Part shown: piece by piece, positions 1 through 64,000 of the stretch
Layout: every line of letters starts with the position of its first letter
How positions within the stretch are numbered: position 1 is the stretch's first letter
From: Verrucomicrobiales bacterium
GTDB taxonomy: Bacteria > Verrucomicrobiota > Verrucomicrobiia > Limisphaerales > UBA11358
Direction: 5' to 3'
DNA length: 64,000 nucleotides
NCBI GenBank assembly: GCA_028712475.1
Contig: JAQTQB010000004.1
Location: 67,368-131,367 of the forward strand
Notes under the pieces: generated by a model
What the model was told of the DNA's origin: nothing
Databases searched by the model: none
The model's input: only the letters and a program-made list of their open reading frames with translations
Translations under genes and position numbers: made by a program

Positions 1-184
1 GAACTGGGAACTGCTTTTTGGTTTAGGTTTAGGTTTTAGGAGGAAGCTTGAAATCGGGAGGCGCTTGAAATCCGCAGGCAGGCGATGATCATCGCCGCCA
101 ATCTGGCTGCATCACGCAAGGCCAGCCTGATAAGTGGGGTTAGGTTTTTCGTTAGGTTCAGGTTCTTCATGTGTTTAACCCAAG

Positions 185-327
185 TCTGTTGGTTTTTCCA
201 AATTGCAATTGACCCACACACCTGCAATCCAAAAGCGGTGGCTATTTGAGTGGTTCGCATTGCATGGTTCAACCCAGACATTAATCGCAGCTCAAAGGTT
301 TTGCCATATGTCAAATGACGGATTTTG
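185..327. repeat. 143-bp dispersed repeat, copy 1 of 2 (partner at 8077..8219)
   Basis: An ungapped hand alignment with 8077..8219 gives 119/143 identical positions in the same orientation (tctgttggtttt.cca.attgcaattgaccca.acacctgcaatccaaaagc ... gtcaaatgacggattttg). Both copies lie directly left of a transposase relic. Confidence 0.85.
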
Positions 328-594
328 AACCAACCCAATTCTACCGCCCCCATTCTGGAATTTCCGCAAAAAGTCTGGTGGAGGGAAACCGACGACGCAA
401 AACGGCGCAGACGAAAAGTTAATGCGCAAGAGGAGGTTGCAGCACCGTTGGCTGATGTTTTTGCTGATGACAAAGAGGTGCCGACCATCTTCATGCTGCA
501 AGCCGAAGGCTATCAGGCTCCCGAGATTCAGACCAAACTTTCGATGAATTCAACAAAATACAAGCTATCTCAAAACGAATTCACCGCAAAATCT

Positions 595-1010
595 CATCGT
601 TCCAACCGGTTTCAAGCCTTAATCACCAACCTGCCGTCCAGTGTGGACGCCCTGACGGTTTGGCACCGCTATGAACGGCCGGGCCGACTTGGGAAACCGG
701 ATCAAGGAAAACTGGGCGAACCGTTTGGGATCAAACGGATATGCGTGAAAAATTCTGGGGCACGGAAGCCCTGCCACCATCTGGCGATCACCGCTTACAA
801 CCTCTGTGCCCTCTTGCGACGGCGACTGGGACAGTTGGAAAAATGCGAATTGAACACCCTGCGCTGGCGATTATTTGGACGTGCCGCAGTCTGGAGCCGG
901 GCCGACGGCAAACCCGCGCTCAAACTGGCCGCTGCGGGGGCAGACCATTACAGTTGGTGGCGGGAAATGTTGGCCAAACTCGCCGCGGCGAGCCATCAAA
1001 GTCATCGGTC
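595..1010 (+). pseudogene. C-terminal relic of an IS1380/IS4-superfamily DDE transposase, multiply frameshifted
   Basis: Family-typical C-terminal motifs are present but split over three frames: TVWHRY / NGRADLGNRIKE / KFWGTEAL / HHLAITAYNLCALLRRRL..LNTLRWRLFGRAAVWSRADGKPALKL..WWREML. There is no N-terminal catalytic part. The relic ends against the 3' end of the response-regulator gene. Confidence 0.6.
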
Positions 1011-1039
1011 CCCCTTCCCAATCGCAACCACGCTTACAA

Positions 1040-1693
1040 TTAAACTTGGGCGGCTTCTGACGAAGTTGACTTGGACTGGAAATATATCGCCGCCGCTTCG
1101 CCGCGACATCGCACATGCAGCTTATGGAGGATGTGTTCGACATGCGTGCGGACCGTTCCGGCGCTCACGCCTAGTCGGGCAGCAATTTCCTTGTTGCTGA
1201 GTCCTTCGGCCAGCAGCACCAGAATTTCCAACTCGCGGGCCGACAAGTCCTCCGTGGCATCGCTGTTCACCTGGGCCTGCTTGAAAGAGCGCACCACCAT
1301 CCGTGCAATCTCGCCTGTCATCGGCGAGCCGCCGGCGCGGACGTCCGCGATGGCCCGCAAGATTTCCTCATGCGGACTTCGTTTGAGCACATAGCCGGAG
1401 GCGCCCGCCCGGAGCGCCTGGAAGATGAGTTTGATATCCTTGTAAATGGTGAGAATGATGACCTGAAGTTTGGGAATCTGCGCGGTGAGCTTCGCCGTGC
1501 AAACGATCCCGGATTCTCCCGGGAGGTGGATATCCATGAGCACCACATCCGGCATGTTCTTGGGCACCAGTGTGAGCGCTTCCTTTGAGGTCGAACAGGC
1601 GCATACACACCGGAAACCAGGTGTTCCGTCAATCAGTTCCACCAGGGTTTCGCGCAAGGTGCGGTCGTCTTCAACAATTGCAATGGTTGTCAT
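1040..1693 (-). CDS. NarL/FixJ (LuxR-type) two-component response regulator
   Basis: 217-aa ORF. It has a receiver domain (IAIVEDD..DVVLMDIHLPGESG) and a C-terminal LuxR HTH (LSARELEILVLLAEGLSNKEIAARLGVSAGTVRTHVEHILHKLHV). It lies 74 nt downstream of the kinase gene on the same strand. Confidence 0.93.
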   Translation of the reverse strand: MTTIAIVEDDRTLRETLVELIDGTPGFRCVCACSTSKEALTLVPKNMPDVVLMDIHLPGESGIVCTAKLTAQIPKLQVIILTIYKDIKLIFQALRAGASGYVLKRSPHEEILRAIADVRAGGSPMTGEIARMVVRSFKQAQVNSDATEDLSARELEILVLLAEGLSNKEIAARLGVSAGTVRTHVEHILHKLHVRCRGEAAAIYFQSKSTSSEAAQV

Positions 1694-1767
1694 GGCTGAC
1701 TGCTATTGTGCCGGAGAAACCTTAGCGGAAGGGCGCCGCGGATTCCATCCTGCATTTGACGTTTTTT

Positions 1768-4700
1768 CTATGCAGTGTTGGCCGGCAGCGGGATAATCAG
1801 CCGCACAATGGTTCCGGTTGCTTTGCTGGAGCTAATCTGGCACTCGCCCCCCAGGTCCGCCAGTCGTTGGCGCATATTCCCGAGGCCATTTCCACCTGCG
1901 GCGGTGGATACGTCGAACCCGCGTCCATTGTCAGCAATTTCAATCTTCAAACAGTCGGCCTCAAGGTTGACTCCGAATTCAATCTCATTGGCATGGGAAT
2001 GGCGCACCGCGTTATTCAGCGCTTCTTTGACGGCGAGCAAGAGTCCATGACGGAGACGTCCTTCGACCCGCCTGGCCGGGAACTCCATCGGGATTTTGAA
2101 GCGGCAGACCAACCCGGAGTCCGTGATGAACTCTTGAGCGTAGGCGCTGAGGTAGTCGGCGAAGACCTGCAAACCATCCGCTTCGGGATTTACGGCCCAA
2201 ACAATCGTGTCCAGGGCCGTGACCAGTGTGCGGGCCTTCCCGGCAATGGCCTTCAGCCGCCATGCCGTCCTCGCATCGAGGTTGGAGTGATTCGCAACGC
2301 CGACACTGGCCAGCAAACTGATGCCCGTCAGACTCGATCCGAGGTCGTCGTGTAAATCGCGGCTGATGCGCGCCCGCTCGGCCTCGGAAGCGTGCCGGCG
2401 CTCTGCCAATTCCCGCTGCCGTATGGCGTGCTCAAGCTGTTTCGTCCGCTCCTCGATTCGGCGACCTAGAAGAAAGATCCAGCCGAATGCCAGCAGCAGC
2501 ACTCCGCATAGAACTCCGGCCAGCGTCAAGCCCCGCCTCACCGTCCACCATGACGGACTCGCCAAGATAACCAAATCGCCCGGGGAATTGAGGAGCAGTT
2601 CGAATGACTCGGATCCCGCGCCACTCATGGCACGCCGGGCATGGCTGACGAAAACCCCGGTCAATCGCACACGGCTGCCAACCTCGACTGAAGGCAGTCG
2701 CCCCAATTGCCGTCCCAGACGCGCAGCAATGATGCGCTGGCCCGTCTGGAATTCAAGCACCTGATCAGACTGGATTACGGTCTCGTTGACAACGATACCC
2801 TCGACCTGCACGCGGGTGGCATCGTGCAGCCCAGCCAGCAATTCAGGGATACCGATTTGCGCCGCCGGTGGCAGTTCTCCGGGGGCAATCTGTTGCACCA
2901 TCGCCTCCTGTATTAGTGGAGAATAGCCGCCCAGTTCAGGAAAACCAACGACCTCGACAGTGTCGCCCACTTTGAATTTGGCGCCCTGCTGGGGGATGAA
3001 TCGCAGGCCGTTCGTGCCGTCCATCAGAAAGCTCTCCTCATTTCCCGCATGAACCACCTGTCCGCGCACCCTCACCCGAAAAAAGGAGTTCGCCCCTCGC
3101 GGGTCATACCGGAACAACTCCAGTATGCTCTTGAGCGGGGCGGAAACTGGCGCGCTGGCGGACTCTTCCACGGTGACGAACGCCGGCGAACTGACCCACA
3201 AAGCTCCCCGCTGAATTTTTCCCTGGGCATCGCAGACCGGCCCCACCACGCCGCGCACCCGGACAATTGAATTCTGCAATCGCTCCAGCTCATCGGGTTT
3301 GCTCTGGAACATCATGACCGCAATCTCGCCATCCTTTATTTTGAGCGTGAGGTTCGTGCCGCCCTCGATCTGTTGTGCCACACCGTGAACCTCGACCCAC
3401 TGCTGGTCCAGGCTGCCGTTCATCAGCTGCTCCCAGCCTGGCTTCAGCGGCTCCGGCAGCCCGGCCTGGCCGAGCGGAAACGCCCAGGCCCCGGAGAGGG
3501 TTGGACCGAAGTTGCCGCGGTCAACAAATCCAATCACTTCGACATAATCTCCCGGTTGCAGCGCCTCGCCTTGCAACTGCGCGAAATCGCAGGAGATCCC
3601 ACTGGTGCCATCCTGGATGGTGGCCAGGACTTTGGTGCGATTGCAGGTCACTACTCCTCGAACTCTCACCCAGGGGCGGCGTCCCAATTCTTCCGGGCTT
3701 AACAGCCGGATTTGCTCGATTGAGGTCAGTGGCGGGTTATTGCTCCATGCCTGGGGCCAGTTCTCCCCCGTCAACCTCCAAAAGGCATTGGTTAACTCCA
3801 CGCCGCCGCCCGGTAATACACACACCTCGCCGAGCACTTCAACATTCTCGCCCTTCACCGCCAGATTGGTTCCGACCGTCCGAACCCTGATCACATTCGT
3901 CGGATCGCCCAGCTTGATTCCGTCTATTGAACCGGCCTCCTGAACCTGTCCACGTATCCGCACCCGCGATCCCGGTTTTGGCCCGTCGGACGCAAGCAGG
4001 TTGGTTAGCGACAGGGCCGGGAAACTGGCCCACGCGCTCAACGGCAACTGTTCAATCCGAACCAGTCCCGGATGCGGCACCATCATCGCGCCCGCGACCC
4101 GCTGTCCCGCTGGATTCAGGCGGGCACTGCAGACACCGGTCACGCGCACCCGGCTCTTGAGCAGCAGGGCCGTATCCCAACCCTGCGCCCGCTCCACTTC
4201 GAGTTCCAGCCGTGAGCCATCAGCCACGAGTTCCAGCCATGCCTGGCCGGCATGGAAGCCAACGCTGCTGACCGTTCCGGCGGCTTCAGCCCACCGACAA
4301 TCCTCCTGCTCCGTAATCACCTGCCCCGGGCGAATCTCGATCGGCACCGGCAACGCGGATGGCCCCGCCTCCACCACCCGCACCGGTTGCTCATTTACAT
4401 ACAGGCGATAGTGCTCCCGCGCCTGAACCCAAAATTGAAAAGTGCCCGCCAGCGCCGCTTCAAATGACCCACGGAACTCCAGCGCCAAATCGTAGCTGGA
4501 ATCCACTGTCCCGGCATCAAAGTTTGTGGCTGTGCCGGTGGCAATCGGCAGCCATCGCTCGAAGTTCGGAAGAGTTTTCCATGTTCCCCGGAAAGAACGA
4601 AACTCGGCGCCGGCTGCCCAATTGCCTTCCGCAGTGCGGTAGGAGAGGTTCGCCGGCTCCAACCTGCATCTTGCCTCGTCCGGACCCGCAAAAAAAACCG

Positions 4701-5190
4701 ACGGAGCCGGTTGACCGTGAGCGCGCACAAACTCGAACCGAAAAGAGTTTCGCCCTGGCTCAAGCCGGAGGGAACCCGACGCTTCACGCATTGTGCCTTG
4801 CCCGGCAGGGTTGTCCTCAACCAACGGTTGGCTCACGAAATCAACGTGTCCGCGACCCGCCGCCAGCCGCCCCTCCAGCCTCACACGCTGGCCGAACCCA
4901 ATATCTGCGTTGGGCAGCGGCAATTCAAAACGCGCCGCGCCGGTTTCATCCTGCAGCACAAACGCCGTGCCCGCCGAATTCACCCAGGTTACCACGCCGC
5001 TTAGCTGCGCCAGCCCGCTGATGGAATTGCTTCCACGACCCAGGCGCAGCGCCTCGCCCGCATTCGTGAAAACCAACGGGACATTCTGTGCCACGTCCGC
5101 TGGTTCAACTGTGGCCGCTGCCACGCTCAAGGCGCAATACCAGAGCAAACCCAAAAGCGGCTTTCTGCATATTACCAAGGACAAGTTCAT
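1768..5190 (-). CDS. Sensor histidine kinase (HisKA_3 type) with a very large predicted periplasmic domain
   Basis: H-box RISRDLHDDLGSSLTGI. HATPase_c motifs EALNNAVRHSHA, DNGRGF and GNGLGNMRQRL. One TM helix (LTLAGVLCGVLLLAFGWIFLL) precedes the kinase core. The start is set at ATG 5190 (signal-like MNLSLVICRKPLLGLLWYCALSVAAA), but the ORF is open to 5253. Confidence 0.9.
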   Translation of the reverse strand: MNLSLVICRKPLLGLLWYCALSVAAATVEPADVAQNVPLVFTNAGEALRLGRGSNSISGLAQLSGVVTWVNSAGTAFVLQDETGAARFELPLPNADIGFGQRVRLEGRLAAGRGHVDFVSQPLVEDNPAGQGTMREASGSLRLEPGRNSFRFEFVRAHGQPAPSVFFAGPDEARCRLEPANLSYRTAEGNWAAGAEFRSFRGTWKTLPNFERWLPIATGTATNFDAGTVDSSYDLALEFRGSFEAALAGTFQFWVQAREHYRLYVNEQPVRVVEAGPSALPVPIEIRPGQVITEQEDCRWAEAAGTVSSVGFHAGQAWLELVADGSRLELEVERAQGWDTALLLKSRVRVTGVCSARLNPAGQRVAGAMMVPHPGLVRIEQLPLSAWASFPALSLTNLLASDGPKPGSRVRIRGQVQEAGSIDGIKLGDPTNVIRVRTVGTNLAVKGENVEVLGEVCVLPGGGVELTNAFWRLTGENWPQAWSNNPPLTSIEQIRLLSPEELGRRPWVRVRGVVTCNRTKVLATIQDGTSGISCDFAQLQGEALQPGDYVEVIGFVDRGNFGPTLSGAWAFPLGQAGLPEPLKPGWEQLMNGSLDQQWVEVHGVAQQIEGGTNLTLKIKDGEIAVMMFQSKPDELERLQNSIVRVRGVVGPVCDAQGKIQRGALWVSSPAFVTVEESASAPVSAPLKSILELFRYDPRGANSFFRVRVRGQVVHAGNEESFLMDGTNGLRFIPQQGAKFKVGDTVEVVGFPELGGYSPLIQEAMVQQIAPGELPPAAQIGIPELLAGLHDATRVQVEGIVVNETVIQSDQVLEFQTGQRIIAARLGRQLGRLPSVEVGSRVRLTGVFVSHARRAMSGAGSESFELLLNSPGDLVILASPSWWTVRRGLTLAGVLCGVLLLAFGWIFLLGRRIEERTKQLEHAIRQRELAERRHASEAERARISRDLHDDLGSSLTGISLLASVGVANHSNLDARTAWRLKAIAGKARTLVTALDTIVWAVNPEADGLQVFADYLSAYAQEFITDSGLVCRFKIPMEFPARRVEGRLRHGLLLAVKEALNNAVRHSHANEIEFGVNLEADCLKIEIADNGRGFDVSTAAGGNGLGNMRQRLADLGGECQISSSKATGTIVRLIIPLPANTA

Positions 5191-5382
5191 CTGGTGGGGG
5201 CGGTCAAGCCGCACGGTGTGGGTTTTTAGCCGTCCGTAAGAACCATGAGGCACGCGTTGTCATGCTTTATGTATGGACTGGAATTTTACCGTGTCAATTT
5301 TCAAATGCAGGACTAGTCACGAGCAGACTCGCAACGATGGCTAGATGGCTCAGTTTCAGAATCTGCATTTTTTACTGACGTC

Positions 5383-5490
5383 TCACGGTTTGATGGTTGA
5401 GGGTTGAAACAAGTTGGTTTGCGGGTTCTGAACCTGCCACGAGGCGGGCAAGAAAAATCAAACGCAACGCAAACCAACGCGGGAAAGCAT
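5383..5490. repeat. Solo relic of the 5' end of the IS4-family element (matches 8240..8347)
   Basis: tctcacggtttgatggttgagggttgaaacaagttggtttgcgggttctgaacctgccacgaggcgggca..aaccaacgcg aligns by eye (about three quarters identical) with the leader and first codons of the IS4 transposase relic at 8240..8347. The start codon is lost and there is no ORF. Confidence 0.6.
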
Positions 5491-5508
5491 GTGCCTGACC
5501 CGCCACAA

Positions 5509-6615
5509 CTAGTGCGGAAACTCCTTGGAGGTGGCCAGGGCGATGACATGACCTTGATCACCGCCGGCGCAGTAGAAATGATAGACCACGCCATCGTGCT
5601 TGATGACCCAGGGCTTGTGGGCTAGCCCCTTGTCCCAAGGCTCCGACGGCTCCACCAGATGCGGCCCGGTCCACTTGGTCCAGTGAACCAGATCGGTGGA
5701 ACAGGCAAACGTGTCAAACGTGCCAGGCTGCCAAAAAGCCCCGAAGTAAAACATCACCCATAGATCGCCCATCTTCACGATCTGCGGATCGCCGCTGATG
5801 CCATGTTTTTTTTCATCGCCGTTGGCGACCACTGGATCTTTGCCAAAACGCTGCCAATGAATCATGTCATCGGACACCGCCATGCCGATCCGCTCGCCGG
5901 TCTTGCACTTGCCGTTGTAGAACATGACAAAGGAATGGCCCAGCGTCCGGGCCTTGTCCCAGATGATCTGGCTTTTGTAGAGCGTCAGCGATTCAAATTC
6001 ACGCACATCCGGCTGCGTCCGGCTCAACACCGGGTTTTCCGCGAGGGACGTCCATTCCCGCGCTTCGGTGGGCGTCTTCGTCCACGCCAGGCCGATCGCC
6101 AGCGGATCGGTCTCGTAGCCTTGCAGCGCCCCGCCGATGTAGGACATCCAATATTTGCCATCGTAGGTTTGCAGTTCGCTGGTGCCGCCCCACGTCGGGT
6201 CGCACAGCGCGATGCCACCGCTCAACTGCCAGCGATCCCATCCGTTGGTCCGGAAACTTAGGATTTTCCCGATCTTCTCCCAATGCAACAGGTCGGCACT
6301 GCGGGCGAGGAACGTCTCGTAGCCAACATTCTTGGTGCTGCCAATGTAAACCATATACCACTGATCCCGCTGCCGGAAGATGCTGGGGCAATCCACCAAC
6401 TGGTTCGTCTCGCCGCGGATGACAATGCCATATTTGAAGGGCGTTTTGACCTCCTCATAGACTTGTTGCATCCGTTCGATCGGGACAGATTCGCCCGCCG
6501 CCGCATCGTTGGTTTGGCTCGTCTCCGCGAAACCGGGGAGGGACAGGTAGGACAGGGATAGCGATGCGAGCACCCAACCCACCCGTCGTGACAGCCGTTG
6601 TTCCAGGCTTCTCAT
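5509..6615 (-). CDS. Secreted beta-propeller glycoside-hydrolase-like protein (GH43/GH32/GH130-type fold, family not resolved)
   Basis: 368 aa with an N-terminal signal peptide (VGWVLASLSLSYLSLPGFAETS). Blade-like segments repeat (DQWYMVYIG.., GKYWMSYIGG.., SFVMFYNG.., DLWVMFYFG.., DGVVYHFYCAG) with W/H-W-x-K motifs (LLHWEKIG, MIHWQRFG, LVHWTKW). The family assignment is only by resemblance. Confidence 0.55.
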   Translation of the reverse strand: MRSLEQRLSRRVGWVLASLSLSYLSLPGFAETSQTNDAAAGESVPIERMQQVYEEVKTPFKYGIVIRGETNQLVDCPSIFRQRDQWYMVYIGSTKNVGYETFLARSADLLHWEKIGKILSFRTNGWDRWQLSGGIALCDPTWGGTSELQTYDGKYWMSYIGGALQGYETDPLAIGLAWTKTPTEAREWTSLAENPVLSRTQPDVREFESLTLYKSQIIWDKARTLGHSFVMFYNGKCKTGERIGMAVSDDMIHWQRFGKDPVVANGDEKKHGISGDPQIVKMGDLWVMFYFGAFWQPGTFDTFACSTDLVHWTKWTGPHLVEPSEPWDKGLAHKPWVIKHDGVVYHFYCAGGDQGHVIALATSKEFPH

Positions 6616-6660
6616 ATCGTTCCTTTTCTGTGGCGGGCCTGCGTGCGGGTTCGGTGGAAT

Positions 6661-7506
6661 TTATTGGTCAAGGGCCGCCGCAGCTGCCGGATTGGCGGCC
6701 CAACTCGCCACGGCATCGCCCTCGGCTCCGGTGTGCGCGAGATTGTCATTGTTCCAGCGACGGCGCCACGTATTGTTTGCCGGATCCACAACCTCGGGTC
6801 TCTTGGCGGTTTCGACATGGACATCCGCCATAAGCAAGTTAATGCGATAATTATGCCGGTTGGCCGGCCATTGGGAATGGCCATAATCTTGAGCGGTGGG
6901 ATCCAAGTTGGCCGCAAACGAGATCAGGTCTGGATTTTCCGCGCCTTTGACATCTGCCATGACAATCATCTCTGAAGGCTGCTTGATATTGGATTCGCGC
7001 ACAGCACCTTTGTAGTAGCCACCATCCACATCGCCCCCCAAACCCAACTGGGGAACATGATTAAGATCCAATCCCCAATCGTTGTAGCCATAAGAAAAAC
7101 GGGAAGCGGGTGTGACCGTGAACTGGCTGTAAATTCCATTTTCTCCAAGCCCTCCGAGCGTCTTGTTGATCGTTGGATCCCAGGCATAATCCGCAGGCGC
7201 ACCGGCGCAGCTAAACGCCCCACGATTATTCCCCATCAAACTCTGGATCCGGGTGGGCCAGACGTAGCAACCTCGAGCCACCGACAAACAACCGGGATAT
7301 TGGTTGTAATCCCCGACATACATTGTGAGAGCGAGGCCAATCTGCCGGAGACCATTCATGCAGGAGGCTTGCTTGGCCTTCGCCTTGGCTTTGGACAGTG
7401 CCGGCAGCAACATGGCCGCCAAGATGGCGATGATAGCGATGACTACCAGCAGTTCAATCAACGTAAAGGCAGTCCGGTGGGCGGGCGGTGGCGGGCTGGT
7501 TTTCAT
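6661..7506 (-). CDS. Prepilin-type N-terminal cleavage/methylation domain protein (DUF1559-like pseudopilin)
   Basis: The N-terminus [32 protein letters not shown] is the class III signal/methylation motif. 281 aa. The C-terminal region ..[15 protein letters not shown] resembles the conserved tail of this PVC-abundant family. Confidence 0.88.
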
Positions 7507-7537
7507 TAAATCAAGTTTGGAATGATTGGGGGGATGC

Positions 7538-7933
7538 TCATCGTGCGGGCGCGGTTACGTTTCTGCCCCGGGAGTTTTGGGTCTCCCGGATCACCTTGAC
7601 GGCGGCGGGGTCGTTTTTTTCGGCTGCCGCCCAGAGTCGTTGTCCAAATGCGGCGCGTTCCTTTTCCACCGCCTGCTTTTGGTCGTCGTTCAATTGCATC
7701 TGCCGCAGGCTTTCCAGAAGCTTATGCGTGGTGGCATAGTCATTGGCTTTGTCCGCCGCGAGGGCCTGTTCCCAGGCCAGCTTCACTTCCGCCGGGGCGC
7801 TGTCGAAGGCTTTGCTTTCGCTTGCCGTCAATTTGAGTTGGTTTTGCCCACAGCCAGCCCCGACCAAAAGCGCGAAGATAAAAATTGCGCCACGCGCGAC
7901 CCAGGCAGATTTGAACAACGGTTTTGGTTTCAT
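7538..7933 (-). CDS. Small lipoprotein of unknown function
   Basis: Start at ATG 7933: [31 protein letters not shown] has a lipobox (LVGAGC). About 131 aa. It lies 31 nt upstream of the pseudopilin-like gene on the same strand. The longer ORF to 8137 runs into the 143-bp repeat and is not credible. Confidence 0.6.
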
Positions 7934-8076
7934 GACAAAAAATATTAACCCTTCACGCCATCCGCAGTCGCACCCATTTACCAGAACCGAAAATGCCGCC
8001 TTGCGATTGATTCCTGCGCGCCACAGGCGGCGACCATGGACGACACGACGCGCCCAACAGCCTGCGCCCAGCAAGA

Positions 8077-8219
8077 TCTGTTGGTTTTGCCAGATTGCAA
8101 TTGACCCAAACACCTGCAATCCAAAAGCAGCGGCCATTTGGGCGGTTTACATCGCATGATTTCAATATGATTTTAATCGCAGTTCAAAGGTTTCACCATC
8201 TGTCAAATGACGGATTTTG
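8077..8219. repeat. 143-bp dispersed repeat, copy 2 of 2 (partner at 185..327)
   Basis: See 185..327: 119/143 identical. It lies directly left of the IS4-family relic. Confidence 0.85.
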
Positions 8220-8310
8220 TAGATATAATTACACAGGAGTCCCACGGGTTTAATGGTTGAGGGGTAAAAAGAGTTGGCTTGCCGCGTGTGAACCTGCCAC
8301 AAGGCAGGGG

Positions 8311-8995
8311 ATGAATAAAACCACAACGCACAAGCCAACGCGCAGCAGCTTCGCGCTCCTGCACCAGCTCTGCGATCTTATTCCGGCGCATCTGGTGCCC
8401 CGGCTGGCGCGGGACACCGGCGTTGCCAAACGCGCCCGCACCTTCACGCCGTGGAGTCATGTCGTGAGTCTGCTCTACGCCCAACTGACCCACGCCATCG
8501 GACTCAACGATGTTTGCGACGCCCTGCGTTTGCATTCGGGACCGCTCTCGGCCGTGCGTGGCGCGACCCCGCCCAGCAAGAACGCCCTCTCCACCGCCAA
8601 CCGGGAACGTTCCGCCCAAATGGCCCAAGACCTCTTCTACGCCGTCCTCGGCCATCTGGAAAAACTCCACCCCGGTTTTGGCCGGGATCGCCGTCCACGC
8701 TTTGCCTTCCGTTTCAAACGCGTGATCCATCTGGTGGACGCCACCACCATTCAACTGGTCGCCCGCTGTCTGGACGGGGCCAAACATCGCCGCCGCCAAG
8801 TGCCACCTCCGGCTCGACCTGCAAACCTTCCTGCCGCGCTTCGCCATCGTGGACACCGCCGGCGAACACGAAAGCCTGCGCGCCCGCGAAGTGTGCGCCG
8901 GCGTGCGGGCCGGGGAGATTGTCATCTTTGACAAGGCTTACATGGACTTCACCCATCTGGCCGACCTGTCCGCCCGCGCCGTGTTCTTGTTGACC
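8311..8995 (+). pseudogene. IS4-family transposase (DUF4372 N-terminus + DDE), frameshifted and 3'-truncated
   Basis: MNKTTTHKPTRSSFALLHQLCDLIPAHLVPRLARDTGVAKRARTFTPWSHVVSLLYAQLTHAIGLNDVCDAL.. and ..FRFKRVIHLVDATTIQL match the DUF4372/IS4 layout. The frame shifts near 8790 (the continuation LDLQTFLPRFAIVDTAGEHES..GEIVIFDKAYMDFTHLADLSARAVF is in another frame). Homology stops near 8990. Confidence 0.75.
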
Positions 8996-9105
8996 CCGCA
9001 CATTTTGGCGGCTGTCAACGCCGGCAAGTCATGGGCAAAACAACGCAACACGGCTCGAAAATCCCGCTCCAAAACGCGCGCCCGGCGCAAATACTTGTTT
9101 CGCAT
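8977..9105 (-). pseudogene. N-terminal fragment of an IS1595-family transposase
   Basis: MRNKYLRRARVLERDFRAVLRCFAHDLPALTAAKMCGVNKNTA matches the characteristic IS1595 N-terminal HTH segment. Only about 43 codons remain, and they abut the truncated IS4 relic. Confidence 0.55.
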
Positions 9106-9167
9106 TGTCAGTCCCAGTGTTTCAGCAGGTTCACACCCGCTCAACTAGGAAAGACCCAAAATAATTT

Positions 9168-10433
9168 TCAATCCGGCACCAGTTTCCGCACATCTTTCGG
9201 CAGCCACCAGCGCAGCAGCGGGCCGCACATGGCGGTGGTCAGCAGCGCCATGATGACGAGCATCGTGAACAGCGCGGGCGTGAGCAGTTTCAACTCAAGG
9301 CCGACATTGATGGCAACGAGCCCCATGAGCGCGCGGGTGTTCATCAACGCAGCGATGCTGCCGGCTTCGCGCGGCGGCTGGCCGGTAAGGCGCGCACCGA
9401 GGTAGCAGCCGCCGAGCTTGCCCGCGACGGCGGCGGCCAGCACCAGCCCGCAGGCGAGCCAGGCTTCAGGCGTCTGGAGCGAACCGATCTTGGTGTTCAA
9501 GCCGGTGTTCGTAAAAAAAATCGGGACGAAGGCGACGAACACAACATCGGAAAACCGGTCGCGCCAGGCCTTGACCAGTCCGGTTTCCTGATGCAGCGAA
9601 ACGCCGAATAAAAATGCGCCGAAGATGACGAAGATTCCCAGTTCATGCGTGACCAGGCCGCTGGCGAAAAGCGTGATCAACATCAACGCCAGAAAAGAGA
9701 GCGGCAGTTGATTTCCATTCGCATCGGCCACGCTTTTCCGCCACAACGCCCGCAGGCGCGGGCCGACGATTTTTTGCAGGAACAGGAAAAACACAGCGAT
9801 GCCCGCAAGTTGCAGCAACAGATGGCCGAGGTTGAAATTCGTGGTGACCATCGCAGTCGCAAGGCCGAGCAGAATCCAGCCGATGACGTCGTCAATCGCC
9901 GCCGAACTGATGCCCATCGCGCCGATGGCAGTGCGTTCGAGCTTCATCTCCAAAAGAATCCGGCCCATGATCGGCAGCGCGGAAATGGAAAGCGCGATGC
10001 AGAGGAAAAATTGAAAGCCGAAGCGCGGCGTCTCCGGCGCGAAACGGTCGTGCAGCCACGGGCCGATGGCCAGGCCGCATAAAAACGGCACGATCATGCC
10101 AAGCGCGGAAACCGTCAGAACAGTGCGCGAGCGCGTCCGCAGATGGCCGTAGTCAAATTCCATCCCGACCTGGAACAGCAGAAACACCAGGCCGAGCTTG
10201 CCGAGAAGCTGGAGCGATTGCTGCGTTTCGTGGGGGAACAACACCGGCCAGTCCGCCGGCCAGACCAGGCCGAGCGCGGACGGGCCGAGCAGAATTCCCG
10301 CGAGAATTTCGCCGACGGCTAGCGGCTGGCCGAAGCGTTTGCCGAGCCGGCCAAACGCCCACGCAGCGGCGATGATCACCACCCATTGAATTAAAACGAG
10401 CTTGAAATGTCCCTCAATGGCTTCTGGATTCAT
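9168..10433 (-). CDS. Cation:proton antiporter (CPA2 / Kef-type Na+/H+ exchanger family)
   Basis: Polytopic membrane protein with about 12 hydrophobic segments. The N-terminus is family-typical (LIQWVVIIAAAWAFGRLGKRFGQPLAVGEILAGILLGPSALG). The start is set at ATG 10433, after a small hairpin; the ORF is open to 10481. Confidence 0.85.
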   Translation of the reverse strand: MNPEAIEGHFKLVLIQWVVIIAAAWAFGRLGKRFGQPLAVGEILAGILLGPSALGLVWPADWPVLFPHETQQSLQLLGKLGLVFLLFQVGMEFDYGHLRTRSRTVLTVSALGMIVPFLCGLAIGPWLHDRFAPETPRFGFQFFLCIALSISALPIMGRILLEMKLERTAIGAMGISSAAIDDVIGWILLGLATAMVTTNFNLGHLLLQLAGIAVFFLFLQKIVGPRLRALWRKSVADANGNQLPLSFLALMLITLFASGLVTHELGIFVIFGAFLFGVSLHQETGLVKAWRDRFSDVVFVAFVPIFFTNTGLNTKIGSLQTPEAWLACGLVLAAAVAGKLGGCYLGARLTGQPPREAGSIAALMNTRALMGLVAINVGLELKLLTPALFTMLVIMALLTTAMCGPLLRWWLPKDVRKLVPD

Positions 10434-10482
10434 AAATAGACTGCCCGCAAATAAGCGGCGGGCGGCACTGAAGCAAGCCAAT

Positions 10483-11778
10483 TCAGGCGTGAGTCTCTTT
10501 CACGAACCGTTGCCGCCACTCGCGGCGGGAAATTTTTCCGCGCGCATTGACCGAGAGTGATTTCACAAAATGCCATTCGCGCGGCACCTGCCAGGCCGGC
10601 AGCGTTCGCAGCAAAAATTGTTTCAATTCCATTTCCGTCGCGCCCGCGACGATCACTGCAACGATGATTTCCGTTCGTTCCGCATCACGATCCGGCACGC
10701 CAAAAACCAGGCACTCGCGCACTTGCGGATGCGCGAGCAACGCGCGCTCGACGGTTTCCGGCGATAATTTGCGCCCGGCCACGTTGATCTGGTCGCCCAG
10801 CCGTCCGCGCAGAAAAACCGCGCCTTCTTTCAATTCCGCCAGATCGCTTGTCGAAAAAATCCCGCCGCCGAGCGAATCCGATTTTTCCGGCCAGTAAGTT
10901 TCCGCGACGGCGCGGCTGCGAACGACCAGGCAGCCGGAGTCGTTGAGCGACAAATTTACGCTTTGCATCGGCGCACCGGCGAACGCGGCGTCCGTGCGCG
11001 GCGTTGCGCCCGCGTCGTAAGCGATGCCGCCACATTCGGAGGAGCCAAGAAAATTATGGATTTTGAGGCCGCGCGATTTGAAAATTTCCTGCTCCAGATT
11101 CACCGGCAGCGGCGCGCTGGCGGAAATCGCAAGCCGCACGCCGGCTGGAATCGCATCCGTCGCGTGCCACGCGCGCCACATGGCCGGCACGGCGGCGAGC
11201 GTGACGGCTGGTTCGTTTTCCGCCGCGCGCCGGATGATTTCCGGCAGCGGCGCAGGCGCAAGAATCAGCGGGATGCCGTGGAGCAGCAACGGCAGCACCA
11301 GATTTGAAAATCCGTAGGAATGCGCCATCGAAATGACGCCGAGATTAGGCCAGTCGGGCCGCAGACCCATTGTCGCGACAATGTTTTCCGCGTCGGCCAT
11401 GAGTTGTTCCGCAGTGAAGGCGACGAATCGCGCCGTGCCGCCGGTGGCCGAGGTGGATTTGAGATGAACAATGGGCGGGACGAGGCTGTTGACGGGCCGG
11501 CTCGCAAGGACGCCCGCCCCGCCTTGTCCAGCTTCGAGCGGGCAGACAATTTTATTTTCACGCCACGCGGCGAGCAGATCGAGAATGAATTCCGGCGAAT
11601 GACCTTGCGGCATTGCAATGTCGCACGAACCTGCCGGGGCGGTGTCCGGCGCTCCCTTCCAGCTTTCGCCCGCCGCGAGCAGTTCCGCAAAAGTCCAGCT
11701 CCGTCCCGACGCGGCGTCGCGCAGCGCAAGTTCGTTGCGCCGTTCCCCGGCAATTTTCCGCCAGCGTTCGTAAAGCAT
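10483..11778 (-). CDS. Short adenylate-forming enzyme (AMP-dependent acyl/aryl ligase-like)
   Basis: 431 aa. AMP-binding-type motifs: KSTSATGGTARFV, GSSECGGIAYD, TSDLAELKEGAVFLRGRLGDQINVAGRKLSPETVE and NARGKISRRE. It is the first gene of the lipid-type cluster. Confidence 0.8.
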   Translation of the reverse strand: MLYERWRKIAGERRNELALRDAASGRSWTFAELLAAGESWKGAPDTAPAGSCDIAMPQGHSPEFILDLLAAWRENKIVCPLEAGQGGAGVLASRPVNSLVPPIVHLKSTSATGGTARFVAFTAEQLMADAENIVATMGLRPDWPNLGVISMAHSYGFSNLVLPLLLHGIPLILAPAPLPEIIRRAAENEPAVTLAAVPAMWRAWHATDAIPAGVRLAISASAPLPVNLEQEIFKSRGLKIHNFLGSSECGGIAYDAGATPRTDAAFAGAPMQSVNLSLNDSGCLVVRSRAVAETYWPEKSDSLGGGIFSTSDLAELKEGAVFLRGRLGDQINVAGRKLSPETVERALLAHPQVRECLVFGVPDRDAERTEIIVAVIVAGATEMELKQFLLRTLPAWQVPREWHFVKSLSVNARGKISRREWRQRFVKETHA

Positions 11779-11823
11779 TGTCAGTTTGGTAACGCAGCAT
11801 TAACTTCATGCGCAAGCGAATTG

Positions 11824-12570
11824 ATGATCCTGGCGAAAAATAATTCAATTGAAACCGGCGCGCGACGTTTTGAATTCGCGCGCGACTGTTTCGCCTTTGC
11901 GAACGAATTGGTGTGGGAATACCGGACGGACGCGGCGACGGGCAGGCGGACTTTTGACGCGCGCAACCCCAAACCAGAATATGCCCACCGGTGTTTTGCC
12001 CTCGCACGGGTGGCGCGGCAGTTTTTTTATCACGCGCGGTTTGCGGCAGACCTGCCGGTCTCGACCGATGCAATTTACCGGCAACTTGTCCGCGACGTCA
12101 TGGCCCGCCACCCGCGGATTCCCTGCAAAACAGAAGCGCAAATCATCTTTCCCGGCTATGCGGGTTTGCGCGAATTCAGCCTGGCGCAGGAAAAACTTTT
12201 GAAGACCGAATGCGGCGGCGCGTGGCGCTCGTATTTTTTGCGGAGCCACTGGCGGATGATTTTTCCGTTTTCCCGGGCGCACCAGGCGCGCACCGCCGTG
12301 GCGCTGGCCGCCGCGCTCAAGCAAAATCACCTGCCCATTGTCCATCTGGTGAAATTCCCGGCGCTGACCATCAATCACGCCATCGTTTTGTTCGCCGTGA
12401 CGGAAACCGGGCGCGGCTGGGAATTTGAATCCTACGACCCGAACAATTCCGAAGAGCCGGAGCGGCTCACGTTTGACCGGGCGTCGCAAACTTTTTTTCT
12501 TCCGGCCAATTCCTGCTGGCCCGGCGGCGAATTGAACGTCAGTCACATCTGCCGGTCGTGGTTTTTCTGA
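11824..12570 (+). CDS. Hypothetical protein (248 aa) in the lipid cluster
   Basis: ATG at 11824 (MILAKNNSIETGARRFEF..). The coding-looking ORF has no motif I recognise. The upstream part of the 11320..12570 ORF is antisense to the ligase gene and was discarded. Confidence 0.55.
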   Translation: MILAKNNSIETGARRFEFARDCFAFANELVWEYRTDAATGRRTFDARNPKPEYAHRCFALARVARQFFYHARFAADLPVSTDAIYRQLVRDVMARHPRIPCKTEAQIIFPGYAGLREFSLAQEKLLKTECGGAWRSYFLRSHWRMIFPFSRAHQARTAVALAAALKQNHLPIVHLVKFPALTINHAIVLFAVTETGRGWEFESYDPNNSEEPERLTFDRASQTFFLPANSCWPGGELNVSHICRSWFF

Positions 12571-12917
12571 CCGGCCATGCTGCGTTTTGGACGCCAGAAC
12601 AATGGGCCGAAAAAACTCAAGCCACAGACATTGATGCCGCAGATGTAGCCGATTTTGTAAAGACGCCCGGAATTGTCCGTCGCGAAAATTTCCACGTCCT
12701 GGCCCATGAGCAGGCTTGGCAGCGCGAGCGGCATCAGCGCTCCATGCAACATACCGTAGCCGAAGCCCTTGATTTTATCCTTGGGAAAAGCCCTCGGGGA
12801 CGCCCAGCCGTAAAACCAGCCCAGCAGCAGGGAGGCGATTAAAAAATAGGCAATTTTATTGAGCCACAACTTCTGGCGCGCAGTGAGGGTTCGTTCAGGA
12901 ACGGATGTTGACGGCAT
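12543..12917 (-). CDS. Small membrane protein, unknown function
   Basis: ATG 12917: MPSTSVPERTLTARQKLWLNKIAYFLIASLLLGWFYGW... It has 3 hydrophobic segments. It converges on and overlaps the previous gene by 28 nt. Weak call. Confidence 0.4.
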   Translation of the reverse strand: MPSTSVPERTLTARQKLWLNKIAYFLIASLLLGWFYGWASPRAFPKDKIKGFGYGMLHGALMPLALPSLLMGQDVEIFATDNSGRLYKIGYICGINVCGLSFFGPLFWRPKRSMAGQKNHDRQM

Positions 12918-13057
12918 TTCAGCCACAGCATGATTTTCAAGGCCGGTTGCGCGCAAGGAGAATTTCAGGAAATGAAGGCGGGTTTGTGGGCGCCGCAAAC
13001 TTCACCCTTGAAAAGCTCATTCCAGAAACGCAGGCTGGCGTCACCGGATTGCAAATA

Positions 13058-13861
13058 ATGATTTTTGAGCGGATGGCGACACACACTAAAAACTGGTTCA
13101 AGGGCGTTTTGCAAACGGCGGCATTCTTCGGGGCGTATTTTCTTTTTGCAGCGGTCGGTTCGGTGGTCAGCGTGATCTGCATTGTGCCGGCGGTTTTATT
13201 TCGCGGGGTGCGCGCCCGTGCTTTCGGGCAAAAGCTGATTCATGCGCTGTTCAGGATTTTTGCGGGTTATTTGCGCGCGTCTGGTTTGCTCGAGCTGGAC
13301 GCAGACGAGTTGTCCCGACTGCGCGACAGTAACGGAGTGATTGTCGCGGCGAATCATCCCGGGCTGCTGGACGCGGTGCTGATGGTTTCCCAGATGCCAC
13401 GGGCGGTTTGTCTGATGAAGGGAAGCCTGGCGCGCAACATTGTTTTATCGGGAACGGCGCGGCTGGCCGGGTATATCCACAATAAATCGGGGCTGGGCCT
13501 CGTTAAAAAATGTGAAGAGCGGCTAAACGAGGGGGCGAATCTGCTGGTGTTTCCCGAAGGCACGCGAACCGTGGGCGGGAAATTGCTGCCCTTCAAAATG
13601 GGGTTCGCACTGGCCGCGGTTTCGACCCTGTCGCCGGTGCAGACCGTCATCATCACTGCGGACAGCAACTGCCTGGGCAAAGGCTGGCCGCTGTTCAAGA
13701 AGCCGGCCTTTCCAGTGCGTTATTCCTTGCGGCTGGGCGAGCGCTTTCAGCCGGAGCCGGGCGAGGATGCAAAACATTTTGGCGGAACGGTGGAGAATTA
13801 TTTCCAAAAAACACTTTCCAGCCCCGGGGAGAAAACTGTATCAGCGACCCGACGAAAATGA
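13058..13861 (+). CDS. Lysophospholipid acyltransferase (PlsC/LPLAT family)
   Basis: H(X)4D box AANHPGLLDAVLM and the VFPEGTRT motif. N-terminal TM segment. The start could be ATG 13058 or 13073. The stop overlaps the start of the GT2 gene (ATGA). Confidence 0.85.
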   Translation: MIFERMATHTKNWFKGVLQTAAFFGAYFLFAAVGSVVSVICIVPAVLFRGVRARAFGQKLIHALFRIFAGYLRASGLLELDADELSRLRDSNGVIVAANHPGLLDAVLMVSQMPRAVCLMKGSLARNIVLSGTARLAGYIHNKSGLGLVKKCEERLNEGANLLVFPEGTRTVGGKLLPFKMGFALAAVSTLSPVQTVIITADSNCLGKGWPLFKKPAFPVRYSLRLGERFQPEPGEDAKHFGGTVENYFQKTLSSPGEKTVSATRRK

Positions 13862-14622
13862 CGCCGAGCCAAACCCATCTGGTCATCATCCCCAGCTACA
13901 ATTCGGGAGGCAAACTCGCCGAAACGGTGAAGCAGGCCCTGGCTTGCTGGCGACCCGTGTGGGTCGTGATGGATGGCAGCACAGACGGCAGCGCGGCGGC
14001 CCTGACGGAGGGAAATGGCCTGCGGGTTTTATTTCTGGAACGCAATTCCGGCAAGGGCGCGGCCGTGTTGCACGCGTTGCTTGCGGCGAGCCGGGAGGGT
14101 TTCACCCATGCGCTGGTGCTGGACGCGGACGGCCAGCATTGGGCGGCTGACATTTTCCGTTTCATGCAGGCCTCGCAAAAAAATCCCGCCGCCATGATTC
14201 TGGGCGTGCCGCAGTTTGCCGCCGATGCCCCGGCGTCGCGTAAACATGGCCGGCTCGTGGGCAACTGGTGGGCCAATCTGGAAACCTTCTGGGGCGGAAT
14301 CGAGGATTCGCTGTTCGGTTTCCGTGTTTATCCCATCCAGGAATCAGTGCGCATCCTGCAAGGCACGCGCGGCGCGCGGCGTTTTGATTTCGACACGGAA
14401 CTGGCCGTGCGACTGTTTTGGGCGGGCGTGCCGCCGGTCAATCTTCCCACGCCGGTCCAGTATTTCAAACCGGTGGAAGGCGGCACCTCCCACTTCCATT
14501 ATCTGCGGGACAATTTGCTGCTCATCCGGCGGCACACGCTTTTGGTGCTGGAGATGTTGCCGCAAATGAGACGGATTTGGAAATTGCGCCAGCGGGCAAA
14601 GCACGCGCAGAACTCACAATAG
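13858..14622 (+). CDS. Family 2 glycosyltransferase
   Basis: LVIIPSYNSGGKLAETV..VVMDGSTDGS..NSGKGAAV..LDADGQH are the GT2 (GT-A) signatures. It has a 4-nt start/stop overlap with the acyltransferase gene. Confidence 0.88.
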   Translation: MTPSQTHLVIIPSYNSGGKLAETVKQALACWRPVWVVMDGSTDGSAAALTEGNGLRVLFLERNSGKGAAVLHALLAASREGFTHALVLDADGQHWAADIFRFMQASQKNPAAMILGVPQFAADAPASRKHGRLVGNWWANLETFWGGIEDSLFGFRVYPIQESVRILQGTRGARRFDFDTELAVRLFWAGVPPVNLPTPVQYFKPVEGGTSHFHYLRDNLLLIRRHTLLVLEMLPQMRRIWKLRQRAKHAQNSQ

Positions 14623-14632
14623 CCAATCGTCA

Positions 14633-15688
14633 ATGTCGCAGGAAAAAAATATCGCCGTCGCGCCCGATGCCACCCTGCCCTGGGCTGGCCGCTGGTTTTT
14701 CAACCGCCGCCGGTTTGCCCTGGTTCTGATTCTCGCCATTGGAGTGACCACGCCCGTGTTGCTGGCGCTCAATTGGGATCACAAACTGTTTTTCATCACA
14801 CTGGAACTGGCCACAAAATTTCTGATTGTTTATCCGGCCATTCGCGCCAACTGCCGCTGGTTTGGGCCGGTCGTCACCCGCTTTCGCACGCAGAAAAAAG
14901 CCGTCTGGCTCACCTTTGATGACGGGCCGCATCCCGAAGACACGCCGGAGTTGCTCAAGCTGCTGAAAAAACACAATGCGCGGGCGACGTTTTTCGTGAT
15001 CGGACAGCGGGTCCAAAAATATCCGGAACTGGCGCGGGCGATCTTGCGCGACGGTCACACGCTCGCCAATCACACCCAGACCCATCCCGCCCTGCTCTTC
15101 TGGAGTTTTCTCGCAACCCGCCTGACGCGGGAGATTGATCAATGCAACCAGTCATTGCGCGAAGCCGCCGGCGAACGGACGCATCTTGGCGCTGCCCCCG
15201 CTTTCTCCCTCTCCTCCACCGGGGGAGGAGAGGGTCGGGGTGAGGAGGCATCAATGTTGTCAGTTCAAATTCCCTCTCCCGCCATAGCCGCTGTCGCTGC
15301 TCCCCGTTTGGGCGGGGTGAGGGAGTCGGGGGCGGTGCCAAGATGCGCCCCCGGCGAACCGCCCCGCTGGTTTCGCGCGCCGGCGGGCATGGCCAATCTG
15401 TTCCTGCACTTTTTATTGTGCGACCGGGACATGAAGCTCATCGGCTGGTCGGCGCGCGGATTTGACGGGCTGTTTCACAATACCGAAGCCATGGCCAGGC
15501 GCATCCTCAAATCAATCCGACCCGGCGCGATCATTCTGTTGCACGAAGGCCGGCGCGACCGGCTGGGGCGTCCGGTCAATTTGCTTCTGGCCGAAACCAT
15601 CCTGATTCGGTTGAAGGCGGAAGGCTACGTTTTCACCGTGCCTGATGAAATAGATTTTCGGGGAGAATTAAAACTCACTCCTGAATAA
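14633..15688 (+). CDS. NodB-type polysaccharide deacetylase with N-terminal TM segments, carrying a 183-bp in-frame MITE insertion
   Basis: NodB motifs WLTFDDGPHPEDT, ATFFVIG, HTLANHTQTHP, then ..RWFRAPAG.. and ..IILLHEG. About 61 codons between GER and PRWFRAPAG derive from the repeat at 15177..15350. Confidence 0.88.
   Translation: MSQEKNIAVAPDATLPWAGRWFFNRRRFALVLILAIGVTTPVLLALNWDHKLFFITLELATKFLIVYPAIRANCRWFGPVVTRFRTQKKAVWLTFDDGPHPEDTPELLKLLKKHNARATFFVIGQRVQKYPELARAILRDGHTLANHTQTHPALLFWSFLATRLTREIDQCNQSLREAAGERTHLGAAPAFSLSSTGGGEGRGEEASMLSVQIPSPAIAAVAAPRLGGVRESGAVPRCAPGEPPRWFRAPAGMANLFLHFLLCDRDMKLIGWSARGFDGLFHNTEAMARRILKSIRPGAIILLHEGRRDRLGRPVNLLLAETILIRLKAEGYVFTVPDEIDFRGELKLTPE
15177..15350. 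mobile_element. MITE-like element (about 174 bp) with terminal inverted repeats and a 9-bp target-site duplication, inside the deacetylase CDS
   Basis: The ends ggacgcatcttggcgctgcccccg and cgggggcggtgccaagatgcgcccc are inverted repeats. It is flanked by the direct repeat ccggcgaac at 15168..15176 and 15351..15359. Element plus one TSD copy is 183 bp, or 61 codons. A second copy in inverted orientation lies at 20715..20876. Confidence 0.8.
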
Positions 15689-15726
15689 TCTTGATCACCC
15701 ATGCTCTTTTGATCAATTGATCTTGC

Positions 15727-17094
15727 GTGCCGAAGAAATCCACGCGCCAGCCAAAACCGCTTTACCGCCAGAAGAAGCCTAAAATTAAAGGCGATGATTT
15801 TGTCCATGCCGAGCCGATTGTTCCCGCGCATTTTGAACTCCGCGAAGACGGAACGATTGACGTTGCCAAGCGCGACGAGAAACGCGCCCCGGTTCTGACC
15901 TTCCGCGACGACACCCGCAACCTCTGGCTCTATCAAGGCAACTCCCTTGAATTGCTCGACGCCATCGCCGCCAAACATCCCGAAGGCCGGTTTGATTGCA
16001 TCTTTGCCGATCCACCGTATTTCCTTTCCAACGGAGGCATCAGTTGCCACGCCGGGCGGATGGTGAAGGTGGACAAGGGCGACTGGGACAAATCACGCGG
16101 TGCGGAAGTGAATCACGAGTTCAATCTGGAATGGCTCAAACGCTGCCAGAAAGTTTTGAAACCCAACGGCACAATTTGGATTACCGGCACGCATCACGTC
16201 ATTTTCAGCATCGGCTATGCGATGCAACAACTCGGTTTCAAAATCCTCAACGACATCGCATGGGAAAAGCCTAACCCGCCGCCGAATCTTTCCTGCCGTT
16301 ATTTCACCCACTCCACCGAAACCATTTTGTGGGCGGCCAAAAGTGAAAAATCCAAGCACCTGTTCAACTATCAGGAAATGCGCAAGGTCACGGGCAAGCA
16401 GATGAAAACCGTCTGGCGTGCCAGTGAATTTGGTGGTAGGGCGCGTCACTCCGTGCGCGCCGATGCTGGTCAGCCAGAAGACGGCGCGCAGGGGACTGAC
16501 GCGCCCTACCTTGACCCCATTTGGACGATGACTGCGCCGGGCAACGGCGAAAAGACCTTTGGCAAACATCCCACGCAAAAGCCGGTGGCGCTGGTCGAGC
16601 GTTGCATCTTGGCCTCCACACAACCCGGCGACATGGTGCTTGACCCGTTTTTGGGCGGCGGCACAACTGCCGTGGCTTGCGTCCGGCTGAATCGTGGCTG
16701 CATCGGGATTGAATTGGACTTCTCGCATTTCACGCTGGCGGCCAAACGTGCCGACCGAGAAATCATTGAACTTTGGCTGCGCGAATTCCGCGTGCGTTTC
16801 GACGTTACGATCTTTTTTCCTAATGATCTTGATCTCTTTTCTGAAACGATCAATGGATCAAGCGCGACGATGGACGACAAACCTCAAGTGCCGACCGAAA
16901 GCATTTACCACGAATGTAAATTCGTGTTCCTTTCGTGCGCCCAAGTCGAGCGCGGCGCGGTGGTTCACACGACGGTGGACGTGAGCTTGCAAGAAGCATG
17001 GGCGAAAACGCCGAATGGAAAGAAACGCGAGACGACGCACGTTGTCAGGTGTGAGACGGAAATTTTTCGTGTGGCTGAAAAGAAGCCGGTCTGA
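15727..17094 (+). CDS. Beta-class DNA methyltransferase (N6-adenine or N4-cytosine) with an uncharacterised C-terminal extension of about 100 aa
   Basis: Motif IV IFADPPYF precedes HPTQKPVALVERCI and motif I VLDPFLGGGTTAVAC. Residues after about 350 match nothing I recognise. A palindromic repeat is inserted in frame at 16435..16510. GTG start. Confidence 0.85.
   Translation: MPKKSTRQPKPLYRQKKPKIKGDDFVHAEPIVPAHFELREDGTIDVAKRDEKRAPVLTFRDDTRNLWLYQGNSLELLDAIAAKHPEGRFDCIFADPPYFLSNGGISCHAGRMVKVDKGDWDKSRGAEVNHEFNLEWLKRCQKVLKPNGTIWITGTHHVIFSIGYAMQQLGFKILNDIAWEKPNPPPNLSCRYFTHSTETILWAAKSEKSKHLFNYQEMRKVTGKQMKTVWRASEFGGRARHSVRADAGQPEDGAQGTDAPYLDPIWTMTAPGNGEKTFGKHPTQKPVALVERCILASTQPGDMVLDPFLGGGTTAVACVRLNRGCIGIELDFSHFTLAAKRADREIIELWLREFRVRFDVTIFFPNDLDLFSETINGSSATMDDKPQVPTESIYHECKFVFLSCAQVERGAVVHTTVDVSLQEAWAKTPNGKKRETTHVVRCETEIFRVAEKKPV
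16435..16510. repeat. 76-bp palindromic repeat (family B) inside the methyltransferase CDS
   Basis: ggtagggcgcgtcactccgtgcgcgcc ... ggcgcgcaggggactgacgcgccctacc forms inverted arms. The first 28 nt are identical to 36214..36241 in hsdM. Here it is translated as [25 protein letters not shown]. Confidence 0.85.
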
Positions 17095-17108
17095 TATGAA
17101 TTGCGGCG

Positions 17109-17870
17109 ATGCCGCAGCCAATCACATGGAAACAACTCGTTGCCGATGCGTTACAAAACCTCGGCGGCGAAGCCTCGCTCAAAGACATCACCGCAAAGTT
17201 AGAGAAAGATCCTCACCGGCCAGAGACCGCAACTTGGCAAGCAACAATCCGCCGTGTTGTTCGTCAATACAGTATTTTTCAATCAGTTAAAACCCAGCAA
17301 GGCTTGGCAGGTTATCGGCTTGTTCAAATGCCGAAGCCAAACCCTTCGGCGCAAAGCAAGTCAGACCCACACGGTGAGCAACAGGGAATGTTGCTGCAAT
17401 TGGGCGCTCTCTGCGGTTACGAAACATTTACCAACTCGACGGACAAGACCATTCGCAAATTTCAGGGCGAACCAATCTCAAGTTTCGCCACTGTGCGAAA
17501 TGATGCTGATGACCTGCTGGCTCTACCGCTCGAAAAAATGCGCAATACGGATGTAATGTGGATGGCTTCAGACTCGGAAGGGCTATATCCCCGTTATGCT
17601 TTTGAAATTGAGCACAGCACAAAGGTCAAAAGCGGCTTGCTCCGGCTTTTAAAGATTCCAGAGCGTTTTCCAACGAAACTATTTGTGATTGGACCTGGAG
17701 ATGAAGAGGCAGATTTATTTTCGCGTTATTTGCGTGAGTCTCCATTCAGACAACACGCGCACCGATTCCGTTTCTATCATTACAAGGAGGTTTCGGATTT
17801 TTATAAAAGCGGCATCAACTTCGATAAGCATCGCAAAAACTGGGAGATTCAATTTGCCAGCGCGTTTTAG
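17109..17870 (+). CDS. Putative type II restriction endonuclease (PD-(D/E)xK-like core, N-terminal winged-helix-like region)
   Basis: It starts 15 nt after the methyltransferase stop. A candidate nuclease motif is NTDVMWMASD..YAFEIEHSTKVKSG (D...E-x-E/K pattern). The region is AT-richer than its surroundings. The call rests on context and the motif only. Confidence 0.5.
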   Translation: MPQPITWKQLVADALQNLGGEASLKDITAKLEKDPHRPETATWQATIRRVVRQYSIFQSVKTQQGLAGYRLVQMPKPNPSAQSKSDPHGEQQGMLLQLGALCGYETFTNSTDKTIRKFQGEPISSFATVRNDADDLLALPLEKMRNTDVMWMASDSEGLYPRYAFEIEHSTKVKSGLLRLLKIPERFPTKLFVIGPGDEEADLFSRYLRESPFRQHAHRFRFYHYKEVSDFYKSGINFDKHRKNWEIQFASAF

Positions 17871-18109
17871 CTTCGTTCGCTGTTTTGCTCAAATGGGCTG
17901 AAGAGGAATGTGGCAGTGCTGACGCTTATCAACGATACCGCTATAATGTCGAAAGTTTTCCGAATGGCGGTTGCGTCTATCTGCACCGGCCAGCCTTCAA
18001 GAACAAAGGATGCGATTTTGTGGTGAACTGTGTGCCGCTGATTCCCCGCGATGATGGCAAGCAATACAAAAACCCAAGGCATGAGGATTTGGCTGGCGAT
18101 GTGAAAACA

Positions 18110-18137
18110 GTTGAGGGTTGAGGGTTGAAAGTTGAAG
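18110..18137. repeat. Heptanucleotide tandem array (4 units)
   Basis: gttgagg gttgagg gttgaaa gttgaag. Confidence 0.8.
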
Positions 18138-18193
18138 GCAAAAAGCCGGCACCTCACCCTGCCCTCTCCCCGTTCGAGGCGGAGAGAATCACA

Positions 18194-18230
18194 CAGCCGG
18201 AATGAGAAATCGTTCCGGCTGTTTTATTTT
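18194..18230 (+). terminator. Intrinsic-terminator-like hairpin plus T-run; part of a 49-bp exact repeat (18192..18240 = 19185..19233)
   Basis: 9-bp stem cagccggaa / ttccggctg, 10-nt loop, then ttttatttt. The whole 49-mer cacagccggaatgagaaatcgttccggctgttttattttaccgtgcctg recurs exactly at 19185..19233. Confidence 0.7.
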
Positions 18231-18359
18231 ACCGTGCCTGAAGAAAAAGATTTTCTCTGAAACCGCCCCTGCGCTCAATTACTTTATGACCCTTTTACAA
18301 TCAAAATAATGGCTTGCCCGCCGAATTGACGCCGCCGCAATGCTTCTCTAATCTCCGGC

Positions 18360-18659
18360 ATGGCGAAAAAGATTTCCGGCGCGAAAACTTCCGAGGCTTC
18401 CGGTGGTTCCGGTGTAGCGTCGAGCCTGCGGCTCGATAAATCCGGCCACAGGCCGGACACTACACGGCAAAAACCCAGCTCCCTCCTCGACACCCGCGTC
18501 GTTTATTGCGGTGACAATCTGGAATAGCTCGCCAAGCTGCCCAATGCCTGCGTGGATTTGATCTACATTGACCCGCCCTTCAACTCCAACCGCAACTACG
18601 AGGTGTTTTGGGGCGAGACCAAGGAGAAGCGCGCCTTTGAAGACCGCCACGAGAACTAA
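18360..18659 (+). pseudogene. N-terminal fragment of a DNA methyltransferase with an in-frame stop
   Basis: MAKKISGAK...VVYCGDNLE*LAKLPNACVDLIYIDPPFNSNRNYEVFWGETKEKRAFEDRHEN*. The DPPF motif IV region is present, TAG at 18525..18527 is in frame, and there is no motif I or C-terminal part. Confidence 0.7.
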
Positions 18660-18661
18660 AT

Positions 18662-18889
18662 GTGGAACTGGACGGCAGCCAGCACGGTTTCCCCGACCAG
18701 CGGAAACACGACGAGGAACGGGAAAAGTTTCTGCAATCGCGCGGCATCAAGACGCTGCGGTTTTGGAATTCGCATTTGCGACGCAACGCACAAAGCATCC
18801 GTGACACGATTTTCGATGAGTTGCAGGCACGCGCTCCGCGTCCCTTGCCGGAATACACCCGACCGATGAAAGTTGTAAGGAAAAGTTAG
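18662..18889 (+). pseudogene. C-terminal fragment of a DUF559 (Vsr-like endonuclease domain) protein
   Basis: (V)ELDGSQHGFPDQRKHDEEREKFLQSRGIKTLRFWNSHL matches the DUF559 core pattern (E-x-DG-x-x-H ... D..R...L...G..vlRF.N). The N-terminal part is missing. It starts 2 nt after the methyltransferase fragment. Confidence 0.6.
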
Positions 18890-18896
18890 TTGAACG

Positions 18897-19180
18897 TCCT
18901 CCCTCACCCAACTCTCTCCCCAAGGAGAGGGCTTTCGCGTCCGCCGTCCCCTTGAAAATCCGCACGCCGGGATTTGCCGGATGGTCAATCGAATCACCGA
19001 AATCGTGGCTGCTAAAATCCTCTCCTGGGGGAGAGGACACAGGTGAGGGCGGGCTAAAACACAAATTAAATTGGTTGAACAACCGCCCCCACCCCGGCCC
19101 TCTCCTCCGATGTGACCTTGCGGACAAGGCAGGGACGGCGCGCTGTGCCGTCCGGTTATCGCAGCGCGATGACCTGCCGT
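18897..19180. repeat. Cluster of short interspersed repeat modules (ctcaccc..ctctcc..ggagag type and a GC palindrome)
   Basis: Modules at about 18897..18933, 19019..19052 (inverted) and 19086..19110 share the cctcaccc..ccctctcc..ggagagg core. The same core occurs inside the MITE copies (15205..15248, 20803..20850) and at 18145..18187. Confidence 0.7.
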
Positions 19181-19186
19181 AAAGCA

Positions 19187-19223
19187 CAGCCGGAATGAGA
19201 AATCGTTCCGGCTGTTTTATTTT
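19187..19223 (+). terminator. Second copy of the terminator-like hairpin (within the 49-bp repeat 19185..19233)
   Basis: Identical sequence to 18192..18240. Confidence 0.65.
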
Positions 19224-19344
19224 ACCGTGCCTGGTGATATTTCTGCGTATATTGCCCGGCCGGACACTCAAACGCGACGGCTTGGATTTGATGCAGTTTG
19301 AGGCTGGAGCTTGAGTTCGGCGCGTGTTTCTCTTATCTGACACC

Positions 19345-20034
19345 ATGTTTTTGAGTCATCGTTCCATGCAAGCGGAGTATTTTGACCTGCCGGACCGCAC
19401 GGAGGTTGAGACTGCGGCTTCGTTCCGGGAACTCAACCGCGTCAATTGTCTCTTCCGCTTCTCGCATCCGTTTGAATCGGTGCTGCCTCAATGGCTTGGC
19501 GAGGCGAATTGCGAACGGCTGGAGATTCTCGACGTGGGCGCAGGCACGGGGCTGCTCGGCAAAACATTAACGGAATGGGCGGCGCGGCGCGGCTGGCAGT
19601 GGCGCTTCACCAATCTGGACACCAACCCGGTCGCGCTGAAAATTGGCGGGCAGCCGGACGGCGTCGTGGGTTCGGCGCTGCAACTGCCGTTCGCCGACGG
19701 CAGCTTCGATCTCGTCGTCGCCTCGCAGATGACCCATCACCTGACCGACGAGCAAGTCGTGACGCACTGGCGCGAGGCGTGGCGGGTGACGCGCGACGCC
19801 ATTTTCATCAGCGATCTGCACCGCAACGCCATGCTTTACGCGCTGGTCTGGCTGACGCTGCATCTGATGCGCGCGAACCGAACCGTGGCTGAAGACGGTT
19901 TGATTTCGGTGCGGCGCGGTTTTCGCCAGAACGAGTGGCGCGGACTGGCGGCGCGGGCGGGAATCCCCGGGGCCAATGTCTGGCGGTATCACGGCACGCG
20001 CATCATCCTGCAGGCGCGGAAAAAAACTTCTTGA
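19345..20034 (+). CDS. Class I SAM-dependent methyltransferase
   Basis: Motif I ILDVGAGTGLLG and post-I/II elements (..LQLPFADGSFDLVVAS..). The start is set at ATG 19345; a GTG at 19324 is also in frame. Confidence 0.85.
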   Translation: MFLSHRSMQAEYFDLPDRTEVETAASFRELNRVNCLFRFSHPFESVLPQWLGEANCERLEILDVGAGTGLLGKTLTEWAARRGWQWRFTNLDTNPVALKIGGQPDGVVGSALQLPFADGSFDLVVASQMTHHLTDEQVVTHWREAWRVTRDAIFISDLHRNAMLYALVWLTLHLMRANRTVAEDGLISVRRGFRQNEWRGLAARAGIPGANVWRYHGTRIILQARKKTS

Positions 20035-20068
20035 ACCGCCGTCAGACCGGCCGGCATCCATTGTTGAG

Positions 20069-20659
20069 TCAATCCGCGCTGTTCGGGTGCAGATCAACCT
20101 TGATCAACGAACCGTCCTCGCTTGAAAGAATGACGGTGCCGACGTCCGCATCATCATTGGGGTCTTTCAATTTGGCGGCCCAGATTTTGACACGCCACTG
20201 CGGGCCGGTGTCGCCGTGTTCCAGCCGGAGCTGCGTGGCCTTGAGCGTGAGTTTTTTCAGCAGCGGCTGCGCGGTGGCAAGCTTGATCGCCTTGTCGGAA
20301 TCAATCTTCAATTTTGATGCGTCCAACGGATCCTTCGCGTCGTCAAACAATTCTAGGAACCGGCCGGGATGCGACACGTCCATTTTCTGGCCGGCGCCGA
20401 ATTTCACCTGGACGGCCTTGAACGTCGAGTCGGGATCATAATACACCACATACCAGATGTCCGGGGTGAGGCTGCCGATGGATTTTTCCGAGCGGATTTG
20501 CACGACTTTGTCCTTGGACTGCACGCCGACGTATTGATCGCCCAGTTTGACCAGTTCAAACGCCGTCGGCTCGGCGGCCAGCGCCAGACAGGCGGTGCTG
20601 AACGTCATGGCCGCACTCACGAGAATTTTTCGCGCGAAATTTTTTTGCTTAATTTTCAT
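20069..20659 (-). CDS. Secreted protein of unknown function (possible tandem PepSY-like folds)
   Basis: ATG 20659: MKIKQKNFARKILVSAAMTFSTACLALAAEP is a signal peptide. 196 aa. The domain call is only by resemblance. Confidence 0.6.
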   Translation of the reverse strand: MKIKQKNFARKILVSAAMTFSTACLALAAEPTAFELVKLGDQYVGVQSKDKVVQIRSEKSIGSLTPDIWYVVYYDPDSTFKAVQVKFGAGQKMDVSHPGRFLELFDDAKDPLDASKLKIDSDKAIKLATAQPLLKKLTLKATQLRLEHGDTGPQWRVKIWAAKLKDPNDDADVGTVILSSEDGSLIKVDLHPNSAD

Positions 20660-20714
20660 GCCCAAAGTATTTATCAGACCGCAGGCAGGTGACAACGATT
20701 AAAATACTCCGACA

Positions 20715-20876
20715 GGGGGCGCATTTTGACACAGCCCTGACTCCCTCGCCCCGCCCAAACGTAGAGACGGTTGGGATGAGGGGATTTGAGATGGAAACAT
20801 TGGTGCCTCCTCACCCCGGCCCTCTCCTCCTCGGGGAGGAGAGGGAGATAACAGGGGCGGTGTCAAGCTGCGCCCC
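20715..20876. mobile_element. Second copy of the MITE-like element (intergenic, inverted relative to 15177..15350)
   Basis: gggggcgcattttgacac ... gtgtcaagctgcgcccc are terminal inverted repeats. The internal sequence aligns with the reverse complement of 15177..15350 along its whole length by eye. I found no clear TSD. Confidence 0.75.
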
Positions 20877-20887
20877 TTTGTCAGCCC

Positions 20888-22051
20888 TTGCAAAACACCC
20901 GGCCAGGCCTGTTCCGCCACCAATACATTGAACCGGCTTTTGTGCTGCGCCATGGGGTGTTCACCCCATTGGTTGCGTCAGGACGTTCCGCTTACTATCA
21001 TCCGCCAGTGTCAAGTCACGGTTATTTTCCAACGGAAGCGGAACTCGCCTTGAACGGCGCGGGTCAGACGGCGTTCCATGAACGCGCCGCCGCCGCGACG
21101 CGCGCGGAATTCGGCAGCGATGTCTTCGTGCGCGCCGTGGTGGAGGTCTCGAATTTCTGCCGTGAAAACTGCACCTACTGCGGGATGCGCCGCGACAACC
21201 GCAGCCTCGCCCGCTACCGCGCGCAGCACGAACAGATCGCCGGGATGCTGATCGAACATCGCCCCGCCAGCGTCACGGACGTGAACATCCAGACGGGCGA
21301 AGACCCGGTGGCCGTGCGCGAAGTCGTGCTGCCGCTCATCGAAACCTTGCGGCGCGAAACGTCCCTCGGCATCAGCGTCTGCCTGGGAACCTTGCCGCCG
21401 GAACTTTACGCCGAACTCCAGGCCGCCGGCGCGAGCATCTTCATCATGAAGTTTGAAGCCGGCGACGCCGCGCAATACGAGCAGTTCCAGGCGCCCGGCA
21501 CTCTGGCGGAACGGCTGCGGCACATCCGCCTGCTCGCGGAAAATGACTGGAACGTCAGTTCCGGCTTTATCGCCGGGCTGCCGGGCCAGACGCCGCGCGA
21601 CCTGTTGAAAAATCTGGAGATGGCGGGTTCGCTGCCGTTGAGCGGCTGCAGCGTCAGCCCGTTCATTCCCGGCGAGGCCACGCCGCTGGCAAAACATCCC
21701 ACGGCGAATCCAGACTGGACTTTTAATTGTGTGAGCGCGCTGCGGCTGATGCGGCCGGACTGGGTCATCCCGGCCGTGAGCGCGTTCAACCTGGCCGCCG
21801 AGGACGGCTACCGGCGCGGCCTGCGCGCGGGCGCCAACCTGGTCACGATCAATCTGACGCCGACGGACCAGCGCGGGGATTACGTCATCTACAAGCGCGA
21901 CCGTTTCATCATGACCGAGGAGCGCGTGCTGACGGCGATTGCAGCGGAAGGGCGCACGCCGTCGAAAACGGGGCTTGCGGATTTTTATCGGGACAAGATG
22001 GCCAACGGCACAGCGGCTGAAAAAAATTCAGAGACCGCAATGCAAACGTGA
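20888..22051 (+). CDS. Radical SAM enzyme (BioB/HydE/PylB-like subgroup)
   Basis: Cluster motif VSNFCRENCTYCGMRRDN (CxxxCxxC). The following segments (VTDVNIQTGEDP, ..GISVCLGTL.., ..IFIMKFEAGD..) fit the BioB/HydE-type TIM barrel. The start is uncertain: TTG 20888 abuts the MITE, and GTG near 21008 is plausible. Confidence 0.8.
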   Translation: MQNTRPGLFRHQYIEPAFVLRHGVFTPLVASGRSAYYHPPVSSHGYFPTEAELALNGAGQTAFHERAAAATRAEFGSDVFVRAVVEVSNFCRENCTYCGMRRDNRSLARYRAQHEQIAGMLIEHRPASVTDVNIQTGEDPVAVREVVLPLIETLRRETSLGISVCLGTLPPELYAELQAAGASIFIMKFEAGDAAQYEQFQAPGTLAERLRHIRLLAENDWNVSSGFIAGLPGQTPRDLLKNLEMAGSLPLSGCSVSPFIPGEATPLAKHPTANPDWTFNCVSALRLMRPDWVIPAVSAFNLAAEDGYRRGLRAGANLVTINLTPTDQRGDYVIYKRDRFIMTEERVLTAIAAEGRTPSKTGLADFYRDKMANGTAAEKNSETAMQT

Positions 22052-22058
22052 GGCGCAT

Positions 22059-23306
22059 GTGCTGTTTCCTCCGTCAAAATCTTTAGCGACCGCACAGCCC
22101 AATCGCGTCGTCGTCACCGGCGCAGGCATCGTCACCGCGCTCGGCCTCGGCTGGCGGGCCAACGCCGAGGGGTTTCGCGCCGGACGCCCCGCCTTTCGTC
22201 GCGTGACGTTGTTCGATGTTTCGCGGCAGCGCGCCAAAATCGCGGCGGAAGTTGATCTGCCATCCGGGCTTCCGCAGACAAAACTTTCCGCGAACACCAT
22301 GCGCCGGCTGGACCGCGCCACCCGGATGCTGCTGCACGCCGCCCATGAAGCTTGGACGCAGGCCGGCTGGGAGCCGTCGGAAGATTTGCCCGTGGTTCTT
22401 GGCACCACCAGCGGCGAAATGGCGCTGGGCGAAAAATTTCTGCAACAGGCCCTCGCATCGCCGCTCATGAAAAGACGGCAGGCAACGCGCGTCGTGCACT
22501 ATCAGGTGCAGCAGCAGGGGCTTGATTTGTGCAGCGCCTTTGGTTTTCAGGGTTCACTCACAACCATTTCCAACGCCTGCGCCTCCGGCGCGAACGCCAT
22601 CGGCCACGCCTGGGAATTGCTGCGGAACGGGCGCGCGGAAAAAGTTTTGACGGGCGGCTATGACATGCTGTGCCAGTTGACTTTTGCCGGATTTGATTCG
22701 CTCCAGGCGCTTTCCCCCGCCCCGTGCCGTCCGTTTGACGCGCAACGCGACGGGCTTACCCTTGGCGAAGGCGCGGCCATCCTGACCTTGGAAACGCTCG
22801 CGCACGCACAAAAACGCGGCGCGGAAATCCTTGGCGAAATCATCGGCTACGGCGCGGCGACCGACACGCATCACCTCACGCAACCGCATCCCGAAGGCGA
22901 CGCGGCTCTGGCCGCGATGACCGCGGCGTGCGCACGCGCAAACATTTCACCGGCGCAAATTGATTACGTCAATGCGCACGGCACGGCCACGCCGCAAAAC
23001 GACGCGACCGAGGCCGCCGCCCTCAACCGCTGGGCGGGCGAAGGCGCAAAATCATTGCGGGTCAGCTCCACGAAGGCCGCCAGCGGGCATCTGCTCGGCG
23101 CGGCGGGCGCAATGGAGGCCGTCGTCTGCCTCATGGCCTTGCGCGGACAATGGCTGCCGCCGCAGATGTCGTTGGATAAAATTGATCCCGCCTGCCGTTT
23201 TCAAATCGTGCGCGGACCGGCGGATGCGAGGATCGAAACGGCGCTCTCCAATTCCTTCGGCTTCGGCGGTGCGAATGCCACGCTCATTTTTCGGAGGTGG
23301 GCGTGA
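22059..23306 (+). CDS. Beta-ketoacyl-ACP synthase (FabF/KAS II-like)
   Basis: The catalytic Cys-His-His context is intact: ISNACASGANAIG, VNAHGTATPQND, STKAASGHLLGAAG. GTG start at 22059, just after the radical SAM stop; the upstream part of the ORF overlaps that gene. Confidence 0.9.
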   Translation: MLFPPSKSLATAQPNRVVVTGAGIVTALGLGWRANAEGFRAGRPAFRRVTLFDVSRQRAKIAAEVDLPSGLPQTKLSANTMRRLDRATRMLLHAAHEAWTQAGWEPSEDLPVVLGTTSGEMALGEKFLQQALASPLMKRRQATRVVHYQVQQQGLDLCSAFGFQGSLTTISNACASGANAIGHAWELLRNGRAEKVLTGGYDMLCQLTFAGFDSLQALSPAPCRPFDAQRDGLTLGEGAAILTLETLAHAQKRGAEILGEIIGYGAATDTHHLTQPHPEGDAALAAMTAACARANISPAQIDYVNAHGTATPQNDATEAAALNRWAGEGAKSLRVSSTKAASGHLLGAAGAMEAVVCLMALRGQWLPPQMSLDKIDPACRFQIVRGPADARIETALSNSFGFGGANATLIFRRWA

Positions 23307-24340
23307 ACCGGATTTTCGTCCGCGGCCTCGGCGCAGTCTCCCCGGCGGGCTGGGGTGTTGAAAAATTATGCGCGGCCCTGGACAAGGGCGAATCCCTTCC
23401 GGCGCAAAACCTGGCGCGTCCGGGCTTGGAAAAGCCGTTGCGTGTCCGCAGCGTGCCGCCGCCGGTGCCGCGCCCGGTTTTTTTTATGCATCCGCGTTTG
23501 CGGCGCGCAAGCGTCATCACGCAGCACACCGTGGCCGCCGCGCTCGAAGCGCTGGGCGGCGATGCCGCGCAAGTCCAGTCCGGCGCGTTGCGGCTCGGCA
23601 TCGTGGCTTGCACGATGTCGGGCAGCGTCGCTTACTCACGGCGGTTTTACGAGGAGGTCTTGCGCGCGCCCGAGACGGCAAGCCCGCTGGTTTTTCCCGA
23701 AACGGTTTTCAACGCCCCGGCCAGCCACCTTGCGGCGTATCTCGGCGCGAACGGAAACGGCTGCACGATCGTGGGCGACGATGGAACTTTTTTGCAGGGG
23801 CTGGCGATGGCGGCTGGCTGGCTCCTGAATGACCAGGCGGACGGCGTGGTGGTCGTCGGCGCGGAGGAAACGGACTGGATTGTCTCCGAAGCGATGGGGT
23901 TTTTCCAGCGCGACGCGGTTCACAGCGCCGGCGCCGGCGCGATTTATTTGAGGAGGGAAAAGGCGTCCGCCGCCTGCGCGGAGCTTGCGGCCGTCACGGA
24001 TTCTTTTTTATTCACGCAAAATCAAAACCGCACGGAGGCCGCACGGAAAATGCGGGCGCAGTTGCCGTCCTGTGCGCCAGGGGAACTGCTCGTCGTGAGC
24101 GCGCAACAAAACTCACGGGCGGCGGCGGCGGAAAATCTGGCGTGGGGCGGCTGGTCCGGCAGCCGGCTCGCGCCGAAGGCGGTTCTCGGCGAGGCGTTCG
24201 TGGCATCGTCCGCCTGGCAGTGCGTCGCCGCCTGTGAAGCGGTTGCGCGCGGACAATTTTCCGCCGTGAATGCCAGCGTGGTGGGCGCGAACCAGCAGGC
24301 GATCGGCGCGCGTTTTCTGGCTTGCGCGGAGCCAGTTTAA
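23303..24340 (+). CDS. KS-like partner lacking the active-site cysteine (chain-length-factor-like)
   Basis: Thiolase-fold-like sequence (RIFVRGLGAVSPAGWG..). The position equivalent to ACxSG reads TIVGDDGTFLQGLAMA, and there is no HGT motif. Its GTG overlaps the KS stop (GTGA). Confidence 0.7.
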   Translation: MNRIFVRGLGAVSPAGWGVEKLCAALDKGESLPAQNLARPGLEKPLRVRSVPPPVPRPVFFMHPRLRRASVITQHTVAAALEALGGDAAQVQSGALRLGIVACTMSGSVAYSRRFYEEVLRAPETASPLVFPETVFNAPASHLAAYLGANGNGCTIVGDDGTFLQGLAMAAGWLLNDQADGVVVVGAEETDWIVSEAMGFFQRDAVHSAGAGAIYLRREKASAACAELAAVTDSFLFTQNQNRTEAARKMRAQLPSCAPGELLVVSAQQNSRAAAAENLAWGGWSGSRLAPKAVLGEAFVASSAWQCVAACEAVARGQFSAVNASVVGANQQAIGARFLACAEPV

Positions 24341-24387
24341 GTTACAGGCTTGCCCGCCAAAAAACAGCGGCAGATTATTTATTTTCA

Positions 24388-24660
24388 ATGAACGATTCAA
24401 CGGAACTCAAGGCGCAGATCAAACAGATGCTGGTTGATAACCTGATGCTCAAGATCAGCGCGGCGGAAATCGGGGATGACCAGCCGCTGTTCGGGCCGGG
24501 CAGCCTGGGGCTGGATTCGATAGATGCAATGCAACTGGTCGTCGCCCTGGAAAAAAATCATCAGATGAAGCTTTCCGACATTGAAGTTGCGCGCAAAGTG
24601 ATTCAGACCGTCAACACCATCGCCGCAGCGATTCAAGAACACCAGTCCCTGCCCAGGTAA
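24388..24660 (+). CDS. Acyl carrier protein
   Basis: 90 aa. The phosphopantetheine attachment motif is LGLDSIDAMQLV. Confidence 0.9.
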   Translation: MNDSTELKAQIKQMLVDNLMLKISAAEIGDDQPLFGPGSLGLDSIDAMQLVVALEKNHQMKLSDIEVARKVIQTVNTIAAAIQEHQSLPR

Positions 24661-24761
24661 AAATTCCGGTTTTGCCGGATCCGTGGAACCCGGATGTCGC
24701 GCGGGAATTCCGGCATGTTCGCGGACAAATGGCAGCCGCCGTTCGTGAACCAGTCCTCTCT

Positions 24762-25283
24762 TCAGCGCGCCGGACGTTTGCCCGTCATCAACGCCATGTG
24801 GCGCGGGGCGAGCAGGCACACGAGCGCCGCGCAACGGGCGTAACGCAGCGATTCCGTCTCCAGCTTGCACAGGCTGCCTTTCTTCAGATCAATCTCCATG
24901 CTCGTGTTGCCCGCCGTGAGCAGCGCAATGAACCGGCTCAAGTAAGGTTCGTGGCCCACGAGCAGAATGTTTTTTGGCCGGGGCCGCAACTCGTTCAACT
25001 GCTGGATGAGTGACTTCGGATTGCCACCGGGCGTCAGTTCTTCGGTGAATTTCAACTGCTTCCGGCGCTTGAGGGATTTTGCGACGATTTCCGCCGTCTG
25101 CCTCGCGCGCACATACGGGCTGGAAAGAATCACATCAAAGGAAATTTTCAGCGCAGCCATCGCCTTGGCGATCTGCAACAACCGGCGTCGGCCCTTTGGT
25201 GTGAGCGGACGTTCCGCATCCTTGGCAAAGCCCGGCTTGCTGGGATCAACGGCGATCCCGTGGCGCAATAAATAAAGGTTCAT
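24762..25283 (-). CDS. sixA: Phosphohistidine phosphatase SixA
   Basis: MNLYLLRHGIAV.. carries the RHG catalytic motif, and LLVGHEPYLS is also present. 173 aa. It has a 4-nt overlap with the ppk stop. Confidence 0.88.
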   Translation of the reverse strand: MNLYLLRHGIAVDPSKPGFAKDAERPLTPKGRRRLLQIAKAMAALKISFDVILSSPYVRARQTAEIVAKSLKRRKQLKFTEELTPGGNPKSLIQQLNELRPRPKNILLVGHEPYLSRFIALLTAGNTSMEIDLKKGSLCKLETESLRYARCAALVCLLAPRHMALMTGKRPAR

Positions 25284-27457
25284 GATTTTAGCAGCCGGAT
25301 TTTTCGCGGACGCATGACGGCGGCTTCAGGCCGCGACAACAACGTGACACGCGGATATTTCGCGCGGCCATTGACCGGCCGCACCGGCTCGTCCGGCGAT
25401 GCCAGCGCGATGAACTCCGCCTGGCTGCGCCGTTTCTTTTCTCCCCGGCCCGGCGGCGGGCGATGATAGCTGCCGTCGGCGCGCAGAAACCGCGCCTTCA
25501 CGTTGTCGGCGAGCGTCACGGCGAGAATTTCGCTGATGACCCGCTCGCGCAGGTTGCCGTCCTCGATGGGGAAAACGACTTCGATGCGGCGGAACAGGTT
25601 GCGCGGCATCCAGTCCGCGCTGCCCGCGAACACTTCCGACTGGCGGGCGTTCTCAAAATAATAAATCCGGCTGTGTTCCAGAAAACGGTCCACGACGCTG
25701 CGCACGGTGATGTTCTCGCTCACGCCCTTGACGCCGGGCCGCAGGCAGCAGATGCCGCGCACGATCAGTTCAATCTTCACCCCGGCCTGTGACGCGCGGT
25801 AAAGCGTCCCGATCAGCGCCGGCTCCACGAGCGAATTCATCCGCGCGATCATTTTCGCGGGCAGGCCTTTTTGCGCATGGCCGATTTCGCGCTCGATCAA
25901 CTGGTTCAGCCGCGTGTGCAAGTCGAACGGCGCGACGACCAGTTTTTTCATGCCCTGAAACTGGCAGATGCCGGTGAGCAGATTGAACAGGTTCGTCGCG
26001 TCCTCGCCAAATTCCGGTTTGCACGTCAGCAGGCCGATGTCCGTGTAAAAGCGCGCCGTGGTGGGATTGTAATTGCCGGTGGCCAGATGGACGTAGCGGC
26101 GGATCTTGCCTGCTTCCGAGCGCACGACGAGCGCGACCTTCGCGTGAATCTTGAATCCGACCAGGCCGTAAACCACATGCACGCCATTCTCTTCAAGCTG
26201 CCGGGTCCACTCGATGTTGTTGGCCTCGTCGAACCGCGCGCGCAGTTCCACCACCGCCGTCACCTGCTTGCCGTTGTTCACCGCGTCCATCAGCGCGCCG
26301 ACGATGCGCGGATCGCCGCCGGTGCGGTAGAGCGTGACCTTGATGGTGAACACGCCCGCGTCCTGCGCCGCGTGTTCGAGAAATTCCACCACGCTGTTGA
26401 AATTTTCGTAAGGGTGGTGCAGCAGCACGTCGCGTTCACGGATGGCGGCGAACAAATCTTCGCGCCCGCGCAACGCGCGCGCGACCGGCGCGACGAACGG
26501 CGGGTCGCGCAGTTCCGGCGAATGGTCGCCCTGATACAGCGCCATCAACCGCGTCGGGTTCAACGGGCCGTTGACCAGATACAGGTCGTCCTCGGTCAGG
26601 CGGAACGTCTTCAGCAGCGCCAATCGGATTTGTTCCGGGCATTTGCAATCAATCTCCAGGCGGACGGCATCGCCTTTGCGCCGGTTATGCAGTTCGGTTT
26701 CGACCGCCTTGAGCAGGCTGCTGGAATCCTCCTCGTCAATATACAGCTCGCTGTTGCGCGTGACGCGGAACGGCCAGCAGCCAAGAATGGTCGTGCCCGG
26801 AAACAGGTCGGCGATGAAACGCCCGATGAGGTGGCTCAAGAAAACGTAATCGCGGCGGGCGTCGTCGCGCGGCAACTGGATGAGGCGCGGCAGGATCGCC
26901 GGGCATTGGACGACCGCCAGGTGTTTGAGCGGCTGGCCGGAGCCGTCGCGCGGAACCATTTCCAGCCGCACCATCAGGTTCAGCGATCTGTTCAGCAGTT
27001 GCGGAAACGGATGCGCCGGATCAATGGCGAGCGGCGTCAGCACCGGGCGGATTTTGGTCAGGTAATATTCCTCAAGCCAGCCCATGTCGGCGGCGGTCAG
27101 GTCATCCATTTCGAGGATGCGGATGCTGTGCCTGGCGAGCGCGGGCTTCAGATCCTCCCGCCAGCAATCGTATTGGTCGGCCACCATCCGGCGCACGCGG
27201 CTGACGATCTCCTGAAATGTTTCCCGCGCCGTCAGCCCGTCCGTGCTGCGTTCCCCCTGCCCGCTTTCGATCTCCTGTTTCAAACCGGCCACGCGCACCT
27301 CGAAAAATTCATCCAAGTTGGAGCTGACGATGGTGAAGAACTTGAGCCGTTCGAGCAGCGGATTGGCCGTGTCGAGCGCCTCGTCGAGCACGCGCTGGTT
27401 GAATTCCAGCCAGCTCAACTCCCGGTTGATGAAATGCTCCGGCTTAAAACCGCTCAT
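25280..27457 (-). CDS. ppk1: Polyphosphate kinase 1
   Basis: FINRELSWLEFNQRVLDEA.., NLDEFF.., the HxK-type PLD-like C-terminal repeats (KIHAKVALVV.., FLEHSRIYYF) and a length of about 725 aa. ATG at 27457; the ORF is open to 27535. Confidence 0.95.
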   Translation of the reverse strand: MSGFKPEHFINRELSWLEFNQRVLDEALDTANPLLERLKFFTIVSSNLDEFFEVRVAGLKQEIESGQGERSTDGLTARETFQEIVSRVRRMVADQYDCWREDLKPALARHSIRILEMDDLTAADMGWLEEYYLTKIRPVLTPLAIDPAHPFPQLLNRSLNLMVRLEMVPRDGSGQPLKHLAVVQCPAILPRLIQLPRDDARRDYVFLSHLIGRFIADLFPGTTILGCWPFRVTRNSELYIDEEDSSSLLKAVETELHNRRKGDAVRLEIDCKCPEQIRLALLKTFRLTEDDLYLVNGPLNPTRLMALYQGDHSPELRDPPFVAPVARALRGREDLFAAIRERDVLLHHPYENFNSVVEFLEHAAQDAGVFTIKVTLYRTGGDPRIVGALMDAVNNGKQVTAVVELRARFDEANNIEWTRQLEENGVHVVYGLVGFKIHAKVALVVRSEAGKIRRYVHLATGNYNPTTARFYTDIGLLTCKPEFGEDATNLFNLLTGICQFQGMKKLVVAPFDLHTRLNQLIEREIGHAQKGLPAKMIARMNSLVEPALIGTLYRASQAGVKIELIVRGICCLRPGVKGVSENITVRSVVDRFLEHSRIYYFENARQSEVFAGSADWMPRNLFRRIEVVFPIEDGNLRERVISEILAVTLADNVKARFLRADGSYHRPPPGRGEKKRRSQAEFIALASPDEPVRPVNGRAKYPRVTLLSRPEAAVMRPRKIRLLKS

Positions 27458-27556
27458 AAAGATTGTTCGCAGATGGTCGGATGCTTGAATGTTAGTTTCC
27501 GGCCATCCAGCGGGAAAGTTACAATCCGGTGACAATCCTTGTCGAGCGCGCAGAAA

Positions 27557-30500
27557 TCAAACCGCCCACTCGGCGCACAGCAGCCTGGCCTGCTCCAAAA
27601 CGGTTTGCGTGGCCTTCTCCTGCTTGTCTGGCGGATAGCCGTATTTGCGGAGGATGCGGCGGACGAGGACACGGATTTGAGCCTGGGCAGATTCGCGCAG
27701 CGTCCAGTCAATCGTCACGCTTTTGCGGACGTGTGAGACTAACTCGCGGGCGATGTCCTTTAATGTGGGTTCACCAAGAACTTTCACGGCGCTGTCGTTC
27801 ACTTCCAACGCGTCGTAAAACGCAACTTCATCATCCGTGAGGCCGAGGTCTTTGCCGCGCTTATGGCCTTCGCGCATCTGCTTGGCGAGTTCGATGAGTT
27901 CTGCAATGACCTGCGCCGCTTCAATGGTTCGGTTTTGGTATTTGCGGATGGTGGCTTCCAGCATTTCGGCAAACGAGCGGGATTGAACGAGGTATTTCTT
28001 CGAGCGGATTTTCAGTTCGTTGTTGAGCAGCTTTTGCAGCAACTCGACGGCAAGGTTGCGCTGGGGCAAATGCTGGACTTCCGCCAGGAACTCGTCGGAC
28101 AAAATTGAAATGTCCGGCTTCTTCAACCCGGCGGCGTCGAAGATGTCGATGACCTTGTCGGATGAAATCGCGCGGGAAACAATTTGCCGGACGGCCAGCT
28201 CCAATTCTTCCGGTGATTTTCCGCCGCCTTCGCTGATGCTCTTGGCCAGCACGGCGCGGACTTCCTGAAAGAATCCGACTTCATCACGAATCTCCAATGC
28301 CGAGTCATGCGGCACAGAGAGAGCGAACGCCTTGGACAGTTCCGTGACTGCCAACAGGTAGCGCGGCTTGCCGTCTTTTTGCTGCAACACATGCTCGGCG
28401 GCTTGTGCAATGAGCGGCAGCCTCTTTGCCGCTGTTGCCTTGGCCGCGCCCTCGTAATCAAACCCGTGCAGGATGGCGCAGACCTGCTCGTATTTCTCCA
28501 GCATCACGGCGACGGCTTCTTCCTGATCCAGCGTGATGTCGCCTTTGCCTTTGCTGTTCGTGTAATCGGCCAGCGCCTGTTTCAATTCCTCCGCCAGTCC
28601 GAGGTAATCCACCACCAAGCCGCCGGGCTTGTCTTTGAAAACCCGGTTCACCCGCGCGATGGCCTGCATCAGGCCGTGACCGCGCATCGGCTTGTCCACA
28701 TACATCGTGTGCAGGCTCGGCGCATCAAAGCCGGTCAGCCACATGTCGCGCACGATGACGATGCGGAACGGCTTCTTCGGATTCTTGAACGCTTTCGCCA
28801 GTTCCTCGCGCCTTGCTTTGCTGCGGATGTGTTGCTGCCACTCCAATGTGTCGGAAGCCGAGCCGGACATGACGATCTTCATCGTGCCTTTGTCATCGTC
28901 CTCGTGATGCCAGGCCGGGCGCAGTTTCTGGATCGCCTTGTAAAGCTCCACGCAGATGCGGCGGCTCATGCAGACGACCATCGCCTTGCCTTCCATCGCG
29001 GCGTAACGCGCTTCCCAATGCTTCACCAAATCCTCAGCCACGAGCGCGATGCGCTTGTCCGTCCCGACCATCGCTTCCAGTTGCGCCCACTTCCGGCGCA
29101 GACTTTCCTTCGTGGATTCCTCCGCATCTTCCGTCACTTCTTCAAAGTTCGGGTCAATCTTCGGGCGTTCCTCCGGCTTCAAATCAATCTTCGCCAGCCG
29201 CGCCTCGTAATAAATCGGCACGGTGGCCTTGTCCTCCTTCGATTGCAGAATGTCGTAAACGTCAATGTAATCGCCGAACACGGCCTGCGTGTTCTTGTCG
29301 CCACTTTCAATCGGCGTGCCGGTGAAGCCGATGAACGACGCCTTGGGCAGCGCATCCCTCATGTGTTTGGCGAAGCCGTCAATAAAATCGTATTGGCTGC
29401 GGTGCGCTTCGTCAGCGATGACGACGATGTTGCGCCGGTCGGATAGCAGCGGATGCTTGCCGCCTTTTTCATCGGGAAAGAATTTCTGAATCGTGGTGAA
29501 CACCACCCCGCCGCTGGCGACGTTGAGCAACTCGCGCAAATGTTCCCGGCTCTCCGCCTGAACGGGTATTTGCCGGATCAACTCTTTGCAAAAGGAGAAC
29601 GTGTCGAAAAGCTGGTCGTCCAGATCGTTGCGGTCGGTGAGCACGACGATGGTGGGATTCTCCATCGCCGGGTGCTGCACGATTTTTCCGGCGTAGAAAA
29701 CCATCGAAAGACTTTTGCCGCTGCCTTGCGTGTGCCAGATGACGCCCGCCCGTCTGTCGCCGATTTGATTCGTAGCAGCCGACGTGAGTCGGCTCTGACT
29801 TTCCGCTGGGGAATTAGAATGAGCGGACTCACGTCCGCTGCTACCAGTTAAAGCAACCCCCGCCGCCTTCAACGTAGATTCCACCGCCTTGTTGACTGCG
29901 TGGAATTGGTGATAGCCCGCCAGCTTCTTCACGACCTTTTCGCCATCATCTTCAAAGACGATGAAGTTGCGGACCAAGTCCAGCAGACGAGCCTTCTCGA
30001 ACACGCCTTTGAGCATGGTTTCCAGTTGCAACGAACCGGGCGGCACAAGCTCCTTGCCGGTGATGGTGCGCCACGTCATGAACCGCTCCCAATCCGACGT
30101 GACCGTGCCGAGCCGCGCTTCGTGGCCGTCCGAAATCACCAGCAGCGCGTTGGAGTGGAACAGCGACGGGATTTGCGCCTTGTAAGTCTGGAACTGGTCG
30201 AACGCCTTGCGGATGGTGGCCTGTTCGTCCGCAATGTTTTTGAGTTCCAGCAGTGCCAGCGGGATGCCGTTGATGAACACCACTACGTCAGCGCGGCGGT
30301 TGAAATGGCCTTCCTCCACTGTGAATTGATTGACCGCGAGGAATTCGTTGGCTTCGGGATTCGCAAAATCAATCAGCCAGACCTTGTCGTGAACGATTTG
30401 CCCTTCGCGGTTGCGAAACTCCACGTCCGCGCCTTCAACAAGCAGGCGATGAAACGCGCGGTTGTTTTCGATGAGCGTCGGATGGCTGATGAGCCGGAGT

Positions 30501-30721
30501 TTCCGCAACGCTTCTTGCAACCCTTCCTGCGGAACCTTGGGATTCAAATCCTTCAGCTTGGTTTGCAACCGGTCGAAAAGAAAAACCTGCTTGTAATCCG
30601 CGCGCTCCGCCGCCGGTTCGCCCGGCGCAATCGCCAGTCCCGACAAAACTTCGTATCCCAGCCCACGAAGCCAGTCGAGCGCGGCATCCTCCACGACAGA
30701 TTCGGTGATGCCTTTGCTCAT
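27557..30721 (-). CDS. hsdR: Type I restriction enzyme R subunit (HsdR), with a 72-bp in-frame palindromic insertion
   Basis: 1054 aa. N-terminal nuclease region, then helicase motifs [29 protein letters not shown] and QAIARVNR. The repeat-derived segment [24 protein letters not shown] sits just before motif I. Confidence 0.95.
29772..29843. repeat. 72-bp palindromic repeat (family C) inside hsdR
   Basis: gtagcagccgacgtgagtcggctc + 24-nt spacer (tgactttccgctggggaattagaat region) + gagcggactcacgtccgctgctac. The 24-bp arms are near-perfect inverted repeats. Related copies are at 53738..53813 and 56392..56467. Confidence 0.85.
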
Positions 30722-31834
30722 TTATGCAGGCTCAGGCAGTGTTTCGCTGAATTGTAGCCGCATCCAGCCCAGCACAACCAGATTACGGATGGCGTTGGCC
30801 AGTGCCTGCTGCTTTTCCTCCGTGCGCCACGTTTTTTTCCAATCCAGAATGAACTCGTAAAGATCGCGCTCGGCAACTTCTTGCTGGGGTTTGGATCGCT
30901 TCAATTGACGGCTGGCAAACAGCACCGTCAGCACTTCCTCGGCTTGCTCGGTGTTTTTGATGCGGCTGAATAAATCCACGGTCTTGGCAATCTTCCGCTC
31001 GTGCCGCTTCAAGATTTCCTCGTATTTCGCTCGCTCCTTTTCGTATTGTGGGCCGACGCGCAACGCGATCATCTGGCCCAAGCGTTCCTCGTGCAGCCAG
31101 TTCCGGTTCGCGAAATCATGCAGCGCCAGTTTCACCTCGTCGGCAAAAGGCCCGTAGCTGCCTTTGCCAAACTTAAAACCAGTCTCGACTCCCATTTCCG
31201 TGACGACGTAGCAAATCTTTTGAAAGATCGTCCGACCCACTGGATTCGCGTAGGGCTGCTTCTCCAACTCCCGCAGAACTTCCATCAGGACAACCCACTC
31301 AGGATTTAACTTCTCGTGCTTACGACCCCGACCATCCAATTCCATCTGCGCCGGCCCGGCCAGAAAATCTTCCTCCAACTGCGTCTTTGAAGTTCCGTAG
31401 GGGGCATAGACTTCGATCTCGATGTTGAGATGCCGCAGCTTGCCATACATCAGCGGCCCGACTTCCTCCCAACTCAATCCGCCGTTGCCGCAACCGAGCG
31501 GCGGGAACGCCACGCTCTTGACGCCCCATTCCGCATGATGTTGCACGAAATAATCCAGCCCGCGCTCGATGTCCGCCAAACGCGAGGGCGACCGCCAATG
31601 ATCCTTCGTCGGAAAATTCACAATCAGGATTCCTGAACGGTCACGGAAAAGATACGGCTCGCCCAGCCGCACTTGCTTCCGTTCACACCGTTCGGCGTAA
31701 TCCTCAAACATAGCTGGATAGCGCTTCTTGAATTCCTGCGCGACGCCCTTGCCCATGATGCCGACGCAGTTCACCGTGTTCACCCGGGTCTGGGCTTGGC
31801 TTGCAAACAAATCGCCTAAGAGTGCTTTGAACAT
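30722..31834 (-). CDS. darG: DarG antitoxin (N-terminal macrodomain ADP-ribosylglycohydrolase + C-terminal DarT-binding region)
   Basis: N-terminus ..VNTVNCVGIMGKGVAQEFKKRYP..LIVNFPTKDHWRSPSRLADIERGL..VAFPPLGCGNGGLSWEEV closely follows the DarG macrodomain pattern. It lies immediately downstream of the DarT-like gene. Its stop abuts the hsdR ATG. Confidence 0.88.
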   Translation of the reverse strand: MFKALLGDLFASQAQTRVNTVNCVGIMGKGVAQEFKKRYPAMFEDYAERCERKQVRLGEPYLFRDRSGILIVNFPTKDHWRSPSRLADIERGLDYFVQHHAEWGVKSVAFPPLGCGNGGLSWEEVGPLMYGKLRHLNIEIEVYAPYGTSKTQLEEDFLAGPAQMELDGRGRKHEKLNPEWVVLMEVLRELEKQPYANPVGRTIFQKICYVVTEMGVETGFKFGKGSYGPFADEVKLALHDFANRNWLHEERLGQMIALRVGPQYEKERAKYEEILKRHERKIAKTVDLFSRIKNTEQAEEVLTVLFASRQLKRSKPQQEVAERDLYEFILDWKKTWRTEEKQQALANAIRNLVVLGWMRLQFSETLPEPA

Positions 31835-31840
31835 GGCTGG

Positions 31841-32428
31841 TTATCGGAAAAACATTTGTGGACTGATGGTAATCGGAAGGCCAAAGCCCTGCGATTGTAA
31901 ATTTGCCGCCGCCGCTTCGTCCACGGCGTATGCCCCGGTCAGAAACCGTGGCTCGACACAATGCGGCACGAGCACTTCCGCACACTTTTGCGAACGGTGA
32001 CGGTAGTAGGCAATTGGGTCGTTCGCGTGCCGCCAGTCCATCGCGAAAATCGCGTCGTAGTCCAGCACCCCTTCCTGCCTCGGATGCAGGAAGCGAACAT
32101 AGTCACTCGACGCATTGCGATCCGCGAACACCACGCCGTCAATATGCCTCACTTCCGTTGACACCCGCAAGACGCACAACGTCGCCGCTGTGTCCTTGCG
32201 TTTGAAGAGCATCGGATTGCGGGCGTGAAAATAAAGGTTGGCGTATTGATGCAGCTTCAAACCACCGGGAACGTGCTTCAAGTCGCGCCGTTCCTGCACG
32301 ACCTCCAGTGCCACGGAATAATGCGGCACTTTCGCCGCGCGCTCGTTCGACAGAATCCCGAGCTTCACGACCGACGGAATGTTTTCCAACGGCATGATGC
32401 ATTGAAATTCTGTGACGCGGGCGTTCAT
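31841..32428 (-). CDS. darT: DarT (DUF4433) ssDNA ADP-ribosyltransferase toxin
   Basis: ..ERRDLKHVPGGLKLHQYANLYFHARNPMLF.., ..VVFADRNASS.., ..QKCAEVLVPHCV.. parallel the DarT motifs (H-x-Y-V-PFYF..R-x-PML, FTD.., AEFLV with the catalytic Glu). The start is ATG 32428, or TTG 32437 (a 4-nt overlap with the upstream gene). Confidence 0.8.
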   Translation of the reverse strand: MNARVTEFQCIMPLENIPSVVKLGILSNERAAKVPHYSVALEVVQERRDLKHVPGGLKLHQYANLYFHARNPMLFKRKDTAATLCVLRVSTEVRHIDGVVFADRNASSDYVRFLHPRQEGVLDYDAIFAMDWRHANDPIAYYRHRSQKCAEVLVPHCVEPRFLTGAYAVDEAAAANLQSQGFGLPITISPQMFFR

Positions 32429-32433
32429 TTCAA

Positions 32434-33369
32434 TCAAGAAGCCAGCTTGTGCTTCACATCAACCGCAAATTCTTCCTTGTTGATCTTTGAACTCAAGCGG
32501 TCGTTGTTCAAATACTTCAGTATGTTCTCAATCGTGCCTTCGTCGGCAATGATACGCCCCTTGCTGTCATAATTGAGCCCCCATTTGTCAGACTTGTTAA
32601 TTCTCCGAAGCGCCTTCAGATAATCGGGCTTGCGATAATAGGCGGAGTTCTTCACTTGTGAAAGCCTCCGAAGGCGGGTGACGTTATTGCCGATAAGCGT
32701 TGTTATGTCTTGAGCGTTGGCGAAGAACCCGAGGGTTTGGAATTCTTTAACAATTTCGTCGCGGTTTCGCTCCATCCCCTCTCTAAAGTTGAGTGCCGTT
32801 TCAAAGTTCTTTTTGTCAGCCACAAACAACACTCCATCGAATGAGAAGAAGTCAATTTTGGAATCAATTCGGAAGATCTCTCCTTGCTCCAGATCCACCA
32901 ACATGTTGTTTTTGAAAATCGCATTCACCAATTGCGATACCTCTTTGGCTATCCAGCCGGAGGAGATTTTTCTCGCTCCATACAAAGATGGCGTGTTTGG
33001 CAAATCCAGACGGGCGATATAAAGCCATGAGCCAACAAGGTCGTCGTAGCTATTTGCACCCTGAACATCTCCATTGCTGATTTGGTCAATCACCGCCTGG
33101 AGATCTGTCTCGTCTGTTTTGAGGCCCAACACATCATCATCCAAATCAGCCGTGTTGAAGTCGTATTGCCGAACGGCATTGCTGCTCAAAATTTTTCCTT
33201 TGGTAATCGTTCTTACCTTTTTTGCCAAAGCCGCATCAACGTTCACGTTCAGAACTTCGTAGTGAGCATCCCGATGAACCAACCTTCGCTTCACCACATA
33301 GAAAGACACGGTTGCATTCTGCCATGGATGGTCCTTGGCGTTCTTCAGGCTGGTTTGGAGTTGGCTCAT
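32434..33369 (-). CDS. KwaB-like (DUF4868-like) protein, candidate Kiwa effector
   Basis: 311-aa soluble protein directly downstream of a 4-TM protein. The C-terminal half (..IDFFSFDGVLFVADKKNFETALNFREGMERNRDEIVKEF..) resembles my memory of DUF4868. It is AT-richer than the flanking hsd genes. No search was run, so the family call is provisional. Confidence 0.5.
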   Translation of the reverse strand: MSQLQTSLKNAKDHPWQNATVSFYVVKRRLVHRDAHYEVLNVNVDAALAKKVRTITKGKILSSNAVRQYDFNTADLDDDVLGLKTDETDLQAVIDQISNGDVQGANSYDDLVGSWLYIARLDLPNTPSLYGARKISSGWIAKEVSQLVNAIFKNNMLVDLEQGEIFRIDSKIDFFSFDGVLFVADKKNFETALNFREGMERNRDEIVKEFQTLGFFANAQDITTLIGNNVTRLRRLSQVKNSAYYRKPDYLKALRRINKSDKWGLNYDSKGRIIADEGTIENILKYLNNDRLSSKINKEEFAVDVKHKLAS

Positions 33370-33924
33370 TTAGACTTTGGGGTTAACCGCAGTGACAAGA
33401 AATAGCTGTTCGGAAAGCTCTACGATTCTGCACTGGTCACTTGCTTTCAAACGCGGACCTTTGACCAAAAAGAAATCTTCCCTCTCTTGGCCGTTCTTCT
33501 CGTATTGAACGTCATAAAGGTTATAGCCAAGACAGGCCAAAATTGGGTTCACGAAGATGTTGTGTGTTTTAAGGGTCATCCAATACATGATGACCATGAA
33601 AAAGCCGAAGGAGAGCAGCATTTTGATGTCATCCAAGTTGATCACGAAGAACGAAACCAGATAAGGGATGCTGTAATTCACCAACTCACCAGAGCGATTG
33701 GACACTTTTACAATCTTGACTGTCGGAGTTGAGGTTTTGAGAAAGCGGACCGCAGCCCAGATGACAATGCAGGAAATAATTGAAATGCCGACGATGGGCA
33801 AAACAATTTCAGGATGCTTCAAACGCCAATCTGGAAGTTCAAAGTCTTGAATGAGAAAAATTACGGACAGCGGAGAGTATGCGCTGATGAAAATGAGAAC
33901 CGACGATAAAAAGCGGAGTTTCAT
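33370..33924 (-). CDS. KwaA-like four-TM membrane protein
   Basis: ATG 33924 (MKLRFLSSVLIFISAYSPLSVIFLI..). Four hydrophobic helices are followed by a soluble tail of about 55 aa. The start is 2 nt from the hsdS stop, and the stop abuts the next gene's ATG. The longer ORF to 34020 overlaps hsdS and was discarded. Confidence 0.5.
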   Translation of the reverse strand: MKLRFLSSVLIFISAYSPLSVIFLIQDFELPDWRLKHPEIVLPIVGISIISCIVIWAAVRFLKTSTPTVKIVKVSNRSGELVNYSIPYLVSFFVINLDDIKMLLSFGFFMVIMYWMTLKTHNIFVNPILACLGYNLYDVQYEKNGQEREDFFLVKGPRLKASDQCRIVELSEQLFLVTAVNPKV

Positions 33925-33925
33925 A

Positions 33926-35149
33926 TCATGTATTCCCTTTCTGTATTGGCACGCGCAACTCGCCCGACAGTAGCTTCGGCAGCAGCGCGTCGCGCAGCGC
34001 GGCGAGGGTGCGGGATTCAAGCAGATTGTTCCGAATGCGTTCCATCAATGGCGAAACCTTTTCTTCAAACTGCTCAACAACTGCCGCAAGCGGCAAAGTT
34101 ACTTGCACACCCGCCAACGTGTCCCGCGTGATTGTGTCGAAGACAGAACCGTGTGCGTGCTGTTGAAGCTGTGAAACAAGCGCACGCGTTACGAAATAGG
34201 AGTGGAAACCTTTCGTGCCCGCTTTGCCACGAAGTCCGTAGCACGATTGATTCATTGCCATTGGAACACCAACCAACGCGACTTTGCCAACCGTTCCGCG
34301 AGCGGAAATGATAGTGGTGCCTATTGGCAAAACTTGAGTGGACGAATTATCAACGCCCGCTTGGGTGATTTTCTTTTCCGTGTCTATCACGAACAAATCT
34401 GAACCTTGCGGCGCGTCCACAACTGAGAACCACGGAATGTCACCGCTCCAATACTCAGCCACAGAAGTTTTGGGCGTGCCGCCGCCGATGATTTCAACGG
34501 TTTCGGTGAACGGCACTTCGCGCCAGCCTTTGGGGAGGGCGGATTGGGTGGCGTCCACGAACCAGGATTTGAACAGGCTCTGGGCCAGCGCCTCCATCGT
34601 CTCGTTCATCCGCCGGTTCAACTCAATCTTGTCGTCCAGCGCACCCAACACCGAAGCAATGGCGTCGCGTTCTTTTTTGGGCGGAAGTGGAATGGGAATA
34701 TTTGCAAGATCGCGCAGGTTGAACGTTGCTTGAACCGTCGTTGTTGCGCGTGTCCCGATGAAATTCTGACTGAGAGAAGACCGCAGACAAAGCTCAACCC
34801 AACGCGATCCAATTTCCGTTCTAACCGGAATCACGCCAACAGCGCGAGCGACGTTCCAGCCTGCTAATTCAGTCGGAACAACTGCCGATTCACCGAGCGA
34901 CCCCACGAGCGTGAGAAGCACTTCACCACCACGAAGTCGTGAGCGTCTATATTTCGCTTCAATGTCGCTGGAAACACGAAGCGCGTCACCGGTTTCAATT
35001 CGCCCAAATTTGATATTGTTGACGCGAATTACTGGAACACCATTGGCAGCATGAGAACCGGGTTGAACAATGCCGTAACAGATACCGCGCTCTTTATCCA
35101 CCAAGTCGGACAACACCTGATGCTCCCAATTTTCTGGCAACGCATTCAC
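33926..35149 (-). CDS. hsdS: Type I restriction-modification specificity subunit (HsdS)
   Basis: 407 aa with two target-recognition halves. Each is followed by a conserved helical spacer (..LGALDDKIELNRRMNETMEALAQSLFKSWFVD.. and ..EKVSPLMERIRNNLLESRTLAALRDALLPKLLSGEL). GTG start. Confidence 0.9.
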   Translation of the reverse strand: MNALPENWEHQVLSDLVDKERGICYGIVQPGSHAANGVPVIRVNNIKFGRIETGDALRVSSDIEAKYRRSRLRGGEVLLTLVGSLGESAVVPTELAGWNVARAVGVIPVRTEIGSRWVELCLRSSLSQNFIGTRATTTVQATFNLRDLANIPIPLPPKKERDAIASVLGALDDKIELNRRMNETMEALAQSLFKSWFVDATQSALPKGWREVPFTETVEIIGGGTPKTSVAEYWSGDIPWFSVVDAPQGSDLFVIDTEKKITQAGVDNSSTQVLPIGTTIISARGTVGKVALVGVPMAMNQSCYGLRGKAGTKGFHSYFVTRALVSQLQQHAHGSVFDTITRDTLAGVQVTLPLAAVVEQFEEKVSPLMERIRNNLLESRTLAALRDALLPKLLSGELRVPIQKGNT

Positions 35150-35224
35150 TTCCGGCCTCCCGTTCTGAAAAGCCGGGTGCGGCGGGTGGTGGCCGCCGCC
35201 CCACGCGCGCCCGCCAGCGACCCA

Positions 35225-35325
35225 AGGGACTCCAACGACGGAAGATTACTCACGCCCGCCAGTGACTGAAGGGACTCAAGCGACGGAAAGGGGCGCTTCG
35301 TTTTGGTCGTTCGAGTCCTTGAAGT
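35225..35325. repeat. Hairpin-forming repeat built from gggact/aaggac-type units, downstream flank of the four-helix-bundle gene
   Basis: gggactccaacgacggaag .. gggactcaagcgacggaaagg .. cgttttggtcgttcgagtccttgaagtc. A related element in the same orientation lies at about 35895..35975 (ggacggaagggacttcaaggacggcgagggactgcgag..cgctttggtcgttattgtccctttagtcc). Confidence 0.65.
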
Positions 35326-35993
35326 CATTTCCACCCTCCTTGCTGGGCGCGGGCCGCGAGGCGGGCGCGGGTCATGCGTTCGCGCAGGCCGCCTTCTTTC
35401 AGGAAATCCTGTTCCAGGCGGCGGAGTTGCTGGTCGAGCAGGTAGTTGGTCACCTTGATCAAACCCACAATCACATTGGCGCAGATGGCGGGGTCGGGAT
35501 GCTCGATGCCTTTCTTGAAGGTGTCGTAATTTGCGCCGGGCGTGCGGTTGAGCCGGCGCAAGCGCTGGGCGTAGCGGTGGTCGGGCGTCCATTCCTCGAT
35601 TTTGCGGGCGCGCATGAAATCGCGGTAATCTTCGAGCAATTCCTCCTGGCTGGCGCGGGCCACGTTGGTGAGCTTGAGTTCGGTTTCCTTGGATGTGCCG
35701 CTGGCCTGGCTGCCTTCGAGGATGTTTTGTTTGCCGGAGCGCGCGGCCTGCACCATCTGGTCGTGGGTGCGGGACTTTTTGTCAACAAACCGGTCACAAA
35801 AATACTGCGTGGCCTGAAACACCACCAAGGCTTTCTGGTAGGAGAGGAGTTCCTGGTAGCCGCCGTGAGCGGGGATGAAGCCATCAGCATCATCCGGAGG
35901 AAAGGACGGAAGGGACTTCAAGGACGGCGAGGGACTGCGAGTTGCCGTCGTCGCTTTGGTCGTTATTGTCCCTTTAGTCCTTGGCTCAGGCAT
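35325..35993 (-). CDS. Four-helix-bundle protein with suffix domain (23S rRNA intervening-sequence-protein-like family)
   Basis: Core ..[80 protein letters not shown].. matches this family. The first 30 or so codons (..[22 protein letters not shown]) are read through a repeat element, so the true start is uncertain. It overlaps the hsdM stop by 8 nt. Confidence 0.75.
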
Positions 35994-37641
35994 GGCTCAG
36001 GGCTTTTAAGTTTTGCCGGATGGCTTTCTCCAGCTTGGCAGATTCCGCAAACTGCGTTTCCAGAGTCTGAATGAGCCGCTTCATCTTTTCCTCGAAGGGT
36101 TCGCCGTCGTCCTCCACATCCGCTGCGCCCACGTAACGACCGGGCGTGAGGACGTAACCGTGCGAGGAAATTTCTTCGAGCTTCACGGATTTGCAAAAGC
36201 CCGGTTCGTCCTGGTAGGGCGCGTCACTCCGTGCGCGCCGTTCACTTGTTTTGCCACCAGCGGCCGGCAGAGGACTGCCAGCCCTACCTTCTTTGGACTT
36301 CCACGCGTGGTAACAGTCCGAAACTTTTTTGATTTCCTCGGCGGTCAATTCCCGGTGGATGCGGTCAACCAGCACGCCCATTTTCCGCGCATCAATGAAA
36401 AGCGTCTCACCACGCCGGTCGCGGCGTTTGTGGTTCTTCTTGTCGCGGGCCAGAAACCAGAGGCAGACGGGAATTTGCGTGGTGAAAAACAACTGGCCGG
36501 GCAGCGCGACCATGCAATCCACGAGGTCGGCTTCAATCAACGCCTTGCGAATCTCGCCTTCGTTCGAGGTCTGCGTGGACATTGAACCGTTGGCCATGAC
36601 GAATCCCGCCACGCCCACGGGCGAGAGGTGATGGATGAAATGTTGAATCCAGGCGTAGTTGGCGTTGTTCACCGGCGGCATCCCGAATTTCCAGCGCACG
36701 TCCTGCCGCAGATTTTCGCCGCCCCAATCGCTCATGTTGAACGGCGGGTTGGCGAGAATAAAATCGGCCTTGAGGTCGGGATGCAAATCCTGCCGGAAGC
36801 TGTCGGCGTTGCGCGGGCCGAGATTGGCGTCAATGCCGCGAATGGCGAGGTTCATCCGCGCCAGTTTCCAGGTGGTGTAGTTGGATTCCTGCCCGTAAAC
36901 CGCGATGTCGCCCACGCGCCCGCCGTGTTCTTCCACGAATTTTTCCGAGGACACGAACATGCCGCCCGAACCGCAGCACGGATCGAACACGCGGCCTTTG
37001 TAGGGTTCAAGCATGGCGACGAGCACCTGCACGACGCATTGCGGGGTGTAGAACTCGCCGCCGCCCTTGCCTTCCGCGCTGGCGAATTTGCCGAGAAAGT
37101 ATTCATAGACGCGCCCAAGCACGTCCTTGGACTTCGCCGCCGATTCGTTGAAGCCGATGTTGCTGATGATGTCCACGAGTCCGCCGAGCCGGACTTTGTC
37201 GAGGCTGGGCCGGGCGTAATCGCGCGGCAGCACGCCTTTGAGCGTGGGGTTCTCGCGCTCAATCGCGCCCATCGCGTCGTCAATGACCTTGCCGATCTCC
37301 GGCGATTTGGCCCTGGCCTTGATGGTGTGCCAGCGGGCTTCGGGCGGCAGCCAGAAGACATTCGCGGCCAGGTATTCGTCGCGGTTCTCGGCGGCTTCGG
37401 CCCGTTGCGGTTCGTCCTTGATGAACCATTCGCTCTTGGGATTGGAGAAGCCGAACAGCAGTTGTTCGCGTTTTTCCTCGAAGGCGTCGGAGATGTATTT
37501 CAGGAAGATGAGGCCAAGGCAGACGTGCTTGTATTCCGACGCGTCCATGTGTCCGCGCATCTTGTCGGCGGCGGCCCAGAGCTGGGCTTCAAAGTTCAGG
37601 CCGGAGTCGTTGGACTGTTTCTGATTGTTTCCTTTAGCCAT
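35986..37641 (-). CDS. hsdM: Type I restriction-modification methyltransferase subunit (HsdM), with a 75-bp in-frame palindromic insertion
   Basis: N-terminal HsdM_N ([32 protein letters not shown]), motif [14 protein letters not shown] and motif [10 protein letters not shown]. The repeat-derived [27 protein letters not shown] sits in the C-terminal loop before [20 protein letters not shown]. Confidence 0.95.
36214..36288. repeat. 75-bp palindromic repeat (family B) inside hsdM
   Basis: ggtagggcgcgtcactccgtgcgcgccg ... ggcagaggactgccagccctacc. The first 28 nt are identical to 16435..16462. Confidence 0.85.
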
Positions 37642-38070
37642 GCAAGTCAGGCAAATCGTAAGCCGCAGAAGATTTTAAGCAAGGTCTTTGCAGGCGGCCA
37701 CCTGTAAACAAGCTGAATGTTGAAAGTTGAGAGCCGGGCGTGGGGCAAGAATCCAGACACCAGACGCCGGTCCGCGACCGTGTGCTGATCATTCGTTGAG
37801 GCCCCAGCGATGGATGCCCTCAATCCGGGAGAAGTCGGTTTCCGGTCGCACCAATGGCTTGGCGACGCCAGCCTGGCCGCCGGCCGGCACCGACAGGGTG
37901 GCAAGCCGGGGCGTTGACGCCCTGGAGGCGACAATCATTCCGGCGGACATCACGAAGGTGAGCAGTAAAATCCGGGCCGGAGCTTTCAATGATTTCTGGC
38001 GCAACATCGTCCTTATTGGAACCCGGCGGGCGAAAATCGTTCAATCATTGATGAGGCACAGGCCGGCTGA

Positions 38071-38826
38071 TCAATCTTTCAATGCCGACACCGCCGCGTG
38101 CAACTGCTGCGCCAGTTCCTTCCGGTCCGCGCTGTGCTGTTCCACCGGGGCGAACCAGACGCTGGCGCGGACTTTTTTTTGACTTAACAGGTTCAGCAGG
38201 TGAGGAAAAAATGTCGCGTCGCCCCAATAGGCCACCGCATCGTCGGCGCCGCCGTTTTCCGAGGTGTAATGCACCCGGCCAATGGTGAGCGGATGCTTCA
38301 GCCGCGTGGCCGGTTCGAGCAGCGAGGACTTGAACGGCAGAATTGTTTTGCCGTCGAAACTGGTGCCTTCGGGAAAGATGATCACGAGCGCGCCGGCGTC
38401 GAGCGCAGCCTGTATCTCGTCGTTCACCTGGCCGACGTGCGTGCGGCGCTGGCGGTCAATGAACACGGTGCCGCCCAGCCGCGCCATCAGGCCCAGGACG
38501 GGCCAGGATTTGACCTCGTGCTTGGCGACAAACACGGACGGCGTGAGCGAGACCAGCACGAGGATGTCCACATAGCTGACGTGGTTGCAGACGAGCAGGC
38601 CGCGGGTGGGAATGGCTCCGGCGGATTGGATCTGCAATTGAAAAATTCTTCCGACGTGCCGGGCGGTGCGTTGCAACCACAAGGCCCGCGCCGAAAACCG
38701 GGACGCTTCCGGGCAAAAGACGCAGCGCAGCAAAAAAACAAAGACTGCCTGAAGCATTTCAAAGCCGAACCAGAGGAGCCGGCCAACGACGCGGAACGGG
38801 TGCTGGCGGAATCCTTTCATCCGCAA
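38071..38826 (-). CDS. 1-acyl-sn-glycerol-3-phosphate-type acyltransferase (PlsC family; OlsA-like)
   Basis: H(X)4D box VCNHVSYVDILVL and IFPEGTSFDG. It lies directly downstream of an OlsB-like GNAT gene. Confidence 0.8.
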   Translation of the reverse strand: MRMKGFRQHPFRVVGRLLWFGFEMLQAVFVFLLRCVFCPEASRFSARALWLQRTARHVGRIFQLQIQSAGAIPTRGLLVCNHVSYVDILVLVSLTPSVFVAKHEVKSWPVLGLMARLGGTVFIDRQRRTHVGQVNDEIQAALDAGALVIIFPEGTSFDGKTILPFKSSLLEPATRLKHPLTIGRVHYTSENGGADDAVAYWGDATFFPHLLNLLSQKKVRASVWFAPVEQHSADRKELAQQLHAAVSALKD

Positions 38827-38851
38827 ATTTCTAACGGGGCGTGCATGGCGG

Positions 38852-39610
38852 TCAACTCATAAATCGCTGGCGCACGGGCGGCGGCAGATTCTCCAGATCC
38901 AGCAGCGTGAGAAAATCAATGGTCTTGAAGCTCCGGTCCAACGCCGGCGGCCCGCAGATTTGTGCGCCGACGCTCATGTAGGCGCGCAGCAGTTTTGGGA
39001 TTTTCACAGCTTCGTCCGCCAGATGGTCGAGAGGGCAGTCATATTCCGGCAGGGGCCGCGTGCGCCATTGAGGCGGGGCCAGGGATTTCCGGCAGAGTTC
39101 CGAGTAGGCCGAGGCGCCCACCGCCGGATCCTGGGACGTGATGGAACTGCAGCCGAGCAGATAACGCCCGCCGCGCTGCTTCGCGTAATCGGCGATGCCT
39201 TTCCACAACATTCCAAGAACAATGAGATTCCGATGCTGGACGTGGACGCAGGCGCGGCCGAGTTCGATGATTTGCGGGCGGCGCGTCGCGAAAGGTCTGA
39301 AGTCAAATTCCAGCGCGCTGTAATAGCCCAGCTTGGAAGCGGCATTCACGCCGGTCTGCAACCGATACGTCCCGACTATCTGGCGCGACGGCAGATGCTC
39401 GATGAGGAGATGGTCGCACACGGCATCGAACGGGTCGGCGTCCAGCCCGCTGGCGTAGGATTGCTCCAGCCCCTCGTTTAGTTCGATGTTGAAGATCTCA
39501 AAGCGCAAGGCCTGCGCGGCGCGGATTTCGTCAGCATGGCAAGCCAGCCGCGCGGCATAATTTGCCGGGGCGCTGACAATTAATCTGACGGAATGCAGCA
39601 TGGATGTCAC
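38852..39610 (-). CDS. GNAT-type N-acyltransferase (OlsB-like, aminolipid synthesis)
   Basis: 252 aa. ..AQALRFEIFNIELNEGL..DAVCDHLLI..VGTYRLQ..YYSALEFDF..ELGRACVHVQHRN..VLGMLWKGIADYA follows the OlsB/hemolysin-like acyltransferase pattern. It is paired with a PlsC-family gene. Confidence 0.65.
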   Translation of the reverse strand: MTSMLHSVRLIVSAPANYAARLACHADEIRAAQALRFEIFNIELNEGLEQSYASGLDADPFDAVCDHLLIEHLPSRQIVGTYRLQTGVNAASKLGYYSALEFDFRPFATRRPQIIELGRACVHVQHRNLIVLGMLWKGIADYAKQRGGRYLLGCSSITSQDPAVGASAYSELCRKSLAPPQWRTRPLPEYDCPLDHLADEAVKIPKLLRAYMSVGAQICGPPALDRSFKTIDFLTLLDLENLPPPVRQRFMS

Positions 39611-39772
39611 AGGCTAATCCTTCCAAAAACGCGTGTCAATTATGTGTCGGGCAGGTTAATTCCACGCGATTTTCAGGGCGCGCCTGATCCATTCGCCTCT
39701 TTCGGCAAGGCTGGCAAACGGCTCGTGGCTTTTAGAAAAAATCTGCGCCCGTTACCGGCCGCCCGCGCGCGG

Positions 39773-40390
39773 CTACCGTTTCTTTGCGGCAGGTTTCGGC
39801 TTTTGAGCCGCCTTCCGTTTCAGGCGGGCGATTTCGGCCTTTGCCTTCACCAGATCGGCTTTGGTTTTTTTGCAGTCATCGCGGGTTTTGGCCAGTTCAA
39901 GCGCGTGGCGGCGGAGTTCCAACTGGGTCATGACGTGCCGGGCCAGCACGCGCAACGCCTGTTTTTGATCCGCCGTCAGCTCGCGCGGCACCTTATCAAT
40001 GACGCAGAGCGTGCCGAGCGCATGGCCGTCCGGCGTGATGAGCGGCATGCCGGCGTAGAAACGGATTTTCGGGGCCGAGGTGACGAGCGGATTGTTTTTG
40101 AAACGCCTGTCCAGCGTGGCGTCAGGAACGATGAACAATTCCCTCTGCAAAATCGCGTGCGCGCACAAGGAAATGTCGCGTCCGGTCTCGCGGACCGTTA
40201 CCCCGACCTTTGACTTGAACCACTGGCGGTTTTCATCCACGAGCGTGATCAGCGCAATCGGCGCGCCGCAGATGTGCGACGCCAGATCGGTGAGTTCGTC
40301 GAAGACTGCCTCCGGCACGGTGTCGAGCACGTCGTATTGCCAGAGAACCTTGATGCGTCTGGCCTCGTTTTTTGGAATCGGTGCTTTCAT
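39773..40390 (-). CDS. GAF domain protein
   Basis: [73 protein letters not shown] is a typical GAF domain. It has a Lys-rich C-terminal coiled tail. ATG at 40390. Confidence 0.8.
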
Positions 40391-40507
40391 GGGGAACCTT
40401 TGTTCACGTCTGTTTGGTTCAATTCCGTTTGCCGCAGGATGGTCTGAATCGCCACCCCTGTCAACGCGGCCATCAAACCGGAATGCCAATGACCGTTGAA
40501 GAAATAG

Positions 40508-41344
40508 TCAGCGGGAAATCGTTCCTTCAATCTGCCCGTGCGGCTCGTCAGTCGGAACGAACAGCTCGTTCTTGTTTTCCAGGCCGAACGGCGCAAGGTT
40601 GACGAGCAGGCAGTGTTTGTTCGGCATCGCGAGGTGAACCTTTGCGATTTCCGGTGCGGCCTTCAACGCCGCCACGCCCATCTGGAACAGCGTCGCCTGC
40701 AAGGAGGGGCTGTAATTTTTTGCGAACACCGCCAGCATCGCGGCGAGAATTTTCCCGCTGGTCGCGGAATAGCTCTTTGGCCTCTTCGTGTAAGTCCATG
40801 TCGCCTTGAGCTTCGTGGCGCAAATCCGGTCGCTGGTTTCCGGCAGCGTCGTGAACTCGTCGCGCAGAAATTTTTCAAAGCCCGAACCCGTCGTCTTCAA
40901 GATCAGCAAATCCTCGATGCCGGATTCGATCCGGGTTTCCTTTCTGGTGCAGACAATTGTTGCGAACGGTTTCGCCGCGCCTTTTTCGGTGAAGGAATGG
41001 GCGTGCGGTTTTCCGCCAGCCTGAATCCGGCTCCAGCAACGCTCCGACAGGCCGACCTCCACGCGCTTCACCTGTGGATACGTTTTCAAGAAATGCCGGC
41101 CGAGGGCGAGGCCGAACTCCTCGTTCTCCGCGCCGAGCTTTTCCTTCGCAAAAACATTGACGGTGTTTTTCATCGAGTCCGTCGCCACCACCAGCCGGTT
41201 GTCAGCCTTCGTGTAGGACGCATCGAATCCGCCCGACAGCCCGACCGAGACGTCAAGTTCCTTCAGGGAATGTTGCCTGCCGCTGCGGGTGACTTTCAAG
41301 ACACGGACGTGCGCCTTGCCGTATTGATGCTGGATCAGTTTCAT
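40508..41344 (-). CDS. Urate oxidase (factor-independent uricase)
   Basis: MKLIQHQYGKAHVRVLKV..DVSVGLSGGFDASYTKADNRLVVATDSMKNTV.. has the tunnel-fold uricase signatures. 278 aa. Confidence 0.9.
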   Translation of the reverse strand: MKLIQHQYGKAHVRVLKVTRSGRQHSLKELDVSVGLSGGFDASYTKADNRLVVATDSMKNTVNVFAKEKLGAENEEFGLALGRHFLKTYPQVKRVEVGLSERCWSRIQAGGKPHAHSFTEKGAAKPFATIVCTRKETRIESGIEDLLILKTTGSGFEKFLRDEFTTLPETSDRICATKLKATWTYTKRPKSYSATSGKILAAMLAVFAKNYSPSLQATLFQMGVAALKAAPEIAKVHLAMPNKHCLLVNLAPFGLENKNELFVPTDEPHGQIEGTISR

Positions 41345-41389
41345 GTCGCTTTCCTCTTTTGAAGTTTTATCTTAAACCTTCAGACAAGG

Positions 41390-41932
41390 ATGACACGCAA
41401 AATGTGCATGGCTGAAAACAAACAAATCACGCCCGCCGGATTGAACGGATTGAGCTGCGAGGATTTCACCCGCATCGTTGGCCCGGTGTTTGAACATTCG
41501 CCGTGGATCGCGGAGGCGGCCTGGGCGAAGCGCCCGTTTGCCGCCCTGGAAAATCTGCACCGCGCCCTGTGCGAGGTGGTTGAAAAATCCGGCGAGGAAA
41601 AACAACTCGCGCTCATCCGCGCGCATCCCGACCTCGTGGGCCGTGCCGCACGCGCCGGCGCGCTCACCCGCGAATCAGCCGGCGAACAGGCAGGCGCGGG
41701 CTTGAACAGTCTCTCGCCGGACGAAATCGCGCTGTTCCAGAAGCAAAACGCCGCCTACCAGGAACGGTTCGGTTTTCCATTCGTCATCTGCGCGCGTTTG
41801 AACAAAAAAGAGGCGATTCTCGACGGCTTTGAAAGGCGCTTGAAAAACTCGCGCGCGCGGGAGATCAAAACGGCGCTTGAAGAAATTTTCAAAATCGCGG
41901 AACTTCGGCTCAAAGATTCAATCGCCAACTGA
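41390..41932 (+). CDS. uraD: OHCU decarboxylase
   Basis: ..FTRIVGPVFEHSPWIAEAAW.., ..LIRAHPDLVG.., ..YQERFGFPFVICA.. are the UraD motifs. Confidence 0.9.
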   Translation: MTRKMCMAENKQITPAGLNGLSCEDFTRIVGPVFEHSPWIAEAAWAKRPFAALENLHRALCEVVEKSGEEKQLALIRAHPDLVGRAARAGALTRESAGEQAGAGLNSLSPDEIALFQKQNAAYQERFGFPFVICARLNKKEAILDGFERRLKNSRAREIKTALEEIFKIAELRLKDSIAN

Positions 41933-41935
41933 CTT

Positions 41936-42292
41936 ATGCCCGCAAAATTGAGCACGCACGTCCTCGATGCCGCGCACGGCTGCCCGGCGTCGGGAATGAA
42001 AATCGAACTCTGGTCGCTCGACGGCGAAGACCGCACGCTGGTCGTCACCGCCAAGACCAATGCCGACGGCCGCACCGAAGCGCCGTTGCTGGCCGACGAC
42101 GAGATGCAGGTGGGCCAATACGAAATTATTTTCTTCGTTGGCGATTACTTCGCCGCCAAGTCCGCCAACCTGCCGAAAATCCGGTTCCTCGACAAAGTGC
42201 CCGTGCGCTTCGGCCTCGCCGACGCGGGCGCGGGCTACCACGTTCCCCTGCTCTGCTCACCATGGGCCTACTCGACTTATCGCGGCAGTTGA
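41936..42292 (+). CDS. uraH: 5-hydroxyisourate hydrolase (transthyretin-like)
   Basis: LSTHVLDAAHGCPASGMKIEL.. and the C-terminal YHVPLLCSPWAYSTYRGS signature. 118 aa. Confidence 0.92.
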   Translation: MPAKLSTHVLDAAHGCPASGMKIELWSLDGEDRTLVVTAKTNADGRTEAPLLADDEMQVGQYEIIFFVGDYFAAKSANLPKIRFLDKVPVRFGLADAGAGYHVPLLCSPWAYSTYRGS

Positions 42293-43437
42293 TGCTCCGC
42301 TGCGACGAACTCGGCGCGATCAGCGACGAGCCGGGCCGCCTTACGCGCACCTTCGCGTCGCCCGCCATGCGCCGCGCGAACAAACTCGTCGGCTCGTGGA
42401 TGCGCAAGGCCGGCCTGCAAGTCCGCGAAGACGCCGCCTTCAATCTGCTCGGTCGCCGGAACTCCGAGCGACGCGGCGCGAAAACTTTTTTGCTCGGCTC
42501 GCATCTGGACACCGTGCGCGACGCGGGCAATTACGACGGCCCGCTTGGCGTGCTAACGGCGATTGCCACCGTGCAACTGTTGCGTGAACGTGGCGTGAAA
42601 TTGCCGTTCAATCTCGAAGTCGCCGGCTTCAGTGACGAGGAAGGAGTGCGTTATCACACCACCTGTCTCGGCAGCCGCGCGCTGGCCGGCACACTCACCG
42701 CCGCCGACCTCGCGCGCATCAAGGAAAAGCAAATCGTCAAAGCCCGCCGCCGCCAAGGCGAATTTCTCGGCTACGCGGAAGTCCACATCGAACAAGGTCC
42801 GGTGCTGGAGAAAAACAATGTGCCCGTCGGCGTCGTCACCGCCATCGCGGGACAAAGCAGGTTGTGCGTGGAATTTCACGGCGTCGCCGGCCACGCCGGA
42901 ACGGTGCCGATGAATCTGCGCCATGATGCGCTCGCAGGCGCGGCGGAACTTGTTCTCGCCGCCGGGTGCTGCGGCGCGCTGGCCACCGTCGGCAAACTCG
43001 AAGTCGCGCCCGGCGCGAGCAACGTGATTCCCGGCCACGCCGCACTCACGCTTGACGTGCGTGACCAAAATGATCCGCGCCGTCTTGCCGCCGTGCGCTT
43101 GCTGCACGCGAAAGCCAAAATCATCGCCAGGCGTCGCGGACTCAAACTGACTTGGACGCCCGTGCAGCAAACTTCCGCAGTGCAGTGCGACAAGGCTTTG
43201 ACCCGGATATTTTCCAGGTGCATCGCGCAACGCGGACTGGAAGTTCTCAAATTGACCAGTGGCGCAGGCCATGATGCCGCCGCGTTGGCCGCGATTTGTC
43301 CGGTGGCGATGTTGTTTGTCCGTTGCAAAGGCGGCATCAGCCACAACCCCGCAGAGTCGGTGAATACGACCGACATCGCACCCGCCATTGACGTGCTGGC
43401 GGACTTCATCCAAACTCTCGCCACGCGCCATGCCTGA
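42262..43437 (+). CDS. allC: Allantoate amidohydrolase (M20 family)
   Basis: ..LTRTFASPAMRRANKLVGSWMRKAGL..GSHLDTVRDAGNYDGPLGVL..GFSDEEG..HIEQGPVLE..GHAGT..SGAGHDA.. It sits in the purine catabolic context. An alternative ATG at 42292 overlaps the uraH stop. Confidence 0.85.
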   Translation: MGLLDLSRQLMLRCDELGAISDEPGRLTRTFASPAMRRANKLVGSWMRKAGLQVREDAAFNLLGRRNSERRGAKTFLLGSHLDTVRDAGNYDGPLGVLTAIATVQLLRERGVKLPFNLEVAGFSDEEGVRYHTTCLGSRALAGTLTAADLARIKEKQIVKARRRQGEFLGYAEVHIEQGPVLEKNNVPVGVVTAIAGQSRLCVEFHGVAGHAGTVPMNLRHDALAGAAELVLAAGCCGALATVGKLEVAPGASNVIPGHAALTLDVRDQNDPRRLAAVRLLHAKAKIIARRRGLKLTWTPVQQTSAVQCDKALTRIFSRCIAQRGLEVLKLTSGAGHDAAALAAICPVAMLFVRCKGGISHNPAESVNTTDIAPAIDVLADFIQTLATRHA

Positions 43438-44752
43438 TTTCGACCTGTTAATCCGCGGCGCGCAGCCGTTTCCTGAAATCGGAATTGCTGATGGAAAGAT
43501 TGCTTCATTCAGTGGCGGTTCATCGCGCGAAGATATTGACGCAACCGGCCTGCACGTTTTCCCCGGCGTGATTGATTCGCACGTCCACTTCAACGAACCG
43601 GGCCGCACGGATTGGGAAGGCATCGAAACCGGGGCGCGCGCGCTCGCGGCGGGCGGCGGCACTTTGTTCTTCGACATGCCGCTTAACGCGTATCCGCCGA
43701 CTTGTGACGCGGAGAGTTTTGATTTGAAGCTGGCGGCGGCGCAAAAAAAATCCATCACCGACTTCGCGTTCTGGGGCGGACTTGTGCCGGGCAATCTCGA
43801 CAAGCTCGAAGAACTCTCGGCGCGCGGAGTCATCGGTTTTAAGGCGTTCATGGCGAACAGCGGCATTGAGGATTTTTCGTGCGTAAATGACGCGACGCTG
43901 CGAGAAGGCATGAAGCGCGCGGCGAAATTAAAATTGCCGGTCGCCGTCCACGCCGAGAGTGAAACGCTCACCAGCAAACTGGCGCGGGAGAAAATTGCCG
44001 CCGGGAAAACCTCCATCCGCGATTACCTCGACTCTCGGCCTGTCGCCGCTGAACTTGATGCCATTCGCCGCGCGATTGGCCTGGCGGGTGAAACGGGCTG
44101 CGCACTGCATGTCGTCCACGTCAGCAGCGGCGAGGGCGTGGCGCTGATCGCCGCCGCAAAAAAATCCGGCGTGGATGTTTCGTGCGAAACGTGTCCGCAC
44201 TATCTCGTCCTGACCGAAGACGACATGGAGAAACTTGGCGCTGTTGCCAAGTGCGCTCCGCCGTTGCGCCCGGCCAGCGTTCAAGAAAGTCTCTGGCGGC
44301 AATTGCTCGCGGGAAATATCACGACGATTGGCTCGGATCATTCGCCGTCGCCGCCGGAATTGAAAACGGACCAAAGCTTTTTCAAGGTGTGGGGCGGTAT
44401 TTCAGGCGTGCAGCACACATTGCCGCTGTTGCTGACAGAAGGACGTGTCAATCGCGGCGCGGCACTTTCGCTCATCACGGATTTGCTTTCTGCCAGCGTC
44501 GCCCGCCGTTTCAAGATTCCGAACAAGGGACAAATCGCCTTCGGGTTTGATGCCGACTTTGCGCTCGTGGATTTGAACCAGACGTTCACAGTGGCGAAGG
44601 ACGGTTTATTTTATCGTCACCGGCAAAGCCCCTACGTTGGCCGCGCGTTGACAGGGCGCGTGGTTCAGACCATTCTTCGCGGACAAACGGTTTTCAAGGA
44701 CGGCAGGATTGTTTCGACACCGGCTGGCCGCCTCGTAAAACCGAAACCCTAA
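43430..44752 (+). CDS. allB: Allantoinase
   Basis: MPDFDLLIRG..PGVIDSHVHFNEPGRTDWEGIETGARALAAGGGTLFFDMPLN..FKAFM..HAE..HVVHVSS..CETCPHYL..GSDHSP: cyclic amidohydrolase motifs of the allantoinase type. It has an 8-nt overlap with allC. Confidence 0.9.
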   Translation: MPDFDLLIRGAQPFPEIGIADGKIASFSGGSSREDIDATGLHVFPGVIDSHVHFNEPGRTDWEGIETGARALAAGGGTLFFDMPLNAYPPTCDAESFDLKLAAAQKKSITDFAFWGGLVPGNLDKLEELSARGVIGFKAFMANSGIEDFSCVNDATLREGMKRAAKLKLPVAVHAESETLTSKLAREKIAAGKTSIRDYLDSRPVAAELDAIRRAIGLAGETGCALHVVHVSSGEGVALIAAAKKSGVDVSCETCPHYLVLTEDDMEKLGAVAKCAPPLRPASVQESLWRQLLAGNITTIGSDHSPSPPELKTDQSFFKVWGGISGVQHTLPLLLTEGRVNRGAALSLITDLLSASVARRFKIPNKGQIAFGFDADFALVDLNQTFTVAKDGLFYRHRQSPYVGRALTGRVVQTILRGQTVFKDGRIVSTPAGRLVKPKP

Positions 44753-44757
44753 AAATT

Positions 44758-45504
44758 ATGTCAGACTTATTTGGCTTCACCCGCACGGTCGTCAAACCGC
44801 GCTACGCACTCATCACGCCCGATGGCTTCGTGCCGGGCGTCCTGCCCGGCTGGCGCAACGCCGTCGTCATCGTCAACATCTCGCCGGCGATGAACGGCCC
44901 GCGCTTCACGCAGATGCAGGTCACGCTCGACCCAAACAGCAGCGGCGCGGGCAACACCGGCGCGCTGGAACATTTTTATTATGTTCTCGCTGGAAGTTGT
45001 GGTGCGCAGCTCGGCGGCAAGAAATCCAGGCTGACTGCGGGCAGTTACGCTTTTGTCCCGCCGGAAACTGATTTTCAATTCGGCGATGCCGCCAAAGGAA
45101 CGAAGCTGCTGGTTTTCCAGAAACAATTTCAACCGCTCGCCAGCGGGAAAATTTCCGGCGTCATCGTCGGCCACGAGCGGGACGTGAAAGGCCAGCCGTT
45201 TCTCGGCAATAAAGACGCGCGCCTGCAAGTGCTGCTGCCTGACCAGCCAGCGTTCGACATGGCGGTGAACATTTTCACCTATCAACCCGGTGCGACATTG
45301 CCGTTCGTCGAGACGCACATCATGGAGCATGGCCTTCTGATGTTAAAGGGCCAGGGCGTCTATCGCCTCGACGCGGATTATCATCCCGTGACGGCGGGCG
45401 ACGTGATCTGGATGGCGTCGTATTGCCCGCAATGGTTCGTGGCGATGGGCAAGACGCCTGCGAGCTATATTTATTACAAGGATGTGAACCGCGCGCCGCA
45501 GTGA
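44758..45504 (+). CDS. allE: (S)-ureidoglycine aminohydrolase (bicupin)
   Basis: 248 aa. The N-terminus ..TRTVVKPRYALITPDGFVP.. and the second cupin ..ETHIMEHGLLMLKGQGVYRL..GDVIWMA.. fit this family. It follows allB. Confidence 0.8.
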   Translation: MSDLFGFTRTVVKPRYALITPDGFVPGVLPGWRNAVVIVNISPAMNGPRFTQMQVTLDPNSSGAGNTGALEHFYYVLAGSCGAQLGGKKSRLTAGSYAFVPPETDFQFGDAAKGTKLLVFQKQFQPLASGKISGVIVGHERDVKGQPFLGNKDARLQVLLPDQPAFDMAVNIFTYQPGATLPFVETHIMEHGLLMLKGQGVYRLDADYHPVTAGDVIWMASYCPQWFVAMGKTPASYIYYKDVNRAPQ

Positions 45505-45981
45505 GAGCTTCTCAAGCCAATATCGCGAGGTTAGAAAAAAATTGATGACCTCGCTCTCATCACCGAAGCCCCACCGCCGGTCGTCACGCGCGTTTTGTTT
45601 TCCGAATCCGATTTAAGCGGCCGCGCGCCCGTCAAAAATCTCTGCCATGAGGTTGGGCTGGTTTTTCGCGAGGAGGCGGTTGGAAACATTTTCGCGCGCG
45701 GCAAGCCGCAGGTTTTCAGCCGAAGCGTTCCATCGAACTCACCACCTTCACCCCGGAAGAGATGATCGTGGCGGCGAAGGAAAATTCAGAAAACAGCCCG
45801 CCGGCATCCAAAAAGAGGGGGCCGTAATCCATTCTCGCCGCGCTCACGCCAATGCGGCCACCCGATATCAGACCGGAGGAACCGCTGAAAGGGTCAAACC
45901 CGTAAATTTGGACGCTCCCATGGTTCGCGCATCTCTTCTTGGATTTACACTCCGGCGCGATAACGGTTAGCTTGACAGCCG

Positions 45982-47241
45982 ATGACCGCAACCACCTCGC
46001 GCAAGCAACTCTCGCCCGCCTGGATTCTGTTCATCCTCACCGGCCTCAACCTGTTCAACTACCTCGACCGCTATGTGCTGTCGGCGGTGCTGACGCCGCT
46101 GCAACAAGATCTTGGCATCAACGACGGCCAGACCGGGCGGCTCGTGACGGCATTCATGATCGGCTATTTTGTCACGTCGCCTGTCTTTGGCTGGCTGGGT
46201 GACCGCTGCTCGCGCAAGTGGCTCATCGCCGCCGGCATTTTCGTGTGGAGCGTGGGCACAATCCTGACGGGGTTCGCGTCAACGTTTGCGATGATGATTG
46301 CGTTTCGCGTATTCGTCGGCGTGGGCGAAGCGAGCTATGCGACCATCAGTCCAAGTCTGATCTCCGACAGTTACGCCCCCGCAAAAAGGAACAACGCGTT
46401 GACGATATTTTACGTCGCCATTCCCGTCGGCGCGGCGCTGGGCACGATCATCGGCGGAGTCATCGCCGCGAAATGGGGCTGGCGGCACGCCTTCATCTGG
46501 GCGGGCGCACCGGGGTTGCTCCTCGCCCTCGTGATGCTGCCGTTCGCCGAGCTCAAGCGCGGCCAGACCGAGGGCAAAACGGCTGAAGCGGCCAAACGAC
46601 CATCCGTCCGCGACATCGTGAATCTCATTCGCATCCCGGATTATGTGCTCGTCGTGTTCGGCTATACGGCTTACACCTTTGCGCTGGGCGCGTTCGCGAT
46701 TTGGGGGCCGACGTTCCTGCATCGCACCCACGGCGTGGCCGTGGATCAGGCCGCTGAATTTTTCGGTGCGGTGCTCGTGGTCGCCGGACTCGTGGGCACG
46801 TTGATCGGCGGTTTCGCCGCGACTGCGTGGCACAAGCGCAATCCCGCAGGCTACGCGTGGACATTGGGACTCTCGGTGCTGGTGGCCGTGCCGCTGGCGT
46901 TCGGCGCGTTCCTCGCAGTTTCGACGTTTTGGTCCATGACATGCCTGGCGGCGGCGATGTTCTTTCTGTTTCTGCCCACCGGCCCGGTCAATACGCTCAT
47001 TCTGGAGACCGCGCCGGTGAACATGCGCGCCAGCGCCATGGCTATTTCCATTTTCACCATCCACCTGTTCGGCGACATGTGGTCGCCGGAGATCGTCGGA
47101 CGGCTCGCGGATTCGTTCGGGGGAAATTTGCAGAAGGCCGTTTTGATTTTGCCGGTCGCGTTGATCGTGGCCAGCGCGCTGTGGCTGGCGCTTGCGGTGA
47201 AAACCAAGCGGGGCAAAGGAACCAATTCTGCGTCTGCATGA
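45982..47241 (+). CDS. MFS transporter (Spinster-like subgroup)
   Basis: 12 TM segments. The MFS signature is GWLGDRCSRKW, and FRVFVGVGEASY is also present. Confidence 0.88.
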   Translation: MTATTSRKQLSPAWILFILTGLNLFNYLDRYVLSAVLTPLQQDLGINDGQTGRLVTAFMIGYFVTSPVFGWLGDRCSRKWLIAAGIFVWSVGTILTGFASTFAMMIAFRVFVGVGEASYATISPSLISDSYAPAKRNNALTIFYVAIPVGAALGTIIGGVIAAKWGWRHAFIWAGAPGLLLALVMLPFAELKRGQTEGKTAEAAKRPSVRDIVNLIRIPDYVLVVFGYTAYTFALGAFAIWGPTFLHRTHGVAVDQAAEFFGAVLVVAGLVGTLIGGFAATAWHKRNPAGYAWTLGLSVLVAVPLAFGAFLAVSTFWSMTCLAAAMFFLFLPTGPVNTLILETAPVNMRASAMAISIFTIHLFGDMWSPEIVGRLADSFGGNLQKAVLILPVALIVASALWLALAVKTKRGKGTNSASA

Positions 47242-47366
47242 AAAGATTTACCTGGTTGTGCGCGCGGACAACGGATCAATTTCAATGCCGGTAACCGTCG
47301 AGCGATGGATTTGAGTTGAGTGTCGCACCCGTTGGCTGCAAAGTTTCTCGCAACAGATAATTCAAG

Positions 47367-48551
47367 ATGGCAACGAACGTGAATAAACCATCCAAGAGCT
47401 TCGCGGAGTTTTTCGCTGGCATCGGCTTGATGCGCATAGGACTGGAACGAGCTGGCTGGCGTGTCGCGTTTGCCAATGACATTGATGAAGACAAGCAGCG
47501 CATGTATCGTGACCACTTCGGTGACAACGAGGAATTCGTCCTGGGTGATGTTCATAAGTTGGATGCTTGCGAGATTCCCGACATTGCTTTGGCCACCGCT
47601 TCGTTCCCATGCAATGACCTTTCGCTCGCTGGAGCACGACGTGGTTTAGCTGGAGATCAGTCATCTGCTTTCTGGGGCTTCGTTGACGTCCTGACCAAAA
47701 TGGGACAACGGCGTCCACCGATGGTCTTGCTCGAAAACGTCACGGGCTTTCTCAGTTCACATGAAGGGAACGATTTCAGAGATGCCCTTTTGGCGCTTAA
47801 TCGTTTGGGCTACGCGGTTGACGCCTTGATTATTGATGCCCGTCGTTTTGTCCCGCAGAGCCGTCAACGCCTCTTTGTGATTGGAATGCGGACACCAAAT
47901 GTTTCCGCGCTGAATGATACGCCAAAATTTTACGAAAGTGATTGCAGACCTCCCGCTCTCGCTGACTTTATTATGTGGAATGCGGACATCAATTGGCGCA
48001 TTCGACAACTTTCTCCGCTGCCAGTTCCAACGACTCTTCTTCCAGACATCTTGGAAGACTTATCGCCCAACTCCCAAGTATGGTGGAGTCGCGAACGCGC
48101 CGATTATTTGCTCAATCAGATGAGTCCGAAGCATCGGGCACAAGCTGAGGTGATGATTCAAGGCAAGCGTATAACTTACGGCACCGTGTTCCGAAGAGTT
48201 CGCAAAGAACGGTCGATGGCCGAATTGCGCATTGACGGAATTGCCGGCTGTTTGCGCACACCACGCGGCGGGAGCGGAAGGCAAATTCTCTTTGCCGCCG
48301 GGAGAGGGCGTTTTGCTGTCCGGTTGCTTACGCCGCGCGAATGCGCGCGTTTGATGGGGGCGGATGACTTTGTCATCAATGTGCCGTTGAACCAAGCATT
48401 CTTTGGTTTTGGTGATGCCGTTTGTGTGCCGGTAATCGAGTGGATTGCGCGCAACTATCTTAACAACGTCTGGGAAGAAGATTATGCCTCACAAGAAATC
48501 ACAAACAAAATCGAAAACTTCGTCTCCTACCGGAAAACCAGACGCAAGTAA
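47367..48551 (+). CDS. dcm: DNA (cytosine-5)-methyltransferase
   Basis: Motif I FAEFFAGIGLM, motif IV SFPCNDLSLAG, motif VI LLENV and the C-terminal ..RLLTPRECARLMG..GDAVCVPV. AT-richer island. Confidence 0.93.
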   Translation: MATNVNKPSKSFAEFFAGIGLMRIGLERAGWRVAFANDIDEDKQRMYRDHFGDNEEFVLGDVHKLDACEIPDIALATASFPCNDLSLAGARRGLAGDQSSAFWGFVDVLTKMGQRRPPMVLLENVTGFLSSHEGNDFRDALLALNRLGYAVDALIIDARRFVPQSRQRLFVIGMRTPNVSALNDTPKFYESDCRPPALADFIMWNADINWRIRQLSPLPVPTTLLPDILEDLSPNSQVWWSRERADYLLNQMSPKHRAQAEVMIQGKRITYGTVFRRVRKERSMAELRIDGIAGCLRTPRGGSGRQILFAAGRGRFAVRLLTPRECARLMGADDFVINVPLNQAFFGFGDAVCVPVIEWIARNYLNNVWEEDYASQEITNKIENFVSYRKTRRK

Positions 48552-49218
48552 GGGGAAGGCCGTTGGTCTTCCGTCCGATGTTGCGGCCATTCGCAGGGAG
48601 ATAAAGTCATTCTTCGACAGTCTTGACGATTGTGGTCACCGAATTGGTGGTCGCAAGTGGGGCGTCTATGCCTTTTACGACTACGACGGCGAGCCCATAT
48701 ATGTCGGTCAGACCTTTGAAGGTCTTGGCAGCAGAATTGGCCGTCACCTGACCAATCAAAGAACGGATGCCGTAGCCATGAACGTGCTCGACCCTTTTGA
48801 AGTCGCGGAGATTTGCGTCTGGCCATTGGATTTGGGTCATCTCAATGCGGAAGAGCAAAAAGAACAGCTTGACCGGGCTGAATTCACGGTCTTTGAAAAA
48901 GTAATTGCAGAGTCCAAGCTGGGTGCGGTGCTCAATGAAAAGCCTCCACGGCCAACACCAGCGGTGAAACTCCCGAAGTGCTACCGGCAGCGTATCATCC
49001 CCGATGATATTTTCCCGCATCGGAAGCATCCAGACATCCGAATCGCGCGCCGGGCAAATACCATTGCCAGTCTTGCCCGCGTCATCAGCGAGCGGAAGGT
49101 TTCAAAAGGACTTCGGCAAACCCTTTTGACTCAAGCTCGGCGCTTGGAACGACTGGCTGAAGAACGTCTCAAGCATTTTCCGAAAGACAAAGACGGGGTG
49201 GAAAATACAGACGAGTAG
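48484..49218 (+). CDS. GIY-YIG nuclease, candidate cognate restriction endonuclease
   Basis: GVYAFYDYDGEPIYVGQTFEGLGSRIGRH..N is a GIY-(x10)-YVG .. R..RH GIY-YIG core. ATG at 48484 overlaps the dcm 3' end by 68 nt (the ORF is open from 48445). Confidence 0.65.
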   Translation: MPHKKSQTKSKTSSPTGKPDASKGKAVGLPSDVAAIRREIKSFFDSLDDCGHRIGGRKWGVYAFYDYDGEPIYVGQTFEGLGSRIGRHLTNQRTDAVAMNVLDPFEVAEICVWPLDLGHLNAEEQKEQLDRAEFTVFEKVIAESKLGAVLNEKPPRPTPAVKLPKCYRQRIIPDDIFPHRKHPDIRIARRANTIASLARVISERKVSKGLRQTLLTQARRLERLAEERLKHFPKDKDGVENTDE

Positions 49219-49289
49219 CCATCTTTTCGTCTGCGCCATGCCGCGCAAGCAACCAGAAGGCGAGTTGGTCTTTAGGCTGTTCGCATTGT

Positions 49290-51455
49290 TTATTTGTCCG
49301 GCGGTGCGGGCGCAGGTGATTTCGACTCCGATTCCATCTGCGCCTGAAGCCCGCGATGATCCACCTTGCCGGTGCCGAGTTTCGGAATCTCTTTCACCGC
49401 CTTGATCTCGCGCGGCACGGAGAGATTCGTCAATCCCCTGGCTTTGATGGCGTCGCGGATTTCGTCCAGGGTCAGCTTCGGCTCGTTCGTCACGGCGATG
49501 AGCATTTCCCCTTTGTTTTCATCGGGACGCGTGACGACGGCGATCTGGCAGCGCAGACCGTATTGCGGAAACGCCCCGGCCAGCGCGTCTTCCACCGCCG
49601 TAAGGCTCACCATCTCGCCGCTCACCTTGGCGAAGCGTTTCATCCGCCCGCGGATGTGCAGATAGCCTTCGGCATCCACGCTCACGATGTCGCCGGTGTC
49701 ATACCATCCGCCGAGGGCCAGGAATTTTGCGTTCGCGTCGGCGTTCAAGTAGCCTTTCATCACGTTCGGCCCGCGCACGAAGAGGCGTCCGCCTTCGTCC
49801 ACGCCTTCGACTTTTTCCAGCTTGCATTCCATGCCGGGCAGGAGCCGGCCCACGGAGCCATTGCGCGGCTCGAGCGGCGTGTTGACACTCACGCACGGGG
49901 CGCATTCCGTCGCGCCATAACCTTCGAGGATGCGCACGCCGTATTTTTGCGACCACGCGAGCGCGGTGGCTTCCTGCAATTTCTCGGCGGCGGAAAAAAG
50001 ATACCGCAGGCTGCGAAAGTCATAGGGATGGGCCTTGCGGGCGTAGCCGTTCAGGAAGGTGTTCGTGCTGATGAACACCGTGCAATCACGGTCGTAAAAC
50101 ACCGATGGCACCACGCGATAATGCAGGGGGGAAGGATAAAGGAAGACATAGATGCCGCGCACCAGCGGCACAAACGTCCCCACGGTGAGGCCAAAGCTGT
50201 GAAAGAGCGGGAGACAGTTGAAGAGGCGGTCGCGGTCGGTGAAATCCGTGACGGCCAGCATCTGGCGGATGTTGGCGAGGATGTTTCCGTGAGTCAGTTC
50301 AACGCCCTTGGGCACGCCTTCGGAGCCGCTTGTGAAAACAATCACGGCGGCGGAGCTGGCAGATGGAGGATGGAGGATGGAGGATGGAAGATGGAGAATA
50401 TGCCGGAGCAGCGTGAGGAATTTCCGGGGACTGCTTACGCCAGCTTGCGCGTCTTCGAGATAGATCACGCTGACGCCCGCTTTGATAAAATCGTCCACGT
50501 TGAGCCGGGCGCGTTCGAGAAAGGCGCGCGAAGTGATGATGTGTTTCAGTCCGGCGAGTTCCACGCACGCCAGCATGGTGGGCATGCCCGAGGAAAAGTT
50601 CAGCATGGCGGGCACTTTGCCCAGCCGCCACAAGGCGAGGATGACCACCGGCGTGGCGTTGACATTGGGCAACAACAGGCCAATGCGTCCGCCACCCGCA
50701 ACGGTGCCGCGCAACGCGTGCGCCAGCACATCCGCCCCCACCATCAGTTTCCGACAGGTCAGCTTTTGCAGCGTCGCGTCTTCGAGAATGATTTGGCCCG
50801 GGCGTTCGCGTGCGGTCTCCGCCACCGCAGAGAGGACATTCTGCGCGCCGAAATTCATCTCGACCTCGAACTGCTGCCGCACCATCTGGTCGCGGAGCCA
50901 GATGGTCAGCCGCGACCGTGCGCGGCCGGTGCTGACTTCCCCCAGCTCGGGCGCGGCCAGCGCGGCGCTGAAATGCGCGGTCACTTTGGGGAAACATTTT
51001 TTCCAGCCCGGATTGGGTGAATACGGCAGGCGTTCGGCGCCGCGCAAGTAGGCCGTGATGACGCGCGCCTTGGTTTTGAAAATCAAAAATCCCGTGCCAT
51101 CAAAAAGCTTCATCAAGTCACCCGTGCGAGAGAGGCGGCCTTCGGCAAAAAGCACGAGCCGCCCGCCGCCTTTAAGAAACTCCGCCATGCGCTTCACTGC
51201 ATAAGGCGAACCGGGATCAACGGGCAGGGTGTAATGGTTGATCATCAATTTACGATGCAGCCAGCTCGTCTGCGCCGCGATGCTCGAGGTGACGAACTTC
51301 CAATCATCCTCCAGGCAGACCCAGAGAAACAGCCAGTCAAACCAGGAGCAGTGATTGGGGATCAACAGCACCGGGCCGGGTGTTTTCAGCGCGTCCAGGT
51401 CATAAGCCCGAAAGCGAAACAAAACCTGGAGCAAAAAGCGGAAGCAAGTTTTCAT
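49290..51455 (-). CDS. aas: Bifunctional acyltransferase / acyl-ACP (AMP-dependent) synthetase, Aas-like
   Basis: The N-terminal LPLAT has LIPNHCSWFDWLFL and FAEGRLSRTG. The C-terminal adenylation domain has IVFTSGSEGVPKGVELTH, EGYGATE, YDTGD and GTGKVDHR. The heptamer-array-derived LPSSILHPPS precedes the AMP motif. ATG at 51455; a TTG at 51494 is also in frame. Confidence 0.88.
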   Translation of the reverse strand: MKTCFRFLLQVLFRFRAYDLDALKTPGPVLLIPNHCSWFDWLFLWVCLEDDWKFVTSSIAAQTSWLHRKLMINHYTLPVDPGSPYAVKRMAEFLKGGGRLVLFAEGRLSRTGDLMKLFDGTGFLIFKTKARVITAYLRGAERLPYSPNPGWKKCFPKVTAHFSAALAAPELGEVSTGRARSRLTIWLRDQMVRQQFEVEMNFGAQNVLSAVAETARERPGQIILEDATLQKLTCRKLMVGADVLAHALRGTVAGGGRIGLLLPNVNATPVVILALWRLGKVPAMLNFSSGMPTMLACVELAGLKHIITSRAFLERARLNVDDFIKAGVSVIYLEDAQAGVSSPRKFLTLLRHILHLPSSILHPPSASSAAVIVFTSGSEGVPKGVELTHGNILANIRQMLAVTDFTDRDRLFNCLPLFHSFGLTVGTFVPLVRGIYVFLYPSPLHYRVVPSVFYDRDCTVFISTNTFLNGYARKAHPYDFRSLRYLFSAAEKLQEATALAWSQKYGVRILEGYGATECAPCVSVNTPLEPRNGSVGRLLPGMECKLEKVEGVDEGGRLFVRGPNVMKGYLNADANAKFLALGGWYDTGDIVSVDAEGYLHIRGRMKRFAKVSGEMVSLTAVEDALAGAFPQYGLRCQIAVVTRPDENKGEMLIAVTNEPKLTLDEIRDAIKARGLTNLSVPREIKAVKEIPKLGTGKVDHRGLQAQMESESKSPAPAPPDK
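50362..50396. repeat. Heptanucleotide tandem array (5 units) inside aas
   Basis: gatggag gatggag gatggag gatggaa gatggag. Confidence 0.85.
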
Positions 51456-51737
51456 CGTTTTGGGAAGTGCATCATTGGGGAGCGAACACTTCAATCAAAT
51501 TTGTGCCGTTTTGGTAGCATCCCATGGCACATGCCAGGTTTTCTCGTGCAATATGGCGATGTGAAATGGAACATGTTTTCCAGAATTGAAAATCAACCGT
51601 CCCGATGAATCACCAGCCGTGAAACATAATCATAACCACGACAACGCCCCTGGCGCCGGCAACTGGTGGAAGGGAACGGCGTGGCATGGCGCAAGATTGA
51701 GTTCACGAGGAACGCTTGGCCAGCAGTTGATCGGTGA

Positions 51738-51908
51738 CACCTTCTTCGCCTCGTAATTGCCGAAGCCGATAATGCGCCCGTCCTCGACCGCGACATGAGT
51801 CCTGTGGATTTCGCCGCTGAACACGTTGACGACGCGGGCGTTTTTGAAAAGCAGCTCGGCGCGTTGTTCACCGCGCGCCACGGAAAGTTTCTGCTGGATG
51901 TTGCGCAT
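51738..51908 (-). pseudogene. N-terminal relic (about 57 codons) of adenine deaminase
   Basis: MRNIQQKLSVARGEQRAELLFKNARVVNVFSGEIHRTHVAVEDGRIIGFGNYEAKKV follows the Ade N-terminal pattern (A-D-L-x-x-K-N-x-R-V-V-N-V-F-T-G-E-I ... V-A-I-x-D-G-R-I-x-G-x-G-x-Y). Similarity stops before the metal-binding HxH region. Confidence 0.55.
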
Positions 51909-51973
51909 TTGTTTTCCCCCCTCTCGCGTCAAAGTAAAATTTTAATGCGCAGATTAAAAGCCGCAAATTTCAA

Positions 51974-53035
51974 ATGAGGAATGGCAGGCCGATGCTGCAA
52001 TTCCATTCGTTATTTGTCATTCGTCATTCTGGACGCTACGCTTTGCCTGTGACCGATTCCATCTTCCAATCACTTGCCGCCGCCGCGCGTGGCGGCGAAT
52101 CCGTCGCGCTCGGCATCATCACCGCCGTGAAAGGGTCGAGTCCGCAGAAGCTCGGCGCGAAGGCGCTGTTTTATCCCGACCGGAAAATCAAAGGCACGCT
52201 CGGCGGCGGCTGTCTGGAGGCCGAGGCGCAGCGGCTCGCCCTCAATTCGCTCAAGACCGGCAAGCCGGAATCTTTTGAACTCGTCCTTGACCACGATTTC
52301 GGCTGGGACGACGGCCTGATCTGCGGCGGGAAAGTTTTGGGCGTTATTTTGCCCAACGCGCAGCGGCTCGGCGAAAAATTCTGGAGTGAACTGGCCGAAC
52401 GCCACGCAGCTAAAATTTGGGGTGTAAGAAAGGATTTTTCAATCGCCTCCCCCGGCCCGGCTCTCAAACCTCAAACCTCAAACCTCAACCCTTCCGACTG
52501 GCTCTACACCGAAACCATCACGCCGTCGTGCGCGTTGTGGATAGCCGGTTCCGGCCACATCGCCCAGGCCGTCGCGCCGCTGGCCTTGCAACTGGATTTC
52601 GCCGTCACGATTTTTGACGACCGTCCTGAACTGGCGAACCACGAAATATTTCCGCGCGATGTTTCCATCCACGTCGGCAACTGGGGCGATCTGTGCGCCG
52701 CTCCGCTTCCCAATGTGCCGGCGTTTGGCCTCATCGTCACACGTGGACACAAGCACGACGCGCTCGTGCTGGAGACGTGGATTCACAGGCCGTTCCGATT
52801 CCTCGGCATGATCGGCAGCACCCGCAAGGCGCGGACGATTGCCGAGCACTTCGTGAAAAAGCAGATTGCCACCGCCGAAGAAGTCGCGCGCGTCGCTTGT
52901 CCGGTCGGAATAAAAATCCGCTCGCAAAGCGTGATGGAAATCGCCGTGGACATCCTGGCGCAATACATAGACAAGCGGGCGGAACTGGTGAGCGAGAAGC
53001 AAGCTGCGGCGGCGGGAAAAATTGAATTGGTCTAG
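51974..53035 (+). CDS. xdhC: XdhC/CoxI-family molybdenum-cofactor insertion accessory protein
   Basis: ..GESVALGIITAVKGSSPQKLGAKALFYPDRKIKGTLGGGCLEAEA.. and the C-terminal Rossmann-like part LWIAGSGHIAQAVAPLA..IVTRGHKHD. The start is uncertain because the first codons run through a heptamer array. A second array is in frame at 52463..52490. Confidence 0.88.
   Translation: MRNGRPMLQFHSLFVIRHSGRYALPVTDSIFQSLAAAARGGESVALGIITAVKGSSPQKLGAKALFYPDRKIKGTLGGGCLEAEAQRLALNSLKTGKPESFELVLDHDFGWDDGLICGGKVLGVILPNAQRLGEKFWSELAERHAAKIWGVRKDFSIASPGPALKPQTSNLNPSDWLYTETITPSCALWIAGSGHIAQAVAPLALQLDFAVTIFDDRPELANHEIFPRDVSIHVGNWGDLCAAPLPNVPAFGLIVTRGHKHDALVLETWIHRPFRFLGMIGSTRKARTIAEHFVKKQIATAEEVARVACPVGIKIRSQSVMEIAVDILAQYIDKRAELVSEKQAAAAGKIELV
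52004..52031. repeat. Heptanucleotide tandem array (4 units) at the 5' end of xdhC
   Basis: cattcgt tatttgt cattcgt cattctg. Confidence 0.75.
52463..52490. repeat. Heptanucleotide tandem array (4 units) inside xdhC
   Basis: ctcaaac ctcaaac ctcaaac ctcaacc, the reverse complement of the gtttgag/gttgagg type seen at 18110..18137. It is translated as LKPQTSNLNP. Confidence 0.85.
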
Positions 53036-53036
53036 C

Positions 53037-56000
53037 TTACTTGGCCAAAACCAGATCCGGCTTCGGTGATTCTTTGCTGTCCACGTCTCGTTGCTCCTGA
53101 ATCGCCATCCAGATCGCCTCGCAAGTCGCGGGTGACGCTAGCGCCACCTCACCTTTGCCTGAACCAAACGCCGCCACGGCATCACGGATCGCCTCGCGCA
53201 CCGAGATGGCCAGCATCAACGGCGGTTCGCCCACGGCTTTGCTGCCATGAACAACGCTTTTCTGCGTCGCGTTCTTGAGCAAGGTCACTTTGAAGATTTG
53301 CGGCGTGTCACCGATGGACGGGATTTTGTAGGTGTCCGGTGAATGCGTGAGCAAAACCCCTTGGTCATCCCACTTCAATTCCTCGGCCGTGAGCCAGCCC
53401 ATGCCTTGCACGAAGCCGCCTTCGATCTGGCCGCGATTCACGCCTTCATTCACCGAGTCGCCCACGTCATGCAAAATGTCCACGCGCAAGACGCAGTGCA
53501 TTCCCGTGAAGCCATCCACCTCGACCTCCGTCACCGCCGCGCCGTTTGCAAAATAATGAAACGGCTTGCCATGTCCCGCCGCGCGATCCCAATGAATCCC
53601 CGGCGTCGCATAATATCCCGTCGCCAGCAAGCTCACGCGCGACAAATAGGCTTTCTTCACGACATCGGCGAAGGAAATTTTCACGTCTGGCAGCGTGCGA
53701 TGAAAAGAAAATCCGTCGGCGAAAACCAAATCCTCCGCAGCAGCCGGCGTAAGGAGGCTCTGAGCGCTTTCGTTTTCCGCTTTTGATTTGAGCCTCGTCA
53801 CCTCGGCTGCTACGAGTTCAAGAGCCGCCGGCGTCAGCCGCGCTCGCAAAATTTCGCACGCATTTTTCACCGCCGCGCCGTTCAAGTCCGTGCCCGCGCT
53901 CGCCGCCGTGGCGGAAGTGTTCGGCACTTTGTCCGTGCTGGTCGGCATCACGCGGATATTCTCCAGCTTCACGCCGAGCGTTTGCGCCGCGATCATCGCC
54001 ACGTTCGTGTGCAATCCCTGCCCCATCTCCGTGCCGCCGTGGTTCAACTGCACCGTGCCGTCCTGATAAATCAAAATGAACGCGCCCGCTTGATTCATAT
54101 GCGTGACGGTAAAACTGATGCCGAATTTCACCGGCGTGATGGCAATGCCTCGTTTGGTGTGAGGATGCCTTGCGTTCCAGTCAGCGATTTCCTTGCGGCG
54201 TTTTTCCAGCTCGGAAGTTTTTTTCAACTCGTGCCAGATGGTCTGGATCCGATTGTCTTCAATCTCCTGCCCGTAGTGCGTGGTGTTCGTCTCACCGCTG
54301 CCACGGTAAAGGTTTCGTTCGCGGACAACTTCCGGTGGCAGGCCGAGCCTGCGCGCGATACGGTCGAGGATTTCTTCCATGACCAGCATGCCCTGCGGCC
54401 CGCCGAAGCCGCGAAATGCCGTGTTTGATGACAGATTTGTTTTTGCAACCTGCCCGCGAAACTCCACCGCCGGAATATAATACGCGTTGTCGAGATGGAA
54501 CAGCGCGCGGTCGGTCACGGCCTGCGACAAATCCTGCGACCAGCCGCCATTGGAAGTCAGATGAACTTGCGCCGCCTGCAACAAACCGTCCTTGTCAAAA
54601 CCAACATTAAACTTCGCGAGAAACGGATGGCGATGGCCGGTGAGCGCCATGTCCTGATCGCGATTGAACCGCACGCGCACCGGCTTGCCGGTATGATGCG
54701 TCGCCAGCGCGGCCAGCGCGGCAGGTGTGGCCGCCTGCGTTTCCTTGCCGCCGAAACCGCCGCCCATGCGCGGCACTTGCACCACCACCTTGTTCGCGGG
54801 CAGATGCAACACATGAGAAATCACCTGCTGCACCTCCGACGGATGCTGCGTGGACGAAACGACGAACACCGACCCGTCCTCGCCGCGTGTCGCATGCGCC
54901 GCCTGCGTCTCCAGGTAGAAATGTTCCTGACCGCCAAGTTCAAACTCGCCTTCAATTACCAGTGGCGCAGCGGACAAGCCTTTTACTGAATCACCGCGCC
55001 GGATAAAGTTGGGTTCGTTGTGAAAACTCCCTTTTGCCACCGCATCGCGCAATGTGAGAATCGGCGCCAGCGGTTCATATTCAACGACGACCTTCTCCGC
55101 CGCCGCGCGACACGTCTCCTGCGAATCTCCGACGACGAGCGCGACAAGCTGGCTGTGGAAGAGAACTTCGCGCGACGCCAGCAACGGCTCGTCGTGCTTC
55201 GTGCCAACGTCGTTCTCGCCCGGAATGTCCTCGGCAAACAGCACGGCTTTGATGCCGGGCATCTGGCGCGCGGCGGTCGCGTCGCATTTGATAATTTTCG
55301 CCCGCGCGTGCGGCGAGCAGACGGGCCAGACTTCGAGCATGCCGCTGGTCTGGTCATCCACATACATCGCCTCGCCTGTGACGTGTTTGTGCGCGCTTTC
55401 GTGGGGCTGTGCCTGGAGCGCGGACTTCAGGCCGCTTCGACATTCGAGCGGTGACGCGGCATGAACGCTGCGCTCCGATTCGCCGGCGAAAAATTTCCCC
55501 AGCAGACTCGCAATCAAACCGCTGCGGTATTCCGCCGTGCCGCGCACGTCAGAGATGGGCGTGAACTCCGTCCGTAATACCGGCAACGCGCGCTGAATCG
55601 TTTCTTCACTCCAAATTTTGCCAGCCAATGCGGCTTCTGTTTTCCGTGCCCGCGCAGGCATGGCGGCAACGCCGCCGTAAGCGAGCCGCACATGACGCAC
55701 GATGTTCTGTTTATCCAAATCCACCACGAAACACCCGGCCACGGTGCTGATGTCCATCTCGCGGCGTTTGGAAACTTTGAACCACTCCGCCTTGCGCGTC
55801 AGTCCCGCCGCCGCGCCGCCGCGCGGGATGATGATGGTTTTGAGGACTTCGTTTAGTTGCAGCGCAGTCTTTCGATAGGAAATAAAAAAGTCACTGATGG
55901 GCAACGTGCGTTCCCCAGATTCGGATGCAAGCACAACCCTTGCATCCAGCGCGAGCAGCACGGGCGCGCTGTCGCCGATGGGCGAGGCGATGGCGAGGTT

Positions 56001-56978
56001 GCCGCCCATCGTGGCGCGATTACGGATCTGCCGCGAGCCGAACACGCAGAGCATGTCGCCCAGCACGGGAAATTCTTCGCCGAGCCGGTCTTCAATTTCC
56101 GTGAGCGTGACCGCAGCGCCGATGTGCCATTCGCTGGCGGCGCGGCGGATTTTGTTCAAATCCGAGACGGCTTCCACGGAAATCAGCGTGGTGAATTTTT
56201 TGTAGCGCTTGGTGATGTCGAGTCCCATTTCCGTGGCCCCGGCAATGATGCGCGCCTCGGGAAATTTCTTCAGCAGGACGAGAAGTTTGTGCAGCGTGGC
56301 AGGGCGGAAAAAATTTTCCCCGTTAAATTCGTATGCGGCCGCGCCGAGCTTCGCGTCCGATTTTTTCAGGCGGTCGGCAAACATATCTTCGTAGGAGCCG
56401 ACGTCAGGAGGCTCTGACTGTTTCCCATTTCCGCTTTTGATTTGAGCCTCGTCACCTCGTCTCCTACAGGAAAAAGCTTCCACCGCCGCGTCACGGATTG
56501 AACGATACCCGGTGCAGCGGCAGAGATTGCCGGCAAGTTGTTCGTCGAGATCGCCGTGCGTGTGAAGGTCGTCGCGATAGTAGCCCTCGAACATCGAGCA
56601 GATGAAGCCGGGCGTGCAATAGCCGCATTGCGAGCCGTGAAGTTCGACCATGGCGTGCTGCACCGGATGTAATCCCGAAAGCGCGGAGTGCGGAGTGCGG
56701 AGTGTGGAATTACAAACACCTTCAGCGCTTACCACCTCGCGGCCCGCGAGCAGGCAGACGGGCATGAGGCAACTGTTCACCGCGCGATAAGTTGGCTTGC
56801 CGTTCGCGCCGCGCTCGACAATGGCGACGGAGCACGCGCCGCAATCGCCTTCGGCACAGCCTTCCTTCGATCCGGTGAAGCCGGAACTGCGGAGAAATTC
56901 AAGCAGCGTCGTGTTGGGAGAAGTGTTCTCAACGCAAACCGGCTGGCCGTTCAAAATGAATTCAAATGCGCCGGACAT
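53037..56978 (-). CDS. Xanthine dehydrogenase, single polypeptide (2Fe-2S + FAD + molybdopterin domains fused)
   Basis: 1313 aa. Motifs: GCAEGDCGACSV and HGSQCGYCTPGF (the two 2Fe-2S centres), the FAD domain (..IIAGATEMG..GGNLAIASPIGD..) and the Mo domain (..GGGFGGKE.., ..FRGFGGPQG.., ..GTEMGQG.., ..KAVGEPP). Three repeat-derived in-frame segments are present. Confidence 0.93.
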   Translation of the reverse strand: MSGAFEFILNGQPVCVENTSPNTTLLEFLRSSGFTGSKEGCAEGDCGACSVAIVERGANGKPTYRAVNSCLMPVCLLAGREVVSAEGVCNSTLRTPHSALSGLHPVQHAMVELHGSQCGYCTPGFICSMFEGYYRDDLHTHGDLDEQLAGNLCRCTGYRSIRDAAVEAFSCRRRGDEAQIKSGNGKQSEPPDVGSYEDMFADRLKKSDAKLGAAAYEFNGENFFRPATLHKLLVLLKKFPEARIIAGATEMGLDITKRYKKFTTLISVEAVSDLNKIRRAASEWHIGAAVTLTEIEDRLGEEFPVLGDMLCVFGSRQIRNRATMGGNLAIASPIGDSAPVLLALDARVVLASESGERTLPISDFFISYRKTALQLNEVLKTIIIPRGGAAAGLTRKAEWFKVSKRREMDISTVAGCFVVDLDKQNIVRHVRLAYGGVAAMPARARKTEAALAGKIWSEETIQRALPVLRTEFTPISDVRGTAEYRSGLIASLLGKFFAGESERSVHAASPLECRSGLKSALQAQPHESAHKHVTGEAMYVDDQTSGMLEVWPVCSPHARAKIIKCDATAARQMPGIKAVLFAEDIPGENDVGTKHDEPLLASREVLFHSQLVALVVGDSQETCRAAAEKVVVEYEPLAPILTLRDAVAKGSFHNEPNFIRRGDSVKGLSAAPLVIEGEFELGGQEHFYLETQAAHATRGEDGSVFVVSSTQHPSEVQQVISHVLHLPANKVVVQVPRMGGGFGGKETQAATPAALAALATHHTGKPVRVRFNRDQDMALTGHRHPFLAKFNVGFDKDGLLQAAQVHLTSNGGWSQDLSQAVTDRALFHLDNAYYIPAVEFRGQVAKTNLSSNTAFRGFGGPQGMLVMEEILDRIARRLGLPPEVVRERNLYRGSGETNTTHYGQEIEDNRIQTIWHELKKTSELEKRRKEIADWNARHPHTKRGIAITPVKFGISFTVTHMNQAGAFILIYQDGTVQLNHGGTEMGQGLHTNVAMIAAQTLGVKLENIRVMPTSTDKVPNTSATAASAGTDLNGAAVKNACEILRARLTPAALELVAAEVTRLKSKAENESAQSLLTPAAAEDLVFADGFSFHRTLPDVKISFADVVKKAYLSRVSLLATGYYATPGIHWDRAAGHGKPFHYFANGAAVTEVEVDGFTGMHCVLRVDILHDVGDSVNEGVNRGQIEGGFVQGMGWLTAEELKWDDQGVLLTHSPDTYKIPSIGDTPQIFKVTLLKNATQKSVVHGSKAVGEPPLMLAISVREAIRDAVAAFGSGKGEVALASPATCEAIWMAIQEQRDVDSKESPKPDLVLAK
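53738..53813. repeat. Palindromic repeat (family C) inside xdh, copy 1
   Basis: gcagcagccggcgtaaggaggctc .. tttccgcttttgatttgagcctcgtcacctcg gctgctac. The 32-mer at 53774..53805 is identical to 56428..56459. It is translated as ..VAAEVTRLKSKAENESAQSLLTPAAA.. Confidence 0.8.
56392..56467. repeat. Palindromic repeat (family C) inside xdh, copy 2
   Basis: gtaggagccgacgtcaggaggctc + spacer + gagcctcgtcacctcgtctcctac. It shares the exact 32-mer with copy 1 but sits in a different codon phase (offset 2654 nt, which is 2 mod 3). It is translated as ..RRGDEAQIKSGNGKQSEPPDVGSY.. Confidence 0.85.
56683..56710. repeat. Heptanucleotide tandem array (4 units) inside xdh
   Basis: gcggagt gcggagt gcggagt gtggaat. 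It is translated on the minus strand as ..NSTLRTPHSALSG.. between the two Fe-S motifs. Confidence 0.85.
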
Positions 56979-56984
56979 ACATGT

Positions 56985-57389
56985 TCAACAACGTGACTGA
57001 ATCCACTTTGTCACTTTCTCGTGAATTTGATTGATCCAATCTTTTTCAAAGTCTTCGGTAACCGAAGGCAGCCTTTCATTGATTTTGGCGAGCGCATAAT
57101 CGTCAAAGTGATTCATTTGATCCATAAATCCCAAAACCGAAAGCCTGATGTGTTTCAATGGATGACCAAGATGACTGATAATCTCATGTCTGACTTCGTC
57201 AGAATCAATCTTGGAAAGGAAAAGCAGACCCATTTCAAGATGTTGTCCATCCCATCGCTTGGAATTCTTTCTGAAATAATTGAGGCAATCAGGCGGTAAA
57301 TTGCCTTCTTTTGCGATGGTTGCCGCGTAAAGCCCCAAAGGGATTCGACTTAATTGTTCAAATTGTTCCGGGTCGAATTTGTCGCTCAT
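56985..57389 (-). CDS. Hypothetical protein (134 aa), AT-rich orphan
   Basis: Clean ORF MSDKFDPEQFEQLSRIPLGLYAATIAKEGNLPPDCLNYFRK... It is clearly AT-richer than both neighbours and is wedged between xdh (6-nt gap) and the M20 hydrolase gene (7-nt gap). I recognise no motif. Confidence 0.55.
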   Translation of the reverse strand: MSDKFDPEQFEQLSRIPLGLYAATIAKEGNLPPDCLNYFRKNSKRWDGQHLEMGLLFLSKIDSDEVRHEIISHLGHPLKHIRLSVLGFMDQMNHFDDYALAKINERLPSVTEDFEKDWINQIHEKVTKWIQSRC

Positions 57390-57396
57390 AGATTGC

Positions 57397-58644
57397 CTAT
57401 TTAGACTTTATCCACCCCATCGCCTTCTCCGCCAGCTTGTCGAACGCGGCCACGCAGAGTTCGAGATGTTCTTCCTTCGTGTCCTCGATCTTGTTGTGGC
57501 TGATGCCGTGCAGGCTTTGGACAAACATCATCACGGTCGGCACGTCCGCGCGCGCGACTTCGGCGGCGTCGTGCAACGGGCCGCTCGGCAGACGATGCGA
57601 TTGGCCGCAGGTTTCGCGTATTGATTCGTCGCACAGCGCGATGAGTTCGTCGTTGAACGGACGTGGGTCAATTTGCCAGAGGCGTTCCCACAAGACTTTC
57701 ACGTTGCCTTCCTTGGCGAATTTTTCGCTGGCGTCCTTCGCTTCCTGCAACATTTTTGCAAGCACGGCGGCTTCAAGATGGCGCTGGTCGAGCGTGATCC
57801 GACATTCCTCCACGACGCTGGTGACGATGCCGGGTTTGGTTGTGCAAGAGCCAATGGTGCAAACGCCGTTGCCGCTGCGCCCGGCGATTTTGTAAATCTC
57901 CTGGCTCATTTTCGCCGCAGCGAGAAAAGCGTCTTTGCGGCGGTTCATCGGCGTGCTGCCGGAGTGCGCGGCCTGGCCGTGAAACGTGATGGCATGACGT
58001 TCAACGCCGAACGTGCCAAGCACCGCGCCGAGCGGCAAACCTAAATCCAAAAGCACCGGCCCTTGTTCAATGTGCAATTCCAGATACGCGGCGGCATTTT
58101 TTAATTCCTTGCCAGAATCTTTCACGCGCTCGAAATCTATGCCGACATCTTTCAAAGCATCAGGCAGTTTGATTCCCTGCTTGTCCACCAGCCCACGCGC
58201 TTCGTTCATGTCAAGATTGCCGGAGCAGGCGGAGGAGCCGAACAGACTTTTACCGAACCGCGCCCCTTCTTCATCGGCCCAATCAACGAGACGCACGGTG
58301 ACAGGCGGCTTGCCGTGGTATTGCGCGTTGATACGGCGGAGAATCTCCACGCCCGCAAGAACATTGAGGCAACCATCGAGCCAGCCGCCGTTCGGCACAG
58401 AATCCATGTGCCCGCCGATGAGCAGGCACTTTTCTGATTCGCCGCACAAGGTGAACCATGTGTTGCCCGCCGCGTCGTCATGGATTTCGAGCGGCAGACT
58501 CTCTGCCTGTTTCCGCAGCCACGCACGCGTCTTCACCCACATCGGCGTGAAGGCGACGCGTTGCGCGCCGTTTTCGTCGCTGGTGAGGGCGCGAAGTTCT
58601 TTCAGTTCGGCAACGGTGCGTTTTGGGTTCAGCGTTGGATTCAT
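57397..58644 (-). CDS. M20-family amidohydrolase (beta-ureidopropionase / N-carbamoyl-amino-acid hydrolase type)
   Basis: ..ENGAQRVAFTPMW..IGGHMDSVPNGGWLDGCLNVLAG..DWADEEGARFG..LELHIEQGPVL..GQAAHSGSTPM..SGPLHDAAE.. It sits next to pyrimidine-degradation genes, hence the beta-alanine synthase suggestion. Confidence 0.8.
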   Translation of the reverse strand: MNPTLNPKRTVAELKELRALTSDENGAQRVAFTPMWVKTRAWLRKQAESLPLEIHDDAAGNTWFTLCGESEKCLLIGGHMDSVPNGGWLDGCLNVLAGVEILRRINAQYHGKPPVTVRLVDWADEEGARFGKSLFGSSACSGNLDMNEARGLVDKQGIKLPDALKDVGIDFERVKDSGKELKNAAAYLELHIEQGPVLLDLGLPLGAVLGTFGVERHAITFHGQAAHSGSTPMNRRKDAFLAAAKMSQEIYKIAGRSGNGVCTIGSCTTKPGIVTSVVEECRITLDQRHLEAAVLAKMLQEAKDASEKFAKEGNVKVLWERLWQIDPRPFNDELIALCDESIRETCGQSHRLPSGPLHDAAEVARADVPTVMMFVQSLHGISHNKIEDTKEEHLELCVAAFDKLAEKAMGWIKSK

Positions 58645-58738
58645 GCCCGCTGTTATTTATTCCTTTTGTGCAAAATTATTGTAGCCAATGCGCCCAAAGC
58701 GAGTTAAAAGTTGAAAACAATTAACAAGGGAAGATGTT

Positions 58739-59866
58739 ATGCCGACACTAGCCACAACCATAGACGGACTTAAATTGCCCAACCCGTTCATCATCGGATC
58801 AGGCCCGCCGGGAACCAATCTCAATGTCATCGCCCGCGCTTTCAAGGAGGGCTGGGGCGCGGTCATCGCCAAAACGGTGAGCCTCGACGCGTCGAAAGTC
58901 GTCAACGTCACGCCGCGTTACGGCAAGCTGCATTCCAGCGACGGCAAGGAAGTCATCGGCTGGGAAAACATCGAACTGATCAGCGACCGGCCTTTCAAGA
59001 TCTGGGAGGAGGAGTTCAAAAAGTGCAAGGACATGTTCCCCGACCGCATCCTCATCGCGTCCATCATGGAGGAGTATCGCAAAGACGCGTGGATTGAAAT
59101 CGTTGAGCGCTGCCAGGCGTGCGGCGTGGATGCGTTCGAGCTGAACTTCTCGTGCCCGCACGGCCTGCCCGAACGCAAGATGGGCGCGGCAATGGGTGAG
59201 AACCCGGAGATCCTCGAAGAAGTGTGCGGCTGGGTGAAGAGCGCGGCGAAGATTCCATTTTGGGCGAAGATGACACCGAACGTCACGCACATCGAAGATC
59301 CAAGTCGCGCATCGCTCAAAGGCGGCGCGGCCGGCATCAGCGCCATCAACACCATCCGCAGCGTCATCGGTGTGAACCTTGATACGCTCCGGCCCGAACC
59401 GAATGTCGAGGGTTACACCACGCCTGGCGGCTATTCCTCAAGGGCCGTGAAGCCGATTGCGCTCCGCATGGTCATGGAAGTTGCGCAACTCATCCGCAGC
59501 GAATTCCCGGATCGTTCGCTGTCGGCCATCGGCGGCGTCGAGAACGGCAAGGACGCGGCGGAGTTCATTTTGCTGGGCGCGGACACCGTGCAAGTCTGCA
59601 CCGGCGTGATGAAGTTCGGTTACGAAATGGTGAAGCCCATGTGCGGCGAACTGCTCGCGTTCATGGAGAAGCACAAATTCGAGACGCTCGCCGATTTCAA
59701 GGGCAAGAGCCTCGATTATTTCACCACGCACGCCGACCTCGTCAAACGCCAGACCGAACGCAAGGCCACGCAAAAAGCCGCTGCTGCCGCCAAAGTCGTC
59801 AAAGCCGACGGCGAATGGAGCGGTGATGAATTCGTGAAACAATCGGATGCGTTGTCGAGGGGATGA
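58739..59866 (+). CDS. Dihydropyrimidine dehydrogenase-like flavoenzyme (PreA/DHOD family, without the C-terminal ferredoxin domain)
   Basis: ..LKLPNPFIIGSGPPGTN..GWGAVIAKT..ELNFSCPHG..ISAINT..GGV..GADTVQVCT.. is a class 1 DHOD/DPD TIM-barrel pattern. It sits in the pyrimidine catabolic context. Confidence 0.8.
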   Translation: MPTLATTIDGLKLPNPFIIGSGPPGTNLNVIARAFKEGWGAVIAKTVSLDASKVVNVTPRYGKLHSSDGKEVIGWENIELISDRPFKIWEEEFKKCKDMFPDRILIASIMEEYRKDAWIEIVERCQACGVDAFELNFSCPHGLPERKMGAAMGENPEILEEVCGWVKSAAKIPFWAKMTPNVTHIEDPSRASLKGGAAGISAINTIRSVIGVNLDTLRPEPNVEGYTTPGGYSSRAVKPIALRMVMEVAQLIRSEFPDRSLSAIGGVENGKDAAEFILLGADTVQVCTGVMKFGYEMVKPMCGELLAFMEKHKFETLADFKGKSLDYFTTHADLVKRQTERKATQKAAAAAKVVKADGEWSGDEFVKQSDALSRG

Positions 59867-59874
59867 AGCGCCAG

Positions 59875-59963
59875 GCTCCAACATCCAAGTTTCGGAGAAG
59901 CTCCAAACTTCAACGTCCAATCGGAAGCGCGCACCGCCAGGTTTGGAGCTTGGAACTTGGAGC
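59875..59963. repeat. Inverted pair of heptamer arrays (Ntccaa units vs ttggagc units) in the intergenic region
   Basis: Left: gctccaa catccaa .. gctccaa acttcaa cgtccaa. Right: ttggagc ttggaac ttggagc. gaagctccaaac and gtttggagctt can pair as a long hairpin just upstream of the mmsA ATG. Confidence 0.75.
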
Positions 59964-59971
59964 TTTTTAAC

Positions 59972-61468
59972 ATGGCTATGCTCGAACCTTGTCCCAATTT
60001 CATCGGCGGCGAATGGATTGAATCCAAAACCGCGCGCACGCCGGTTTTCAATCCCTCCATCGGCGAAGTGATTTCTGAATGTCCGGTCGGAAATGTCGCT
60101 GATGCAAATGCCGCAGTCGAGGCCGCGCACGCCGCATTTCCCGCGTGGATGGAAACGCCGCCCGTCGAACGCGCGCGGATTCTTGGCCGCTTCAAATTTT
60201 TGATGGAGGATAATTTTGAGGATATTGTCCGCAGCAACACCCGCGAGCACGGCAAGACGCTGGTGGAATCGCGCGGTGATGTGAAGCGCGGCATGGAAGT
60301 CATCGAGTTCGCGCTCGGTGTGCCGTCGTTGATGATGGGTGAGGTGCTGGAGAACATCGCGCGCGGCATTGATTGCGAGGCGATCCGCCAGCCGCTCGGC
60401 GTTTGCACCGGCATCACGCCGTTCAATTTTCCCGCGATGGTGCCGCTCTGGATGTATCCCATCGCCATCGCGTGCGGCAACACATTCGTCCTCAAGCCGA
60501 GCGAGAAAGTTCCGCTCACCGCCCTCAAGATCGCGAAGCTGCTCGAAAAGGCCGGTCTGCCGAAAGGCGTGCTGAACATCGTCCACGGCGGACGCGAAGT
60601 CGTGGACGCATTGCTCACGCATCCGAAAGTGAAGGCGATTTCGTTCGTCGGCTCGACGCCGATTGCGCGTTACATTTACGAAACCGGCACGAAGCACGGC
60701 AAACGCGTGCAATCCAACGGCGGCGCGAAGAATTACGTCATCATCATGCCCGACGCCGACGTGGAAAACTCCACGCGCGGTGTCATCGAAGCGGCGTTCG
60801 GCTGTGCGGGCGAGCGCTGCATGGCCGGTTCAACGGCTGTCGTCGTTGGCGGTGCGGAAAAATCTGTCTTGCCCACTCTCATTGAAGCCACGCGCAAAAT
60901 CAAAGTCGGCCCGACCGACCGCGAAGCGCAACCGGACATGGGCGCGGTCATCACCCGCCAGCATCGCGACCGCGTTCTGGAATTGATTGAAGCCGGCGTG
61001 AAGGAAGGCGCAAAGATTCCCGCCGACGGGCGCGGCGTGAAAGTCAATGAAGCACCGAATGGTTTCTACGTCGGCGCAACAATTCTCGATCACGTCCAAA
61101 CCGGCATGATCGTGGCGAAAGAGGAAATTTTTGGCCCGGTGCTGAATGTGATGCACATGGAAGATTTGGACGCGGCGATTGAACTAGCAAATAAATCGGC
61201 CTACGGCAATGGCGCCTCCATCTTTACCCGCTCCGGCAAGGCGGCACGCGAGTTTAAGCATCGCGTCAACTGCGGCATGGTCGGCATTAACATCGGCGTG
61301 CCCGCCTCGATGGCCTGGTTTCCATTCAACGGCTGGAACGAATCGTTCTTCGGCGACCTGCACATGCAAGGGCGCGAAGGCGTGCAATTTTTCACGCAGC
61401 AGAAAGTCACCACCAGCCGCTGGTTCAGCTACGGCGAGGGGGACATCTGGCATACGGAAAATAAGTGA
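59972..61468 (+). CDS. mmsA: CoA-acylating methylmalonate/malonate-semialdehyde dehydrogenase
   Basis: ..FIGGEW..FNPS.GEVI.., ..ITPFNFPAMVPLWM..ACGNTFVLKPSE.., ..GAKN.., ..FGCAGERCMA.. (catalytic Cys context) and the C-terminal ..GINIGVP..FPFNGW..SFFGDLH.. ATG at 59972. Confidence 0.92.
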   Translation: MAMLEPCPNFIGGEWIESKTARTPVFNPSIGEVISECPVGNVADANAAVEAAHAAFPAWMETPPVERARILGRFKFLMEDNFEDIVRSNTREHGKTLVESRGDVKRGMEVIEFALGVPSLMMGEVLENIARGIDCEAIRQPLGVCTGITPFNFPAMVPLWMYPIAIACGNTFVLKPSEKVPLTALKIAKLLEKAGLPKGVLNIVHGGREVVDALLTHPKVKAISFVGSTPIARYIYETGTKHGKRVQSNGGAKNYVIIMPDADVENSTRGVIEAAFGCAGERCMAGSTAVVVGGAEKSVLPTLIEATRKIKVGPTDREAQPDMGAVITRQHRDRVLELIEAGVKEGAKIPADGRGVKVNEAPNGFYVGATILDHVQTGMIVAKEEIFGPVLNVMHMEDLDAAIELANKSAYGNGASIFTRSGKAAREFKHRVNCGMVGINIGVPASMAWFPFNGWNESFFGDLHMQGREGVQFFTQQKVTTSRWFSYGEGDIWHTENK

Positions 61469-61492
61469 CGAGCGATATGTGATGAGTGACGA
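61465..61492. repeat. Heptanucleotide array (4 units), left flank of the four-helix-bundle gene
   Basis: gtgacga gcgatat gtgatga gtgacga. It is the inverted counterpart of 61925..61952. Confidence 0.8.
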
Positions 61493-61508
61493 GTTTCCAA
61501 ATCGGACT

Positions 61509-61922
61509 ATGAACGCGAATGGCAAGGCGCAGAGTTATCACGACTTGCTGGTTTGGCAGAAAGGCATTGCGCTCGCAAAGATGATTTACAAGATCACCGG
61601 CGAATTTCCGTCCGAAGAAAAGTTTGGGCTGATTTCACAAATGCGCCGGGCGGCGGTTTCCGTTCCCTCAAACATCGCCGAAGGCCAGGCACGCCATACA
61701 ACCGGCGAGTTCGTTCTATTTATTTCCCATGCCGGGGGTTCGCTTGCCGAACTAGATACGCAATTGACTCTCGCAACCGAACTCAATCTTTTACCCGCTG
61801 TTCAGGCCAAACCCTGCGCTGACTCGATTTCTGAACCGCGCCGGATGCTAAATGGTCTTCGCCGTGTTGTGAACGGGCAGAAGCCCGCAGCACCCAACTC
61901 CAAACTTGCAGCTCGTCGCTAA
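61509..61922 (+). CDS. Four-helix-bundle protein (23S rRNA intervening-sequence-protein family, TIGR02436-like)
   Basis: ..SYHDLLVWQKGIALAKMIYKITGEFPSEEKFGLISQMRRAAVSVPSNIAEGQARHTTGEFVLFISHAGGSLAELDTQL.. is the canonical pattern. ATG at 61509; an ATG at 61482 inside the heptamer array is also in frame. Confidence 0.9.
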   Translation: MNANGKAQSYHDLLVWQKGIALAKMIYKITGEFPSEEKFGLISQMRRAAVSVPSNIAEGQARHTTGEFVLFISHAGGSLAELDTQLTLATELNLLPAVQAKPCADSISEPRRMLNGLRRVVNGQKPAAPNSKLAARR

Positions 61923-61924
61923 AA

Positions 61925-61952
61925 CTCATCACTTATCACACATCACATGTCA
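61925..61952. repeat. Heptanucleotide array (4 units), right flank of the four-helix-bundle gene; overlaps the dihydropyrimidinase start codon
   Basis: ctcatca cttatca cacatca catgtca. Its reverse complement (tgacatg tgatgtg tgataag tgatgag) mirrors 61465..61492. Confidence 0.8.
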
Positions 61953-63329
61953 CTAGTAATTAAAAACGGCGAAATCGTTACCGCGAGCGAACGCTACGTC
62001 GCGGACATCTTCTGCGAGAACGAGACCATCACACGCATTGACCGCAGTATCACGCCGCCCAAGGGCGCGGAGGTGATTGATGCGAGAGGCAAGTTCGTTT
62101 TCCCCGGCTTCATTGACCCGCATGTCCATATTTACCTGCCGTTCATGGGCACGTTTTCCAAGGACGATTACATCACCGGCAGTGAGGCCGCGCTGATTGG
62201 CGGCACGACAACTCTGATCGAAATGTGCTGCCCGGCGCGCAAGGACGATGCGTTGGAGAGTTTCGAGCTTTGGATGAAGCAGGCGGTTGGCAAGTCCGCG
62301 TGCGACTTTTCGTTCCACATGGGCGTGACGAAGTTTGATGACAAATCGGAGAAGCAGCTCCGCGAAATCGTGAAGCGCGGCATCAGCTCGTTCAAAATCT
62401 TCCTTGCCTACAAAGGCGCGTTCGGCGTGAATGACACGGAACTGTATCGCACGCTCAAGCTCGCGAAGGAACTTGGCGTCATCGTCACCGCGCATTGCGA
62501 GAACGAAACGCTTGTCAGCGAACGCTGCAAGGAATTGATCGCCGCCGGCAAGACCGGTCCGGGCCAGCATCACGAAAGCCGCCCGCCCGCCGTCGAAGCC
62601 GAGGGCGTGCATCACTTGATGACGTTTGCCGAACTCACCGGCGCGGCGACTTACATCGTCCACTTGAGTTGCAAGGAAGCGCTCGATCAGGCCATCGCTG
62701 CCCGCCAACGCGGTGTGCGCGTCACTGTCGAAACGCTCATCCAATATCTCACGCTCGACAAAACCTACGCGGAAAAACCGAAGTTCGAGGGCGCGAAATT
62801 CGTGATGTCGCCGCCGTTGCGCGACAAAAGTAACCAGCCGGTTCTCTGGAACGGCCTGCGCGACGGGCTGATTCAAACCGTCGCCACGGATCACTGCCCG
62901 TTCGATTTTAAGACCCAGAAGCCGATGGGAAAAAATGATTTCACCAAGATTCCCAACGGCATCCCGTCACTGGAGGAACGCATCAACCTGCTTTACACCT
63001 ACGGCGTGAAGACGGGCAAGATTGACCTGCACACGTTCGTGAACGTCGCCAGCACGCAGGTCGCAAAGACCTTCGATCTGTTTCCGCGCAAAGGCACGAT
63101 CCAGCCCGGCGCGGATGCCGACCTTGTGGTGTTCGATCCGGATTATCGCGGGAAAATTTCCGTGAAGACGCAGCACATGAACGTGGATTACAGCGCGTTT
63201 GAAGGCTGGAAAATCGAAGGCCGTCCCAGCGTCGTCACCGTGCGCGGACAAGTCGCCGTTCGTGATGGCAAATTCGTCGGCAAGCACAGCCACGGGAAAT
63301 TCCTCCAGCGCAAGCCGAGTCATTTTTAA
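61947..63329 (+). CDS. Dihydropyrimidinase (D-hydantoinase)
   Basis: ..PGFIDPHVHIYLPFMGT..GGTTT.., FKIFLAYKG (carboxylated Lys context), ..VTAHCEN.., ..YIVHLSC.., ..VATDHCPF.. 460 aa. Confidence 0.93.
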   Translation: MSLVIKNGEIVTASERYVADIFCENETITRIDRSITPPKGAEVIDARGKFVFPGFIDPHVHIYLPFMGTFSKDDYITGSEAALIGGTTTLIEMCCPARKDDALESFELWMKQAVGKSACDFSFHMGVTKFDDKSEKQLREIVKRGISSFKIFLAYKGAFGVNDTELYRTLKLAKELGVIVTAHCENETLVSERCKELIAAGKTGPGQHHESRPPAVEAEGVHHLMTFAELTGAATYIVHLSCKEALDQAIAARQRGVRVTVETLIQYLTLDKTYAEKPKFEGAKFVMSPPLRDKSNQPVLWNGLRDGLIQTVATDHCPFDFKTQKPMGKNDFTKIPNGIPSLEERINLLYTYGVKTGKIDLHTFVNVASTQVAKTFDLFPRKGTIQPGADADLVVFDPDYRGKISVKTQHMNVDYSAFEGWKIEGRPSVVTVRGQVAVRDGKFVGKHSHGKFLQRKPSHF

Positions 63330-63332
63330 CGC

Positions 63333-64000
63333 ATGAGTCCTCTTTCCAGCGGCCTTACTACCAACGCCCCTGATGTCGAGGCTGACATCGAGCAAAGCCG
63401 GCTGTTCAACGCCGACCTCGCGCCCGTGCCGCAATCGCGGCGCAAGTGGGGCATGTTGAGCTTCGCCGCGCTGTGGATTTCCATGTCCGCGTGCATCCCG
63501 ACCTACATGCTCGCGTCGGGGATCATCGGCGGCGGCATGAACTGGTGGCAGGCCATCCTCACCATTTTTCTCGGCAACCTCATCGTGCTCATCCCGATGA
63601 TCCTCAACGCGCACGCCGGAACGCTTTACGGAATTCCGTTTCCGGTCTATTGCCGCGCATCGTTCGGAACGAAGGGCGCGAATGTGCCGGCCATTCTCCG
63701 CGCGCTCGTTGCGTGCGGCTGGTTCGGCATCCAGACGTGGATTGGCGGCGAGGCGATCTACAAAATCTGCGTGACGATCTTCAACCTGCATCCCGCGCCG
63801 GCGACGAACTGGCTGGGCATCACGGGCGGACAATTCCTCTGCTTTCTGTTTTTCTGGGGCGTCAACATGTGGGTGATTTATCGCGGCATCGAGACGATCC
63901 GCTGGCTGCTGAACATCAAGGCACCGCTGTTGCTCGCGCTCGGATTGCTGCTGCTGTGGTGGGCGTGGCGCGCGGCGGGCGGCTTCGGACCGGTCCTGTC
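63333..64000 (+). CDS. NCS1-family nucleobase/hydantoin:cation symporter (5' part; the gene runs off the window)
   Basis: My translation from ATG 63333: MSPLSSGLTTNAPDVEADIEQSRLFNADLAPVPQSRRKWGMLSFAALWISMSACIPTYMLASGIIGGGMNWWQAILTIFLGNLIVLIPMILNAHAGTLYGIPFPVYCRASFGTKGANVPAILRALVACGWFGIQTWIGG... These are typical NCS1 N-terminal motifs. It is open to the end of the window. Confidence 0.88.
   Translation, partial: MSPLSSGLTTNAPDVEADIEQSRLFNADLAPVPQSRRKWGMLSFAALWISMSACIPTYMLASGIIGGGMNWWQAILTIFLGNLIVLIPMILNAHAGTLYGIPFPVYCRASFGTKGANVPAILRALVACGWFGIQTWIGGEAIYKICVTIFNLHPAPATNWLGITGGQFLCFLFFWGVNMWVIYRGIETIRWLLNIKAPLLLALGLLLLWWAWRAAGGFGPVL

Follow-up and report, generated by a model that had tools for sequence, protein, structure and literature searches.

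Knowledge of heptanucleotide repeats dates back to 1990 (STRR), and in a 2007 study heptanucleotides were reportedly the most over-represented class of long SSRs in bacteria. We know of no accepted account of their origin or role. Rickettsia palindromic elements (~100-150 nt) and the small dispersed repeats of cyanobacteria (21-27 nt), both of fixed sequence, are found as in-frame inserts in conserved genes, where they are tolerated in surface loops.

The heptamer repeats of Nostoc and Xanthomonas have the units GGGGAYT / GGGAATC (PMC4692102). In Geobacter metallireducens, the multicopy elements Gmet_H4## consist of four or five tandem heptanucleotides with the consensus GGACCGG, or MTYCTGA in class 3 (PMC2700814). 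The IVS of Coxiella burnetii, which carries an S23p ORF and is regarded as a selfish element, has GACAGAT x3 at its 5' stem together with an RNase III site, and this part is strain-variable (PMC4990558). A case of a phase-variable heptanucleotide SSR has also been described (PMC8262952). Our literature search retrieved no report of heptamer arrays in Verrucomicrobiota. Judged by title and abstract, none of the listed papers on PF05635 deals with such arrays either, but the Coxiella IVS paper does describe heptamers beside the S23p ORF (PMC4990558).

The window analysed here is a stretch of 64,000 nt from a soil Verrucomicrobium, and the genome scanned is a 3.4 Mb Limisphaerales MAG (98% complete), whose relatives are Verrucomicrobiota/Limisphaerales MAGs. 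A sequence-only reading of the window had listed heptamer arrays, several of them inside genes. Tandem Repeats Finder (TRF) and direct reading of the sequence agree with its unit strings, and the listed arrays are thus real (Table 1). Of its three weaker candidates, two are remnants of GTTGARR type, and the third (21-39) is a mixture of periods 6 and 7. The array at 61465-61492 is degenerate, i.e. 14/21 positions match at lag 7.

Table 1. Heptamer arrays of the window, the associated gene, and the corresponding TRF calls
Feature	Position	Strand	Units, translation or product	TRF call
Remnant, intergenic	5393..5410	+	2-3 units, GTTGAGG/GTTGAAA type	
Solitary intergenic array	18110..18137	+	GTTGAGG x2, GTTGAAA, GTTGAAG	18110-18128, GTTGAGG x2.7
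Remnant, intergenic	37715..37735	+	2-3 units (GTTGAAA GTTGAGA)	
aas array	50362..50396	-	sense (CTCCATC)x5 with one variant, translated LHLPSSILHPPS, residues 367-378	50362-50396, GATGGAG x5, score 63
Array in xdhC leader	52004..52031	+	degenerate CATTCGT type, 18 nt upstream of annotated GTG (52049)	52004-52029, CATTCGT x3.7
xdhC array	52463..52490	+	(CTCAAAC)x3 + CTCAACC, translated ALKPQTSNLN	52463-52492, CTCAAAC x4.3
xdh array	56683..56710	-	sense AATTCCA CACTCCG CACTCCG CACTCCG; in-frame NSTLRTPHSA, residues 90-99	56683-56708, GCGGAGT x3.7
Gene-less hairpin	59875..59965	.	left arm GCTCCAA/CATCCAA-type units, right arm (TTGGAGC)x3; partner-arm score 0.78	59943-59965, TTGGAGC x3.3
PF05635 cassette, left arm	61465..61492	+	GTGACGA/GTGATGA-type units; directly 3' of aldehyde dehydrogenase stop	
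PF05635 gene (23S_rRNA_IVP, Avd-like four-helix-bundle), cassette cargo	61509..61922	+	137 aa, Pfam E = 7e-34	
PF05635 cassette, right arm	61925..61952	+	CTCATCAC/ATCACAC units, inverse of left arm	61927-61953, called as period 14

Genome-wide, 348 period-7 arrays with at least three copies were found, compared with 9-22 in six order-1/3/5 Markov simulations. The frequency is thus higher than in shuffled sequence, one of the two points on which the sequence-only reading had let its claim depend, the other being length polymorphism in populations. With at least 3.7 copies, 278 arrays have period 7 (0-5 in the simulations), and only 46, 10 and 13 have periods 6, 8 and 9, respectively, so that period 7 exceeds the other periods as well as the shuffled sequence, as in a Mrazek-type definition. 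The genome has 338 unique arrays of tandem heptanucleotides dispersed over 3.4 Mb; in this respect they resemble STRR, as the reading had proposed, and likewise the heptanucleotide long SSRs of other bacteria. The number of unit classes in the genome is above 90, with AATCCGC, AACATCC, AAAAATT and AAATCGT as the most frequent units, and the arrays group into discrete multi-locus unit families. The array density at the loci of relatives is 1.1-1.3 per 10 kb, compared to 1.0 in the MAG.

Pure polymerase slippage could generate such long SSRs in place from chance duplications and maintain them, and no mobile element would be needed; in this idea of Mrazek 2007, as cited in PMC4692102 and PMC4679880, the length of 7 nt suits the replicative polymerase. 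The confinement of the over-representation to period 7 is consistent with this explanation. However, two-copy period-7 arrays show no excess over the simulations genome-wide, and the copy number has a sharp peak at 4-5 units, also between genes, with a second mode at 30-33 bp. The discrete unit families also argue against slippage, and so do their lineage-specific expansions: (CAATCCG)3 is present at ~20 loci in the MAG and (CTCCATC)3 at ~11, versus 0-1 each in four congeners.

Further evidence against slippage comes from the arrangement of the arrays. An inverted partner arm within 90 nt was found for 133/338 arrays (39%, null value 1%), with fractions of 58% for intergenic and 14% for deep-coding arrays, and in the hairpin examples the polarity of the arms is constant within each unit family. 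In addition, arms bracket PF05635 genes, and their units are common to other arrays (see below). Taken together, we regard slippage as an unlikely origin of the arrays.

The window contains both a gene-less hairpin and a cassette. The hairpin fills the gap between a dihydroorotate dehydrogenase-family gene and an aldehyde dehydrogenase gene and ends 6 nt before the ATG (59972); its RNA fold has a free energy of -38.6 kcal/mol (z -2.3), moderately better than shuffles. The right arm of the cassette (61465-61952) overlaps the amidohydrolase start codon (61947). The genome contains 14 PF05635 genes, and 11 of them have inverted heptamer arms on both sides, i.e. the ORF lies within inverted repeats that could pair into a stem, with a different unit in each cassette. 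Away from PF05635 genes, 113/321 arrays (35%) fall in exact unit classes of cassette arms (P about 3e-5), and of 12 cassette units tested, 10 are shared with at least one array outside the cassettes. In the window, the solitary array at 18110..18137 has the unit class of the arms of the cassette at G000:C25:20527, and the xdh unit (ACTCCGC class) has its counterpart in the cassette at C18:50239.

Five of the 14 PF05635 copies were read base by base. They lie beside or between ORFs, and several of their arms abut stop or start codons; none of these five is located in 23S rRNA helix 25 or 45. Membership in a PF05635 clade does not determine the unit: two genes from congeners, both with ~65% identity to one and the same paralogue of the MAG, have different arms, and a strict pairing of clade and unit was therefore rejected. 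The cassettes contain the PF05635 gene alone, and no transposase was found in them. RVT_1 (reverse transcriptase) is absent from the 98%-complete genome, which rejects a rewriting of the arrays by reverse transcriptase or in DGR style in this genome. The loops of hairpins of the same family are unrelated in sequence, so the hairpins are not simple copy-and-paste MITEs, for which shared whole sequences and target-site duplications are expected; a comparison of occupied and empty junctions revealed no evident target duplications.

We consider it fairly probable that the arrays are one genome-wide family of ~340 modules of ~30 bp, each with 4-5 tandem heptamers, lineage-wide in these Limisphaerales, that combines foldback elements between genes with in-frame passengers within them, and that evolves in concert. 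The complete element is a foldback, in which two modules in inverted orientation enclose either a short loop or a PF05635 gene, positioned exactly from stop to start between neighbouring operon genes. Modules may spread as, or together with, PF05635 cassettes. Several observations count against this explanation. Neither the cassettes nor the search for RVT_1 revealed an enzyme for the spread. An essential ORF cannot tolerate a PF05635 cassette even in passing; solitary in-gene modules need their own route of origin. The unrelated loops of the hairpins, the different arms within one PF05635 clade and the two congeners in which the aas unit is unique (see below) also count against it.

Evidence for mobility comes from occupied and empty junctions in congeners. 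The junction between the aldehyde dehydrogenase and amidohydrolase genes is empty in two congener loci (L093, L098), holds gene-less hairpins of other units in two (L091, L094), an orthologous cassette in L097 and a different PF05635 cassette in L092. The junction between the dihydroorotate dehydrogenase and aldehyde dehydrogenase genes is again empty in L098, and in L097 arms of the same family surround a PF05635 gene.

Such junctions also bear on the possibility that the modules are functional cis elements, either, between genes, RNase III processing or stability stems like those of rRNA intervening sequences, or sites that bind one protein monomer per heptamer; in-gene copies would then act on mRNA. 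For the protein-binding variant, global-regulator sites as proposed for Geobacter (PMC2700814) or a cold-shock-type binding could be envisaged. The hairpins span precisely the interval from stop to start codon and are able to bring both together, the tandem heptamers of the Coxiella IVS are at an RNase III site (PMC4990558), the comparable Geobacter elements are annotated as putative regulatory (PMC2700814), and at the aas site it is the periodicity rather than the sequence that is kept. In contrast, congeners that share the operon have these junctions empty, and several lineages show array decay without replacement. The number of unit classes argues against a single binding protein, Rfam gave no match at E <= 0.1 within 49000-64000, and the stability of the window hairpin exceeds that of shuffles only moderately.

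A preference for certain gap types was also not found. With gene coordinates that, as in all genome-wide counts, come from a crude in-house ORF caller, the gaps that hold arrays are tandem, divergent and convergent in 70/16/14% of the cases, compared with 68/17/15% of all gaps; as the arrays track the background, a role as terminators or promoters was rejected. The sequence-only reading had noted that several arrays sit at gene 5' ends. Locally this is correct, because the elements fill tiny stop-to-start operon gaps, but genome-wide there is no preference for start codons. On balance, a general cis-regulatory function of the modules seems improbable to us, and we return to the favoured explanation of a module family with foldback elements for the copies inside genes.

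About 180 arrays are located in ORFs, in 128 genes, and none of them breaks the frame. The carriers include mfd with six arrays, hypF with four, priA, a P-type ATPase gene, xdh, xdhC and aas. In the window, the in-gene arrays are located in loops or linkers, and the aas, xdhC and xdh copies represent old insertions into protein loops that preserve the frame. Where both strands of a unit lack stops, the sense strand is A+C-rich in 60 cases and G+T-rich in 18 (p = 2e-6). Each of the three window copies is a single module of the same family. The persistence of copies in ORFs would require a net insert that is a multiple of three and, because translation of a heptamer array runs through every frame of its unit, a unit without a stop in any frame. 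It would also require a hydrophilic peptide, and hence an A+C-rich sense strand, and a site in a surface loop or linker.

The xdh gene encodes a 1313-aa single-chain XDH, in which the array lies between the Pfam domains Fer2 (8-74) and Fer2_2 (101-165). It represents an insert of ~27 nt in the loop that joins the two 2Fe-2S domains, which exceeds that of the R. capsulatus XDH (2w3r_A) by 8 aa. The orthologues have zero (L052, L054), two (L053) or five units, the latter with a nested hairpin (L050), or the same four units (L049). The 2-unit and 4-unit loops differ by 21 nt, i.e. three units, and this variation among congeners is compatible with slippage. The xdhC array comprises residues 164-173, in the linker between the XdhC_CoxI and XdhC_C domains, which is 27 nt longer than in orthologues without array. 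In other orthologues this linker is occupied by a complete in-frame (GTGACGA) hairpin (L033), an 8-mer array (L027) or other palindromes (L035, L042). The public xdhC product has 328 aa and a GTG start at 52049, and homologues align only from about residue 21-30. The array at 52004-52031 lies upstream of this start and belongs to the non-coding leader. In the relatives' loci, xdhC is not adjacent to aas.

The aas product is a 734-aa acyltransferase/AMP-binding protein with the array inside the AMP-binding domain. In 25 distinct orthologues the array has an identical site, length and register, and in 11 of these it is clearly periodic, with differing units. The unit identity is 0.84 within arrays, but 0.63 when units at equal positions are compared between species; the flanks have 0.77. 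The aas array unit thus evolves in concert. This would be compatible with local slippage or repair. The aas unit belongs to a multi-locus family of its own genome in the MAG and one congener (G066). In two others (G065, G067) it is unique in the genome, so that local homogenisation alone can explain these cases, and the rule that the unit always stems from a multi-locus family of the same genome fails. In the favoured explanation, homogenisation of units, by slipped-strand repair or gene conversion, would keep a resident array periodic while its length is fixed by the reading frame; therefore, the unit would drift between species at constant position, length and register. The in-gene copies would then be neutral passengers.

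The sequence-only reading had proposed the aas, xdhC and xdh arrays as contingency loci, i.e. phase-variable sites that are switched by gain or loss of units. Its premise is correct, as seven is not divisible by three and a single-unit change would shift the frame, and at the xdh site the unit number does vary over evolutionary time. However, all 128 array-bearing genes are open, and no gene in an OFF state was found at the ~180 in-ORF arrays; 18 candidate OFF fusions (+/-1-2 units) were judged on the fused translations to be separate neighbouring genes or shadow frames. The carriers are housekeeping genes, including mfd with its six arrays, and those named here are not surface, host-interaction or restriction-modification genes. 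Furthermore, the arrays are short and often imperfect, and length and register are fixed in the aas orthologues. Five arrays were compared between conspecific contigs from different samples that are 99.7-99.9% identical, and none of this small sample differs in length. A single further Logan contig shows no difference over 2816 nt (100% identity) and thus gives no population information; by a cluster look-up of the three proteins, almost nothing else from this species is in the collection. A public contig with this xdhC stems from run SRR22315508. A function of the in-gene copies, including those of aas, xdhC and xdh, as on/off switches is very unlikely. Annotators should not take such arrays for phase-variation signals.

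The genome shows that heptamer arrays are tolerated in frame, several per gene, in essential housekeeping genes, and that the unit of an orthologous in-gene array can change in concert with no shift in site, length or register. Arms of PF05635 cassettes are built from the same units, and these cassettes occupy or miss identical stop-start junctions in sister species, and the pairs of occupied and empty sites are available for testing module movement. A more far-reaching reading, which we regard as doubtful, is that a mobile-repeat system without transposase or reverse transcriptase has its autonomous form in the PF05635 cassettes; it would write or seed the ~30-bp modules, which a dedicated homogenisation would keep periodic and which would appear as paired intergenic arms and as single in-frame copies in housekeeping ORFs. 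If true, it would provide a mechanism for the decades-old heptanucleotide excess across phyla (STRR, Xanthomonas, Geobacter, Beggiatoa) and assign a function to the PF05635 family.

The arrays share features with several known systems. The Geobacter metallireducens elements also have 4-5 heptamer units each, some as facing pairs, but have one or two consensus units instead of dozens and are annotated as putative regulatory; the Geobacter paper gives no evidence from comparisons for insertion, concerted evolution or a cargo gene (PMC2700814). Like STRR of heterocystous cyanobacteria (PMC4692102), the arrays consist of tandem 7-nt units in many dispersed short arrays, mostly with few units. In both, some inverted pairs have stem-loop potential, and length and sequence vary between close species. 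In contrast to STRR, the host is a Verrucomicrobium, there are >90 unit classes instead of few, the units are neither G-rich nor quadruplex-forming, roughly one array in two is in an ORF, and there is a link to PF05635 cassettes. Neither a cyanobacterial host nor the STRR-specific units were found. Contingency loci of Haemophilus and Neisseria also have a tandem repeat within or beside a gene with a unit that is not a multiple of three, but their tracts are long, perfect and polymorphic, belong to surface or restriction-modification genes and often occur as OFF alleles, whereas the arrays here are short, in housekeeping genes, and all ON. The Coxiella burnetii IVS likewise has tandem heptamers and a stem that encloses an ORF of the PF05635 family. 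However, the cassettes read base by base here lie beside or between protein-coding genes and not in rRNA helices, both arms of a cassette are 4-5-unit arrays, and cassettes are far outnumbered by gene-less and single-arm derivatives. In contrast to the Rickettsia palindromic elements and the cyanobacterial small dispersed repeats, the modules are periodic and are defined by their architecture and not by their sequence.

The window (positions 67368-131367 of contig C2 in the host genome, G000:C2:67368-131367) belongs to a 3.40-Mb genome of 57.5% GC in 29 contigs, whose relatives are MAGs of Limisphaerales/Verrucomicrobia subdivision 3. The heptamer arrays, i.e. runs of about 30 bp, that had been listed by a sequence-only reading were recovered with Tandem Repeats Finder, and the unit strings agree with direct reading (see table). 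Direct reading showed that only remnants, of 2-3 units, are present at 5393, 37715 and 21. The window edge (16-36) carries a TTTAGG run that resembles a telomere repeat, with periods 6 and 7 mixed (GGTTTAG GTTTAG GTTTTAG).

Genome-wide, 348 period-7 arrays with at least 3 copies and 278 with at least 3.7 copies were found, compared with 9-22 and 0-5, respectively, in six Markov simulations of order 1, 3 and 5, so that the arrays truly exceed the shuffled expectation. At the higher cut-off, periods 6, 8 and 9 yielded 46, 10 and 13 arrays. The copy number peaks at 4-5, and only 11 arrays have more than 5.5 copies. One of them, the only long expansion of the genome, is a 35-copy AACGTCC array outside the window (G000:C25:24822-25069, 90% matches), which adjoins a GTTGAGA array at 24737-24763. 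Because perfect heptamers in two copies are about as frequent as expected by chance (274 vs. 272) and the length distribution has a second mode at 30-33 bp, the arrays look as if they were born at about 4.5 units and decayed afterwards, rather than having grown from duplications. The approximately 100 unit classes are strongly clustered (AATCCGC 24, AACATCC 20, AAAAATT 19, AAATCGT 18). Array density in the loci of relatives is the same, at 1.1-1.3 per 10 kb vs. 1.0 in the host genome.

Table. Heptamer arrays and the cassette in the window, the occupancy of two gene junctions in the host and its relatives (L-numbers, loci of relatives), and the units at the aas site. Aldedh, aldehyde dehydrogenase; DHOdh, dihydroorotate dehydrogenase family
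Feature	Position or locus	Unit or state	Source
Array	18110-18128	heptamer	Tandem Repeats Finder
Array	50362-50396	GATGGAG x5	Tandem Repeats Finder
Array	52004-52029	heptamer	Tandem Repeats Finder
Array	52463-52492	CTCAAAC x4.3	Tandem Repeats Finder
Array	56683-56708	GCGGAGT x3.7	Tandem Repeats Finder
Array	59943-59965	heptamer	Tandem Repeats Finder
Array	61927-61953	called as period 14	Tandem Repeats Finder
Window cassette, left arm	61465-61492		
Window cassette, PF05635 gene	61509-61922		
Window cassette, right arm	61925-61952		
Aldedh-amidohydrolase junction	L093, L098	empty: stop, TTT, ATG	
Aldedh-amidohydrolase junction	L091, L094	gene-less hairpins, other units	
Aldedh-amidohydrolase junction	L097	orthologous cassette; PF05635 ~71-74% identical, GTGACGx arms	
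Aldedh-amidohydrolase junction	L092:about 2995-3560	different PF05635 cassette, arms CGAATGA/TCATTCG	
Aldedh-amidohydrolase junction	L100	four-helix-bundle 'suffix' gene	
Aldedh-amidohydrolase junction	L099	other palindromes	
DHOdh-Aldedh junction	window, 59875-59965	hairpin	
DHOdh-Aldedh junction	L098	empty	
DHOdh-Aldedh junction	L100, L102	hairpins of the window's family	
DHOdh-Aldedh junction	L097	arms of the window-hairpin family around a PF05635 gene	
aas unit	host genome	CTCCATC	
aas unit	L058, L056	CGCACTC	
aas unit	L002, L065, L066	CGCAATC	
aas unit	L004	GGCAATC	
aas unit	L012	GCCAATC	

The array positions were compared with gene coordinates from a purpose-made crude ORF and codon-usage caller (2790 genes, 85.7% coding). 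Of 338 unique arrays, 136 lie deep in ORFs, 115 are intergenic, 44 are at ORF edges, 33 within the first 40 codons of the maximal ORF, and 10 within the last 30 codons. Thus, 34% of the arrays reside in intergenic DNA, which makes up only about 14% of the genome. Several arrays had been suggested to sit at gene 5′ ends; genome-wide, however, the arrays fall into tandem, divergent and convergent gaps at 70/16/14%, compared with 68/17/15% of all such gaps, so that neither start codons nor terminators are favoured. The array reported at the 5′ end of xdhC exists, but the annotated GTG start lies downstream of it.

Of the 338 arrays, 133 have an inverted partner arm no more than 90 nt away (null 1%); the share is 58% among intergenic arrays and only 14% among deep-coding ones. 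Paired arrays make up a hairpin of about 95 nt, e.g. (AACATCC)x5, a GC-rich loop of 20-30 nt, and (GGATGTT)x5, and the arm polarity is uniform inside each unit family. The loops of same-family hairpins are unrelated in sequence, and therefore classic MITEs were rejected. No Rfam family matches in 49000-64000 of the window at E <= 0.1, and the window hairpin at the DHOdh-Aldedh junction folds only moderately better than shuffled sequences (z -2.3).

Inverted arms also flank genes of the PF05635 family ("23S rRNA IVS protein", Avd-like). The genome contains 14 PF05635 genes, and 11 have inverted heptamer arms on both sides, each cassette with its own unit and at least 14/21 on each side, compared with a null of 3% per side. 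Base-by-base reading of five cassettes revealed that in several of them the stop or start codon of the neighbouring gene abuts the arm. The right arm of the window cassette overlaps the amidohydrolase ATG at 61947 (CACATCAC ATG TCAC), leaving no spacer for a ribosome-binding site outside the stem. The unit classes of cassette arms account for 113 of 321 arrays away from PF05635 genes (35%, P ~3e-5), and 10 of the 12 tested cassette units also occur in arrays away from these genes; the unit in xdh (xanthine dehydrogenase) matches the cassette at C18:50239. The arms differ between two congener PF05635 genes that belong to one clade. A reverse transcriptase is absent from the host genome. Since no cassette could pass through an essential ORF, the solitary modules within genes need a separate route of origin.

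The two junctions are empty in some congeners and variously occupied in others (see table), and the PF05635 gene of the different cassette in L092 is 66% identical to a host paralogue at G000:C9:538382. Unit families are lineage-specific: (CAATCCG)3 is present at about 20 and (CTCCATC)3 at about 11 loci in the host genome vs. 0-1 each in four congeners. Together, these comparisons provide evidence for insertion of the elements. The window also contains a weak PF05635-like "four-helix-bundle + suffix" gene without heptamer arms (35634-35846; G000:C2:103001-103213). An 84.5% identical copy lies at the Aldedh-amidohydrolase junction of a congener (L100:1131-1343, genome G032), and therefore the "suffix" gene also moves between stop-start junctions.

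Within genes, the sequence-only reading had proposed contingency loci, i.e. that gain or loss of units switches genes by phase variation. This is very unlikely: all 128 array-bearing genes are open with their arrays in frame, and the targets are housekeeping genes, e.g. mfd (6 arrays), hypF (4) and a P-type ATPase gene (3), while priA carries a whole hairpin in frame. In contigs that come from different samples and are 99.7-99.9% identical, none of five arrays differed, albeit in a small sample. A change of 1-2 units would fuse long ORFs at 18 arrays, which made these candidates for an OFF state. Read in translation, the ten same-strand fusions are shadow frames or distinct genes lying side by side (the small and large terminase subunits, a transglycosylase beside LpxC-FabZ, two members of a BatA-type cluster), and thus no gene was seen in an OFF state.

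The array in aas (acyltransferase/AMP-binding protein) also argues against switching. It encodes residues 367-378 within the AMP-binding domain, and neither the length nor the heptamer register of this segment differs among 25 distinct orthologues, drawn from genomes and metagenomes. The site is clearly periodic in 11 of the 25, with differing units, and several lineages have only decayed sequence. The first unit is TTC(A/C)(A/C)TC in nearly all orthologues. Units inside an array are 0.84 identical, units at equivalent positions in different species 0.63, and the flanks 0.77; the array is under concerted evolution at a fixed length. The aas unit occurs nowhere else in the genomes of two congeners (G065 and G067), and therefore local homogenisation alone is able to carry a unit.

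Unit number does change over evolution. The xdh array lies in the loop joining two 2Fe-2S domains, which exceeds its counterpart in R. capsulatus XDH by 8 aa. The host and congeners have 0 (L052, L054), 2 (L053, AACTCCG), 4 (L049, the same units as in the window) or 5 units (L050, with a nested GTAGC-type hairpin). The two-unit and four-unit loops are 21 nt (three units) apart in length, and thus the arrays are mutable and the surviving products in frame. The nested element of L050 (about 1900-1990, genome G032) is a short palindrome, CCCTCCGTAGCAGAGCTACTGCGGAGG, lying in frame inside the orthologous array; hence, a second small repeat family either targets arrays or is tolerated there. The window gene (53037-56978, minus strand) encodes a single 1313-aa chain with two 2Fe-2S, FAD and Mo-cofactor domains, fused as in eukaryotic XDH, in contrast to separate XdhA and XdhB; the congener open frames comprise 1306-1350 aa.

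The array within xdhC lies in an interdomain linker that exceeds the linker of array-less orthologues by 27 nt. The linker contains a complete (GTGACGA) hairpin, in frame, in L033 and an in-frame array of 8-nt units (CCCACTTT x3) at the same site in L027 (genome G040); L035 and L042 have other palindromes there. The mfd arrays sit in four variable loops, where congeners have nothing or else different or decayed arrays; across the genus, the variable loops in the N-terminal part of Mfd are hot spots of insertion. This one essential gene (G000:C27:166692-170219) has six arrays of five unit classes, five of them within the first 370 residues. Where neither strand of the unit contains a stop, 60 arrays have an A+C-rich and 18 a G+T-rich sense strand (p = 2e-6). 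From this bias and from the encoded residues (Pro, Ser, Thr, Gln, Asn and His vs. Gly, Val, Trp, Cys and Phe for the complements) we infer selection on the encoded peptide.

Our literature search retrieved no paper on heptamer repeats in Verrucomicrobiota. The over-representation of heptamers and the idea of slippage have already been published, as cited in PMC4692102 and PMC4679880, and STRR, Nostoc and Xanthomonas repeats, inverted pairs among them, have been described (PMC4692102). The titles and abstracts of the listed matches on PF05635 do not mention heptamer arrays; however, the Coxiella IVS paper (PMC4990558) has tandem heptamers at the stem of the S23p-bearing IVS, beside the S23p ORF. 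In Geobacter, elements of four to five heptamers occur both within and between genes (PMC2700814). The arrays are a real repeat class of ordinary appearance that is poorly understood, and the phylum is new for it.

Follow-up and report, generated by a model that had tools for sequence, protein, structure and literature searches.

A gene for a 137-aa protein stands between mmsA and the dihydropyrimidinase gene (dht) of a Verrucomicrobiales bacterium, and inverted arrays of heptamers enclose it. What kind of element lies within a catabolic operon in this way, and how do its gene and its arrays belong together? A sequence-only reading of the window (the whole 64,000-nt stretch analysed here) had suggested a mobile stem-loop cassette that resembles the intervening sequences (IVSs) of 23S rRNA, possibly with RNase III-type processing of the polycistronic mRNA.

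Architecture of the cassette

The upstream gene mmsA (59957..61468, + strand), taken from the ORF list, encodes a CoA-acylating methylmalonate-semialdehyde dehydrogenase and scores 641 bits against TIGR01722 (cut-off 448.5). The downstream gene dht (61947..63329, + strand) encodes a dihydropyrimidinase (D-hydantoinase) and scores 552 bits against TIGR02033 (cut-off 393).

The 5' arm (61464..61496, + strand) contains four heptamers of the AGTGAYN family at 61465-61492 (gtgacga gcgatat gtgatga gtgacga), followed by an inner tail AGTTT. The 3' arm (61922..61954, + strand) contains four inverted heptamers at 61925-61952 (ctcatca cttatca cacatca catgtca). On re-reading, these letters and coordinates agree exactly with those first reported. 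A repeat finder gives arms of 33 nt each, spaced 425 nt apart and complementary at 27/33 positions (82%), and finds alternative registers offset by one unit.

Both arms reach into the neighboring genes, as had been noticed before. In the 5' arm, the first heptamer includes the mmsA stop TGA (61466-61468); in the 3' arm, the terminal unit CATGTCACT includes the dht ATG (61947-61949) together with codons 2 and 3. Each arm thus provides a codon to a neighbor, a stop to mmsA and a start to dht. Between them, the four-helix-bundle gene (61509..61922, + strand; PF05635/TIGR02436, the 23S rRNA IVS-protein family by profiles) ends with a TAA (61920-61922) that adjoins the 3' arm. Comparison with orthologs sets its start at ATG 61509, which yields 137 aa, and the ORF therefore lies entirely in the loop.

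The cassette encodes neither a nuclease nor a recombinase nor a reverse transcriptase, and no promoter or terminator signal within it rises above chance. A Shine-Dalgarno-like leader before dht is absent in the junction comparison among relatives, with or without the cassette. As a chance control, we scored inverted complementarity (match +1, mismatch -1.5) in 1499 random window pairs from the genome. The arms at the mmsA–dht junction score 18, which is reached by 0/1499 control pairs; a score of 13 is reached by 12/1499 (0.8%).

The encoded four-helix-bundle protein

The 137-aa protein matches PF05635 over profile positions 2-106 of 106 (E 2.5e-34, 118.1 bits, cut-off 33.8) and TIGR02436 with 108.6 bits (cut-off 24). 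The motif GxxRxxxSxxxNxxE, quoted for PF05635-type proteins (PMC3936711), is conserved and reads GLISQMRRAAVSVPSNIAEG. Homology to the PDB entry 2GSC (XCC0516; E 3.6e-23), which has 5 chains, predicts a four-helix-bundle fold. In the profile searches, the only other matches are bAvd-like (PF22296, E 1.1e-4; NF033474, 30.2 bits, cut-off 80), and neither a recognisable catalytic domain nor a transposase is found.

Substitutions in the cassette gene (pN 0.10-0.23 vs pS 0.69-0.82; dN/dS ~0.06) point to purifying selection on the protein. The arms are also well kept: the 3' arms of the junction orthologs are 80-100% identical (mean 88%), and ATGTCACT is invariant in 8/8 cassette-bearing orthologs. 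Inside the arm, TCA is the only codon used for Ser2 of dht; most relatives that lack the cassette use AGC or AGT there. Judged by these comparisons, protein and arm sequence are both under purifying selection.

The predicted RNA stem

Folding bears out the idea that the arms could pair as a long stem. The arm-arm RNA duplex has an energy of -37.0 kcal/mol (z = -8.4 vs shuffled 3' arms), and pair probabilities are near 1.0 in both 0.5-kb and 1.4-kb contexts. The fold of the whole 521-nt cassette is not unusual (z = -1.73). Since the whole fold is ordinary and the arm duplex exceptional, the signal resides in the arms. The genome carries the RNase III gene rnc (C9:188698-189081), and the stem is, by its modelled thermodynamics, a good predicted substrate of this enzyme.

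On the other hand, we notice no G.U enrichment among sense-strand arm mismatches, either in the genus set (69 G.U vs 109 A.C; transversions 148) or in the subfamily set (52 G.U vs 51 A.C; transversions 105). The A.C excess of the genus set was considered as a sign of antisense RNA and rejected, because it is gone in the subfamily set. The antisense arm duplex is also stronger than the sense duplex (-43 vs -37 kcal/mol). Given the missing G.U enrichment and the more stable antisense duplex, arm complementarity may be kept at the DNA level instead of by selection on the sense RNA.

An old cassette at a junction with changing content

The same mmsA–dht junction holds the cassette in the relatives L122, L123, L126, L131, L133 and L129. 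These loci and L023 all have the arrays; among the related genomes, we found none with the gene and without arrays, a situation that would have spoken against the original proposal. The cassette occupies this junction in metagenome-assembled genomes of Opitutales and Chthoniobacterales, with synonymous sites saturated (pS 0.69-0.82). These comparisons show that the cassette is old at the mmsA–dht junction, was inherited along with the operon and did not insert there recently. No recent movement and no mobility enzyme is seen for this cassette.

Among congeners, the content of the junction turns over. It is empty in 2 species and filled by gene-less repeat hairpins in 2, by two other four-helix-bundle cassettes in 2 and by a toxin-antitoxin pair in 1. 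In relatives without the cassette, the gap from stop to ATG is 6 nt. The mmsA C-terminus at empty sites differs (WHK* vs WHTENK*), which makes the exact pre-insertion sequence and any target-site duplication unreadable.

Several candidate rearrangements were assessed. The candidate G031, a cargo swap within conserved arms, was rejected: its AATGAC-type arms match the arms that its own protein subfamily has in the genome analysed here (C9:538382). Pairs with 'no flank homology' were rejected as proof of transposition, because some are the same site with flanks swapped. The only true case of a gene inverted between its arms is L089/L085 vs L100/L106; L094/L097 and L076/L077 are other rearrangements.

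Inverted arms around PF05635 genes

We found inverted flanking arms around 12/14 family genes in the genome, compared with 12/1499 control pairs (at a score of 13), so the flanks of the other family copies, which had been named as a check able to refute the proposal, do not refute it. One of these copies, at C9:296773, has arms of the GATTGCC type. The same holds for 83/102 family genes in the genus and 65/77 cross-phylum homologs. In a set of 136 armed cassettes, measured from the outer arm edge, 89/125 have the stop of the upstream gene at -15..+10 nt and 88/127 have the start of the downstream gene at -10..+20 nt. The cassette gene is co-directional with its callable flanking genes at a ratio of 74:6.

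The order of units is mirrored between the arms: complementarity exceeds that of permuted unit order with z = 9.8 when the register is re-selected for each permutation (best-register choice otherwise inflates the value to z = 18), and the z-scores and ratios given here as a whole exaggerate significance because relatives are paired non-independently. In the literature, we found no paper that describes inverted heptamer arrays around a PF05635 gene in mRNA.

The heptamer follows the protein subfamily

The unit AGTG(A/G)(C/T)N accompanies this subfamily of proteins from phylum to phylum and from site to site. Among 63 homologs of five phyla, the first positions of the unit are nearly constant (A1 63/63, G2 63/63, T3 55/63, G4 59/63), and just 4.8% of locus pairs have any flank homology. 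At non-homologous sites within the genus, the mean unit distance is 1.37 at >=65% protein identity vs 3.4 at <35%; at unrelated sites, arms diverge together with their gene. These comparisons show the heptamer type to be subfamily-specific, whatever the phylum or the genomic site. The notion of a mobile cassette is supported for the class, in which congener junctions are empty or differently filled and arms diverge in step with genes where the sites are unrelated, but not for the mmsA–dht copy as a recent insert, given the shared junction in Opitutales and Chthoniobacterales and the saturated synonymous sites.

The genome contains 172 period-7 arrays with only 57 units, mostly as solo arrays or gene-less hairpins. 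Free arrays (n=162) favour the units of the resident cassettes: 32% are exact copies of a resident unit and 65% differ from one by at most one mismatch, compared with 5% and 22% for foreign cassette units. Some solo arrays run in-frame within ORFs and are polymorphic among congeners. We rejected GTGATGAGTGA-like matches at window positions 44468 and 44806, which are ordinary coding sequence. Inverted array pairs 600-2200 nt apart were rejected as cassettes with other cargo, since they contain ordinary host genes, among them recR and genes for a response regulator and a glycosyltransferase.

Comparison with known systems

The closest likeness is to the 23S rRNA IVSs of Coxiella burnetii and Leptospira, whose S23p ORF belongs to the same PF05635 family (PMC4990558). 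The ORF-bearing IVS of C. burnetii has a 28-bp stem with three to four copies of GACAGAT, and RNase III cuts it mid-stem at the first heptamer (PMC4990558). Its ORF seems, as far as this source describes it, to be untranslated (PMC4990558). The topology originally proposed for our locus recurs there: in both, a heptamer-built terminal stem of ~28-33 bp loops out the ORF, with 3-4 tandem heptamers just 5' of the ORF. An IVS is tolerated because the stem draws the ends of the host RNA together again; RNase III cleavage is shown for Coxiella and is putative here. Unlike the 23S IVSs, this element sits in the mRNA of an operon; its arms overlap a stop codon and a start codon, which they supply, and its ORF is under strong purifying selection instead of decaying. 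IVSs are recognised as insertions in 23S helix 9, 25 or 45, and this element stands between two protein genes. The genome's own 23S gene has no insert (2866 nt vs a 2925-position model).

The arrays themselves resemble known heptamer repeats, namely the TAACTGA repeats of Beggiatoaceae, Cyanobacteria and Bacteroidetes (PMC4679880), GGGAATC of Xanthomonas and GGGGAYT of Nostoc (PMC4692102), and the 4x heptanucleotide elements of Geobacter metallireducens (PMC2700814). Common features are mostly ~4 units, a position at stop/start junctions or sometimes inside genes, three-frame stops for some units, and a patchy cross-phylum spread with no known mechanism. What sets our arrays apart is that they form inverted pairs around a PF05635 gene and that the unit type tracks the protein subfamily. 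We found no mention of a link between arrays and protein family in PMC4679880, PMC4692102 or PMC2700814.

Like the REP/REPIN-RAYT systems, the cassette gene is flanked by short repeats that are also dispersed genome-wide as gene-less hairpins and single arrays, and several gene/repeat types occur together in one genome. In those systems, however, the repeats (REPs) are imperfect palindromes and the protein (RAYT) is an HUH Y1 transposase, whereas the cassette has tandem heptamers and a small four-helix-bundle protein in which no catalytic domain is recognisable. A classical TIR transposon or MITE would be another comparison; no transposase was found, and the empty sites differ in the mmsA C-terminus.

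The protein further belongs to a fold family homologous to that of Avd (bAvd), the accessory protein of diversity-generating retroelements (DGRs). Avd forms a positively charged barrel of five subunits and binds structured RNA beside its own gene. The Avd pentamer binds stem-loop RNA (10.1101/2023.10.23.563531). Unlike DGR Avd, the cassette has no TR/VR, and its NF033474 score of 30.2 bits is far under the cut-off of 80. No match to RVT_1 (reverse transcriptase) exists in the 98%-complete genome, and retro-mobility through a DGR-like reverse transcriptase was rejected on this basis.

Proposed explanation and alternatives

With a confidence slightly above even, we favour an IVS-type cassette in mRNA, in which a PF05635 (Avd-like) gene and its own inverted AGTGAYN arrays reside in a reductive pyrimidine-catabolism operon. 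The oligomeric protein that the cassette encodes would recognise the arrays. Within the transcript of the operon, the arms would pair into a stem of ~33 bp with the ORF looped out, and the mmsA UGA would lie opposite the dht AUG/UCA at the stem base. By analogy with rRNA IVSs, RNase III might cut the stem, and the insert would thereby be tolerated; or the terminating ribosome might melt the stem and release the dht start. A host-dependent DNA process guided by the protein could give rise to new copies and to arrays without a gene.

An element acting at the DNA level, similar to REPIN/RAYT, is a serious competitor that we still consider rather unlikely. The arrays would then be sites in DNA, either in duplex form or folded into a hairpin/cruciform, and recombination or repair would spread them and keep them uniform; the protein would be a sequence-specific DNA-binding guide, and the RNA stem an unprocessed by-product. 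The absent sense-strand wobble signature and the stronger antisense duplex fit such an element, as does mirror-order complementarity that lasts over long times. So do the many solo or gene-less arrays with units matching the resident cassettes, the polymorphic in-frame arrays inside ORFs, and the one cassette whose gene is inverted between unchanged arms in different species. However, the 74:6 co-direction and the exact stop/start placement point to constraints that act by way of the transcript or of translation, those few relatives that have been characterised by experiment act on RNA (IVS cleavage, Avd-RNA binding), and a 137-aa protein with no recognisable catalytic domain fits poorly.

That the cassette is a domesticated operon regulator strikes us as improbable. 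Its stem would hide the dht start and couple dht translation to mmsA termination, with the protein as an RNA-binding regulator and no mobility here. The UGA placed opposite the dht AUG/UCA at the stem base, the missing Shine-Dalgarno-like leader, the layout kept with the operon across verrucomicrobial orders, and the purifying selection on protein and arms would suit it, but congeners lack the cassette or have unrelated fillers at the junction. Moreover, many unrelated junctions in five phyla carry this subfamily with its arms, and 12 further family copies lie at unrelated junctions of this genome, 11 of them with inverted arms. Any role is thus generic to junctions rather than specific to pyrimidine catabolism. 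We give hardly any credence to chance or replication slippage, by which simple-sequence repeats would flank a small gene by accident. Heptamer simple-sequence repeats are indeed over-represented in some bacteria (PMC4692102), but 0/1499 control pairs match the score of the locus, 81-86% of family genes are armed, the arms are conserved despite saturated synonymous sites, and the unit is subfamily-specific.

A further reading, which concerns the whole family, we hold possible rather than probable. Each PF05635 subfamily would be a sequence-specific reader of its own heptamer and, together with host enzymes, would keep and spread cognate arrays as solo arrays (also in-frame ones within genes), as hairpins that lack a gene or as cassettes that carry one, forming a widespread selfish system that has no nuclease of its own. 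To our knowledge, the function of the IVS ORF has been a question since 1993, and the bacterial excess of heptamer tandem repeats has been reported repeatedly with no mechanism given. A repeat type that tracks the protein type across phyla, together with arms that are kept despite saturation at neutral sites, links these two matters. This gives the 'protein of unknown function' a definite hypothetical role, the binding of heptamer arrays, and would widen the IVS into a general class of insert tolerated in bacterial operon junctions. If true, the nuclease-less selfish repeat system would explain both the heptamer-repeat excess in many phyla and the origin of the ORF-bearing rRNA IVSs.

Anatomy of the cassette between mmsA and dht

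In the junction between the methylmalonate-semialdehyde dehydrogenase gene mmsA and the dihydropyrimidinase gene dht, four heptamers (gtgacga, gcgatat, gtgatga, gtgacga; 61465-61492) precede a small gene, and four others (ctcatca, cttatca, cacatca, catgtca; 61925-61952) follow it, exactly as a sequence-only reading had first described them. A repeat finder locates the arms at 61464-61496 and 61922-61954 (33 nt, 82% complementary, spaced by 425 nt) and also reports alternative pairings shifted by one unit. The first heptamer contains the mmsA stop TGA (61466-61468), and the last contains the dht ATG (61947-61949). Both flanking ORFs score above the NCBIfam cut-offs, mmsA (59957-61468) as the CoA-acylating enzyme and dht at 61947-63329. 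PreA, a carbamoylase-family amidase and an NCS1 transporter are encoded alongside, which marks the region as a reductive pyrimidine-catabolism cluster.

The gene between the arms matches PF05635 and TIGR02436, the four-helix-bundle family of 23S rRNA intervening sequences (IVS). Its start, set by orthologs, is the ATG at 61509 (MNANGKAQSYHDL...), giving a protein of 137 aa encoded wholly within the loop. No promoter-like or terminator-like site was found above chance inside the cassette. The window contains another gene of the family at 35325-35993 (-), which encodes a 222-aa 'four helix bundle suffix domain' protein matching TIGR04258 with 75 bits and TIGR02436 with 24.6 bits. This gene is flanked by inverted tracts of a longer period, about 9 nt (GTCCTTGAAGTCCCTTCC / GGAAATGACTTCAAGGAC).

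Arms were scored by aligning one flank with the inverse of the other, without gaps, and keeping the highest score (match +1, mismatch -1.5). The cassette scores 18, whereas among same-geometry random window pairs of the genome 12/1499 reach 13 and 0/1499 reach 18. It had been suggested that the arms could pair as a long stem around the gene, and prediction agrees: the arm-arm RNA duplex is predicted at -37.0 kcal/mol (z = -8.4 against shuffled 3' arms), with pair probabilities of about 1.0 whether the 521-nt cassette or a 1.4-kb context is considered. The fold energy of the entire cassette is unremarkable (z = -1.73), and the predicted antisense duplex is stronger, at -43 kcal/mol.

Armed PF05635 genes in the genome and genus

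There are 14 PF05635 matches in the genome (3.4 Mb in 29 contigs), and an examination of their flanks, which the sequence-only reading had proposed as a check, revealed inverted short-unit tandem arrays at 12 of them. Nearly all of these have a period of 7; one has a period of 8. The unit differs at every locus, for example GATTGCC x4 / GGCAATC x4 (perfect), GTGCGGA, CATCCAA and TGAATGA. At L001 (contig C25, 20527-20844), CTCAAC-type arrays are direct rather than inverted, with a 37-nt direct match scoring 24.5 versus 8.5 for the inverted one. In the genus, 41 genomes provide 102 loci, of which 83 score at least 13 and 44 at least 18.

The arms mostly sit at gene borders. Of the 12 armed cassettes of this genome, 10 have the upstream stop at -15 to +8 nt from the outer end of the 5' arm, and 8 have the next ATG at -8 to +17 nt from that of the 3' arm; a wider set of 136 armed cassettes gives 89/125 and 88/127 for stops and starts similarly near the outer edges. 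The small gene runs in the same direction as callable flanking coding sequence in 74 cases and in the opposite direction in 6. In the 5' arm G exceeds C in 70 of 83 cassettes of the genus set and in 64 of 65 of the subfamily set (134/148 G-rich and C-poor). Because the arms form an inverted repeat, this bias belongs to the hairpin and not to the gene strand. For the AGTGAYN subfamily, the protein subfamily at this locus named after its heptamer, the 5' arm holds stops in all three frames in 37/65 cassettes and the 3' arm holds none in 40/65. Since 7 is 1 modulo 3, three units suffice to place TGA in every frame, an argument already published for the TAACTGA repeat family (PMC4679880).

A single orthologous site shows the gene in opposite orientations between unchanged arms, two species (L089 in G028 and L085 in G030) having it inverted relative to two others (L100 in G003 and L106 in G007); flank identity is 93-95% across some 600 nt. 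The loop flipped there during species divergence by recombination within or at the arms.

Heptamer unit tracks protein subfamily

Among usable cross-phylum homologs, 65/77 have arms. The best-rotated unit of 63 of them carries A in 63/63, G in 63/63, T in 55 and G in 59, followed by A/G, C/T and any base; the choice of the best rotation inflates this agreement somewhat. Flank homology of any kind occurs in only 4.8% of homolog locus pairs. In the genus set with all subfamilies, units mostly differ from the AGTGAYN unit by 3-4 mismatches, and only 3/80 lie within one.

We then compared genus pairs at non-homologous sites. For proteins at least 65% identical, the mean unit distance is 1.37 and 63% of pairs lie within one mismatch. 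These values change to 2.68 and 25% at 50-65% identity, to 3.36 and 1.9% at 35-50%, and to 3.40 and 1% below 35%. As unit distance tracks protein identity, gene and arms behave as one unit, and the arm sequence, not pairing alone, is constrained jointly with the protein.

Heptamer arrays across the genome

A period-7 scan (at least 3 units, at most 1 mismatch) found about 175 arrays in 3.4 Mb and 0 in a shuffled contig. They draw on only 57 canonical units, including the GATTGCG family (x20), AGGATGG (x11) and AACATCC (x9). About 44 arrays make up hairpins without a gene, and about 100 lack an inverted partner. Among the 162 arrays unattached to any PF05635 gene, 32% carry a consensus unit identical to that of a resident cassette (12 in all) and 65% lie within one mismatch, compared with 5% (maximum 11%) and 22% (maximum 33%) for control sets of 12 cassette units from other genus genomes. 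Free arrays thus preferentially match resident cassette units, a likeness to the REPIN/RAYT system of dispersed repeats with its own transposase gene, but here without a recognisable enzyme.

Solo arrays are no commoner in read-through frames than random positions (62/104 versus 58%). Three lie in-frame in inter-domain linkers (50361-50395, 52462-52492 and 56680-56708; GGATGGA, CCTCAAA and AGTGCGG types) of AMP-ligase-like, XdhC-like and xanthine-dehydrogenase Fe-S/Mo subunit genes. One congener shares the xanthine-dehydrogenase tract (STLRTPHSALS), two lack it, and others have a different or longer one. Same-unit inverted arrays also stand 600-2200 nt apart around host genes (C10:32420-33081, C28:61860-62573, C9:259643-260930 and others) that encode a recR-like protein, a LuxR-type response regulator, a glycosyltransferase and an LptF/G-like permease; matching arrays in successive junctions can therefore bracket ordinary genes.

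Two further sites are worth recording. At C25:24854-25044, about 27 TCCAACG units stand in tandem, versus the usual 3-5. At C9:188540-188637, a gene-less hairpin (CAACATT / AATGTTG arms, 27 nt, 45-nt loop) lies directly upstream of rnc, which encodes RNase III (C9:188698-189081). E. coli rnc is autoregulated through RNase III cleavage of a leader stem.

Age of this copy and turnover of the junction

The 146-aa translation of 61482-61919, in which nine residues precede the protein, served as query in a scan of species-representative genomes. Relatives at 50-75% identity occur in Verrucomicrobiota, Acidobacteriota, Chloroflexota, Planctomycetota and one Methylomirabilota MAG. Six lie directly upstream of dht: L122, L123 (Lacunisphaera), L126, L131 (Chthoniobacterales), L133 (Oleiharenicola) and L129. 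In five, mmsA is directly upstream too; L129 begins at a contig end. The start of dht falls within the terminal unit in 8/8 orthologs that carry the cassette and reads ...CACATGTCACT, so that Ser codon 2 is TCA; this codon is AGC or AGT in 6/9 relatives without the cassette. Between lineages, the small gene shows pN of 0.10-0.23 and saturated pS of 0.69-0.82, with dN/dS of about 0.06 in the only pair that allowed correction. Even so, identity is 80-100% (mean 88%) among the 3' arms and 76-85% among the 5' arms from four lineages. Both protein and arms are thus under purifying selection. The cassette has long travelled with the operon and is not a recent insertion at this site. The idea of a mobile IVS-like cassette holds for the topology and for mobility of the class, but this copy is ancient and occupies the same junction in distant lineages.

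Orthologous junctions lacking the insert had been suggested for comparison, and they exist. Two species of the genus have an empty junction, with about 6 nt between stop and ATG, and two others have gene-less hairpins of 93 nt and 99 nt with other units (CAGAAT; CACAGAT). One species carries the same cassette, with a protein 80% identical and nearly identical arms, and another a different PF05635 subfamily with AATGACN-type arms. Congener G032 (L017) has a long 'suffix-domain' gene homologous to the 222-aa form. A 705-nt VapBC-like toxin-antitoxin pair fills the junction in a genome of another family (L016, G040), and a 184-nt inverted-repeat element without heptamers that of a congener (L019, G016). 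Small inserts of several kinds can occupy this junction, and its many states identify it as a turnover hot spot, filled independently several times.

Pairing of the arms and a possible mechanism

When the unit order in one arm was permuted and the best register re-selected, the summed score fell from 1945 to 1733 (z = 9.8), with 59 cassettes above the permuted mean and 28 below. A z of 18, obtained without register re-selection, was inflated and discarded. In their unit variants, each arm therefore partly mirrors the other, a correspondence that requires selection on pairing or else hairpin-register gene conversion. Chance is a highly improbable account of the arrangement, and a purely host-regulatory device is also unlikely.

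A DNA-level, REPIN-like system, in which the RNA stem would be incidental, deserves more weight, though we regard it as doubtful. A sense RNA stem under selection predicts G.U mismatches enriched over A.C. No such enrichment was found in the genus set (69 G.U, 109 A.C, 148 transversions) or the subfamily set (52, 51 and 105). The mismatch spectrum gives no positive support for RNase III cleavage, and DNA-level maintenance fits equally well; cleavage is still compatible with it, because imperfect stems are cut. The genome encodes RNase III; no reverse transcriptase was found in it, and its own 23S rRNA has no IVS.

Heptamers have been described in the rRNA IVS of Coxiella (PMC4990558) and as repeat families, none linked to a protein, in Xanthomonas and Nostoc (PMC4692102), Geobacter (PMC2700814) and Beggiatoaceae (PMC4679880). 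PF05635 genes were earlier noted in cas loci and CPR rRNA insertions. Searching the PF05635 family names together with heptamer or repeat, we found no description of operon-junction cassettes.

We lean towards an IVS-type cassette whose arms are cognate sites of an oligomer like Avd, the accessory protein of diversity-generating retroelements. As in rRNA, the arms enclose the ORF in the loop of a predicted stem, here at an operon junction, which bears out the topology first proposed. The anatomy, conservation, specificity and turnover are observed; binding, cleavage, coupling and the origin of new copies are inferred. The encoded oligomer may recognise its arms, since an Avd pentamer binds stem-loop RNA in the retroelement complex (10.1101/2023.10.23.563531) and the nearest solved relative, 2GSC, has five chains. 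In Coxiella, the first heptamer is where RNase III cleaves the IVS stem (PMC4990558), and similar cleavage is conceivable here for that reason. In the operon transcript, paired arms would loop out the ORF and bring the mmsA stop to face the dht start, and RNase III cleavage or ribosome-driven melting of the stem would render the insert harmless.
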